Source of the DNA: Kiloniellaceae bacterium
GTDB lineage: Bacteria > Pseudomonadota > Alphaproteobacteria > Kiloniellales > J153
Length of the DNA: 36,590 nucleotides
Assembly (NCBI GenBank): GCA_046759925.1
Contig: JBHIDD010000001.1
Span: 1-36,590 of the forward strand
Direction: 5' to 3'
Positions 1 to 36,590 of the stretch are shown in pieces. Positions within the stretch are counted from its first letter, which is position 1, and each line of letters starts with the position of its first letter. Below the pieces are notes generated by a model that saw only the letters and a program-made list of their open reading frames with translations, did not search any database and had not been told where the DNA came from. The translations under genes and the position numbers were made by a program.

Positions 1-114
1 TTCTTGATCCGGCCACGAATGGCCGGGCCAAGATCACTCTGCAACCCCTTAAAAGTCCAGCAGGTTTTGCGAAGCCCGCCCACACGCGGTGTGGACGGAG
101 TTTCGAAAACCTGC
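1..114 (-). repeat. Copy A of a ~130-bp MITE/REP-like palindromic element. It is cut by the window edge and is inverted relative to copies B and C.
   Basis: The reverse complement of 945-1071 aligns to 1-114 base for base by eye, with roughly ten mismatches. The shared core is ttcttgatccggccacgaatggccgggccaagatcactctgc ... gcaggttttgcgaagcccgccc. Copy A ends in ctgcttag, the inverse of the cctaagcag end of copies B and C. Confidence 0.8.
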
Positions 115-894
115 TTAGCCGCCCTGCCCCGCCCCGCCCTTGCGCCCGCTCAAGAGCGCCGAGACGACGCCGTGGAGCGAGCGCAGTTCGGATTCGGTCA
201 AGTCCGCGCGCTGGAACAGGTTGCGCAGGTTCCGCACCATGGCCGGGCGTTTTTCCGGCGGGAAGAAGAAGTTCGCCTCGTCGAGGGCGGCTTCCAAGCG
301 GGCGAAGAAGTTGAGGAGCTCCGCCTTGGGCGCGGGCCCGGCCGCGCCGGTCGCCAGACGGCGGGGCGGCGTCGAATCGCCCGTCTGGTACCACTCGTAG
401 CCGACCAGCAGCACCGCCTGGGCGAGATTGAGCGAGGCGAAGGCCGGATTGAGCGGCACCTCCAGCACAGCGTCGGCAAGCGCAAGGTCGTCGTTGGTCA
501 GCCCCGCGCGCTCGGGCCCGAACAGCACCCCGACCGTCTCGCCGCGCCCGATGGCCGCGCGCATCTCGGCCGCCGCCTGGCGCGGGCTGACCAGGTTCTT
601 GGCCATGCCCCGGGGCCGTGCGGTGGTCGCATAGACCCGCCGCAGGTCGGCAATCGCCTGCGCCGTGGCATCGAACGCCCGGGCGCGCCGGAGCACCGAA
701 TCGGCGCCGGCAGCGGCGGCCTCGGCGGCCGGGTTGGGCCAGCCGTCGCGCGGCCGCACCAGGCGCAGGTCACCGAGCCCGCAGTTCAGCATGGCGCGCG
801 CCACCATGCCGATGTTCTCGCCCAGTTGCGGATCGACGAGGATCATCGCCGGCCCGCCGAGGACCGCCGCCTTCGCCTTGTCGGTCCCGGCCAT
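115..894 (-). CDS. SpoU/TrmH-family RNA 2'-O-methyltransferase (TrmJ-like, group 1)
   Basis: 259-aa ORF with an ATG start at 894. The N-terminus (ILVDPQLGENIGMVARAMLNCGL..LRLV.PR) and C-terminal region (VLFGPERAGL.N..L..AD.V..VP..P.F.SLNLA.AV) match the SpoU methylase pattern. Opposite-strand ORFs are Arg/Pro-rich shadows. Confidence 0.8.
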   Translation of the reverse strand: MAGTDKAKAAVLGGPAMILVDPQLGENIGMVARAMLNCGLGDLRLVRPRDGWPNPAAEAAAAGADSVLRRARAFDATAQAIADLRRVYATTARPRGMAKNLVSPRQAAAEMRAAIGRGETVGVLFGPERAGLTNDDLALADAVLEVPLNPAFASLNLAQAVLLVGYEWYQTGDSTPPRRLATGAAGPAPKAELLNFFARLEAALDEANFFFPPEKRPAMVRNLRNLFQRADLTESELRSLHGVVSALLSGRKGGAGQGG

Positions 895-939
895 GGCGGG
901 GCGCTAGCACGCGAGGAACCGCCACGGCCGCGCCACGGC

Positions 940-1072
940 CGTAGGCAGGTTTTCGAAACTCCGCCCACAGCGCGTGCGGGCGGGCTTCGCAAAACCTGCC
1001 GGACTTCTAGGCGCTCGCAGAGTGATCTTGGCCCGGCCATTCGTGGCCGGATCAAGAACACTCTGCTTAGGC
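940..1072 (+). repeat. Copy B (complete) of the ~130-bp MITE/REP-like element
   Basis: Near-identical to 28039-28141 and to the reverse complement of 1-114. It has internal long imperfect hairpins (gcaggttttcgaaactccgcccac / gtgcgggcgggcttcgcaaaacctgc and ccggccattcgtggccgg) and short terminal inverted ends (cgtaggcag ... ctgcttagg). It lies in the intergenic gap between the cimA stop and the trmJ-like start. Confidence 0.8.
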
Positions 1073-1109
1073 GGCGGCGGATCGAGCGCGACGCAACCGG
1101 GTCCGGCGC

Positions 1110-2720
1110 TCATGTTCGCGGCTCCGGGATCCGCGCCCCCTCCTGCATCAGCTTCCAGGTGATGCCGTCGTGGAGCGCGTTGAAGGAGGCGTCGATGATG
1201 TTGGTGGAGACCCCCACCGTGGTCCAGCGCCGCCCGGTGCCATCCGTGCTTTCGATCATCACGCGGGTGACCGCCGCGGTGCCCGCCTGGGGGGTCAAGA
1301 TGCGGACCTTGTAGTCGGTGAGCCGCATGTCCTCGAGCTGCGGGTAGAGCGGCACCAGCGCCTTGCGGATCGCCCTGTCGAGGGCGTGCACCGGGCCGTT
1401 GCCGTTGGCCACCTCCATGAACGCCTGGCCGCCGACCTCCAGGGTCACGGTCGCCTCGGACTCGGTCACCAGTTCGCCCCGCGCGTTCCAGCGGCGGTCG
1501 TCCATGATGCGGAACCGGGTCAGTTTGAAATAGTGCGGCACGCCGCCGAGCGCCCGCCGGGCGAGCAACTCGAAGCTGGCCTCGGCGCCGTCGTAGGCAT
1601 AGCCCTCGAACTCGCGCGCCTTGACCTGCTCGATGAGCGCGGCGAGCCTGCTGTCCTCGACGGCCACGTCGATGTCGAGTTCCCGAAACCGCGCCAGGAT
1701 GTTCGAGCGACCGGCCTGGTCCGAGACCACGATGTGGCGCCGGTTGCCGACCCTGGCCGGATCGACGTGCTCGTAGGTGCGCGGGTCCTTCTGCACCGCC
1801 GAGACGTGCAGGCCCCCCTTGTGGGCGAACGCGCTGTCGCCGACGTAAGGGGCGTTGCGGGCCGGAGCGCGGTTCAGGCGCTCGTCCAGCAGGTGCGAGA
1901 CGTTGGTGAGCTGCGCGAGCTTTTCCTCCGAGAGGCCGATCGTAAAATCGGTCTTGAGCATGAGCGTCGGGATCAGCGAGACCAGATTGGCGTTGCCGCA
2001 GCGCTCGCCCAGGCCGTTGAGGGTGCCCTGGATCTGGCGCGCGCCGGCTCCGACGGCGGCCAGCGAGTTGGCGACCGCGTTCTCGGTGTCGTTGTGGCAG
2101 TGGATGCCGAGGCGGCGGCCCGGGATCCGTTCGGCCACCGCGCCGACGATGCGCTCGACCTCGTCCGGCAGGGCGCCCCCGTTGGTATCGCAGAGCACGA
2201 TCCAGCGGGCGCCGGCCTCGTAGGCCGCCTGCAGGCAGTCCAGCGCATAAGTCGGGTTCGCCTTGAATCCGTCGAAGAAGTGCTCGGCGTCGAAGATCAC
2301 CTCGGACTTGCGCTCACCCGCGTGGGCCACGCTGTCGCGGATCATCTCGATGTTCTCGGCGCGCGGGATGCCGAGCGCCACGTCGACGTGAAAGTCCCAG
2401 GCCTTGCCGACCATGCAGACCACCTCCGTCTTGGCGTCGAGCAGCATGGCCAGGCCCGGATCGTTGGCGGCGCTGCGCCCGGGCCTGCGGGTCATGCCGA
2501 AGGCGACCAAGCGCGCGGTGCGGAAGTCCGGCGGCGCCGCGAAGAAGGCGTCGTCGGTGGGGTTCGCCCCGGGCCAGCCGCCTTCGATGTAATCGAGGCC
2601 CAAGCGGTCGAGCGCCTCGGAGATGGCGATCTTATCCGCCACCGCGAAGTCGACGCCCCGGGTCTGCGCCCCGTCGCGCAGGGTCGAATCGAAGAGATAG
2701 ATCCGCTTGTCGTCGGCCAT
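1110..2720 (-). CDS. cimA: Citramalate synthase / LeuA-related 2-alkylmalate synthase
   Basis: The translation starts MADDKRIYLFDSTLRDGAQTRGVDFAVADKIAISEALDRLGLDYIEGGWPGANPTDDAFF, with HCHNDTENAVANSLAAV and a C-terminal LeuA-dimer-like region. This is typical of the ~530-aa CimA subgroup. The start is set at the first ATG (2720); the track start at 2786 is a TTG with a non-homologous extension. Confidence 0.8.
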   Translation of the reverse strand: MADDKRIYLFDSTLRDGAQTRGVDFAVADKIAISEALDRLGLDYIEGGWPGANPTDDAFFAAPPDFRTARLVAFGMTRRPGRSAANDPGLAMLLDAKTEVVCMVGKAWDFHVDVALGIPRAENIEMIRDSVAHAGERKSEVIFDAEHFFDGFKANPTYALDCLQAAYEAGARWIVLCDTNGGALPDEVERIVGAVAERIPGRRLGIHCHNDTENAVANSLAAVGAGARQIQGTLNGLGERCGNANLVSLIPTLMLKTDFTIGLSEEKLAQLTNVSHLLDERLNRAPARNAPYVGDSAFAHKGGLHVSAVQKDPRTYEHVDPARVGNRRHIVVSDQAGRSNILARFRELDIDVAVEDSRLAALIEQVKAREFEGYAYDGAEASFELLARRALGGVPHYFKLTRFRIMDDRRWNARGELVTESEATVTLEVGGQAFMEVANGNGPVHALDRAIRKALVPLYPQLEDMRLTDYKVRILTPQAGTAAVTRVMIESTDGTGRRWTTVGVSTNIIDASFNALHDGITWKLMQEGARIPEPRT

Positions 2721-2869
2721 CGTAGGATTTGCTGCCACAGAGACACCGAAGCCCAGAGAACTGGCACAGAGGTCTTGGGATTTCAAATGTAATCCCGGTA
2801 GGTCTCCGTGTCTCTACGCCCCTGTCGCCGACGCGCCAAAGCCGCTTTGGCGACGGCGCGTGGTTCCGA

Positions 2870-4285
2870 TTACGCCCGCCTCCAGGTGGTGCCCTTCGCG
2901 CCGTCCTCCAGGGCGATGCCGCGGGCCGCCAACTCGGCGCGGATGCGGTCGGCCTCGGCGAAGTTGCGCGCTTTCCGCGCCGCGTCGCGCTTGGCGATCA
3001 GCCGTTCGATCTCGGCCGCGTCGGCACGGTCCTCGGCCCCGCCCTTGAGCCAGGCCTCCGGGTCCTTGTCGAGCAGGCCGAGGAGGGCGCCGCCTCCCAG
3101 GAGTCTGCTCTTGTCCGGTTCCGATTCGGCAGCCCGGCCCCCTTTTTCCATTTTCTTATTGAGGCTATCCAGAATTTCATGGAGCCGCGAGATGGCCAAA
3201 GGGGTGTTCAGATCATCGCAGAGCGCTTCGACAACACTTGCGGGCGGCGTGGGCCTTGCTTCCGATTCGATGCGCCTTAGCTTTGCCAACGCGATGTAAA
3301 AACGGTCGAGCTGGGCCTTCGAGTCCTTCAGCTTGTCGCGCGTGAAGTCGAGCGGCTGGCGGTAGTGCGCGGTGAGCAGCGTGAAACGGATCGCTTCGCC
3401 TTTCTTGTAGTTTTCGGCCCCCCAATCGTCTTCCTCCAAGAGCTGGCGCACGGTGAAGAAGTTGCCCAAGGATTTGGACATCTTCTCGCCCTCGACCACC
3501 ACGTAGCCGTTGTGCATCCAGAGGCGCACGAACTCCTTGCCGTGGGCGCAGACCGACTGGGCGATCTCGTTTTCGTGGTGCGGGAAAATGAGGTCCGCGC
3601 CGCCGCCGTGGATGTCGAAGGTCTCGCCCAGGTGCACGGCGGCCATGGCCGAGCACTCGATGTGCCAGCCGGGCCGGCCCCGGCCCCAGGGGCTCGCCCA
3701 GCCGGGCTGGTCGGGATCGCTCGGCTTCCACAGCACGAAGTCGGCCGGGTCCCGCTTGTAGGGCGCCACCTCGACCCGGGCGCCGGCGATCATCTCGTCC
3801 CGGTCGCGCCGCGAGAGTTTCCCGTAGTCGGGCGCAGACGGCACCGAGAACAGCACATGGCCCTCGGCCTGGTAGGCGTGGCCCCGGTCGATCAACTGTT
3901 GGATCATGGCGATCATCCGGTCGATGTGCCCGGTCGCGCGCGGCTCGATCGAGGGTTCGAGCGCGCCCAAGGCCGCCATGTCCTCGTGGAAGGCCCGGGT
4001 CGTGCGGGCGGTCAGGCGATCGATCGGCTCGCCGGTTTCCTTGGCCGCGGCGATGATCTTGTCGTCCAGGTCGGTGATGTTGCGCGCGTAGGTGACGTGG
4101 CCCGGCCCGTAGACGTGGCGGAGCAGGCGGAACAGCACGTCGAAGACGACGACGGGCCGCGCATTGCCGATGTGCGCGACATCGTAGACCGTCGGCCCGC
4201 AGACGTAGAGCCGCACGTTGCCGGGATCGAGCGGCGTAAACGGCGCCTTCTCGCGGCTGAGCGTATTGTAAAGCTGGATCGTCAC
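2870..4285 (-). CDS. cysS: Cysteine--tRNA ligase
   Basis: 471 aa, starting MTIQLYNTLSREKAPFTPLDPGNVRLYVCGPTVYDVAHIGNARP. It has a HIGH-like motif and a KMSKSLGNFF (KMSKS) motif. Length and colinearity fit class I CysRS. Confidence 0.95.
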   Translation of the reverse strand: MTIQLYNTLSREKAPFTPLDPGNVRLYVCGPTVYDVAHIGNARPVVVFDVLFRLLRHVYGPGHVTYARNITDLDDKIIAAAKETGEPIDRLTARTTRAFHEDMAALGALEPSIEPRATGHIDRMIAMIQQLIDRGHAYQAEGHVLFSVPSAPDYGKLSRRDRDEMIAGARVEVAPYKRDPADFVLWKPSDPDQPGWASPWGRGRPGWHIECSAMAAVHLGETFDIHGGGADLIFPHHENEIAQSVCAHGKEFVRLWMHNGYVVVEGEKMSKSLGNFFTVRQLLEEDDWGAENYKKGEAIRFTLLTAHYRQPLDFTRDKLKDSKAQLDRFYIALAKLRRIESEARPTPPASVVEALCDDLNTPLAISRLHEILDSLNKKMEKGGRAAESEPDKSRLLGGGALLGLLDKDPEAWLKGGAEDRADAAEIERLIAKRDAARKARNFAEADRIRAELAARGIALEDGAKGTTWRRA

Positions 4286-4575
4286 GGTGCGGCTCGGTCT
4301 CTGCTGATCGTGGACGGCTGCTCACCCCCGTCGACCCCTCCCGCCGGGCGAAAGGGGCCAAGCCACTGATATGAAAAACATATTCCCGCCCGCCTTGGGG
4401 CAGACGGCCGGGCCGGGGAGTCTATCGCCACACTCTCTAATGCGGTGTTAACGGCTGAATTCGCGCGCGGTTACTCCCCGGCGCCCGGCCTTGCGCCCTA
4501 AGCGCGGCCGACAAGCGGTAGCAAATCTTTGAGTTCCGGTCCATGGTCGCGCCCGGTCAGCGAGCCGTGCGCCGC

Positions 4576-4604
4576 TTGACGCGTGTAATGTTACACACTA
4601 CAAC
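4576..4604 (+). promoter_or_regulatory. Putative sigma70-type promoter of higBA with an embedded operator palindrome
   Basis: TTGACG (4576-4581), a 17-nt spacer and TACAAC (4599-4604). The spacer contains the perfect inverted repeat GTGTAA-TG-TTACAC (4583-4596). The higB ATG at 4610 lies about where the transcript would start. Confidence 0.5.
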
Positions 4605-4609
4605 CTCAC

Positions 4610-4888
4610 ATGATCGGGTCGTTCCGGCATCGTGGGCTGAAGCGCCTATTCGAGCACGGCGACCGGAGCCGGATTCGGCCCGATCTGGCGAGCAGGGTTG
4701 AAACCATTTTGTCTCGCCTCGATGTCGCCCAACGGATTCAGGATATGAGCGTTCACAGTTATCGGCTCCACCCGTTAAGAGGCGACCTCACAGGCTTCTG
4801 GAGCGTGACTGTCTCAGGCAACTGGCGGATCATCTTTCGCTTCGAGGACGGCAACGCGTTCGATGTCGATTTGGTGGACTACCATTAG
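4610..4888 (+). CDS. higB: HigB-type (RelE/ParE superfamily) mRNA interferase toxin
   Basis: 92 aa: MIGSFRHRGLKRLFE......YRLHPLRGDLTGFWSVTVSGNWRIIFRFEDGNAFDVDLVDYH. It matches the plasmid-maintenance killer protein (HigB) pattern end to end. The toxin-first order is typical of higBA. Confidence 0.9.
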   Translation: MIGSFRHRGLKRLFEHGDRSRIRPDLASRVETILSRLDVAQRIQDMSVHSYRLHPLRGDLTGFWSVTVSGNWRIIFRFEDGNAFDVDLVDYH

Positions 4889-4900
4889 GGAATTCGAAGG

Positions 4901-5188
4901 ATGCCGATGAAGAACCCGCCGCACCCCGGCCGCGCCATCAAATACGACTGCCTCGAACCGCTCGGTTTGACCGTCACCGAGGCCGCGAAGGTCCTGGGCA
5001 TCGCGCGGCCGACCCTGTCCAACGTGATCAACGGCAGGGCTGGCATTTCGCCGGAGATGGCGATCCGCCTGGAGAAGGCCTTCGGGAGTACGGCGGACGC
5101 CTGGCTGCGCATGCAGGCCGCCTACGACCTCGCCCAGGCCCGCCGGCGCGAGAAGCAGATCAAGGTGGCGCGCTACCAGCCCGCGTGA
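4901..5188 (+). CDS. higA: HigA-family antitoxin (XRE-type HTH)
   Basis: 95 aa containing [70 protein letters not shown], the canonical HigA antidote HTH. It starts 12 nt after the higB stop. Confidence 0.9.
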
Positions 5189-5322
5189 CCTGCGAGCCGC
5201 CGGGAGCTTGCGGAACCGGTTGACGGGCGCCATACGGGCGTTGCGGATATGCCTGAACCCCGTCGGGCCCGGCGCGAAGCGGGCTATGACCGGAGAGTCG
5301 GGCACTTTCGCATCGGCAACGT

Positions 5323-7011
5323 TCAAAGCGGCCCCTTGAACGCGTTGGTGATGGGATAGCGCCGGTCGCGGCCGAAGGCGCGGCGGGTGATCTTGACGCC
5401 GGGGGCGGCTTGGCGGCGCTTGTACTCGGCGCCATCCAGCATGCGCCAGACGAGCTCGACCCGCGCGCGGTCGTGGCCGCGGGCGACGATCTCGGCCACC
5501 CCCATCTCCTCCTCGATCAGGCATTCGAGGATGTCGTCGAGCGCCTCGTAGGGCGGGAGCAAGTCCTGGTCTCTCTGGTTCGGCTTGAGTTCCGCCGAGG
5601 GCGCCTTCGTGAGGATTCGTTCCGGGATGACGCGCCCCGCGGGACCTTGTGCGCCCTTGGGCAGCGCCTGGTTGCGCCAGCGGGCGAGCTTGTAGACCGT
5701 CGTCTTGTAGACGTCCTTCAGCACGTTGAAGCCGCCGGCCATGTCGCCGTAAAGCGTGGCGTAGCCTACCGACATCTCCGACTTGTTGCCGGTGGACAGC
5801 ACCATGTAGCCCAGCTTGTTGCTGATCGCCATGAGCGTGATGCCGCGCGCGCGGGCCTGGACGTTCTCCTCGGTGGCATCGGCCGGCCGCGCGTCGAAGA
5901 TCGGCTTAAGCATGCCCTCGAAGGCGTCCATCGCGGGTTCGATGCCGACCCGGTCGAGGCGCACGCCGAGCAGCTCCGCCACCGCGGCGGCATCGGCCAG
6001 GCTCTCGGCGCTGGTGTAGGGCGAGGGCATCATCACGCAGCGGACCCGCGCGGGCCCCAGGGCATCGACGGCGAGCGCCGCGGACAGCGCCGAATCGATG
6101 CCGCCGGACAGGCCCAGGATCACGCCGGGGAAGCGGTTCTTGTCGACGTAGTCGCGCAGGCCCAGGGTGAGCGCGCCGTAGACCGGCTCCATGCCCACCT
6201 CGGGCGGCTCGAGCGCCGCCTCGCCGCACGCCCAGATCTCGTCGTCGCCGCGCCGCCAGCGGGTCGTGACCAGGGCCTCGCGGAACACCGGTAGCTGGGC
6301 GCGCAGCCGGCATTCGGCATCGAGCACGAAGGAGCCGCCGTCGAAGACCAGCTCGTCCTGGCCGCCCACCTGGTTGACGTAGATGAGCGGAAGCCCGGTC
6401 TCCGTCACCCGGGCGACCCCGGTCTGGAGCCTCAGGTCGGCCTTGTCCATCTCGTAGGGGCTGCTGTTCAGGACGACCAGGATCTCGGCGCGCGATTCCT
6501 CCAGGCACTCGCAGACCTCCGGGGTCCACATGTCCTCGCAGACGAGCACCCCCAAGCGCACGCCGCGGAAGTTCATCGGCCCGGGCAAGGGCCCCGCCTT
6601 GAAGACCCGCTTCTCGTCGAACACGCTGTAGTTGGGCAGGTCGTACTTGTCGCGCACCGCCTTGATCTCGCCGCCGTCGAGCAGCACGGCGGCGTTGGCG
6701 ACATGGTGGCGCAGCGGGCCCGCGCGGCCGGAATCCGCCAACCAGGGCGCGCCGACGATGACCCCCGGCCCGCCGTCGGCGGTGTCCTTGGCCAGGGCGT
6801 CCACCGCCCGGCGCGCGGCGTCGAGGAACACGGGTTTTAGGACCAGGTCTTCCGGCGGGTAACCGGTCATGCAGAGCTCGGTGGCGACCACCAGATCGGC
6901 GCCCTCCTCCGCGGCCTCGGCCCGGCGCGCGCGGATGAGCTCGAGATTCCCGTGGGCGTCGCCGACGACGGGGTTGATCTGGGCCAGCGCGATGTTGAGC
7001 CGATCCGTCAT
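5323..7011 (-). CDS. nadE: Glutamine-dependent NAD+ synthetase (N-terminal CN-hydrolase domain plus NAD synthetase domain)
   Basis: 562 aa. The N-terminal nitrilase-like region (LNIALAQINPVVGD...ELCMTGYPPEDL...VCEDMW) is followed by the ATP-PPase motif GLSGGIDSAL. Confidence 0.9.
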   Translation of the reverse strand: MTDRLNIALAQINPVVGDAHGNLELIRARRAEAAEEGADLVVATELCMTGYPPEDLVLKPVFLDAARRAVDALAKDTADGGPGVIVGAPWLADSGRAGPLRHHVANAAVLLDGGEIKAVRDKYDLPNYSVFDEKRVFKAGPLPGPMNFRGVRLGVLVCEDMWTPEVCECLEESRAEILVVLNSSPYEMDKADLRLQTGVARVTETGLPLIYVNQVGGQDELVFDGGSFVLDAECRLRAQLPVFREALVTTRWRRGDDEIWACGEAALEPPEVGMEPVYGALTLGLRDYVDKNRFPGVILGLSGGIDSALSAALAVDALGPARVRCVMMPSPYTSAESLADAAAVAELLGVRLDRVGIEPAMDAFEGMLKPIFDARPADATEENVQARARGITLMAISNKLGYMVLSTGNKSEMSVGYATLYGDMAGGFNVLKDVYKTTVYKLARWRNQALPKGAQGPAGRVIPERILTKAPSAELKPNQRDQDLLPPYEALDDILECLIEEEMGVAEIVARGHDRARVELVWRMLDGAEYKRRQAAPGVKITRRAFGRDRRYPITNAFKGPL

Positions 7012-7090
7012 ACCCGGTTACTTACTCCCGCGGCGAAGGCGCGGCAAGATGGCCGCCGGCGAAGCGATTCGTCCTTGCCGGAACCGCACC

Positions 7091-7159
7091 GGGACCTCAC
7101 CCTTCGACAGGCTTGAGGCATGAGGTCCTCATGCTGAGCTTGTCGAAGGGTGAGGTCCC
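7091..7159. repeat. Nested palindromic (REP-like) intergenic element
   Basis: gggacctcacccttcgacaggct ... agcttgtcgaagggtgaggtccc forms ~23-bp arms with one mismatch, enclosing a second palindrome, gcatgagg-t-cctcatgc. It lies between the stop of the NAPRTase-like gene and the start of nadE. Confidence 0.75.
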
Positions 7160-7198
7160 CTTTCCAGGCCCAACCAACGAAACCGGTAGATCGCGGCC

Positions 7199-8365
7199 CT
7201 ATTTTTTCCGCAGCAAAAACTCGCGGCCGATCTTGACCCGGGGCGCGCCGTCGTAATCGACGATATCGGCGGTGGCATAGGTTTCCGGCCAGTCCTCGGG
7301 CAGGTAGCTGCCGGTGCCGATCACGTCGATCGGCGCGTTGGCTTCGGCCATCAGCCGGCACTTGGCCGGGCCGAAGCCGGAGGAGGCCACGATCTTGACC
7401 TTGTCGAAGCCTTCCCGGTTGAGCGCCTCGCGAAGCGCCCAGATCGCCGCGGCGGAAACCCCGGGGCCGACCAGATAGCGCAGCTCCGACTCGCTGCGGT
7501 AGCCGCGCACCGCCTGGGGCGCGTTGCGTTCCAGCACCGCGTAGGAGGCCGGCGGATCGAGCCCCTCGATGAAGCGGCTGCCCGGGGCATCGAGACGCAC
7601 CGAAAGCCGGCCCTCGGCCGCCCGCCGGGGGAAGCGCCGGCAGACCGTGAGCGCGTCGGTCACCTCGCGGGCGAAGTAGTCGATCAGCACGGTCATCGGC
7701 TCGTCCGGGAAGCATTCGTCGAACATCTCGGCGGCGCGCAAGGTCGAGCCGGCGTAGCCGATCAGCGCGTGCGGCATGGTGCCCTTGCCGCCCTCCTGGC
7801 CGAAGTAGTGGGCGGTGGCATCGGTCGCATTGGCGATGAAGCCGACCGCGCCGACCTTGCGCTTGGCCCGCTTCGAGCCGACCGCGGCGGCGTAGGCCAT
7901 GGCCTCCGCCATCTCGGCGCCGGCGCAGTGGCGCGCATCCATCGCCAGGAAGGCGACATGCGGCAGATCGGCGCACATGGTATAGGCGTTGTAAGCGGCC
8001 ACGCAGGGCGGGCCCAGCTTCTGCAGCAGGATGGTCTCGAGATCGACCAGGTGATAGAGCGGCCCGGCGACGTAGAGGATCGGCTCGCCGGCGCCGACCC
8101 AGCGGCCCTCCTCGTAGCGCAGGTCGATCTCGAAGCGCGCGTTCCGCTGCACCGCCATCCGCTCCAGCCACTCGATGGCAAGGCGCGGCGCCGAGACCAC
8201 CGGCCGGCGCATGAACAGGGCATAGGTGACGATTGAATCGCCGAAGCGGCCGACCACCTCCTTGGTCCGCCGGAAGTAGTGATCGGTCCAGTCGGCGATG
8301 TCCGGCTCCTCGACCGGCCAGGCATCGACCGAGAAGACTTTGGGTTTCATGCCCTCAGCGGCCAT
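7199..8365 (-). CDS. Nicotinate phosphoribosyltransferase-family protein (type II PRTase, archaeal-like short form)
   Basis: It contains GTMPHALIGY and VLIDYF, and resembles the ~390-aa NAPRTase family overall. The start is set at ATG 8365, which is preceded by GGGAGA 7 nt upstream. ATG 8350 is an alternative. The track start at 8485 adds a non-homologous extension. Confidence 0.7.
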   Translation of the reverse strand: MAAEGMKPKVFSVDAWPVEEPDIADWTDHYFRRTKEVVGRFGDSIVTYALFMRRPVVSAPRLAIEWLERMAVQRNARFEIDLRYEEGRWVGAGEPILYVAGPLYHLVDLETILLQKLGPPCVAAYNAYTMCADLPHVAFLAMDARHCAGAEMAEAMAYAAAVGSKRAKRKVGAVGFIANATDATAHYFGQEGGKGTMPHALIGYAGSTLRAAEMFDECFPDEPMTVLIDYFAREVTDALTVCRRFPRRAAEGRLSVRLDAPGSRFIEGLDPPASYAVLERNAPQAVRGYRSESELRYLVGPGVSAAAIWALREALNREGFDKVKIVASSGFGPAKCRLMAEANAPIDVIGTGSYLPEDWPETYATADIVDYDGAPRVKIGREFLLRKK

Positions 8366-9165
8366 CGTCGGTCTCCCGCTGTCGTCGTCCGGCCCCGTCG
8401 CGGCCGCGAAGCCGGCGCAAAGCTGGCCCGGCCGGCAGCCGATGTCAACGGGGTGCCGCCCTTCATATATGCGCTGTCCCGCCACGGATCACGCAAAGTT
8501 CCGCGGCCACCGCTCAAGAGCCGGCACAGCCGCCGGGCGCAGTCACCCGTACCACCCTATTATGAGAGAGGGCACCAGACCGGGTGCGGAACGTGTTCCG
8601 CGCGACTCGGGCGACTCGGGGAGCAACCGAGTCGCGCCCCAAGGCGGCTGTGCGGCCGCCGACGGCGGTCCGATTCACCGCCCCACGCACTTGCCGTAAG
8701 GCCTTGTCAAGTCTATCTTTTCCGGCCGCTTCCGGCGGCGCCGCACGGCTTCGGCCCGGCTTGCTTTACTTCATTTTCAAAGCAACATAAAAATTCCCAC
8801 AAGAACCCGGGACTTGGGCCGGTCAGGCGCGTTGGCCTGGACCCATAAACCGGCAACGGGCCGGAGGGCGTCCGGGAGACCCTCATCGAACCTGGCGATG
8901 GAAGCTGCGCGCCGGCACGCCGGCGGCCGAGGTAGCGTTGGTGCGAGCGGTGGCGCGGAGGGGTGCACGTGTCCGAGGGTGATCAATTGGGTGATCGGCA
9001 ACGTGGAAGACCCGCCGGTGGCTCCGCCGGGCTGCACCCGTGTGGCCGCGGTGGGCGCGGCGTAGTGCGCCTGTGGCAATCGTTCGGGACCCCGCGCCCG
9101 TGACGGGTGCCGTGAAAGGGATCCCGCGGACAATCGCTCTTAAGATGGATGGAAAGGTGATAGGC

Positions 9166-9468
9166 ATGGATTTCCTCAGCTTCTTGGTTCTGCTGGTCAT
9201 CAGCGTGGTGGTCTCCGGAGTGTTGCACTTCGGCTTCAAGTACTATGCCACCCCGGGATTCTGGTCGTTCTTGTCCAAATGTGTCGTCGGGTGGCTCGGC
9301 GCCTGGCTGGGACCGCAGGTCCTCGGCAACTGGTGGACGGGCGTGGCAGTCGGACAGGTCTTTATCGTGCCGGCCGTCTTGGGCTCGGCTGCCATGCTGG
9401 TCGTGGTCGTCGACGTCGCCAAGATGTGGATGGGTTCCGCCGCCGGCGGCGGTGGCTCCACGACCTAA
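9166..9468 (+). CDS. GlsB/YeaQ/YmgE-family (transglycosylase-associated) small membrane stress protein
   Basis: 100 aa: MDFLSFLVLLVISVVVSGVLHF...GFWSFLSKCVVGWLGAWLGPQVLG......VPAVLGSAAMLVVV. It has three hydrophobic helices and the family's G-rich pattern. AAGGTGA lies 6-7 nt upstream of ATG 9166. Confidence 0.75.
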   Translation: MDFLSFLVLLVISVVVSGVLHFGFKYYATPGFWSFLSKCVVGWLGAWLGPQVLGNWWTGVAVGQVFIVPAVLGSAAMLVVVVDVAKMWMGSAAGGGGSTT

Positions 9469-10066
9469 GCCGATTGATCCGAGCTCCGGCGCCCGGCCGG
9501 CAACGCTCGCGGCTTGGCCGCGTTTATTGGCCGGTGACCCGGCGCGAAATCGGAGCCGCCGCTTAGCGTCGTAAGAGCAGCGGACGGCAGCGGGCCTAGC
9601 CCTTCGCCGGCCTGTCCGCATGCCGGTCGGTCACGCGAAAAACTGGCGGGCTTTGCCCGGACATGGCCAAACGGGGCACCGGGCGGGCTTGACGACGTAC
9701 GGCGACCGGTCGGAAGGGGCGTGACGCCGGAGCATCCGGATTCTGCGAATTCGGATCGCCACTGCGCGAGCCGGAGCGTGGATGAATGTGGCGCATCTCG
9801 CCGCCCGGATTGGCGCGACCTGCCCGCAGCACGACATATGCGCGGCGAGGCAGACGCCGCCGGCGCCCCGTTCCCCAGCGGCCTTCCGGCGGCGAACCGC
9901 GCCCGGCAGGAAGTTGCCGAGCGTTTGGAGTCCCGTCGTGATGGCGCAACACGGGTCAACCACGACCCGTGACGGACCGGCTGGTGTTGTGCCGTCCGGG
10001 GGCGGCGCCTAAAGTCTGCTTCCGGGGGCACTGCCCCCGGTTCCATTGCGACGGGACCTTTTCGCC

Positions 10067-11458
10067 ATGGCCGAGACGCTCGCCTGCATGACCCCGGTGG
10101 ACGGCAGCCGTTACGTGGAGCGGCCCTTGGCCTCCGATGCCGAGGTCGGGCAAGCCGTCGGTCGCGCGCGCGAAGCCCAGGCGGCCTGGCGGCACGTGGC
10201 GCTCGGCGAGCGCCAGGCGTTGCTTGGCAAGGCGGTCGACGCTTTCGTCGCCAGGGCCCCGGAGATCGCCGAGGAAATCTCCTGGCAGATGGGCCGGCCG
10301 GTCGCGCAGAGCCCGGGCGAGATCCGCGGCTTCGAGGAACGGGCCCGGCACATGATCGCGACCGCGCCGGAGGCGCTGCAAGACATCGCCTTGGCCCCCA
10401 AGGACGGTTTCTCGCGTTTCATTCGGCGCGCGCCGCTGGGCGTGGTCTTCGTCGTCGCGCCCTGGAACTACCCTTATCTCACCGCGGTCAATTCGGTCGT
10501 GCCCGCGCTGATGGCGGGCAACGCGGTCATCCTCAAGCATTCGGCCCAGACGCCGCTCTGCGCCGAGCGTATCGCCGAGGCCTTCGAGGCCGCCGGCCTG
10601 CCGGAGGGCGTGTTCCAGTATCTGCACTTGAGCCACGAGGCCGCGGCCAAACTGATCGGCAGCGACGGGATCGATTTCGTCGCCTTCACCGGCTCGGTGG
10701 CCGCCGGCCATGCGGTCCAGGAGGCGGCCGCCAAGCGGTTCATCGGCGTCGGGCTGGAGCTCGGCGGCAAGGACCCCGCCTACGTGCGCGCCGACGCAAA
10801 TCTGGAGCACGCGGTCGAGAACCTGGTCGACGGCGCGTTCTTCAATTCCGGGCAATCTTGCTGCGGTATCGAGCGGATCTACGTCCACGCGCAGGTTTAC
10901 GACGGCTTCGTCGAGGGCGCGGTGGCGCTTGCGCGCGCTTACAAGCTGGGCAACCCGCTGGAGGCCGAGACGACCCTCGGCCCCATGGTGCGCGCCCGGG
11001 CGGCGGACTTCGTACGCGGCCAGATCCGCGAGGCGCTCGCCGCCGGCGCCGAGGCGCTGATCGAACCCAAGTCGTTTGCCGCCGATCAAGAAGGCACACC
11101 CTATCTGGCGCCGCAGATTCTCACGCAAGTCGACCATTCCATGCGGGTCATGACCGAGGAAAGCTTCGGCCCGGTGGTCGGCATCATGAAGGTGGCCTCC
11201 GACGAGGAGGCCGTCGAACTGATGAACGACAGCCCCTTCGGCCTCACCGCCTCGATCTGGACCAGCGACGAGGCGGCGGCGATCCGGATCGGGGAGCGGG
11301 TGGAGACCGGGACCTGGTTCATGAACCGATGCGATTATCTGGACCCGGGGCTGGCCTGGACCGGGGTCAAGAAATCCGGGCGCGGCTGCTCGCTTTCCCG
11401 GGTCGGCTACGAACAGCTCACCCGGCCCAAGTCGTTCCACCTGCGCACCGCGGTCTAA
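10067..11458 (+). CDS. NAD(P)+-dependent aldehyde dehydrogenase family protein
   Basis: It has the ALDH motifs VAPWNYP, ELGGKDP and FFNSGQSCCGIERIYV (catalytic Cys), plus EESFGPV. The first ATG is at 10067. The track start at 10046 is a TTG, and ATG 10088 is also possible. Confidence 0.85.
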   Translation: MAETLACMTPVDGSRYVERPLASDAEVGQAVGRAREAQAAWRHVALGERQALLGKAVDAFVARAPEIAEEISWQMGRPVAQSPGEIRGFEERARHMIATAPEALQDIALAPKDGFSRFIRRAPLGVVFVVAPWNYPYLTAVNSVVPALMAGNAVILKHSAQTPLCAERIAEAFEAAGLPEGVFQYLHLSHEAAAKLIGSDGIDFVAFTGSVAAGHAVQEAAAKRFIGVGLELGGKDPAYVRADANLEHAVENLVDGAFFNSGQSCCGIERIYVHAQVYDGFVEGAVALARAYKLGNPLEAETTLGPMVRARAADFVRGQIREALAAGAEALIEPKSFAADQEGTPYLAPQILTQVDHSMRVMTEESFGPVVGIMKVASDEEAVELMNDSPFGLTASIWTSDEAAAIRIGERVETGTWFMNRCDYLDPGLAWTGVKKSGRGCSLSRVGYEQLTRPKSFHLRTAV

Positions 11459-11484
11459 CCGAAGACCGCGAGGACCAGACATCG

Positions 11485-12663
11485 ATGAGCCTCGATCCGA
11501 GCCCACTCGGCGGTACCTGGAGCTTTCCGACCCAGATCCGCTTCGGCCTCGGCCGGATCAAAGAGCTCGCCGGGGCCTGCCGCAGCCTCGGCATGGCCCG
11601 GCCGCTGCTGGTCACCGATCCGGGCCTGGCCGAGCTTCCCATGGTGCGCGACGCGCTTGCCGCCAACGAGGCCGCGGGGTTGCCGACCGGCCTGTTCACC
11701 GGCGTCAAGCCGAACCCGGTGGGCCGGAACGTGGGCGACGGTCTCGAGGCCTTCCGCCGAGGCGGCCACGACGGCGTCATCGGGTTCGGCGGCGGTAGCG
11801 GGCTGGACGCCGCCAAGGCGATCGCCTTCATGGCCGGGCAGAGCCAACCGATGTGGGACTTCGAGGACCGGGGCGACAACTGGAAGGCCGCCGACGCGCA
11901 AGGCATCGCACCGATCGTCGCGGTGCCGACCACGGCGGGCACCGGCTCCGAGGTGGGCCGGGCCTCGGTCATCCTGGACGAGGCGAGCCAGACCAAGAAG
12001 GTCATCTTCCATCCCAAGATGCTGCCCGGAATCGTGATCTCCGATCCGGCGCTGACCGTCGGCCTGCCGCCGCAGATCACGGCGGCGACCGGCATGGACG
12101 CGCTGGCCCACTGCCTCGAGGCCTACTGCGCGCCGGGCTATCACCCCATGGCCGAGGGCATCGCGGTCGAGGGCATGCGCCTCATCAAGGGCTGGCTGCC
12201 GAAGGCGGTGGCCGACGGGACCGACCTGGCGGCGCGAGCCAACATGCTGGCCGCCGCGAGCATGGGCGCGACCGCCTTCCAGAAGGGCCTGGGCGCGATC
12301 CATTCGCTCAGCCACCCGGTGGGCGCGCTTTACGATACCCACCACGGGCTCACCAACGCCGTGGTCATGCCCTACGTGCTGGCCTACAACCGCGCCGCGA
12401 TCGAGGACAAGCTGACCCGCCTTGCCGCCTGGCTGGACCTGCCGAACCCGTCGTTCCAGGCGGTCATGGACTGGGTGCTGGCGCTCAGGCGCGCGCTTGC
12501 GATCCCGCATACGCTCAAAGACCTCGGCGTCGGCGACGAGCGCCTGGACGAGCTTTCCGAGATGGCCGCCCGGGACCCGACCGCGCCGGGCAATCCGATC
12601 CCGGTCGGCGTGCCGGAGCTCAAGACCATGTACCTCGCCGCGCTCGAGGGCCGGCTGGCGTAG
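11485..12663 (+). CDS. Iron-containing (group III) alcohol dehydrogenase
   Basis: 392 aa starting at MSLDPS. It has the Fe-ADH motifs GFGGGSGLDAAKAIA, AVPTTAGTGSE and the His cluster (DALAHCLEAY ... IHSLSHPVG). It starts 26 nt after the ALDH stop, so the two are probably an operon. Confidence 0.9.
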   Translation: MSLDPSPLGGTWSFPTQIRFGLGRIKELAGACRSLGMARPLLVTDPGLAELPMVRDALAANEAAGLPTGLFTGVKPNPVGRNVGDGLEAFRRGGHDGVIGFGGGSGLDAAKAIAFMAGQSQPMWDFEDRGDNWKAADAQGIAPIVAVPTTAGTGSEVGRASVILDEASQTKKVIFHPKMLPGIVISDPALTVGLPPQITAATGMDALAHCLEAYCAPGYHPMAEGIAVEGMRLIKGWLPKAVADGTDLAARANMLAAASMGATAFQKGLGAIHSLSHPVGALYDTHHGLTNAVVMPYVLAYNRAAIEDKLTRLAAWLDLPNPSFQAVMDWVLALRRALAIPHTLKDLGVGDERLDELSEMAARDPTAPGNPIPVGVPELKTMYLAALEGRLA

Positions 12664-12936
12664 CTCGTCACGGAGGCTGGCCCGCTGGAACCCGCTGAAG
12701 CAGCGTTTCCGCGCGGCTTACCGCTCCCTAGCGCCGCCAGCCCTTCGGATGTAGCATTCGAGACAGCCATGAGTGTCTCGTAACCGGACGGGGTGGGGAG
12801 GGAGATGGAGCGATGGCTTGCAGTGTGCGATCCGGGCCAAAAATGAACAAAATAGCCCACCGTCCCGGCGTGTCGCCCGGCAAGCATTGCCGGCATTTTC
12901 CAAATCAAAGGAGCCGGGCCGTCGAGGCTCGTACCA

Positions 12937-14136
12937 ATGGCTAAACGCATCCCAGCAGTGATCAAACCGGAGCTTCTCGTATGGGCACGAGAATCCGCCG
13001 GATACTCGGTTGAAGAGGTCGCCAAGAAGCTCAAGAAACAGCCGGAAATTATAGCCGCCTGGGAATCGAAATCCGGCGAGGATCGCCCCTTCATGGGCCA
13101 GCTGCGACGCCTCGCCGAAATCTACAATCGTTCGTTGTCTGATTTTTATTTGCCGAAACCGCCTAAAGAGGGTGCCATTCCGCACGATTTCCGGCGCTCG
13201 CCGGGGGAGGTGGCGCTCGTGTATTCCCCTGCCCTGCGACGCCAGTTGCGCTTGGCACAAAAGCGGCGCGAGCTTGCGCTCTCGCTTTATGAAGAACTGG
13301 CCGAGCAGATTCCCACCATCTCGGATCGCGTATCCGCGACCGCCGACGCCGAAGCAGTTGGTGCGCGAGTCCGTGAGTTCTTAGATGTTGATTTCGCCGA
13401 GCAGAAGCGGTGGGGCGACGGCAGGCCAGCCTACAATGCTTGGCGTCGGCGCATCGAAGCCCTTGGCGTTCTCGTCTTTCAGTTTGAGAATGTCTCACCG
13501 CATGAAGCTTGGGGCTTCTCGATCGTTGAAGGCTCGCTCCCTGTCATCGCGATCAATAGGAAGCTCGCTCCGAACGGGCGCACCTTCACGATGCTGCATG
13601 AGTTCGTCCATGTCCTGTTGGGCGAAAGCAGCACCTGTGACATCGATGACTTCACACCGCGCCGCGAGCAGGAAATGCAGGTCGAGATTTTTTGCAGTCG
13701 CGTCGCCGCCGCTGCGCTCATGCCGGGTCGAATTTTCCGCGCGCACGAGGTGGTCACCGCACATCCTAAGGATGCCAGGCAGTGGGATGACGACGAGATC
13801 AGGTCAATTGCACGCACCTTCGGTGTCAGTCGCGAAGCTGTGGTCCGGCGGCTCGAGACGTTTGGTTTAGCGACCACAGCCTTCTATCTACGGAAACGCA
13901 GTCAATACCAAAGGGAAAGAGAGGAACAGCGGAAGAAGGAACTCGAGGCATCCAAAGATAAGCCTATGAAGCGCAATATGCCTCAAGAGGCCGTCGGCAA
14001 TCTGGGACGCCGCTACGTCAACCTGATTCTCCAGAACTACCAAGAAGACCGGATCACCCTCATGGACGCTTCGGAATATCTCGGCGTACGCGCCGAGAAG
14101 GTTCGCGCGGTCGAGGATCTAGCGACGAGTTGGTGA
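12937..14136 (+). CDS. Fused XRE-like HTH / ImmA-IrrE family (M78, COG2856-like) zinc metalloprotease
   Basis: 399 aa. The N-terminus (LLVWARESAGYSVEEVAKKLKKQPEIIAAWESKSGEDRPFMGQLRRLAEIYNRSLSDFYL) is HTH-like. The HEXXH motif HEFVH lies at 13597-13611 in the context TFTMLHEFVHVLLGE. The region is visibly lower in GC than its neighbours. Confidence 0.8.
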   Translation: MAKRIPAVIKPELLVWARESAGYSVEEVAKKLKKQPEIIAAWESKSGEDRPFMGQLRRLAEIYNRSLSDFYLPKPPKEGAIPHDFRRSPGEVALVYSPALRRQLRLAQKRRELALSLYEELAEQIPTISDRVSATADAEAVGARVREFLDVDFAEQKRWGDGRPAYNAWRRRIEALGVLVFQFENVSPHEAWGFSIVEGSLPVIAINRKLAPNGRTFTMLHEFVHVLLGESSTCDIDDFTPRREQEMQVEIFCSRVAAAALMPGRIFRAHEVVTAHPKDARQWDDDEIRSIARTFGVSREAVVRRLETFGLATTAFYLRKRSQYQREREEQRKKELEASKDKPMKRNMPQEAVGNLGRRYVNLILQNYQEDRITLMDASEYLGVRAEKVRAVEDLATSW

Positions 14137-14138
14137 TA

Positions 14139-14603
14139 ATGGCCGAGGCCATCAGCTATAGCATCGATACAAGCGCTCTGATCAACTGGTGGATTGAGGA
14201 CTACAGCCCTGACGTTTTCCCCGGTCTCGTCCCAAAATTGCAAGGCTTGATCGCTGAAGGCCGTTTGCGGGCGATCCGTAGCGTCAAGGACGAGCTCGCC
14301 GAGGGTGATCTTCGGAAGTGGTGTTTGGACCAGCCGGATTTCTTCGCTGAGGAAGACCAGGATATTCAGCGGCGAGTGGCGGAATTGATGGCTGCATATC
14401 AAAATCCTAAGAAGGCGCGTGGTATCGACAAGGCTGACCCATTTGTTATTGCATTAGCTGATATCAACGGCTGGTATGTCGTTTCGGCCGAGCAAGGTGG
14501 AAGCCTCGCGAATAGACCAAGTATACCGATCGTATGCGGCGCAATCGGCGTCAAGCATGTCCGCTTTTTCGATATGCTGCGCCAGGAGGGATGGCGGCTT
14601 TGA
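14139..14603 (+). CDS. DUF4411-family PIN-like putative nuclease
   Basis: 154 aa: MAEAISYSIDTSALINWW......VKDEL......ADPFVIALADINGWYVVSAEQ....NRPSIPIVCGAIGVKHVRFFDMLRQEGWRL. It matches the DUF4411 pattern as I remember it. The ATG is 2 nt after the ImmA-like TGA (TGATAATG); GTG 14133 and TTG 14130 are alternative starts. Confidence 0.7.
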   Translation: MAEAISYSIDTSALINWWIEDYSPDVFPGLVPKLQGLIAEGRLRAIRSVKDELAEGDLRKWCLDQPDFFAEEDQDIQRRVAELMAAYQNPKKARGIDKADPFVIALADINGWYVVSAEQGGSLANRPSIPIVCGAIGVKHVRFFDMLRQEGWRL

Positions 14604-14634
14604 CTGCTGATGTTCCGATCGACAAGCCGCATTA

Positions 14635-15780
14635 ATGCCCCACATAACACGCAGCCTACCGGCCCTTTGGCTTTCGTGTGTCGGACTCGCGCTTGCCGCC
14701 TGTTCGCCGACGCGGGCGGTCGAGGCCTGGCGCCTGCTCGGCGACCTGGCCGCGGGGCCCGCGCCCAGCGCGCTCAAGGAGGTCACCCCCGAACCGCGGC
14801 GCCGCGCGCTGGCCTACCGCATCGACGGCCGGGAACGCACAGGCGATCTCTACCGGCCGGGCGATCGAGCGAAAGCCGCCTTGGTCCTGGTCCCCGGGGC
14901 CGCGCCCGAGGGCAAGGACGATCCACGGCTCGTCGCCTTCGCCATGACCCTGGCACGGGCGCGATTCGCCGTCCTGGTCCCGGAGATCGAAAACCTGCGC
15001 GATCTCAACGTGGATCCGGCCGACGCCCGGGTCATCGCCGACGCCGTCCGGCACCTCGCCGCGCTGAGCGGAACGGGGGTGCCGCCTGCGGTCGGGCTCA
15101 TCGCCATTTCCTACGCCGCCGGCCCCGCCGTGCTGGCCGCCTTGCAGGAGGACGCCCGCGACCATGTGCGCTTCGTCATGGCGATCGGCGGCTACTACGA
15201 CATCGAGGCGGTGGTGACCTTTTTCACCACCGGATATTTCCGCGACGGGGCGGAGATTTCCTGGCGCCACCGGGCGCCCAATGCCTACGGCAAGTGGGTC
15301 TTCGTGCGGAGCAACGCCCGGCGCCTCGAGGACGCCCGCGACCGGGTGCTTCTCAGCGCCATGGCGGCGCGCAAGCTGCGCGACCTCACCGCGGAGATCG
15401 GCGATCTCGCGGCCAAGCTCGGGGCCGAAGGCCGGGCGGTCTACGCCCTGCTGGTCAACGCGGATCCCGAGGCCGTGCCGGCCCTGATCGCGCGGCTGCC
15501 CGCGGCGGTCCGTGCCGACATGGCGGCGCTCGACCTCAAACGGCGGGACCTCTCGAAGCTGGCGGCCAGGCTGATCCTGGTCCACGGGCGCGAGGACGCC
15601 ATCATCCCCTACAGCGAAAGCAAGGCGCTGGCCGGCACCTTGCCCGATAGCCGGGTGACCTTGTACCTGGTGGACAACCTGGCCCATGTGGACCTCAGCC
15701 CCGGCGGCATGATCGACGCCCTGAGGCTGTGGCAAGCGGCCTACCGGCTGCTCGCCGAGCGCGACGCCGGTTCGGGTTGA
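14635..15780 (+). CDS. Alpha/beta-hydrolase-fold lipoprotein (function unknown)
   Basis: The N-terminus MPHITRSLPALWLSCVGLALAAC has a lipobox (LAAC). The C-terminus is LILVHGREDAIIPYSESKALA...LAHVDL, and AISYAAG is a possible nucleophile elbow. Amino-acid composition is normal, unlike the overlapping 393-aa and 346-aa shadow ORFs. Confidence 0.65.
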   Translation: MPHITRSLPALWLSCVGLALAACSPTRAVEAWRLLGDLAAGPAPSALKEVTPEPRRRALAYRIDGRERTGDLYRPGDRAKAALVLVPGAAPEGKDDPRLVAFAMTLARARFAVLVPEIENLRDLNVDPADARVIADAVRHLAALSGTGVPPAVGLIAISYAAGPAVLAALQEDARDHVRFVMAIGGYYDIEAVVTFFTTGYFRDGAEISWRHRAPNAYGKWVFVRSNARRLEDARDRVLLSAMAARKLRDLTAEIGDLAAKLGAEGRAVYALLVNADPEAVPALIARLPAAVRADMAALDLKRRDLSKLAARLILVHGREDAIIPYSESKALAGTLPDSRVTLYLVDNLAHVDLSPGGMIDALRLWQAAYRLLAERDAGSG

Positions 15781-16051
15781 GGACCCCTGGCCGAAGCCCG
15801 TGACTGGCCCGGCGATCCCCAGGCCCTGCCGGAACACCGATTCGGCCCGAGACGGCCTGGAAATAAAATTACCGCGAGCCGGCCAAAACCGAGCCCTTCG
15901 AACCCTGAGCGGCCGCTTTATCTAAAATTCTGTCTTTTTAAGCTCCCTTAAACGATTGTTATTGAAAGATTTTTAAATTGACGACATCTCTGCAAAAAGA
16001 TGCGGCGCCGGCCCGCGGATTCGGCCAGGCGCGGCTGACCACGAGGTCGCC

Positions 16052-17110
16052 ATGTCGATGTTCGACCATCCGGAATTCGCCGACCACGAGCAGGTCGTGT
16101 ACGGCCGCGACGCCGGGAGCGGCCTGAAGGCCATCATCGCCATCCACGACACCAGACGAGGACCCGCCGTCGGCGGCTGCCGCATGTGGCCGTATGCCAC
16201 GGAAGACGAGGCGCTGACCGATGCCCTGCGCCTGGCCCGCGGCATGACTTACAAGTCGGCGCTTGCGGACCTGCCCTACGGCGGCGGCAAGTCGGTCATC
16301 ATCGGCGATCCGCACACCATGAAGTCCGACGACCTGTTCCGCGCCATGGGCCGCTTCGTCGAGTCGCTCGGCGGGCGCTACATCGTCGCCGAGGACGTCG
16401 GGATTTCGGTCGACGACGTCGAGGTGATGGGGCGTGAAACCAGACACGTGGCGGGAACCCGGGCGGGCGGCGCCGGGGATCCGTCGCCGTCCACGGCCTA
16501 CGGCGTCTTCATGGGCATCCGCGCGGCGGTCGCGCACAAGCTGGCCAAGAGCTCGCTCGAGGGCATACGCGTGGCGGTCCAGGGCTTGGGCCACGTCGGT
16601 TATCGCCTGTGCCGCTATCTGACCGGCGACGGGGCCAAGCTGACCGTCACCGACATCGACCGGGCCGAGGTCGAGCGCGCCGCCCAGGACTTCGACGCCC
16701 GGGTCGTCCAGCCGGACCGCATCTACGGCGTCGAGGCCGAGGTCTTCGCGCCCTGCGCGTTGGGCGCGATCCTCAACGACGAGACGATTCCCCGGCTCAA
16801 AGCAAAGATCGTCGCGGGCTCCGCCAACAACCAGTTGGCCGAGCCGCGCCACGGCGCGGAGCTGACCCGGCGCGGCGTACTGTACGCCCCCGACTACGTC
16901 ATCAACGCGGGCGGCATCATCCATATCAGCCACGAGGGACCGTCCTACGACAAGGCCGAGGCGGTCGACCACGTGGCCAGGATTCACGACACCCTGCGCG
17001 AGATCTTCAGCCGCGCCGATGCATCGGGCATCCCGACCTCGGAAGCCGCCGACCGGCTCGCCGAGGAGCGCTTGAAGAACCTCCCCGTGGCAGCGCACGC
17101 GGCGGCCTGA
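16052..17110 (+). CDS. Glu/Leu/Phe/Val dehydrogenase family protein (leucine/valine dehydrogenase-like)
   Basis: 352 aa containing [47 protein letters not shown] (catalytic Lys motif) and the Rossmann motif [11 protein letters not shown]. Confidence 0.85.
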
Positions 17111-17159
17111 CGGGCGCTACCGGCCCGGTTCGGCCGGGCGCGCGTAACGGCCCCAAGCG

Positions 17160-20100
17160 CTAGACCGGCAAATCCTCGCCAAGCGACATGAGCGAGGCGT
17201 TGCCGCCGGCCGCCGTGGTGTCGATGCTGAGCGTCCGCTCGGTGGCGAAGCGGTAGAGGTAGCGCGGTCCGCCCGCCTTGGGTCCGGTCCCGGAGAGGCC
17301 CTCGCCGCCGAAGGGCTGCACGCCGACCACGGCGCCGATCATGTTGCGGTTGACGTAGGCGTTGCCGACGCGCAGGCGCCGGTGGATGTAGGCCACGGTC
17401 GAATCGATCCGGCTGTGAATGCCCAGCGTCAGCCCGTAGCCGGTGCCGTTGATCGCCTCCAGCACGCCATCCAGGCGATCGGCCCGGTAGCGGATGACGT
17501 GGAGGATGGGCCCGAAGACCTCGCGCTGCAGCCGGCCGAGCGATTCGATCTCGAAGACCGCGGGCGCCACGAAGCTGCCGTGCTCCGTGCCCGGACCCGG
17601 CTTGGCGCGCCTGATCAGGCGGCCGTCCGCGGTCAGGCGCCTGGCATGGCCGTCGAGCATGGCTTGCGCCTCGGAATCGATCACCGGGCCGACGTCGGTG
17701 GACAGCCAGGCCGGGTCGCCGACGATCAGCTCCTCCATGGCGCCGGCGAGCATCTCCAGCATCTTGTCGGCGACCTCCTCCTGCAGGAACAGGACGCGCA
17801 GGGCCGAGCAGCGCTGCCCGGCGCTTTGGAAGGCGGAGGCGATCACGTCAGCGACCACCTGTTCGGGCAGCGCGGTCGAATCCACGATCATGGCGTTCTG
17901 CCCGCCGGTCTCGGCAATGAGTGGCACGATCGGGCCGTCGCGCTTGGCCAGCGTCTCGTTGATCAGCTTCGCCGTCTCGGTGGAGCCGGTGAAGGCCACC
18001 CCCGCCACCCGCGGATCGGCCACCAGCGGGCCGCCGACGCTCGGCCCGTCGCCCGGCAGCAGATGCAGGACATCGCCCGGTACCCCGGCCCGGTGCAGGA
18101 GGCGCACGGCGGCGGCGGCGATCAGCGGCGTCTGTTCGGCCGGCTTGGCAATGACCGCATTGCCGGCGGCCAAAGCGGCGCTCACCTGGCCGGTGAAGAT
18201 GGCCAGCGGGAAATTCCACGGGCTGATGCAGGCGAAGACCCCGCGCCCGTGCAGCGCCACCTCGTTGCGCTCGCCGGTTGGCCCCGGCAAGGCGGTCGGT
18301 CCGGCGAAATCGGCGCGCGCCCGGGCCGCGTAGTAACGGCAGAAGTCGACCGCCTCGCGGACCTCGGCGTTGGCATCGCCGATGGTCTTGCCGGCCTCTC
18401 GGACGCAGAGCGCCATGAGCTCGGCCCGGTTGTCCTCGATCAAGCCCGCCATGCGATCGAGGCAGGCGGCGCGGTCCTCGGCCGGGGTCGCGTCCCAATC
18501 GCCGGCCGCCCGATGGGCGCGGCCGAGCGCCTGGTCGACGTGGCCGCGGCCGGCCTCCACCACCTCGCCGACCGCGCGCCGGTGATCCGCCGGATCGTAG
18601 ACCGGCCGCGCCGTCCCGTTCCGGGCGATGCCGCCGACCAGCGGGGCCGCACTCCAGTCGCGCGCCGCGGCCGCCGCCATCGCCGCGCCGAGCGGCGCCA
18701 AGGCCTGGGGGTCCGAAAGATCGAGGCCCGCCGCGTTGCGCCGCTCGGCGCCGTAGAGCGCGGCGGGCGGCGGTATTTTCGGATGCGGGATCGCGCGCAA
18801 GGCGCGAACCCGGGCGACCGGGTCGGCGATGATCTCCTCGATCGGCAGCTTCTCGTCGACGATGCGGTTGACGAAGGAGGTGTTGGCGCCGTTCTCGAGC
18901 AGCCGGCGCACCAGGTAGGCCAGCAGGTCCTCGTGGCTGCCGACCGGCGCATAGACCCGCACCGGCAGGTTCAGCCGGTCTGCGCCGACGACCTGCTCGT
19001 AGAGCGCCTCGCCCATGCCGTGCAGGCGCTGGAACTCGAAGTCGCGGGATTCGCCGGCCATCTCCAGGACCGCAGCCAGGCTGTGCGCGTTGTGGGTCGC
19101 GAATTGCGGGTAGAAGGCGTCCGGGCTGGCGAACAGACGCTTGACGCAGGCGAGATACGAAACGTCGGTCGCGGACTTGCGGGTAAACACCGGATAGTCG
19201 GACAAGCCCGCTTCCTGGCTCCGCTTGATCTCGGTGTCCCAGTAGGCGCCCTTGACCAGGCGGACCATGAGCCGCCGCTCGTGGCGCCGGGCCATGTCGG
19301 CCAGCCAGTCGAGGACGAAGCCGGCGCGTTTCTGGTAGGCCTGCACGGCCAGCCCGACGCCGTTCCAGCCGGCCAGCTCCGGATCGCCGGAGAGCGCCTC
19401 GACGACATCGAGGGAGAGCTCCAGGCGGTCGGCCTCCTCGGCATCGACGGTGAGGCCGATGCCTTGGCCCTTTGCGTCGGCCGCCAGCGCCTTGAGGCAC
19501 GGGACGAGCTCGTCCATCACCCGCGCGCGCTGGGCGAACTCGTAGCGCGGATGCAGCGCCGAAAGCTTGACCGAGATGCCCGGCGATTCGACCGGTCCCC
19601 GGCCGCCGGCCGCCGCGCCGAGCGCCGCGATGGCGCTGCGGTAGGCCGCGAAATAGCGCTTCGCATCGGCCATGGTGCGCGCCGCCTCGCCGAGCATGTC
19701 GTAGGAATGGCGGTAACCCCGCTGTTCCTCCGGCCTGGCCCGCTCGAGGGCCTCCGCGATCGTGCGGCCCATGACGAACTGGCGGCCCAGGATGCGCATC
19801 GCCTGGGTCACGGCGGCGCGGATCACCGGCTCGCCGCTGTCGTGGACCAGGCGGCGCAGGGTGCCGGCGAGATCCTGCGTGTCCTGCTCGTCCAGGCGCA
19901 CGACGCGGCCGGTCAGCATCAGCGCCCAGGTCGAGGCATTGACGAAGACCGAATCGCTCTTGCCCAGGTGGGCCTCCCAGTCGGCGGTGGCGATCTTGTC
20001 CTTGATCAGCCTGTCGACCGTCTCGGCGTCGGGAACCCGCAGGAGCGCCTCGGCCAGGCACATGAGCACGACGCCCTCCTTGCTGGAGAGCCGGAACTCG

Positions 20101-20315
20101 TGGAGGAAGGCGTCCAGCCCGCCCCGGCCGACGCGCTCCCGGCGCACCGCGGCGACCAGCGCCCGGGCGCGCGCGGCGATGCGCTCGAGGGCGTCGGGGG
20201 GAAGCTCGGCCTCGTCGAGCAGTCGCCGGACGATCGCGGTTTCATCCGCGCGCGTGGCGTCGCGGACGGCGCGTCTGAGCGGGCCGGCCTCGGCGACGGC
20301 TGGATCGATGATCAT
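17160..20315 (-). CDS. putA: Bifunctional proline dehydrogenase / L-glutamate-gamma-semialdehyde dehydrogenase
   Basis: 1051 aa. The PRODH barrel region (YRHSYDMLGE, VKLSAL, LVKGAYWD) is followed by an ALDH domain (ISPWNFPLAI, ETGGQNAMIVDSTAL, FQSAGQRCSALRVL). Confidence 0.95.
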   Translation of the reverse strand: MIIDPAVAEAGPLRRAVRDATRADETAIVRRLLDEAELPPDALERIAARARALVAAVRRERVGRGGLDAFLHEFRLSSKEGVVLMCLAEALLRVPDAETVDRLIKDKIATADWEAHLGKSDSVFVNASTWALMLTGRVVRLDEQDTQDLAGTLRRLVHDSGEPVIRAAVTQAMRILGRQFVMGRTIAEALERARPEEQRGYRHSYDMLGEAARTMADAKRYFAAYRSAIAALGAAAGGRGPVESPGISVKLSALHPRYEFAQRARVMDELVPCLKALAADAKGQGIGLTVDAEEADRLELSLDVVEALSGDPELAGWNGVGLAVQAYQKRAGFVLDWLADMARRHERRLMVRLVKGAYWDTEIKRSQEAGLSDYPVFTRKSATDVSYLACVKRLFASPDAFYPQFATHNAHSLAAVLEMAGESRDFEFQRLHGMGEALYEQVVGADRLNLPVRVYAPVGSHEDLLAYLVRRLLENGANTSFVNRIVDEKLPIEEIIADPVARVRALRAIPHPKIPPPAALYGAERRNAAGLDLSDPQALAPLGAAMAAAAARDWSAAPLVGGIARNGTARPVYDPADHRRAVGEVVEAGRGHVDQALGRAHRAAGDWDATPAEDRAACLDRMAGLIEDNRAELMALCVREAGKTIGDANAEVREAVDFCRYYAARARADFAGPTALPGPTGERNEVALHGRGVFACISPWNFPLAIFTGQVSAALAAGNAVIAKPAEQTPLIAAAAVRLLHRAGVPGDVLHLLPGDGPSVGGPLVADPRVAGVAFTGSTETAKLINETLAKRDGPIVPLIAETGGQNAMIVDSTALPEQVVADVIASAFQSAGQRCSALRVLFLQEEVADKMLEMLAGAMEELIVGDPAWLSTDVGPVIDSEAQAMLDGHARRLTADGRLIRRAKPGPGTEHGSFVAPAVFEIESLGRLQREVFGPILHVIRYRADRLDGVLEAINGTGYGLTLGIHSRIDSTVAYIHRRLRVGNAYVNRNMIGAVVGVQPFGGEGLSGTGPKAGGPRYLYRFATERTLSIDTTAAGGNASLMSLGEDLPV

Positions 20316-20522
20316 GGCGGTCGTGTCCGGGCGATCGGGCGGGTCCTCGGTGGCCTGGTCCCGGCACCGACTCTAACCGACATCGCCGGGGCCGCGAAGT
20401 GCCGGCATTGCCCGGCCGCGGAATTCTTCGTTGCGCCACGCTCATCCGGCGGCCGGCTGCGGGGCCATAGGCACGGCAAATGCGACCGGCTACCATGCCG
20501 CGATCGTAACGGGGAGCCGGCC

Positions 20523-21374
20523 ATGGTGAATATTGCCGAGGGATCGCGGGCGCTCGCCACGATCGCGATGGCGAGCCCGTCTCCCAAAGCCGACCAGCGG
20601 ATACCGATCTTCGATACCCACATCCATTACAGCCGGGCGGCGTGGCAATCCTATGGGCCCGCGAGAATCCTGGAGGTGCTGGACGCGGCCGGAGTCCCGA
20701 GGGCCCTCGTCTCCAGCACCCCGGACGACGGCACGCTCAGGCTGCATGCCGCGGCCCGAGATCGCGTCGTTCCGCTGCTTCGTCCGTATCGCAGCCGCGC
20801 CGACATGGCCGACTGGTTCCGGAACCAGGACATCCTGGACTACGTCGTGGCGCGGCTCGACAGCGGCCGCTACAGGGGAATCGGCGAGTTTCACCTGTTC
20901 GAAGACGGCGACGCCGGGACCCCGCAAATCACCCGTCTGGCTCGTCTCGCGGCGGCACGGGGCCTGGTTCTGCACGTCCATGCCGGCGCCGGTCCGATAC
21001 GCGCATTGTTCGCCATGGAACCGGGATTGCAGATCCTGTGGGCCCATGCCGGGATGGGCGCGCCGCCCGAAGCCATCGGCGGGCTCCTCGCCGGCTACCC
21101 CGGGCTGACGACCGAGTTGTCGTTCCGGGCGGCCGACATCGCCCCCGAGGGCCGCCTCGATCCGGCCTGGCGCGGCCTGTTCGTGCGCCACGCGGACCGC
21201 TTCATGATCGGGACCGACACCTACGTGACGGCGCGCTGGGATATGTATCGCGACCTCGTGGACGAACATCGCCGCTGGCTCGCCCAGCTTCCCGCCGATG
21301 TGGCAAAGGCGATCGCCTACGGCAATGCGGTGCGGGAGTTCGGCGCCGGGAACCGCGCGGCCTTCGAGGACTGA
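20523..21374 (+). CDS. Amidohydrolase-2 / TIM-barrel metal-dependent hydrolase family protein
   Basis: It contains [11 protein letters not shown] (metal-binding HxH), [15 protein letters not shown] and MIGTDTY. GGGGAG lies 6 nt upstream of ATG 20523. This is the only credible part of the 1330-aa track ORF. ATG 20568 is an alternative start. Confidence 0.7.
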
Positions 21375-21399
21375 CGGCACACCGTTCTACAAGCGCCGG

Positions 21400-21550
21400 A
21401 ATTCGGGGACAGTATACCATTTTCTTCGCTTGGGGCGGGTCCGCCGCCAAAGCCTTGCGCCGCGGCGCGGCCGGGCCCCTTCCGGCCGGCGCCTCGAACC
21501 GGCGCGCCCGAGGGCGCGGCTGCGCAAAAATAGTATACTGTCCCCGGATT
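21400..21550. mobile_element. ~150-bp inverted-repeat (MITE-like) element
   Basis: Its terminal inverted repeats are aattcggggacagtatac (21400-21417) and gtatactgtccccggatt (21533-21550), matching at 17 of 18 positions, with imperfect pairing continuing inward (cattttc / aaaaata). The interior is GC-rich and non-coding. The right end coincides exactly with the break point of a truncated thiolase gene. Confidence 0.55.
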
Positions 21551-21723
21551 GCCTGAACGTCGACGGCGGCGCCATCGCCATCGGCCATCCCGTCGGCGTG
21601 ACCGGCGCGCGCATGACCGGGCACGCGCTGATCGAAGGGCGCCGGCGCGGTGCGAAGCGCGTGGTCGTGACCATGTGCGTCGGCGGCGGCATGGGCGCGG
21701 CCGGCCTGTTCGAGGTGGCGTGA
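21551..21723 (+). pseudogene. 3' remnant of an acetyl-CoA acetyltransferase (thiolase) gene
   Basis: The translation [56 protein letters not shown] is the conserved thiolase C-terminus (NxxGGAIAxGHP ... CxGGG). The ~330 upstream codons are absent. Confidence 0.8.
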
Positions 21724-21831
21724 CGATTTTCGCCTCGCCCCGGTCACGGTTCGCCCGCGCCCATAGGGTGTCGCCCTCCGGCCAACGCGCCTGCGGACCC
21801 GCGCCTGTGCGGGTTCGCCTCCGGTGCCGTG

Positions 21832-22857
21832 CTAAGGAATCAGGATCATCTTGCCGAACGCGCGACGCTCGGCCATGACCCTTGCGGCCTCGCGCGCGTC
21901 TTCGAGCGGGAAGCTTGCGTGAATCACGGGCTTCAGCTTGCCCTCGGCCACCAGATTCAGGACACGGGCGATCTGCGCGCGCGGCGCGTAATGGTTCCCG
22001 TGAAGCGTGATCTGCTTGCGGAACAGTTCGATGACGTCGAGATCGACGTGCTCGCCGGCGTGCGCGCCGCAGGTCACGATGCGCCCGGCGAAGCGCAGCG
22101 CCTTGATGCTGTCGACCAGGACATGGCCGCCGACCGATTCGATGACCAGGTCGGCGCCCTTGCCGCCGGTCAGCTTCAGGACTTCGTCGGCGAGGCTCTG
22201 CGTGGTGTAGTTGATCACCTCGTCGGCGCCGATGTCCTTCGCCTTCGCGAGCTTGGCCTCGCTGCTCGCGCTGGCGATCACGCGGGCCCCGTGCAGCCTG
22301 GCGATCTGGATGGCCGCGCTGCCGATGCCGCTGCCCGCGGCGTTTATAAGGACGTCTTCGCCGGCCTGGACCTTGCCGATCTTAACCGCCATGTTCCAGG
22401 TGGTGCCGAAACAGCATGGGCAGGCGGCCGCCTGCTCGTAGCCGAGGGTCCGGGGGAGCGGTATGACGTGGTGCTGCCCGACCCTGACGTATTCGGCGTA
22501 GGTCCCCCATCGGTTGACGCCGAGGCGGGCGCGGTTGAGGCAGATGTTCTCGAGGCCCGAGAGGCAGTTCCGGCAGCTGCCGCAGATCAGATTGTACGGC
22601 GCCACGCGGTCGCCGGCCCTGACGTTGGTCACGCCCGCGCCGACCTCGGCGACCTCGCCGGCCCCCTCGATGCCCAACACGTGCGGCAGCTCCTGTTCGA
22701 CGCCGGATATGCCCTCGCGGATATCGTGGTCGAAGTGATTGACGCCGGCGGCCTTGATCCGGATCAGGATCTCGCCGAAGCCGGGTTCCGGTGTCGCGAT
22801 GTCCTGATAGGTCAGCTTGTCAACGCCGCCGTGCGCGTGAATGACCACCGCCTTCAT
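21832..22857 (-). CDS. Medium-chain (zinc-type) alcohol dehydrogenase / quinone-reductase superfamily oxidoreductase
   Basis: It starts MKAVVIHAHGG and has a structural-Zn-like Cys cluster (CGSCRNCLSGLENIC) and a Rossmann motif (INAAGSGIGSAAIQ). GGGGAGG lies upstream of ATG 22857. Confidence 0.8.
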   Translation of the reverse strand: MKAVVIHAHGGVDKLTYQDIATPEPGFGEILIRIKAAGVNHFDHDIREGISGVEQELPHVLGIEGAGEVAEVGAGVTNVRAGDRVAPYNLICGSCRNCLSGLENICLNRARLGVNRWGTYAEYVRVGQHHVIPLPRTLGYEQAAACPCCFGTTWNMAVKIGKVQAGEDVLINAAGSGIGSAAIQIARLHGARVIASASSEAKLAKAKDIGADEVINYTTQSLADEVLKLTGGKGADLVIESVGGHVLVDSIKALRFAGRIVTCGAHAGEHVDLDVIELFRKQITLHGNHYAPRAQIARVLNLVAEGKLKPVIHASFPLEDAREAARVMAERRAFGKMILIP

Positions 22858-23028
22858 GGTTCGCCTCCCCTGCCGGCCGCGTGCGTTTCGCCCGCCCATC
22901 CTCGGGGATTACCCTTGGCGAGACAATCGATCAATGCGCGCCTTCCGTGCGGTCAGGACGGCACGTCGTTCGACGATCGGGACCGGGCCGCTCCCGCGCC
23001 CCTCGAGACGCGGCGGAAGCGCAATTCT

Positions 23029-23066
23029 CCAGACACCACAATTCGCCAGACACCATACTGAATTCG
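23029..23066. repeat. Short tandem direct repeat (ccagacacca..attcg, two copies)
   Basis: ccagacaccacaattcg is followed immediately by ccagacaccatactgaattcg. Confidence 0.6.
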
Positions 23067-23137
23067 ATTTTCCCGGCTATGGGACCAAAGGCAGAGAACG
23101 TCGCCGCGGAGTCGGACCCTTGGCTTGAGATCCGGCC

Positions 23138-23159
23138 AAGGACACGCGAAGGACACGCG
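23138..23159. repeat. Perfect 11-bp tandem duplication (aaggacacgcg, two copies)
   Basis: Read directly from the sequence: aaggacacgcg aaggacacgcg. It is preceded by a ccttggc...gccaagg hairpin (23118-23141). Confidence 0.8.
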
Positions 23160-23170
23160 AATGAAGTACT

Positions 23171-23310
23171 GGAATTACGTATGGCGTCCCTTTAATTGGA
23201 GAATTAAGTATGGCGTCCGCGTAATTGGAATTGTGGCGTCCCCGTAATTGCGCTAATTGCGTAATTGAATTAAGTATGGCGTCCCTTTAATTGCCCTTTA
23301 ATTGCCTCCC
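23171..23310. repeat. AT-rich degenerate tandem-repeat / iteron-like array (core gtatggcgtccNNNtaattg)
   Basis: Core copies lie at 23179-23199, 23208-23228, 23232-23250 (gtggcgtcccc variant) and 23274-23294. The hexamer taattg occurs seven times in ~120 bp, and ggaatt/gaattaa prefixes recur. Confidence 0.8.
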
Positions 23311-23551
23311 GTAAATCCGACGCCCGCGACAACCGCCATCCCGCGGCACGCCGAAACCCGCGACGCCGCGGCACGACTCCGGCCGGCGCACCGGCGCGTT
23401 TGGCCAGGGCCTCGACCGTCCCCGGATTTCGGATTGCCCGGATTTCCGCGCCACCGATCCAGGCGCCTTTGCGGCCTTGCCCCGGGGCGCGGATTCCCCA
23501 ATACTCCGCCGGCGTTTTTCCGTCGTGCCCGAACACAGGCGCGAGCGTCCC

Positions 23552-24753
<1,202 letters not shown>

Positions 24754-24757
<4 letters not shown>

Positions 24758-25458
24758 CCCTGCCAGGCGGGAACGCCGATGACAGACCCGTGAAGGTGGA
24801 GCAGAACGGCATAAATCGCGAGCGCAAGCGCCGGCCGCCACCAGCCGATCCCCGTCCAGTCGGGCTTGCCGCGCCCGGTCAACACCGCCGCGAAGGGAAT
24901 CACGCTGGTGGTCAGCTTGACCGGGCCCCAGGCGGCGCCGAGGGCCGCCTCGCGGCGCCGATCGATGTGCCACATGCCGGCCGAGCTCAGGACCAGGATC
25001 CCGGTCATCATGATGATGCTGGCCAGGTCGCCGTTGACCGCAAGGTGCGAGACCGCCCAGAGCGCCGTGCCCCAGAGGAAGGGATGGCGGGTGATGCTGA
25101 TGATCCCGGGGGCCGGCGTCTCGGGCCCGCCGGTACTGAGCCGCCGCTCGGCGCCGACCAGGGTCGGATTCGGCGTGGTGACGCCCGCGACCGCCAGCAA
25201 GATCGCCACCGGCATGACCGCGACCGGGATCCAGAAAAACCCCGCGGGCGGGAACCAGACCGCGACGGTCGGCGCCTCGCCATAGGCCGCCACCATCCAG
25301 ATGAAGGCCGCGCTTACGCTCAAGGAATAGCCGATCAGGAAGCCCTGCGGGCCGAGCCGCCTGACCAGCAGGGCGCGCAGGGTCTCGCTGGACAGCAGGA
25401 AATGGCCGCCCACGAAGCAAAGGGTCGCGGCGAAAAGCGCGTCCAAGGTCCCGGTCAT
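24754..25458 (-). CDS. nnrU: NnrU-family integral membrane protein
   Basis: A multi-helix membrane protein containing [18 protein letters not shown], characteristic of NnrU. The start is set at ATG 25458 (MTGTLDALF...). Confidence 0.75.
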
Positions 25459-25537
25459 GGCGGCGATTATCGCGTCCCCGCCGGAGTCGCGTCCAGCCCA
25501 AGGCAATCGTTCGGCGCGGCCGCTCCCGACGGGTCGG

Positions 25538-26428
25538 TCAGAACGCGGGCACAGCCAGCCCCTTTTGCCGGCAGGCGGCGATGGCGGTATTCGCCAGCAG
25601 GCAGGCGATGGTCATCGGCCCGACGCCGCCGGGAACCGGCGTGATCGCGCCGGCGACCTTGACCGCCTCTTCGGTCGCGACGTCGCCGACCAGGCGGGTC
25701 TTGCCGCCTTTACCCTCGATCGGGTTGATGCCGACGTCGATCACGGTGGCGCCGGGCTTGATCCAGTCACCCTTGACCATCCGGGGCCGGCCAACCGCGG
25801 CGACCAGGATGTCCGCCTCGCGGCAGACGCCAGGCAGGTCCCGGGTCCGGGAATGGGCGACGGTCACCGTACAGTTTTCCTTCAGCAGGAGCTGGACCAT
25901 CGGCTTGCCGACGATGTTCGAGCGGCCGACCACCACCGCCCGCCTGCCCGAGAGGTCGCCGAGCTCGCTCTTCAGCAGCATGAGGCAGCCCAGCGGCGTG
26001 CACGGCACCAGCCCTTCGCCGCCGGTGGCGAGCCGCCCGGCGTTGACGACGTGGAATCCGTCCACGTCCTTGGCCGGATCGATGGCGTCGATCACGGCCC
26101 GCGCGTCGATCCGCTCGGGCAGCGGCAGCTGAACGAGGATGCCGTGGACGCGCTCGTCGGCGTTGAGCCCGCGCACCAGCGCCAAGAGCTCCGCCTCGCC
26201 GGTCTCCGCCCCGAGCCGCTTGTCGAACGGGACCATGCCCGCGGCCCCCACGGCGCGGCTCTTGTTGCGGACGTAGACCTGGCTCGCCGGGTTGTCGCCG
26301 ACGAGCACCACGGCGATGCCGGGCACGAGCCCGTGGGCGGTCTTGATCTTCGCGGTCGCTTCGGCAACGCGGGCGCGCAGCCGTTTTGCGAACGCCGCGC
26401 CGTCGATGATCTTGGCGTCAGCCGTCAT
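25538..26428 (-). CDS. folD: Bifunctional methylenetetrahydrofolate dehydrogenase (NADP+) / methenyl-THF cyclohydrolase
   Basis: 296 aa containing [44 protein letters not shown] and [12 protein letters not shown]. Confidence 0.95.
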
Positions 26429-26750
26429 GCGACTTCATCCACCTGGCCAACCGCGCGGAAAGTGCCGCCGGGTCCCCCGCGATGTGGAGGGTCTTGCGCC
26501 GGCTGGTGGCGCCGCGGACCACGCGCACGCTGGTCTTCGGCACCCGCCATTCCTTGGCCAAGAGCTTCGCGAGCGCGGCGTTGGCCTTGCCGCCCTCGGC
26601 CGCGGCGGTCACCGCCGCCTTGAGCCACACGGCGCCGTCGGCCTCGCGGGCGAGGCCGTCCACCCGGTTGCGCCCGGCGCCCGGCGTAAGCCGCACCATG
26701 ACGTTGACGCCGTCGCGGGCGGCGGCGAACGGGGCGCCGAAGTCGGGCAA
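26418..26750 (-). CDS. DUF167 (YggU-like) family protein
   Basis: [21 protein letters not shown]....[48 protein letters not shown] matches the YggU pattern. The start is uncertain: TTG 26750 sits just after the yggT stop, and ATG 26699 would remove conserved residues. The gene overlaps the folD start by 11 nt. Confidence 0.65.
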
Positions 26751-26752
26751 GG

Positions 26753-27040
26753 CTAGACCGCGCTCCCCCAGTATTCCCACAGAAGGTTGCGGGCGAACCA
26801 GATCAGCAGCAAAAGCGCGAGCGGCGCCAGGTCGATGCCGCCCAGGACCGGCAGGATGCCGCGGATGGGCCGCAGCCCCGGCTCGGTCAGGCGGTGCAGG
26901 AACCCGCCCACCGTGCTGACGAACCGGTTGTAAGTGTTGATCACGTTGAAGGCGATCAGCCAGCTCATGATCACGTAGAGGATGATGGTCCACAAGTAAA
27001 GTCCCAGGACCGTGTCGACCAGCAGATAGAGGGATTTCAT
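26753..27040 (-). CDS. yggT: YggT-family small membrane protein
   Basis: 95 aa with two hydrophobic segments and the YggT-like motifs (LYLWTIILYVIMSWL ... LTEPGLRPIRGILP..GGIDLAPL). Confidence 0.8.
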   Translation of the reverse strand: MKSLYLLVDTVLGLYLWTIILYVIMSWLIAFNVINTYNRFVSTVGGFLHRLTEPGLRPIRGILPVLGGIDLAPLALLLLIWFARNLLWEYWGSAV

Positions 27041-27157
27041 CGGCGAGTCCGCAAGCGGGGACGGGGAACGAATCGGCCGTTAGCGTAACGGGCACTTCGG
27101 GGCGAGACAAGGCGGTCCCGCCCCGGGGCGCCGCCGCGCCGCGGCGGCTTGGTCCGC

Positions 27158-27186
27158 TTGACAGGGGCAGGCGTTGTTCCCATTAT
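27158..27186 (+). promoter_or_regulatory. Putative sigma70 promoter for tRNA-Ala
   Basis: TTGACA (27158-27163), a 17-nt spacer and CATTAT (27181-27186), about 65 nt upstream of the mature tRNA 5' end. Confidence 0.45.
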
Positions 27187-27250
27187 CCGCGCGCCCGAGG
27201 CCGGGCCTTGACGGCCGAGTCGGGCCTTCCCAAGTCCACGGAGCGGGCGT

Positions 27251-27326
<76 letters not shown>

Positions 27327-27357
27327 CCCGGTCCTTGGGTTTATTCCCTCTCTTGTA

Positions 27358-27395
27358 GGCGGACGCAGTTCTCGCGCGGTTTCCGCGCGTCCGCC
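27358..27395 (+). terminator. GC-rich bulged hairpin downstream of tRNA-Ala (possible terminator; no U tract)
   Basis: ggcggacgc ... gcgtccgcc forms the outer stem, with an inner cgcgcgg-ttt-ccgcgcg stem. It is followed by ccgtagtcc rather than a T run. Confidence 0.3.
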
Positions 27396-27517
27396 CCGTA
27401 GTCCTTCCGAAAGTTGCGCCGAGGGACGGCGAAGTCCGCAGTCTCCTGGCGAAAACGGCCGCGTCTCTTTCTTGGCCGAATTCGGTGTCCATAACTTTCG
27501 ATGATGGTTGCCGCTGC

Positions 27518-27668
27518 GCGCGGCGGTTCGCGCAAGCGCCCAGGCGATGGCATCGATGTGCCAGTTGTGACGATAGGCGTCGCCCGGAGACACGGTCCGG
27601 AAGGCTTTCTGGACGAAGCTCGAGAGGTCGCTGCGCAGGAGCGCTGTTAAGACGTCGCGATCGCTCAT
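27518..27668 (-). pseudogene. 5' stub (~50 codons) of a phage terminase large subunit gene
   Basis: MSDRDVLTALLRSDLSSFVQKAFRTVSPGDAYRHNWHIDAIAWAL matches the conserved TerL N-terminus (L..DF..F....F......f..nWH...i...L). Similarity is lost afterwards, and the reading frame runs into the tRNA gene. Its ATG overlaps the upstream stop as ATGA (27665-27668). Confidence 0.65.
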
Positions 27669-28231
27669 TCCTCCGGCTCCTCCTCCTGCTCGTCGCCCGC
27701 ATTTGTCGCCTTCTTGGCCTGGTGCTCTCGAATGGTCCGATCCTTGAAGCGCTCAAGAATGTCCTGGTCCGCCTGGGAGAGCGCGCGTTCGGCTTCCTCG
27801 GCCGCTTCCTCCTTGCCGTAGCGCTCGGCCAGACCGAGGAAGCGATCGCGGGCGTGCCGGTCGCCCTTGAGGGCCGTGGCGCGCAGCTGTTTGAGGGCGG
27901 CGCGCTGGCTGGAGACCGTCGTAGCGCGCCCGTCCTGCCGGAGACTGACGGGCTCGGCCAGCTCCTCGCGCAGGTCGGTTCGAAAGTTCCTGGTGCCCTT
28001 GGGCCGGCCCTTCGGGTTGCCGGAGCGGCCCTTCGGGAAGCGCGTGTGGGCGGGCTTCGCAAAACCTGCTGGACTTTTAAGCGCTTGCAGAGTGATCTTG
28101 GCCCGGCCATTCGTGGCCGGATCAAGAACACTCTGCTTAGGCTTGCAAAAATGTGGAAGACGAGGCGGCCGGAGCATGTGGTCATATCGATGACTTCGGT
28201 CAGCGAACGAACTCCCGTATCCCGAGATCAA
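27665..28231 (-). CDS. DUF5681-type phage protein (occupies the small-terminase position). The native 5' end has been replaced by repeat copy C, so it may be a pseudogene.
   Basis: RFPKGRSGNPKGRPKGTRNF is the hallmark DUF5681 N-terminal motif, followed by a helical acidic tail. Residues upstream of this motif are encoded by the MITE/REP-like copy C. The only in-frame starts (28231 and 28177) lie beyond or inside the repeat. Confidence 0.55.
   Translation of the reverse strand: MISGYGSSFADRSHRYDHMLRPPRLPHFCKPKQSVLDPATNGRAKITLQALKSPAGFAKPAHTRFPKGRSGNPKGRPKGTRNFRTDLREELAEPVSLRQDGRATTVSSQRAALKQLRATALKGDRHARDRFLGLAERYGKEEAAEEAERALSQADQDILERFKDRTIREHQAKKATNAGDEQEEEPEE
28039..28141 (+). repeat. Copy C of the MITE/REP-like element, missing the outer ~25-bp arm
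   Basis: agcgcgtgtgggcgggcttcgcaaaacctgctggacttttaagcgcttgcagagtgatcttggcccggccattcgtggccggatcaagaacactctgcttagg aligns to 969-1071 with a handful of mismatches. Confidence 0.85.
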
Positions 28232-28237
28232 CCGGGC

Positions 28238-28543
28238 TCAGGTCGGCTCGGCTGCTAGTTCGGGGTTGAAAATGCCCCGGCGTACGTTGCTGATCTCGAC
28301 GCGCTCGAACAGGCCGGCCTTGGTGAACGGGTCGCCCTCCGAGAAGGCCTCGGCGGCCTTGCGGTCCGGTACGCTGACGATGAAGAAGCTGCCGTAGAGC
28401 GTCTTGCCGTCGTCTTCCTGCCTGGCGCCGGCCCAGATCAATTTGTCCAACTGGGTGTTCAGATAATCGACGTGGAAATGGAGGTTTTCTGTCCGCAGCT
28501 TGGCCGCGTTCGGCTTGTCGCTGCAGTGAATGACGAAATACAT
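28238..28543 (-). CDS. YciI-family protein
   Basis: 101 aa: MYFVIHCSDKPNAAKLRTENLHFHVDYL......GSFFIVSVPDRKAAEAFSEGDPFTKAGLFERVEI. This is the typical YciI-like fold signature. The start is set at ATG 28543; the longer track ORF adds an Arg-rich extension. Confidence 0.8.
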   Translation of the reverse strand: MYFVIHCSDKPNAAKLRTENLHFHVDYLNTQLDKLIWAGARQEDDGKTLYGSFFIVSVPDRKAAEAFSEGDPFTKAGLFERVEISNVRRGIFNPELAAEPT

Positions 28544-28829
28544 GGCGAAAGCTTCTTCCGGTCTAATCTGAGGATGGAATTCTCTCCGACGCGAATGGCT
28601 CCTTCCGGTCCCGCGGCCGCGAGTCCAGGTATTTTGTCTGCTTCTGGTGGACTCGAGACCAGTTCTCGCACGTCCGAATCGCAGTGCCTGGGGCCGATGG
28701 CAATTTTCCGGCCGCCTCCCGGTATCCATGGGATGCCGGTGCAGTAACGGATTCCTCCGTTTTGCTGGCGGTTTCAACCCTTTTTCCTGACGATTTCAGA
28801 CGCGGTCCCCGGCCAAGCCAACGCCGCCG

Positions 28830-28858
28830 TTGACATGCAATTCGATGTTGATCATAGT
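28830..28858 (+). promoter_or_regulatory. Putative sigma70 promoter of the transport/aminotransferase cluster
   Basis: TTGACA (28830-28835), a 17-nt spacer and CATAGT (28853-28858), in an AT-rich stretch. It is followed by tctaga / tatata palindromic sequence. Confidence 0.4.
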
Positions 28859-28894
28859 TCTAGAGCTATATAGGTATATCCGAAAATCGCAATC

Positions 28895-28926
28895 ATGTCC
28901 CGATGATTCCATTGTCCCGGTGATTC
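28895..28926 (+). promoter_or_regulatory. Tandem 15-bp direct repeat in the 5' leader (candidate regulator binding site)
   Basis: atgtcccgatgattc (28895-28909) and ttgtcccggtgattc (28912-28926) match at 13 of 15 positions, with a 17-bp periodicity. They lie between the putative promoter and the SBP start. Confidence 0.4.
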
Positions 28927-29015
28927 ATGAACGCTTCGCGGCCATCTGGGCCTGGAGGAATCGATATCGGGAAGAGCGGTTGACGTGCGAACGCACAAAT
29001 AGGGAGGAAGAGGAG

Positions 29016-30086
29016 ATGCGTGGATGCAAACTAGAATACCTCACCGCGGTCTTCGTCGGTGTGGGGATCATCGCCGCGGCGTTGAGCGTGCCGGTACCGG
29101 CGAGCGCCGATGGAAAACTGACCATCACATCGTTTGGCGGCTCTTTCCAGGAGGCGCAGCGCAAGGCTTGGTTCGAGCCGTTCGCGAAGGAGAAAAACGT
29201 TAACGTTCTCGAAGACGAATGGAGCGGCGAGATGGCCAAGCTTCGGGCCATGGTCCAGTCCGGAAACGTGACCTGGGACGTGGTCGGCATTTCTGATGGA
29301 CAGCTTCCGCTTGCGTGTGACGAAGGATTGGTCGAACCCATTGATCCCGCAATGTTCGGCGGCAAGGACAATTTTCTCCCGGGCTGGACCCATGAATGTG
29401 GTGTCGGCGCCATCATCGCCTCGATCGTGATTGGCTATAACGCCGAAAAGTTCCCTGGCGAAAAGCCGAATACCCTGGCCGATTTTTGGGACGTCGAGAA
29501 GTTCCCCGGACCCCGTGCCATGAAAAAATGGCCCAAGCACAACCTGGAATTCGCGCTGTTGGCGGACGGGGTTTCTCCTGGAGAGCTGTACGACGTATTG
29601 GGCACCGACGAAGGCGTCGCGCGCGCCTTCAAGAAGCTGGACGAGATCAAGCCGCATGTGAAGGTCTGGTTCACCAATTGGGCACAGCCGGGTCAATTGT
29701 TGGCCGATGGCGAGGTGATCATGTCCACCGGGACCAATGGGCGTCTCGGGGTTGCTGCCAAATCGGCCCCGCAGATCGAGTTCTTCTGGGACCGCCAGGG
29801 CTATAGCGGCGACATGTGGGCGATCGTGAAGGGCGCCAAGAATAAGGCGAACGCGATTGAGTTCATCAAGTATGCCAGCCAACCCAAGAACGCGGCCCGG
29901 ATTGTCGAACACATCTTGTATCCGCCGCCGGTGCCGAAGGCCTTGGCGGCAATGCCTCCGGAGCTCGCCAAGGAGATGCCAATCAACCCGGACAACCTGA
30001 AGACGGCCTGGGTTGTTAACTCCCGGTTTTGGGGCGATCACCTCGACGACTACGAAATCCGTTTCCAGGCCTGGCTGGGACAATAA
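29016..30086 (+). CDS. ABC transporter periplasmic substrate-binding protein (PotD/PotF-like extracellular solute-binding family)
   Basis: 356 aa. The signal-peptide-like N-terminus is MRGCKLEYLTAVFVGVGIIAAALSVPVPASA. The mature part (KLTITSFGGSFQEAQRKAWFEPF ... WDV...) is typical of polyamine/opine-type SBPs. GGGAGGAAGAGGAG lies just upstream of ATG 29016. Confidence 0.8.
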   Translation: MRGCKLEYLTAVFVGVGIIAAALSVPVPASADGKLTITSFGGSFQEAQRKAWFEPFAKEKNVNVLEDEWSGEMAKLRAMVQSGNVTWDVVGISDGQLPLACDEGLVEPIDPAMFGGKDNFLPGWTHECGVGAIIASIVIGYNAEKFPGEKPNTLADFWDVEKFPGPRAMKKWPKHNLEFALLADGVSPGELYDVLGTDEGVARAFKKLDEIKPHVKVWFTNWAQPGQLLADGEVIMSTGTNGRLGVAAKSAPQIEFFWDRQGYSGDMWAIVKGAKNKANAIEFIKYASQPKNAARIVEHILYPPPVPKALAAMPPELAKEMPINPDNLKTAWVVNSRFWGDHLDDYEIRFQAWLGQ

Positions 30087-30128
30087 GGCCCGATAACGCG
30101 TAAGTGTCACGGCGCAGATACCGGCAGA

Positions 30129-30160
30129 CGCGGCCCGGACAAGCGCCAGCCCGGGCCGCG
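30129..30160 (+). terminator. GC-rich hairpin after the SBP gene (possible attenuating or terminating structure; no U tract)
   Basis: cgcggcccgg (30129-30138) pairs with ccgggccgcg (30151-30160), giving a 10-bp stem and a 12-nt loop, 43 nt after the SBP stop. Confidence 0.3.
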
Positions 30161-30409
30161 CCGTCGGTGCAATTCGGCGGGATCCTCATTGACGCTTCCG
30201 TGGTTCCCCCGACATTCGATAAACCTGTTAACCTATCCACGCGCTGCCAACACGCACTCGCTCATGTATCGGAGGTGGGGCTGGATCGGCGGCAATGGCT
30301 TGGGATAACAGGATCACGACCGCCCGAGGGACGACTGAGATAATTGCCGGTGGGAATACGGGGAGGGAAAATATCGGCCGGTTCGGCCCACGTGTGAGAG
30401 AGAACGCGG

Positions 30410-31738
30410 ATGTTTCCCGATTTCAAATCCCGGTCAGGAAAATTATACGAACGGGCCTGCGAGGTCATGCCGGGCGGCAACACGCGCACCAGCCTATATT
30501 GGCCACCGCATCAAATTTACGCCGCGTATGCCTCTGGGACCCGAGTCGTCGACGTCGATGGCGTGGAGCGGGTCGACCTGAACAACAACTTCACCGCGCT
30601 CATCCATGGGCATGCCCATCCAGTAATCGTCGAGCGCGTCCAAGAGCAAATTGGCCGTGGCGCATGCGTCGGCATGGCGACGGAATCGGAAATAGCGCTC
30701 GCCGAGCTTATCTGTTCGCGCGTGCCCTCGATCGAACACATTCGCTTCGCCAATTCCGGCACCGAAGCGGTGCTGGCCACGATCAAGGCGGCGCGCGCAT
30801 ACACCATGCGTCCAAAGATCGCGAAGTGCGAAGGCGTCTATCACGGCACCTCGGACCTCATGGAAATCAGCAACGCCTCCTCGCCCAGGGAGTGGGGGGA
30901 CGAAGCAGCTCCGGCGTCCGTACCGATGTCTCGGGGCACGCCGGAAGGGGTTCTCAAGGACATCATCATCCTGCCGTTCAATAACACCGCGGCGTCCGAA
31001 CGTCTCTTGAAACGCCATGCGCATGAACTAGCCGGAGTGATCATCGATCCGATGCCGGTTCGCTCCGGGCTGATCCCGGCCAAACGGGAATACCTGGACA
31101 TGCTGCGCACGTTCACGCGCCGCAACAATTCCGTCCTCGTCTTCGACGAGGTGCTGACTTTCCGTCTCGGGTATCACGGCGCCCAGACTGTGTTCGGTTG
31201 CGAACCGGACCTCACGGCCTTGGGCAAGATCATCGGCGGCGGCATGCCCGTGGGGGCCGTGGCTGGGAAGCGGGAAATCATGTCCGTCTTCGACCCGCGG
31301 GAGGGATTCGCCGCGTGGCATGGTGGCACGTTCAACGGCAACCCGACGACCATGGTCGCGGGTCTGGCGTGCCTGGAGCTGTTGACTCCGGAGGCCTTCG
31401 AGTGGTTGGACAACCTGGGCGCACGCGCCCGGAGAAGAGTCCGCGAAGTCTTCGGCGCCGCTCGTGCATCCGGGCAGGTCACGGGAGCCGGGTCGCTTTT
31501 CCGAATCCATTGCACCAGTCGGCCGCTCTCAAGTTACCGCACTTTCTATCCATCGCCCGAGGAGGTGCGGAACCTCGAGTGGCTGATGGTGTACTTGCTG
31601 AACCACGGGTTCCTGATGACCAAGATGGGGACCGGCGCATTGTCCACGGTAACGACCGAAGCGGAGATCGACCAGTTCGGTGAAACTCTGTTCGCCGGGC
31701 TGAACGCGATGAAAAAGGAAGGGCTCGCGGCGGAATGA
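30410..31738 (+). CDS. Class-III (fold type I) PLP aminotransferase, glutamate-1-semialdehyde aminomutase (HemL)-like paralog 1
   Basis: 442 aa containing LYERACEVMPGGNTR, FANSGTEAVLATIKAARAYT and a LTALGKIIGGGMPVGAVAG (PLP-Lys) motif. The true HemL motif GGVNSPVRAF is replaced by GGNTRTSLY, so this is not hemL itself. Confidence 0.8.
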   Translation: MFPDFKSRSGKLYERACEVMPGGNTRTSLYWPPHQIYAAYASGTRVVDVDGVERVDLNNNFTALIHGHAHPVIVERVQEQIGRGACVGMATESEIALAELICSRVPSIEHIRFANSGTEAVLATIKAARAYTMRPKIAKCEGVYHGTSDLMEISNASSPREWGDEAAPASVPMSRGTPEGVLKDIIILPFNNTAASERLLKRHAHELAGVIIDPMPVRSGLIPAKREYLDMLRTFTRRNNSVLVFDEVLTFRLGYHGAQTVFGCEPDLTALGKIIGGGMPVGAVAGKREIMSVFDPREGFAAWHGGTFNGNPTTMVAGLACLELLTPEAFEWLDNLGARARRRVREVFGAARASGQVTGAGSLFRIHCTSRPLSSYRTFYPSPEEVRNLEWLMVYLLNHGFLMTKMGTGALSTVTTEAEIDQFGETLFAGLNAMKKEGLAAE

Positions 31739-31762
31739 GCCCAGGCGTGGAGGAGCGTTGAG

Positions 31763-33094
31763 ATGTTTCCCGATCCCAATTCCCGATCGGCCAAGCTGTT
31801 CGAACGTGCCCAGAAGGTCTTGGCCGGTGGCAACACCCGGTTCGCGGTCTATACGGCTCCCTATCAGGTTTATGCCGTCCGCGGTTCGGGGTCCCGGGTC
31901 GTCGACGTCGATGGCGTCGAGCGTCTGGATCTGCAGAACAACATGACCGTGCTCATTCACGGCCACGCCCACCCGGCCATCATGGAAAGAGTGCGCGAGC
32001 AACTGGAGCGCGGGACCTGCTTCGGTCTGTCGACGGAATCTGAAATTGCCTTGGCCGAGGTCCTGTGTTCCCGCGTTCCCTCCTTCGACATAGTAAGGTT
32101 TGTGAACTCGGGCACCGAAGCGGTCATGACCGCCATGAAGGCGGCGCGCGCCTATACCGGCCGGCCGAAGATCGCCAAGGCTGAAGGGTCCTATCACGGG
32201 TCCTACGATTACGCCGAGGTCAGCCTTGATTCCACGCCCGAGAACTGGGGCGATCTCGATCGGCCCAATTCGGTGCCCTACGCAGTAGGAACGCCACAGG
32301 GTGTACTCGAAGACGTCGTCGTCCTCCCGTTCAACGACCCCGACCAGGCGTTGCGGATCCTCGAGACGCAAAAGGACGAATTGGCGGGTGTGTTGATTGA
32401 CCCGCTTCCGGGCCGGTTCGGGCTGATCCCGGCTACCCCGGATTTCCTCGACATGGTCCGAGGCTTCACCCGGCGCACCGGTTCGCTGCTGATTTTCGAC
32501 GAGGTTATTTGCTTCCGCCTTGGTTACCGGGGCGCTCAGACCGAGTTCGAGTGCGAACCGGACCTGACGGCACTGGGCAAGGTGGTCGGCGGCGGCTTCC
32601 CGATTGGCGTGGTGGCGGGACGAAAAGACGTGATGTCCGTTTTCGATCTGACCAGGGACCGGCCACCGGTATTCCAAGGCGGCACCTTCAACGCCAACCC
32701 GGTGTCGATGGTCGCAGGATTGGCAGCGATGGAGTTGTTGACGCCGACGGTATTTGATCGGCTGAACGGCCTTGGGGCCCTAGCGCGCGCAAAGATGGCC
32801 GAGGCTTTCGTGACCGCCGGGGCGCCCGGGCAGGTGACGGGCATGGGGTCGCTATTCCGGATTCATACCACCGACCGGGCCATCTCGGACTACCGCACAT
32901 ATTATCCGTCGGCGGCGGAAAAGCAGGAGCTTGAATGGCTCTGGCGGTACCTGCTGAACCACGGAATATTGATCACGAAAATGGGCATGGGCGCCTTGTC
33001 CACGGTGACGACCGAAGCGGAAATAGAGCTGTTCAGCGAGACCCTTCTCGGCGGTCTGCAAGAGATGCAAAGTGAGGGAATTGCTGCAGCATAG
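31763..33094 (+). CDS. Class-III PLP aminotransferase, HemL-like paralog 2 (tandem duplicate of 30410-31738)
   Basis: 443 aa, colinear with paralog 1 and roughly 60% identical or more by eye (MFPDPNSRSAKLFERAQKVLAGGNTR, NSGTEAVMTAMKAARAYTGRPKIAKAEGSYHG, LTALGKVVGGGFPIGVVAG). GGAGGAG lies upstream of the ATG. Confidence 0.8.
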   Translation: MFPDPNSRSAKLFERAQKVLAGGNTRFAVYTAPYQVYAVRGSGSRVVDVDGVERLDLQNNMTVLIHGHAHPAIMERVREQLERGTCFGLSTESEIALAEVLCSRVPSFDIVRFVNSGTEAVMTAMKAARAYTGRPKIAKAEGSYHGSYDYAEVSLDSTPENWGDLDRPNSVPYAVGTPQGVLEDVVVLPFNDPDQALRILETQKDELAGVLIDPLPGRFGLIPATPDFLDMVRGFTRRTGSLLIFDEVICFRLGYRGAQTEFECEPDLTALGKVVGGGFPIGVVAGRKDVMSVFDLTRDRPPVFQGGTFNANPVSMVAGLAAMELLTPTVFDRLNGLGALARAKMAEAFVTAGAPGQVTGMGSLFRIHTTDRAISDYRTYYPSAAEKQELEWLWRYLLNHGILITKMGMGALSTVTTEAEIELFSETLLGGLQEMQSEGIAAA

Positions 33095-33218
33095 GGTCGT
33101 CTCCCGGGAGCGGCCACGAACGCCGGTCTTGTTCGGGACCCGGACCGGACTGGCTGCTTGGTGTGAGTGTCCGCTCGGCCCTGCCGCAGCCGTTTCATGC
33201 TGATCCAGGTTTTGGGAC

Positions 33219-34145
33219 ATGACCGCACGCCCCAATGAGCGGATCGCCTATTTCAACGGCGAATACGTGCCCGAGCGCGAAGTCCGTGTTCCGTTCCGGG
33301 ACCACAGTTTCAAGTATGGCGACGGCGTCTTCGACATGACGCGCACGTTCAACGGCTGTGCTTTCAAGGTCAAGGAACACGTGGACCGGCTGTACAGGTC
33401 GCTACGCTACGCGCAGATCGATGTCGGGCTCGGCCCCGAGGAGTCCATGGCCATCTGGGAGGAGGTGCTGGACCGCAACCGCCATCTGCGCGGCGACAAC
33501 GGGGATTTCTGGCTCGGCCAACGAGCCTCGCGCGGTATCGATGCCGTGGGCGACGAAGGCTGGGACGACACCGGCCCTACCGTCATCGTCGAATGCCTGC
33601 CCCTGCCGTTGAAGGCCCGAGCGCGCATGTTCCGCGACGGGATCCAGGTGATCGTGCCTTCGGTCCGGCGTATGCCGGCGGTTTCGCTCAGTCCGCGGGC
33701 CAAGACCCACATCATCATGCCCCTGCTCATGGCCGAATTTGAAGTCCGGGGGCAAAATCCGGATGCCTGGCCGATCCTGCTGGATCAAAACGGCAACCTC
33801 GCCGAAGGCCGTGGCTCCAACATATTCCTGGTCCGTGACCACGCCGTCTTTACGCCCAGGGAACAGTATGTTCTCCGGGGAATCAGCCGACAAACGGTGA
33901 TCGACCTGGCGCGTGACCTGGACATTCCTGTCGTCGAGACGGATCTCGACCTCTACGACGCCTACAATGCCGATGAGATCTTCATCACGTCGACAAGCTG
34001 GTGCATTTGCCCGGTCAGCCGCTTCAATCACGTCACGGTCTCCGAGGACCGGGTGCTCGGCCCCGTTACCGAGAGGCTGATCAAGGCCTATATCGAATTG
34101 GTCGGCTGCGACTTCGTGCAACAATACCTCGCCCATCTGGAATGA
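33219..34145 (+). CDS. Class-IV (fold type IV) PLP aminotransferase (BCAT / D-amino-acid / R-selective amine transaminase family)
   Basis: 308 aa containing YFNGEYVPEREVRVPFRDHSFKYGDGVFDMTRTF..........HVDRLYRSL (typical class-IV N-terminus), a candidate PLP lysine in SPRAKTH, and the C-terminal EIFITST. Confidence 0.8.
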   Translation: MTARPNERIAYFNGEYVPEREVRVPFRDHSFKYGDGVFDMTRTFNGCAFKVKEHVDRLYRSLRYAQIDVGLGPEESMAIWEEVLDRNRHLRGDNGDFWLGQRASRGIDAVGDEGWDDTGPTVIVECLPLPLKARARMFRDGIQVIVPSVRRMPAVSLSPRAKTHIIMPLLMAEFEVRGQNPDAWPILLDQNGNLAEGRGSNIFLVRDHAVFTPREQYVLRGISRQTVIDLARDLDIPVVETDLDLYDAYNADEIFITSTSWCICPVSRFNHVTVSEDRVLGPVTERLIKAYIELVGCDFVQQYLAHLE

Positions 34146-34182
34146 GCGCCAGCCTGGAGTCGAGATCGTTGGTGGCGAACCA

Positions 34183-35307
34183 ATGAACGAACGCGCCGGC
34201 CAAGTGGAATCATCCGCGACCAAAGACGGGTTCGTCAATTTCATAAACGTCCAGAAAACCTATGACGGCGAGACGCTGGTCATCAAGGATTTGAACCTTA
34301 CGATCCGCCGGGGCGAGTTCCTAACCCTCCTGGGACCTTCCGGTTCAGGCAAAACCACCACGCTTCTGATGCTTGCCGGCTTCGAGCATCCGACGAGCGG
34401 GGAGATCCAGATCGAAGGCCGGTCTCTGGCGCGGGAGCCCGCGCACCGTCGCGACCTCGGTATGGTGTTCCAGGATTACGCCCTGTTCCCGCACATGACA
34501 GTGGCGGAAAACGTCGCGTTTCCCTTGGCCATCCGCAAACGCGCCAAGCAAGAGATCGTCTCGAAAACGCAGGCCGTGCTGGATATGGTGAAGCTGGGCG
34601 GCTATGGCGACCGGCAACCGTCGCAGCTCTCAGGAGGTCAGCAGCAGCGCGTCGCCCTGGCCCGCGCCCTGGTATTTCAGCCGCGGCTGGTGCTGATGGA
34701 CGAGCCGCTCGGCGCCCTGGACAAACAGCTTCGCGAGCAGATGCAGCTGGAGATCAAGCACATCCAGAATGATCTCGGAATCACGGTTGTCTACGTGACC
34801 CATGATCAGTCAGAGGCATTGATCCTGTCCGACCGGATTGCCGTATTCAACGACGGCAGTATCTATCAACTCGGTACTCCGGACGAACTTTACGAGCACC
34901 CTCAGAACGCGTTTGTGGCGCAGTTCGTCGGGGAGAACAACCGGCTCTACGGCAAGGTCGTCGGCATCGATGAGAGGTTCTGCGAGGTCGCGCTCGAGGC
35001 CGGCGGCGTGGTGAAGGCCGTGCCGGTCAAGGTTGACAACATCGGGTCGCGGACCCTGATTTCGGTACGGCCCGAGCGGGTCGTCCTCAACCCGGACGGG
35101 GGTCATTGCCAGAACATCTTTCACGCCCGGATCGAGGAGCTAATCTACCTGGGGGATCACACCCGGGTCAGGGTTAGCCTGTCCGAGACGGCCTCGGACT
35201 TCGTCGTCAAGGTCCCGTTGCACGAGGGACGCCACGGGTTCCGGGTAGGAAAGGAAATCGAGATCGGCTGGCCCGCGGAGCACTGCCGTGCCCTGGATGC
35301 GCCATGA
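34183..35307 (+). CDS. ABC transporter ATP-binding protein (PotA/MalK-like, with a C-terminal TOBE-type regulatory domain)
   Basis: It has Walker A (GPSGSGKTT), the Q-loop, the signature LSGGQQQRVALARAL, Walker B (LVLMDEPLGALD) and the H-loop (VTHDQSEA). Confidence 0.9.
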   Translation: MNERAGQVESSATKDGFVNFINVQKTYDGETLVIKDLNLTIRRGEFLTLLGPSGSGKTTTLLMLAGFEHPTSGEIQIEGRSLAREPAHRRDLGMVFQDYALFPHMTVAENVAFPLAIRKRAKQEIVSKTQAVLDMVKLGGYGDRQPSQLSGGQQQRVALARALVFQPRLVLMDEPLGALDKQLREQMQLEIKHIQNDLGITVVYVTHDQSEALILSDRIAVFNDGSIYQLGTPDELYEHPQNAFVAQFVGENNRLYGKVVGIDERFCEVALEAGGVVKAVPVKVDNIGSRTLISVRPERVVLNPDGGHCQNIFHARIEELIYLGDHTRVRVSLSETASDFVVKVPLHEGRHGFRVGKEIEIGWPAEHCRALDAP

Positions 35308-36557
35308 CCGAGACGGTCGTCATTGGCGGGATAGCAGACGTCGATAAGGTCGCGCTCAAGAGGCAGCTGCAGCGCACGGAACGGGCGCGCAAACTGGTCG
35401 CCATCGGCCTGATCGCACCGCTGTTGCTGTTCATCTTCATCAACTTTGTCGTCCCTGTGGGCGTCATCCTATTCAAAAGCATCGATGACCGTGAAGTCAG
35501 CACCATCCTCCCCCGGGCCACCGAAGCGCTGTCTCAATGGGAGGGCGAGGGGCTGCCCGGAGACGACGCCTTCAAGGCGCTCTTTATCGACATGCGCGAG
35601 GCGCAGAAGGCGCGGAGCCTGGTCAAGGCCGGCAAGCGGCTCAACAGCGCCAAGTCCGGGTTCAACGCGCTGATTGGCAAGACCGGGCGGCGGCTTCCGA
35701 AGAGCGACCCGGAGTCCTACAAGGACGCGCTGATCAAGTTGGATAAGCGGTGGGGAGACCGCGCTTACTGGATCGTGCTCAAGCGCACCGCAAATCCGGT
35801 TACGCCTATCTATCTGCTGTCCGCCTTCGACTTGACCATGGACCAACAAGGCGACGTCGTTCGGGTCCCCAAATACCAGCGGATTTTCAACAAGACCTGG
35901 GTTCGGACCTTCTGGATGAGTTTGGTCATCACGATGATCTGCACCGTGCTTGGCTATCCTCTGGCCTACGTGATGGCGAACCTGCCGACGCGGGTCAGCA
36001 ACATTCTGATGATCCTTGTCTTGATCCCGTTCTGGACATCGCTTTTGGTGCGCACGACCGCCTGGTTGGTCCTGCTGCAGAACCAGGGGGTGGTCAACGA
36101 TTTCGGAATTTTCCTGACCCTGTGGTCGGAGAGGCTGCAGCTGATCCACAACCGGTTCGGCGTCTTCATCACGATGTCCCACATCCTGCTGCCGTATATG
36201 GTGCTGCCCCTTTTCGCCATCATGAAACGGATACCGGCGAGTTACGTTCGGGCCGCCAAGTCGCTGGGCGCGAATCCGCTCGTCGCTTTTTTGAAGGTAT
36301 ATCTGCCGTTGACCATCCATGGGGTCGGCGCGGGCGCGTTGTTCGTGTTCATCCTGTCGATTGGCTTTTACATCACCCCGGCGCTGGTCGGCGGCCGCAA
36401 TGACCAGATGATCAGCTACTTCATTGCGTTTTACACGAACGAAGTCTTGAACTGGGGCGCGGCGGCGGCGCTGAGCGCCGTGTTGCTGGTGCTGACCGGC
36501 GCGGTGTTCTACGCCTTCAAGACGACATTCGGTCTCGACAAGATGCAGATTCGGTAG
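35304..36557 (+). CDS. ABC transporter permease (PotB-like) with a ~140-aa periplasmic insertion after TM1
   Basis: 417 aa. Its start overlaps the ATPase stop (ATGA). TM1 (LVAIGLIAPLLLFIFINFVVPVGVILF) is followed by a long hydrophilic segment, then five hydrophobic helices and an EAA-like loop (AAKSLGANPLVAFLKVYLPL). Confidence 0.85.
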   Translation: MTETVVIGGIADVDKVALKRQLQRTERARKLVAIGLIAPLLLFIFINFVVPVGVILFKSIDDREVSTILPRATEALSQWEGEGLPGDDAFKALFIDMREAQKARSLVKAGKRLNSAKSGFNALIGKTGRRLPKSDPESYKDALIKLDKRWGDRAYWIVLKRTANPVTPIYLLSAFDLTMDQQGDVVRVPKYQRIFNKTWVRTFWMSLVITMICTVLGYPLAYVMANLPTRVSNILMILVLIPFWTSLLVRTTAWLVLLQNQGVVNDFGIFLTLWSERLQLIHNRFGVFITMSHILLPYMVLPLFAIMKRIPASYVRAAKSLGANPLVAFLKVYLPLTIHGVGAGALFVFILSIGFYITPALVGGRNDQMISYFIAFYTNEVLNWGAAAALSAVLLVLTGAVFYAFKTTFGLDKMQIR

Positions 36558-36568
36558 GGGCCAAGGGC

Positions 36569-36590
36569 ATGAAATTCGATTTCTTGTTCT
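36569..36590 (+). CDS. Start of the next ORF (probably the second ABC permease), cut by the window end
   Basis: ATG at 36569, 11 nt after the previous stop and preceded by a G-rich stretch. The translation is MKFDFLF. Only 7 codons are visible, and the call rests on operon context. Confidence 0.3.

Follow-up and report, generated by a model that had tools for sequence, protein, structure and literature searches.

A probable VapBC52-type toxin–antitoxin module set between two housekeeping genes of a Kiloniellaceae genome

A two-gene insertion in a housekeeping backbone

In the 36,590-nucleotide stretch of Kiloniellaceae DNA analysed here (the window), two genes lie between a Fe-ADH gene, whose ORF ends at 12663 in the ORF list and whose product matches the Pfam families Fe-ADH and ADH_Fe_C, and a gene for an alpha/beta hydrolase-like lipoprotein with a lipobox-like LALAAC at its N-terminus; genes for an ELFV dehydrogenase and PutA are also among the neighbours. 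Gene 1 (12937–14136, + strand) encodes 399 aa and gene 2 (14139–14603, + strand) 154 aa, with 2 bases between the TGA of the former (14134–14136) and the ATG of the latter (14139). The ATG of the hydrolase gene, at 14635, follows the gene 2 stop by 31 bp. An alternative start for gene 2, a TTG at 14130, is present; its close homologues have 154 aa and an identical N-terminal start. The islet is composed of the following parts:

12664–12842, no strand: leader that separates the ADH stop from the conserved module region, GC 0.64
12843–12944, + strand: relic of a serine-recombinase (resolvase) gene (33 codons of its 3' end and the TAA stop), overlapping the gene 1 ATG by 8 nt; DNA homology to other copies of the module begins here
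12937–14136, + strand: gene 1, VapB52-like multidomain antitoxin (XRE-type HTH, linker, M78/IrrE-type Zn-peptidase with an internal HTH, 4-helix C-terminal domain)
14139–14603, + strand: gene 2, VapC52-like toxin of 154 aa (DUF4411 PIN-like nuclease), identified by Pfam, PDB and fold matches
14604–14634, no strand: spacer of 31 bp from the gene 2 stop to the hydrolase ATG, right-hand insertion junction

Gene 1 has a GC content of 0.578 and gene 2 of 0.542, whereas the flanks have 0.685–0.696; the GC3 values (0.657 and 0.606, respectively) were likewise below those of the ADH, hydrolase, and aldehyde dehydrogenase genes (0.88–0.93). Thus, the AT-richer segment of about 2 kb with two co-oriented genes, described in an initial annotation of this DNA, was confirmed together with every coordinate given there.

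Six related Kiloniellales-like loci have only 17–88 bp between the ADH and hydrolase genes, and these empty sites indicate that the pair is an insertion. Combined with the GC3 contrast, they bear out the earlier suggestion of an insertion at this point and speak against synteny throughout the clade. DNA homology of the backbone to the empty sites resumes at 14686–14690. A single relative, L007, carries the pair at the same site; the leader (12664–12842) is missing from the six empty sites and aligns to L007 only. Because the insertion is shared with this diverged relative, it is not very recent. Exact-sequence look-up of the hydrolase and DUF4411 proteins of the window returned no match, and homologue searches gave the relatives used here. 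Cross-phylum transfer, considered for the 'Terriglobia' proteins P0004 and P0242 (80–87% identical), was rejected. The contig L007 (2135 bp) shares with the window both the 3' end of the ADH gene and the lipoprotein signal of the hydrolase, and hence the 'Terriglobia' label is probably a binning error.

DNA homology to further copies of the module (L056–L059) begins at 12846 and reaches 84% identity over 1749 nt, and these copies stand in unrelated genomic contexts. The ORF of 92 aa upstream of the module in L056–L059 matches the Pfam family HTH_7 above its cutoff (28.5 bits); its match to the end of the Resolvase domain (21.5 bits) falls just short of the cutoff of 23.3. The relic frame in the window aligned to the last 33 residues of this ORF with a BLOSUM62 score of 71, and a Pfam search with the relic peptide alone gave no match. 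The resolvase fragment is a trace of the former carrier of the module. Neither direct repeats of at least 8 nt straddling the islet nor an integrase or IS element were found. Plasmids seldom carry the module (10 of 72,556 records), and among 50,697 phage genomes only 1 has it, so that no vehicle was identified. Overall, the pair is very likely a horizontally acquired module in a housekeeping backbone.

As for the wider surroundings, the window contains no defence island, and all the other genes examined in it are metabolic; the islet thus lacks the defence-island setting raised in the initial annotation. The low-GC tail at 28000–36590, past the tRNA, was considered as a prophage or defence island and rejected, because the products encoded there are a solute-binding protein, aminotransferases, and ABC-transporter components. 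The Rfam scan of the window detected only the tRNA. In related backbones, a different TA pair was observed nearby.

Domains and motifs of the two proteins

Gene 1 and gene 2 were then compared with Pfam, PADLOC, PHROGs, and the PDB, and their AlphaFold models with a fold library. The domains and residues located in this way are listed below.

12967–13149, + strand: gene 1 aa 11–71, N-terminal 5-helix XRE HTH domain (model helices 11–21, 25–31, 36–42, 53–62, and 67–71)
13186–13197, + strand: gene 1 aa 84–87, DFRR, 'FR' motif in the linker and probable self-cleavage site, aligned to DFRR of 9vzy_A
13597–13611, + strand: gene 1 HEFVH (H221, E222, H225), M78 peptidase motif for zinc binding and catalysis, aligned to HEFVH of VapB52
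13636–13638, + strand: gene 1 Cys234, counterpart of the 'cysteine switch' of VapB52 and CapP, aligned to the Cys of ...TEGLCD in 9vzy_A
13684–13686, + strand: gene 1 Glu250, third zinc ligand, aligned to the Glu of ..SLEARC.. in VapB52 (E245 in PMC13273310)
13978–14130, + strand: gene 1 aa 348–398, C-terminal 4-helix domain (model helices 348–356, 358–369, 375–382, and 386–398), aligned to the C-terminal region of 9vzy_A
14166–14168, + strand: gene 2 Asp10, predicted PIN catalytic residue and counterpart of VapC52 D6, aligned to the D replaced by A in the D6A construct 9vzz
14292–14294, + strand: gene 2 Glu52, PIN acidic residue, invariant (39/39)
14436–14438, + strand: gene 2 Asp100 (in ADPFV), PIN acidic residue, invariant (39/39)
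14490–14492, + strand: gene 2 Glu118, PIN acidic residue, invariant (39/39)

Pfam assigned HTH_3 to aa 16–70 of gene 1 (E 6e-6) and Peptidase_M78 to aa 175–307 (E 2.9e-18), and DUF4411 to the whole of gene 2 (profile positions 1–158 of 159, E 4.4e-31), confirming the families proposed earlier from the letters. In the PDB sequence search, aa 10–390 of gene 1 matched residues 3–381 of 9vzy_A (E 2.6e-51, 32% identity), and aa 2–153 of gene 2 matched 9vzy_D (E 1.2e-21, 33% identity). These chains belong to the M. tuberculosis pair VapBC52, composed of the antitoxin Rv2515c and the toxin Rv2514c (PDB 9VZY and 9VZZ; Singh et al., Nucleic Acids Res 2026, PMC13273310). In addition, gene 1 matched phrog_2439 (4.9e-44) in PHROGs, and RmrA (4.8e-12) and capP (1.6e-11) in PADLOC.

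The AlphaFold model of gene 1 (pLDDT 89.2) recovers the VapB52 layout: an N-terminal domain of five helices, a flexible linker (lower mean pLDDT, 71–72 over aa 81–100), a peptidase that contains an internal HTH, and a C-terminal domain of four helices. Its fold neighbours were IrrE (3DTI), CapP (7T5T), PprI, and PrpR. IrrE, CapP, and PrpR are also the neighbours reported for VapB52, which supports gene 1 as a protein of this type. The model of gene 2 (pLDDT 86.7) had VapC toxins as its top fold matches, all with probability 1.00, the best being VapC2 (Rv0301), VapC11, and VapC21 of M. tuberculosis. For both models, the fold matches are among older structures, since the fold library stops at April 2026 and 9VZY itself is outside it.

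Motif conservation was scored over 45 antitoxins and 39 toxins, M. tuberculosis included, and all the VapB52-type antitoxin motifs (D-[F/Y]-R-R, HExxH, Cys234, and Glu250) proved to be conserved. In the FR motif, R86 is invariant across the 45 sequences, and position 85 is F in 25, Y in 19, and L in 1. The probable cleavage site of VapB52 is at F75 and R76 (PMC13273310), and by alignment DFRR (aa 84–87) is the probable self-cleavage site of gene 1. The HEXXH that the initial annotation had called intact is HEFVH at aa 221–225 (13597–13611); H221, E222, H225, and Glu250 are invariant in 45/45 sequences, and Cys is found at position 234 in 42/45. The corresponding cysteine-switch residue of VapB52 caps the zinc in the inactive state (PMC13273310). 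In the same homologue, the five-helix N-terminal domain is needed for toxin binding and is cut off on activation, and the C-terminal domain occludes the PIN active site (PMC13273310).

For gene 2, the three motifs noted earlier (IDTSAL, ADPFVIALA, and IPIVCGAIGV..FFDMLRQEG) were all present in the translation. Asp10 is D in all 36 sequences with a residue at this column, the other 3 of the 39 having a gap. The DUF4411 match, the VapC fold, and the presence of D10, E52, D100, and E118 uphold the PIN-like assignment with its acidic positions, a point at which the initial reading could have failed.

Pairing, selection and the proposed mechanism

In all 49 reference-genome loci surveyed, the gene 1 homologue is followed directly, on the same strand, by a DUF4411 gene. 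This 49/49 pairing answers the question of HTH-M78 and DUF4411 co-occurrence in the affirmative for query-like sequences, the set defined by our search patterns (DUF4411 overall comprises 1474 clusters at 50% identity). The loci cover Alphaproteobacteria, Solirubrobacterales, Bacillota, Melainabacteria, Verrucomicrobiota, Acidobacteriota, and three archaeal lineages. DUF4411.1 has been described as monocistronic in most Actinobacteria (Matelska et al., PMC5499597). The dN/dS values, obtained against several relatives including L007, were 0.13–0.18 for gene 1 and 0.05–0.12 for gene 2, indicating purifying selection on the two genes. Frameshifted or interrupted genes are present in about 8/49 loci.

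The expression signals were also inspected. A conserved GAGG lies 9 nt ahead of the gene 1 ATG. A scan covering one promoter type found no sigma-70-like promoter upstream of gene 1, and no terminator-like site was found after gene 2. The palindrome CCGGCAA-GCA-TTGCCGG at about 12874–12890 is not kept in L007, L056, or L060, and no conserved operator was identified upstream of the module. The negative promoter scan, the degraded resolvase fragment in the upstream leader, and the sharing of an insertion that is not very recent with a diverged relative are what one might expect of a non-functional relic of an old transfer, neither expressed nor active. We regard this as most improbable: neither ORF is disrupted and no catalytic or motif residue has been lost, the dN/dS values are 0.05–0.18 against several relatives including the one with the same-site insertion, the GAGG and the tight TGA..ATG junction are retained, and the scan took in one promoter type only.

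From the homology, domain architecture, motif conservation, strict pairing, purifying selection, and insertion in a housekeeping backbone obtained here, we consider it very likely that the locus is an intact two-gene type II TA module of the VapBC52 type, with release of a tRNase triggered by ssDNA. For VapBC52, a 2026 study reported structures as well as cleavage of tRNA, self-cleavage triggered by ssDNA, and resistance to phage (PMC13273310), and Rv2514c had been found in 2019 to be toxic and rescued by Rv2515c (PMC6504116). These studies supersede the earlier remark that the DUF4411 partner was without experimental characterisation. The 1:2 complex, the ssDNA trigger, self-cleavage, the tRNA targets, and any phage phenotype are carried over to the present pair from the M. 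tuberculosis homologue only, and by this analogy gene 2 is most likely a tRNase.

Following this homologue, the N-terminal HTH and C-terminal 4-helix domains of gene 1 would clamp a toxin dimer and block its active site, while the central M78 zinc peptidase would be held inactive by the zinc-capping cysteine. A build-up of ssDNA, as in DNA damage or phage replication, would displace the cysteine loop, and the activated peptidase would cut its own linker at the F/Y-R motif, with loss of the N-terminal domain. The complex would then dissociate and the freed nuclease would cleave tRNAs, leading to growth arrest or abortive infection. Full-length homology to VapB52 and VapC52, with the conserved motifs, thus favours by analogy the earlier proposal of a fused HTH-protease holding a PIN-like effector in check, and the same homology lends support to a compact stress- or phage-triggered module. 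Of the ImmA/IrrE-like protease model put forward there, the gating by a protease stands and the separate repressor does not, as VapB52 cuts its own N-terminal domain.

A question raised from these findings is whether such a module benefits its host. The same parts could serve only as a selfish addiction module, which is kept since its loss kills the cell and which brings no phage-defence or stress-sensing benefit. The solitary insertion among housekeeping genes, with no adjoining defence genes, fits this role, as do the close copies in unrelated contexts next to a resolvase fragment, a different TA pair nearby in related backbones, and the frameshifts or interruptions in about 8/49 loci, which suggest frequent decay. 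On the contrary, the Cys switch, F/Y-R site, and HExxH are conserved across phyla, arguing that triggered activation is under selection; the M. tuberculosis homologue has infection, copper-stress, and phage phenotypes (PMC13273310); and both genes are under purifying selection. We therefore hold a purely selfish role to be unlikely, though it deserves serious consideration.

A broader reading of the VapBC52-type pair would make it an ancient, pan-prokaryotic ssDNA-sensing abortive-infection system, whose solitary copies protect environmental Alphaproteobacteria from phage. We put this forward tentatively, as a possibility that we rather doubt; if true, solitary copies outside defence islands would give real phage protection. 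The phage resistance of VapC52 was shown in M. smegmatis with the toxin overexpressed and not from the native operon (PMC13273310). PADLOC-DB v2.0.0 contains no model matching the DUF4411 toxin, and with no defence island in the window either, a defence role at this locus is an extrapolation. Strict pairing was counted over at least seven bacterial and three archaeal lineages.

Comparison with known systems

CapP/CapH, IrrE/DdrO, and ImmA/ImmR share with gene 1 the M78/IrrE peptidase fold and the zinc HExxH site, and CapP, moreover, is activated by ssDNA and possesses a cysteine-switch loop. In these systems, however, the HTH substrate is a protein distinct from the protease and the response is transcriptional derepression, whereas gene 1 unites both roles in a single chain and the predicted response is the release of a nuclease. 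No separate HTH repressor gene, CBASS operon, ICE, prophage, or DdrO-type repressor was found near the module. Gene 1 could nevertheless be mainly a trans-acting protease or regulator of this kind, which cleaves a separate HTH repressor from another locus and switches on a regulon or mobile element, with gene 2 as an accessory nuclease. The M78 fold neighbours IrrE and CapP and the PADLOC capP match (1.6e-11) are in line with such a role, and an Xre repressor was the substrate originally proposed by Makarova et al. 2009 (PMC2701414). We judge it very unlikely, given that the vicinity contains no separate Xre repressor gene, CBASS operon, ICE, or prophage, that the homology to VapB52 is full-length and includes the toxin-binding N- and C-terminal domains, that the substrate of VapB52 is its own linker with a motif conserved in gene 1, and that a DUF4411 partner is present in 49/49 loci.

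The module resembles canonical VapBC pairs in the PIN fold and four acidic residues of its toxin, but its antitoxin is a protein of about 44 kDa with an M78 peptidase, in contrast to the RHH, AbrB, or Phd antitoxins of 8–13 kDa. The stoichiometry is 2:2 or 4:4 in canonical VapBC and 1:2 in the M. tuberculosis homologue (PMC13273310).

The arrangement found here is exactly that of the 'three-component' HTH-DUF955(COG2856)/DUF4411.1 TA systems. Makarova et al. 2009 (PMC2701414) described the HTH-DUF955 (COG2856) fusion, naming Rv2515c as an example, and proposed that the protease cleaves the Xre repressor; DUF4411.1 downstream of a fused HTH-DUF955 gene was described in 2017 (Matelska et al., PMC5499597). 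These papers are predictions only and assume cleavage of an Xre antitoxin or repressor, not a single-chain antitoxin that cuts itself.

RosmerTA, consisting of the Zn-peptidase antitoxin RmrA and variable RmrT toxins (Millman et al. 2022; Ernits et al. 2023, PMC10440598), likewise combines an HTH and ImmA/M78 peptidase antitoxin with a swappable toxin, and NetFlax links an ImmA antitoxin node to PIN-like toxins (PMC10440598). Gene 1 matched 12 RmrA models of PADLOC (E 4.8e-12 to 0.036) with modest scores of at most 43 bits, indicating the same domain content and a distant subfamily. The toxins tested in RosmerTA systems differ in kind from a PIN nuclease; that of the Gordonia phage Kita, for example, depolarises the membrane (PMC10440598). 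Gene 2 had no PADLOC match at E up to 0.1, every RmrT model included, and PADLOC would thus not call the locus RosmerTA.

The closest relative is VapBC52 itself. Both pairs form an antitoxin-first two-gene operon with an antitoxin of about 400 aa and a toxin of about 155 aa, their domains and motifs are alike, and both proteins are full-length sequence homologues of the 9VZY chains. On the other hand, the 23-residue disordered N-terminal extension of VapB52 is missing from gene 1, and the present pair, known by sequence and models, comes from an alphaproteobacterial MAG (Kiloniellaceae) instead of an actinobacterium. Identity to the M. tuberculosis pair, which forms a 1:2 antitoxin:toxin complex (PMC13273310), is only 32–33%, and the trigger and target specificity may therefore differ.

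The family is already known as VapBC52, and the locus adds a member and no new mechanistic question. The modest addition of our survey is the strict pairing in distant bacteria and archaea, with the self-cleavage and Cys-switch motifs conserved throughout, which suggests that the M. tuberculosis mechanism is probably general. The locus is also a clean natural case of a TA module that entered exactly between two housekeeping genes, and empty sites are seen in relatives. In view of these comparisons, such loci would be better annotated as VapBC52-type (Rosmer-like) TA modules than as an 'ImmA/IrrE metallopeptidase' and a 'DUF4411 family protein'.

Gene content and composition of the islet

The initial annotation described a low-GC islet with two genes, a fused HTH-ImmA/IrrE metalloprotease (gene 1) and a DUF4411 PIN-like protein (gene 2), and each feature it listed was found where it had been placed.

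Features of the islet and its borders
up to 12663: Fe-ADH reading frame (end)
12843-12944, +: relic of a serine-recombinase (resolvase) C-terminus, 33 codons
12937-14136, +: gene 1, 399 aa
13597-13611: HEFVH of gene 1, aa 221-225
14139-14603, +: gene 2, 154 aa
from 14635: hydrolase gene (start); the product has a lipobox-like N-terminus and matches alpha/beta-hydrolases weakly

The two genes are joined as TGA-TA-ATG. Pfam profiles bore out both domain assignments, with HTH_3 (E 6e-6) and Peptidase_M78 (E 2.9e-18) in gene 1 and DUF4411 over the full length of gene 2 (E 4.4e-31). The islet is indeed AT-rich, its GC being 0.58 (gene 1) and 0.54 (gene 2) compared with ~0.69 in the flanks, and the third-codon-position GC is 0.66 and 0.61, respectively, against 0.88-0.93. 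The hydrolase ATG lies 31 bp 3' of the toxin stop with no terminator-like site in the intervening 14604-14634, and this housekeeping gene may now share a transcript with the inserted TA operon.

The rest of the window contains no other defence-like or mobile-element-like genes, and a defence-island setting, raised earlier as something to be surveyed, was thus not found for this locus. A tRNA gene (27251-27323) is followed by a lower-GC tail (28000-36590, 8.5 kb; GC 0.55-0.62 compared with ~0.70), which has genes for a YCII-domain protein, a solute-binding protein, two class-III and one class-IV aminotransferases, and ATPase and permease components of an ABC transporter. The tail is unrelated to defence and may have been acquired as a metabolic island.

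Homology to the VapB52-VapC52 complex

The decisive result for the identity of the pair came from a search of solved-structure sequences. Gene 1 matched chain A of PDB 9VZY over nearly its whole length (E 2.6e-51; BLASTP identity 32%), and gene 2 matched chain D over its full length (E 1.2e-21; 33%). This entry shows VapB52 (Rv2515c) in complex with VapC52 (Rv2514c), both from Mycobacterium tuberculosis (Singh et al., Nucleic Acids Res 2026, PMC13273310), in which VapC52 is a tRNase with a DUF4411 PIN fold and VapB52 is an unusually large antitoxin, assembled at an antitoxin:toxin stoichiometry of 1:2. According to that study, the N-terminal HTH domain of VapB52 binds the toxin dimer, its centre is an IrrE/CapP-like zinc peptidase with an internal HTH, and its 4-helix C-terminal domain occludes the VapC52 active site. 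In the resting state the zinc is capped by a cysteine; ssDNA triggers self-cleavage, probably at a conserved 'FR' motif where the N-terminal domain meets the middle domain, and the domain required for toxin binding is lost. On overexpression, VapC52 cuts tRNAs of both host and phage, and M. smegmatis is protected from phage D29 (PMC13273310).

The corresponding sequence features are also present here: DFRR (aa 84-87), HEFVH (221-225), Cys234, and Glu250 in gene 1, and D10, E52, D100, and E118 in gene 2. D10 aligns with the position changed in the D6A crystal construct 9VZZ. These correspondences were set by alignment rather than by residue number, and the motif numbers of Singh et al. (F75, H216) are one below the HMMER chain positions (F76, H217), which indicates that they follow the truncated construct and not the full-length protein.

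The predicted structures agree with a VapBC52-type picture. The gene 1 model (pLDDT 89.2) runs from a 5-helix N-terminal domain through the DFRR linker, a lower-confidence segment, to a peptidase core of mixed alpha/beta structure and, at the C-terminus, four helices. Its top fold matches (IrrE 3DTI, CapP 7T5T, PprI, and Mtb PrpR) are those that Singh et al. list for the VapB52 middle domain. The gene 2 model (pLDDT 86.7) best matched VapC toxins; 9VZY is missing among the fold matches because the fold library predates its release.

Insertion site and traces of mobility

The window spans a complete 36.6-kb contig from a Kiloniellaceae MAG. Six related loci (hydrolase 66-69% identical) share the backbone of the window, in the order aldehyde dehydrogenase, Fe-ADH, hydrolase, ELFV dehydrogenase, (MarC), PutA. 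The gap between ADH and hydrolase is just 17-88 bp there, and the DNA homology of these loci with the window ends at 12657-12664 and restarts at 14686-14690. The short gap and the homology break at the islet therefore establish the pair as an insertion, as had been suspected. The same site carries the module in a 2135-bp contig labelled Terriglobia bacterium (JBHHYS010000194.1), between a Kiloniellaceae-like Fe-ADH 3' end (85% nucleotide identity) and a hydrolase 5' end with signal peptide. The insertion is thus common to at least two diverged lineages and not very recent. Since the flanks of this contig are Kiloniellaceae-like, the taxon name it bears probably reflects a binning error, and the seeming occurrence of 80-87% identical proteins across phyla was dismissed as spurious.

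The other close copies of the module (84%, 81%, and 71% nucleotide identity) are found in unrelated contexts. In four copies (L056-L059), a truncated resolvase gene stands immediately 5' of the module, its stop overlapping the antitoxin start; this ORF (L056:533-811; HTH_7 and the end of the Resolvase domain in Pfam) is longer than the relic in the window, whose stop overlaps the gene 1 ATG to an identical extent, by 8 nt. DNA homology between copies starts within the relic, at 12846. These data suggest that the module formerly travelled beside a resolvase gene. Neither a target-site duplication nor an integrase or IS element was found. Plasmid-borne and phage-borne relatives of the module are present but rare, and PHROGs families match both proteins.

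Several islet-less relatives carry other TA-type genes directly 3' of the hydrolase gene.

TA-type genes 3' of the hydrolase gene in relatives
L004:8212-8910: Gp49/HigB-like gene and HTH_37 HigA-like gene
L005:8212-8526: HTH_37 gene, with an adjoining transposase
L006:8212-8526: HTH_37 gene

One backbone neighbourhood acquires differing small mobile modules. In addition, a MarC-family gene lies between ELFV dehydrogenase and PutA in relatives (L001:9525-10154, L004:10595-11224) and is absent from the window, where ~50 bp separate the two (17110-17160).

Distribution of the module and relation to known systems

Scanning one GTDB genome per species with an alignment of 20 DUF4411 homologues yielded 49 loci, and in 49/49 the gene immediately upstream, in the same orientation, is a gene 1 family member (homologue HMM), a count that describes this subfamily rather than the whole of DUF4411, as the scan patterns favour query-like members. 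The hosts include Alphaproteobacteria, Gammaproteobacteria, Solirubrobacterales, Bacillota, Melainabacteria, Chthoniobacterales, and Thermoanaerobaculaceae, as well as Thermoplasmata, Methanobacteriaceae, and Methanothrix. DUF4411 itself is a moderately large family (1474 clusters at 50% identity and E ≤ 1e-3; 395 at E ≤ 1e-10).

Among 45 antitoxins and 39 toxins, the Mtb pair included, antitoxin HExxH, Glu250, and R86 and toxin E52, D100, and E118 are invariant, and the toxin D10 column is D wherever occupied. Antitoxin position 85 is F in 25 sequences, Y in 19, and L in 1, and the Cys234 column is Cys in 42/45. Both genes are under purifying selection (dN/dS 0.05-0.18).

About eight of the 49 pairs are frameshifted or interrupted (L042, L044, L047, L048, L049, L052, L053, and L054), the toxin gene being split by a ~1.3-2.4 kb insertion in L044 (1057-4249) and L054 (2173-4393), which is consistent with recurrent toxin inactivation. 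Module GC is below flank GC in 36 of the 48 loci with >2 kb of flank, and in 19 the difference exceeds 0.05. As in the window, the module has a tendency to remain AT-richer than its high-GC hosts.

PADLOC gave only weak matches of gene 1 to the RmrA and capP models and matched no model to gene 2, so this locus would be missed by that route. The link itself has a longer history. Makarova et al. (2009, PMC2701414) predicted the association of Xre-COG2856 fusions with PIN toxins, citing Rv2515c as one case, and Matelska et al. (2017, PMC5499597) noted fused HTH-DUF955 genes with DUF4411.1 genes downstream. The definition of RosmerTA and of the ImmA antitoxin hub, with PIN proteins among its partners, came from Millman et al. 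(2022) and Ernits et al. (2023, PMC10440598). The DUF4411 partner, for which the initial annotation knew of no experimental characterisation, does have one: toxicity of Rv2514c and its rescue by Rv2515c were published in TASmania (2019, PMC6504116), and the structure and mechanism of VapBC52 followed in 2026. Triggering by ssDNA, tRNA cleavage targets, and an anti-phage role, if there is one, would carry over to this organism by homology, at 32-33% identity. The reading of the pair as a protease-gated PIN toxin is, by homology to VapBC52, right in substance, and we regard its molecular assignment as VapBC52-type as secure with good confidence. Overall, the module belongs to a known kind with experimental characterisation, of which this copy is a further member.

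Follow-up and report, generated by a model that had tools for sequence, protein, structure and literature searches.

A putative operon for uptake and deamination of beta-amino acids beside a tRNA-Ala gene in a Kiloniellaceae bacterium

Locus, gene order and genomic setting

The window analyzed is a stretch of 36,590 nucleotides, and the cluster occupies its last part, with all genes on the forward strand. The first open reading frame (ORF) encodes a periplasmic solute-binding protein (SBP) and was listed at positions 28830–30086 (+); translation very probably begins at an ATG at position 29016, a choice that gives a signal peptide and matches the SBP of a related locus, L009. After an intergenic region of 323 bp, it is followed by two class-III (GSAM-like) transaminases, AT1 (30410–31738, +) and AT2 (31763–33094, +), spaced by 24 bp, a class-IV (fold-type IV) PLP aminotransferase (33219–34145, +), the PotA-type ATPase of an ABC importer (34183–35307, +; ABC_tran and TOBE_2), and a PotB/PotH-like permease of 417 residues (permease 1; 35304–36557, +) that overlaps the ATPase gene in an ATGA. 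A second, PotC/PotI-like permease is truncated by the contig end after its first seven codons (36569–36590, +), whose product MKFDFLF matches the beginning of L009 permease 2 (gene at 7423). The gene order, gaps, overlap, motifs and GC drop described in a first-pass annotation of the window were confirmed on ORFs, family profiles and composition, as was the lack of a regulator gene in the visible part of the cluster.

A consensus scan found a candidate sigma-70-like promoter upstream of the SBP gene (28830–28858, +; TTGACA, 17-nt spacer, CATAGT; −35 hexamer at 28830), with 10 of 12 matches, a pattern match only. Both the MFE and the centroid structure of the SBP–AT1 intergenic region (30087–30409, +) show a GC-rich hairpin at ~30129–30160; over its full length, the region is no more stably folded than shuffled sequences (z = −0.23). 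This hairpin, together with several blocks of the gap, is conserved upstream of AT1 in another related locus, L099.

The left edge of a genomic island is marked by a tRNA-Ala gene, phage remnants and the GC drop. The tRNA-Ala(CGC) (27251–27326, +; ARAGORN) is the likely left anchor. A decayed phage packaging remnant lies on the opposite strand (27297–28231, −) and consists of a DUF5681 gene (Pfam, E = 2e-20) and a short ORF running into the tRNA. The fall in GC from ~0.70 to ~0.60 starts just past the tRNA, with values of 0.58–0.63 from ~28000 on vs ~0.70 upstream. Homologs of the cluster above ~40% identity were absent from all 13 of the 13 same-family genomes. The region probably corresponds to the 5′ portion of a catabolic operon that spans ~11–12 kb in total, for which we favor horizontal acquisition beside the tRNA-Ala gene.

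The three transaminases

AT1 and AT2 are both assigned to Aminotran_3 (Pfam) and are 63% identical over 442 residues, in agreement with the initial estimate of at least ~60%. Each retains the full catalytic motif set, including the PLP lysine context (LGKIIGGGMPVGA and LGKVVGGGFPIGV), and GGNTR(T/F), GGNTRT in AT1, is found where GSAM has the HemL signature GGVNSPVR. The earlier view that they are not tetrapyrrole-pathway HemL was borne out. Their TIGR00713 (hemL) scores of 318 bits (AT1) and 329 bits (AT2) are below the cut-off of 527, which none of the GSAM-like genes found in the genome search reaches, and the genome encodes a 5-aminolevulinate synthase (659 bits vs a cut-off of 338); HemL was ruled out on these grounds.

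The best PDB match of both proteins is the transaminase StoTA of Sphaerobacter thermophilus (6K8H; E = 3e-126 for AT1; E = 2e-140 and ~55% identity for AT2), followed for AT1 by ForI and then by the beta-Phe transaminases MesAT and VpAT. StoTA is likewise a GSAM-like class-III enzyme of fold-type I; the alignments are near full-length, and the PLP lysine context, the HGGTFN segment and the GGNTR arginine, which aligns with StoTA R36 and the GGNTR of MesAT, are shared. The phylogenetic placement and active-site inspection proposed in the first-pass annotation thus put AT1 and AT2 inside the StoTA family (support 100/99). They differ from StoTA in forming their own clade (100/99), in a conserved K/R beside the MesAT switching-Arg position, absent from StoTA, and, in the AT2 clade, in the replacement of the H of HGGTFN by Q. 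The separate, well-supported clades of AT1 (100/100) and AT2 (100/99), discriminated by 22 alignment columns, point to old paralogs and not to a recent tandem duplication.

StoTA accepts both beta- and gamma-amino acids (PMC10589169); the substrates on which it has been characterized are beta-amino acids, aliphatic as well as aromatic, and one gamma-amino acid (Mathew 2016; Kwon 2019; Wegner 2023; PMC10589169). It is known as an isolated biocatalyst, and the literature searched gives no operon or physiological role for it. MesAT (2YKU) and VpAT (4AO9) belong to the same GSAM-like lineage, in which GGNTR binds the beta-amino-acid carboxylate, and produce 3-oxoacids in catabolism, as proposed here for AT1 and AT2. 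However, they are far more distant (E ~1e-66 to 1e-73), the tree places them outside the StoTA family, their known substrates are aromatic compounds whose keto acid decarboxylates spontaneously, and no linked CoA-transferase and thiolase module is mentioned in the literature searched. The family also holds other roles, such as ForI in formycin biosynthesis and Kat on a CoA ester, and several 50%-identical homologs are located in unrelated gene contexts.

The class-IV enzyme matches Aminotran_4 (Pfam, E = 1e-38) and scores under every NCBIfam cut-off, including those for BCAT, DAAT and ADCL. In the fingerprint comparison that had been suggested, the BCAT carboxylate fingerprint is lost: Y95-x-R97 is changed to W-L-G (then Q-R), GTAA to STSW, and G38 to M. 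The closest structures to its model (pLDDT 89) are the archaeal branched-chain aminotransferases 5MQZ and 5E25/5CM0, also of fold-type IV (34–35% identity, TM ~0.8). The class-IV enzyme shares with them the catalytic Lys, the PLP-binding Glu and the GI(S/T)R segment but has replaced substrate-binding fingerprints and a 4-residue insertion. Judged by sequence, it is a non-canonical enzyme from a large unnamed subfamily without the BCAT carboxylate fingerprint. Invariant residues can be defined for this subfamily, which repeatedly adjoins GSAM-like transaminases.

The ABC importer

The SBP matches SBP_bac_8 (Pfam, E = 1e-42), and its PDB matches are 4I1D (2e-54), AgtB (9e-50), the GABA sensor Pf622 (2e-47) and Atu4243 (2e-46). 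In contrast, matches to polyamine binders are weak (PotD, 5e-12; PotF, ~1e-5), and the scores are far under the cut-offs of the PotD (44.7 vs 582) and PotF (22.9 vs 636) models. The protein therefore groups with the Atu4243/Pf622/AgtB/MotA clade of GABA and opine binders, not with PotD/PotF. It is 64–81% identical to the SBPs of four related loci (L009, L010, L011 and L271).

The ATPase falls in the potA subfamily (TIGR01187, 365.1 bits vs a cut-off of 355.6). In permease 1, BPD_transp_1 covers residues 217–403 and the PotB alignment begins at residue 188, past a loop of ~140 residues after TM1 (residues ~58–197; nucleotides ~35475–35894). This insertion, noted in the first-pass annotation, is real; it is not peculiar to this permease but a trait of a whole permease subfamily, found at the same position in 522 representative proteins. 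The counterparts in relatives have 412–417 residues. The pairing of an SBP of this clade with a PotA/B/C-type ABC core is common to the Atu4243 GABA importer of Agrobacterium and to Pf622, the iGABASnFR scaffold (E ~1e-46 to 1e-47). The window's importer differs from both in the embedded transaminase genes, the extra loop, and a ligand that is only predicted.

Related neighborhoods and the proposed pathway

The transaminase is adjoined by 3-oxoacid-processing enzymes in 8 of 10 close-relative neighborhoods: either a BKACE cleavage enzyme, or an SCP-x-type thiolase and a DUF35 protein together with a 3-oxoacid CoA-transferase. The context loci all come from metagenomes and are uncharacterized. 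The same ABC importer is present on five contigs, and the full operon is visible in one, L271 (SBP, AT, ATPase, permeases of 417 and 278 residues, CoA-transferase A and B, thiolase, DUF35 and, at its end, a divergent GntR/UTRA regulator), whose proteins common to the window are 63–73% identical. L009 encodes SBP, an AT1 remnant, AT2, class IV, ATPase, two permeases, a decarboxylase, thiolase and DUF35; L010 and the P0010 contig carry SBP, AT, ABC genes, thiolase and DUF35, with an AMP-binding ligase and no CoA-transferase on P0010; and L011, also importer-bearing, has BKACE in addition. An MfnA-like PLP decarboxylase in L009 and L011 is unexplained by a simple beta-amino-acid scheme. In the five importer-bearing relatives, thiolase and DUF35 always lie downstream, with or without a 3-oxoacid CoA-transferase or BKACE.

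Elsewhere, L099 contains AT1, AT2, CoA-transferase A/B, thiolase and DUF35, its CoA-transferase subunits and thiolase all scoring above NCBIfam cut-offs, and in L100 these enzymes are accompanied by a transporter of the TRAP type, a carboxylate carrier. The AT adjoins BKACE on the P0027 contig and on Sphingobium plasmids, and L078 has a KamA-like aminomutase, a CoA-transferase, an AT and a thiolase. The recurrence of the gene order on independent metagenome contigs, as the suggested gene-order survey revealed, shows that the juxtaposition is not due to chance. CoA-transferase or ligase, thiolase, DUF35 and regulator genes were found neither in the window nor on the other contigs of the 82%-complete MAG. 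Because this downstream half is missing, the pathway past transamination is drawn from the relatives.

The explanation considered probable is that the operon takes up a beta- (or gamma-) amino acid and deaminates it to a 3-oxoacid, which would then be CoA-activated and split. The route originally envisaged, in which a non-standard amino compound is taken up and deaminated, is supported and narrowed to the StoTA/beta-transaminase family, and the option of a D-alpha-amino-acid substrate is not favored. The putative substrate is a zwitterionic amino acid that carries its amino group elsewhere than on the alpha carbon. An aliphatic beta-amino acid is the most probable type, 3-aminobutyrate being the simplest candidate, and a gamma-amino acid is also possible. 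By homology, it would be captured by the GABA/opine-type SBP and brought in by the PotA-type importer (ATPase and two permeases, the first with the periplasmic loop). AT1 and AT2 would hold its carboxylate with the GGNTR arginine and pass the beta-amino group to pyruvate or 2-oxoglutarate, yielding a 3-oxoacid. As the relatives suggest, a two-subunit 3-oxoacid CoA-transferase, or in some cases an acyl-CoA ligase, may then turn this unstable product into its CoA thioester, which the SCP-x-type thiolase and its DUF35 partner would cleave into acetyl-CoA and a shorter acyl-CoA. By analogy with L271, the regulator is likely a GntR/UTRA repressor encoded past the contig end. The operon and the unusual class-IV aminotransferase within it are without description in the literature searched; the enzyme families themselves are known.

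An unlikely alternative is that the order is reversed, with CoA activation first and AT1/AT2 acting on a beta-aminoacyl-CoA to give a 3-oxoacyl-CoA for the thiolase. Such an order is found for Kat, the biochemically characterized 3-aminobutyryl-CoA aminotransferase of a variant lysine fermentation (Perret et al. 2011, PMC3149608). Kat is also HemL-like and misannotated as GSAM, its beta-transamination feeds a thiolase, and it is associated with CoA-transferase and BKACE genes, like the relatives of the window's operon. Cloacimonadota and Bacteroidales homologs of 46–48% identity are in the same broad family, and the P0010 ligase would fit CoA activation first; the conserved Arg is also present in Kat-like sequences (GGVSR), hence the motif is non-discriminating. 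However, these putative Kat orthologs (GGVSRN) are set apart in a clade of their own with a long stem (0.72), whereas AT1/AT2 have a short stem among generic members, like StoTA, the free-acid enzyme to which AT2 is closer in identity. Moreover, L099 and L271 encode CoA-transferases that qualify under the 3-oxoacid CoA-transferase model. Kat itself works in anaerobic lysine fermentation on a CoA ester, without an ABC importer.

An ordinary omega-amine or omega-amino acid (putrescine, cadaverine, GABA or beta-alanine), handled as in Pot, Spu and Gab systems without beta-keto acid chemistry, is quite improbable. The potA-level ATPase score, the PotB/H-like permeases, the GABA binders among the SBP relatives and the gamma-amino acid accepted by StoTA would suit it, and hydantoinase/lactamase-type genes beside StoTA-like ATs in L020, L050 and L104 could yield omega-amino acids. 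Against it, the SBP is far below the polyamine-binder cut-offs, none of the five importer-bearing relatives has an aldehyde or semialdehyde dehydrogenase with the operon, and the thiolase and DUF35 that always follow need a 3-oxo acid.

The active sites of class-III enzymes are at the dimer interface. That AT1 and AT2 form one obligate heterodimer, as the heteromeric option of the first-pass annotation had it, is highly improbable: the 24-bp tandem is conserved in the window and L099 and the 22 discriminating columns could reflect complementary interfaces, but each protein has a full motif set, among operons of the same type the sole AT belongs to the AT2 clade in L010 and P0010 and to the AT1 side in L011 and L271, and L009 retains an intact AT2 with only a 5′-truncated AT1 remnant. 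Because AT1 and AT2 are diverged paralogs, each able to serve alone in sister operons, their most likely role within the beta-amino-acid route is to broaden the range of substrates or to divide it between them by chain or enantiomer. Stereo-complementary transamination may also occur and fits best the class-IV enzyme, which is probably an accessory partner of opposite stereo-preference.

The L078 operon would follow the same course from beta-amino acid to 3-oxoacid, CoA ester and thiolysis with a same-family transaminase. There the KamA-type aminomutase supplies the beta-amino acid internally and the thiolase is of the classical 3-oxoadipyl-CoA kind, whereas the window's operon imports its substrate and the relatives of that operon have the SCP-x-type thiolase with DUF35.

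Gene layout and the tandem aminotransferases

The cluster is on the forward strand, and the window is a complete contig of an alphaproteobacterial MAG (82% complete, 415 contigs) whose ArgG is 86–87% identical to the ArgG of Kiloniellales MAGs. An ORF map, with families assigned by Pfam and NCBIfam, bears out the gene order, gaps and overlap of the first-pass annotation. A promoter-like site was located by pattern match, with its -35 hexamer at 28830. The reading frame of the periplasmic solute-binding protein (SBP) ends at 30086 and likely starts at the ATG at 29016, a position that gives the protein a signal peptide and coincides, in alignment, with the start of its homolog in L009, a metagenome locus with close aminotransferase homologs. 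It is followed by a gap of 323 bp (30087–30409), the HemL-like aminotransferases AT1 (30410–31738) and AT2 (31763–33094, after a 24-bp spacer), a class-IV aminotransferase (33219–34145), an ABC ATPase (34183–35307), permease 1 (35304–36557, with an ATGA overlap with the ATPase gene) and the start of permease 2 (from 36569), which begins with the same residues (MKFDFLF) as the second permease of L009. The identity between AT1 and AT2, put at about 60% or more by eye, was measured at 63%. The main earlier inference, that the cluster serves uptake and deamination of a non-standard amino compound, is supported and can be made more precise: the genes are best explained as an operon for the uptake and deamination of beta- or gamma-amino acids.

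The view that AT1 and AT2 are not the HemL of tetrapyrrole synthesis was upheld. Their scores against TIGR00713 (hemL) are 318.5 and 329.3 bits, compared to an equivalog cut-off of 527.3, which is reached by none of the five GSAM-like loci of this 82%-complete genome (best 335 bits). 5-Aminolevulinate synthase is encoded in the genome (659.5 bits, cut-off 338.6), although at 82% completeness a C5 pathway might be missed. HemL identity is ruled out by these scores and the presence of 5-aminolevulinate synthase. In alignments, the HemL segment GGVNSPVR(A/S)F, present as GGVNSPVRA in the Aeropyrum GSAM, is not kept and reads GGNTRTSLY in AT1 and GGNTRFAVY in AT2. The GGNTR(T/F) segment that had been singled out from the sequence is a motif common to the Sphaerobacter thermophilus omega-transaminase StoTA (GGNTRT), the beta-phenylalanine transaminase MesAT (GGNTRS) and ForI (GGNSRT).

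By far the best PDB match of both proteins is StoTA (PDB code 6K8H; E-values of 3e-126 for AT1 and 2e-140 for AT2), followed by ForI, then the beta-phenylalanine transaminases MesAT and VpAT, and then true GSAMs at about 1e-70. StoTA accepts aliphatic, branched and aromatic beta-amino acids as well as 4-aminopentanoate, and its R36 has been proposed to hold the substrate carboxylate (PMC10589169). Both the arginine of the GGN(T/S)R motif and the PLP lysine are present in AT1 and AT2. The phylogenetic placement against characterized GSAM-like enzymes proposed in the first-pass annotation was carried out, and both proteins fall inside a family clade that includes StoTA and ForI (support 100/99, two trees). 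As judged from their sequences, AT1 and AT2 are members of the StoTA family and predicted beta/gamma-amino-acid transaminases. They were not placed with 3-aminobutyryl-CoA aminotransferase (Kat): the Cloacimonadota and Bacteroidales homologs, which appear to be Kat orthologs from their phylum and a neighboring thiolase, form a separate clade with a long stem, and none of the lysine-fermentation genes kam and kdd was found in the window or in the metagenome loci L009, L010 and L271.

In public metagenome annotation, the name "glutamate-1-semialdehyde 2,1-aminomutase" is given to thousands of members of this family, including most JGI entries among the tabulated homologs, and proteins of the class-IV subfamily are called "branched-chain amino acid aminotransferase". 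For these clades, neither name is likely to be right, and a systematic GSAM misannotation of a transaminase family is brought to light. Elsewhere in the genome, a GSAM-like aminotransferase domain (contig C332, 193–1356) opens a frame of about 750 residues that extends past the domain, and may belong to a multidomain protein of PKS/NRPS type, as does the aminotransferase domain of mycosubtilin synthase.

AT1 and AT2 belong to separate clades (support 100/100 and 100/99, respectively) within a joint clade of 20 rows (100/99), and orthologs within each clade are 81–87% identical. A recent tandem duplication is ruled out by this separation in the trees. The two clades are fixed differently at 22 alignment columns, several of them in the N-terminal substrate-binding segment (e.g. 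W31/T31 and F61/M61), and the histidine of HGGTFN is replaced by glutamine in the AT2 clade. The tandem is found again in the metagenome locus L099. The earlier proposal had left a choice between two complementary transaminations and an AT1/AT2 heteromer. An obligate heteromer is argued against by sister operons with a single aminotransferase, from the AT2 side (L010 and the P0010 contig) or the AT1 side (L011 and L271), and by L009, where the 5' two-thirds of AT1 are gone and AT2 is intact. We favor two homodimeric enzymes that differ in substrate or enantiomer range.

The class-IV aminotransferase

The class-IV enzyme keeps the catalytic lysine (RAKTH), the PLP-binding glutamate (AEGRGSNIF) and a GISR segment, and the proposed check against the BCAT, DAAT and (R)-amine transaminase (R-ATA) fingerprints was run. 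In BCAT, the alpha-carboxylate is held by Y95-x-R97, G38 and a G-T-A-A turn (E. coli numbering). Alignment with the Archaeoglobus fulgidus and Geoglobus BCATs showed YIR replaced by WLG (followed by Q-R), GTAA by STSW and G38 by methionine, together with a four-residue insertion. BCAT identity is ruled out by this replaced fingerprint and by scores below the cut-offs (TIGR01122, 170 vs 245; PRK08320, 184 vs 363). The hallmark of DAAT is an Arg/His loop after a conserved RG; here the residues after SRG are IDAVGDE, without R-x-H, and DAAT identity is ruled out by this absence and by the scores (TIGR01121, 119 vs 277; PRK06680, 141 vs 320). The ADCL cut-offs were likewise not reached. The known R-ATA fingerprint was not seen in the comparison with the Shinella enzyme (PDB code 6XU3), in which HSDLTYDVPAV aligns with KYGDGVFDMTR and DAYVMM with DFWLGQ. 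R-ATAs are the next-best structural matches after BCATs (both at TM ~0.8 for an AlphaFold model with a pLDDT of 89); the Foldseek search confirmed the fold and did not distinguish specificity.

The subfamily comprises more than 120 clusters at 60% identity or higher, with a length of about 308 residues and invariant positions that include R27, R42, W98, Q101, R102 and T257-S-T-S260. Among 80 species genomes with the subfamily, a GSAM-like transaminase is encoded within 10 kb in 28 and a Pot-like ABC transporter is found in 15. The partner transaminase is StoTA-like in L104, L020 and L050/L051, where hydantoinase A/B genes are often present as well, and comes from another GSAM-like subfamily in Reyranella-type loci.

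Since (S)-selectivity is typical of omega-transaminases of fold type I and (R)-selectivity of those of fold type IV, the most attractive reading would be that the class-IV enzyme is enantio-complementary to AT1 and AT2. A more specific version, which we regard as improbable, is that this widespread uncharacterized subfamily has a rebuilt pocket (Y-x-R to W-x-G-Q-R and G-T-A-A to T-S-T-S) that takes (R)-beta/gamma-amino acids; the class-IV enzyme would thus be a naturally occurring transaminase with (R)-selectivity for beta-amino acids and, with AT1 and AT2, would allow both enantiomers in a racemic or mixed pool of these compounds to be deaminated. This version gains some plausibility from the number of subfamily clusters, the frequent adjacency to a GSAM-like transaminase and an unexplained bacterial degradation route, the mechanism of (R)-beta-phenylalanine degradation being reported as unknown (PMC6150868). 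For biocatalysis, candidate beta-/gamma-amino-acid transaminases could be drawn from the clades of AT1 and AT2 and from the class-IV subfamily, and some of these may be stereo-complementary.

In three unrelated genomes, a StoTA-like aminotransferase and a class-IV subfamily member stand with hydantoinase/oxoprolinase A and B genes (L020, 3699–12616; L050, 3260–10605; L104, 868–10918), accompanied in L020 by an M20 peptidase and an FGase-like amidohydrolase. These loci may encode a route from a lactam or hydantoin through an amino acid to a keto acid.

Transporter, gene context and proposed pathway

The importer does not qualify as a polyamine importer of the PotABCD/PotFGHI type, as only the ATPase passes a model, that of the broad potA subfamily (365.1 vs 355.6 bits), and the SBP (44.7 vs 582 for PotD) and permease (150.5 vs 348 for PotB) fall far under the polyamine-specific cut-offs. 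In a PDB search, the solved relatives of the SBP (E-values of 1e-46 to 1e-54) were 4I1D (uncharacterized), AgtB, MotA, Pf622 and Atu4243, compared to only 1e-12 for PotD and 1e-5 for PotF. AgtB and MotA are agropinic-acid and mannopine binders, and Pf622 and Atu4243 are GABA binders. In Atu4243, GABA is bound between aromatic residues with its carboxylate on an arginine (PMC3656012). Since the SBP is closer to the GABA and opine binders than to PotD and PotF, its ligand is more likely to be a zwitterionic amino acid than a polyamine. The insertion of about 140 residues that had been called unusual is indeed present after TM1 of permease 1, and it is a subfamily trait: 522 representative homologs carry it, all at about residues 55–200 of permeases of 390–430 residues, and its uniqueness is rejected. 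The loop matches no Pfam model and, from the basic N-terminus of the protein, is predicted to be periplasmic.

Gene order was compared in ten neighborhoods around close aminotransferase homologs (59–81% identity). The same type of importer-aminotransferase operon, including a first permease of 412–417 residues, is found on five metagenome contigs (L009, L010, L011, the P0010 contig and L271), and in all five, genes for Thiolase_C_1 and DUF35 (zf-ChsH2/OB_ChsH2_C) proteins come after the importer. In L271, a complete model of the operon, the SBP gene is followed by those for an aminotransferase, the ATPase, both permeases, the A and B subunits of a CoA-transferase, a thiolase and DUF35, and then by a divergent gene for a GntR/UTRA regulator; proteins common to L271 and the window are 63–73% identical. 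L099 contains AT1, AT2, CoA-transferase A/B, thiolase and DUF35 genes without a transporter; scores above the cut-offs were obtained for its CoA-transferase subunits against models of 3-oxoacid CoA-transferase and for its thiolase against PRK06158. The same enzyme set occurs in L100 with a TRAP transporter, two aminotransferases are paired with a 3-oxoacid cleavage enzyme (BKACE) in the P0027 contig, and the Cloacimonadota locus L078 has a KamA-like aminomutase, CoA-transferase A/B, an aminotransferase and a 3-oxoadipyl-CoA thiolase. Overall, an enzyme that requires a 3-oxoacid or 3-oxoacyl-CoA is present in eight of the ten neighborhoods. Among solved structures, the thiolase and its DUF35 partner are most closely related to SCP-x-type thiolases and lipid-transfer proteins that also pair with DUF35 (4U4E, 9MYR, 6OK1, BbsB and the archaeal complex of thiolase and DUF35).

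The exact cluster was not found in species-representative genomes, where StoTA-like homologs are at most 57% identical and mostly in other contexts, so the evidence for synteny comes from metagenome contigs. A tblastn search of the 82%-complete MAG with the permease 2, decarboxylase, thiolase, DUF35 and BKACE proteins of L009 and L011 gave no matches at 1e-15, and the remainder of the island lies outside the genome bin.

From these genes we infer a route in which the amino acid would be imported and converted by beta-transamination to a 3-oxoacid, steps encoded in the window, and the 3-oxoacid would then undergo CoA transfer and thiolysis, steps deduced from the genes of the relatives. If confirmed, the operon would account for the capture of an unstable 3-oxoacid rather than its loss through decarboxylation, in the poorly charted field of microbial beta-amino-acid breakdown. 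Taken together, the locus and its relatives describe a coherent, testable operon in which a dedicated ABC importer is combined with one to three transaminases, a CoA-transferase for 3-oxoacids, an SCP-x thiolase and its DUF35 partner, and a regulator of the GntR type. In the searchable literature, no characterization was found of this arrangement of the operon, of its pair of paralogous beta-transaminases or of the class-IV subfamily; the enzymes themselves are of known families.

An MfnA-like group-II PLP decarboxylase (255 bits, cut-off 299) recurs in or near these operons (L009, 8299–9543; L011, 10730–11923; L101, 571–1815) and is unaccounted for by a simple beta-amino-acid scheme. A StoTA-family homolog with about 49% identity, annotated as atrB, is encoded on a plasmid of Sphingobium sp. 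TomMM15 (AP027315.1, 162710–164038); on tomato-associated Sphingobium plasmids, the homolog of this name has genes for a BKACE and a long-chain acyl-CoA ligase in its vicinity.

Genomic island and intergenic region

The left part of the island consists, in order, of a tRNA-Ala (27251–27326), a decayed phage packaging remnant (DUF5681, Pfam) and a YciI-like gene on the minus strand (28238–28540; Pfam YCII, E-value of 1e-17) located before the putative transporter promoter, with the GC content, already described as lower in the cluster, dropping from about 0.70 to 0.58–0.63 at about 28000. The YciI-like ORF as listed includes about 78 extra 5' residues that are probably untranslated. No aminotransferase homolog above about 40% identity was found in 13 genomes of the same family, and homologs of 48–54% identity are present in only three genomes of the same order. 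In L009, a 64-nt direct repeat (84% identical; 467–530 and 11898–11961) flanks the whole SBP-to-DUF35 operon, which suggests that the operon moves as a cassette; a 34-nt inverted repeat is found at 11481–11514 and 11856–11889. Together, the tRNA, phage remnant and GC drop, the absence across the family and the repeat of L009 mark the cluster as a mobile cassette that this lineage has acquired, with its right border past the contig end. Carriage on a plasmid is rejected, as plasmid-borne aminotransferase homologs are at most 55% identical and are found in other contexts.

In agreement with the first-pass annotation, no regulator was seen in the window; in relatives, a GntR/UTRA (HutC-type) gene is located upstream (L011) or downstream (L271 and the P0010 contig). 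An Rfam search of 27000–36590 at permissive E-values returned only the tRNA and no other RNA element. A GC hairpin without a U-tract lies between the SBP and AT1 genes, at about 30129–30160, and the 323 bp of this gap as a whole fold no better than shuffled sequences. Hairpins after binding-protein genes commonly stabilize the upstream transcript, and an internal promoter or operator in the gap is equally possible. Upstream of AT1, the gap (30087–30409) is conserved at the DNA level in L099 (760–1097), where no SBP gene lies upstream. Both the GC hairpin (ACGCGGCCCGG...CCGGGCCGCG) and a block with the sequence TTCGATAAACCTG are included in the conserved part, which could be a regulatory or processing element.
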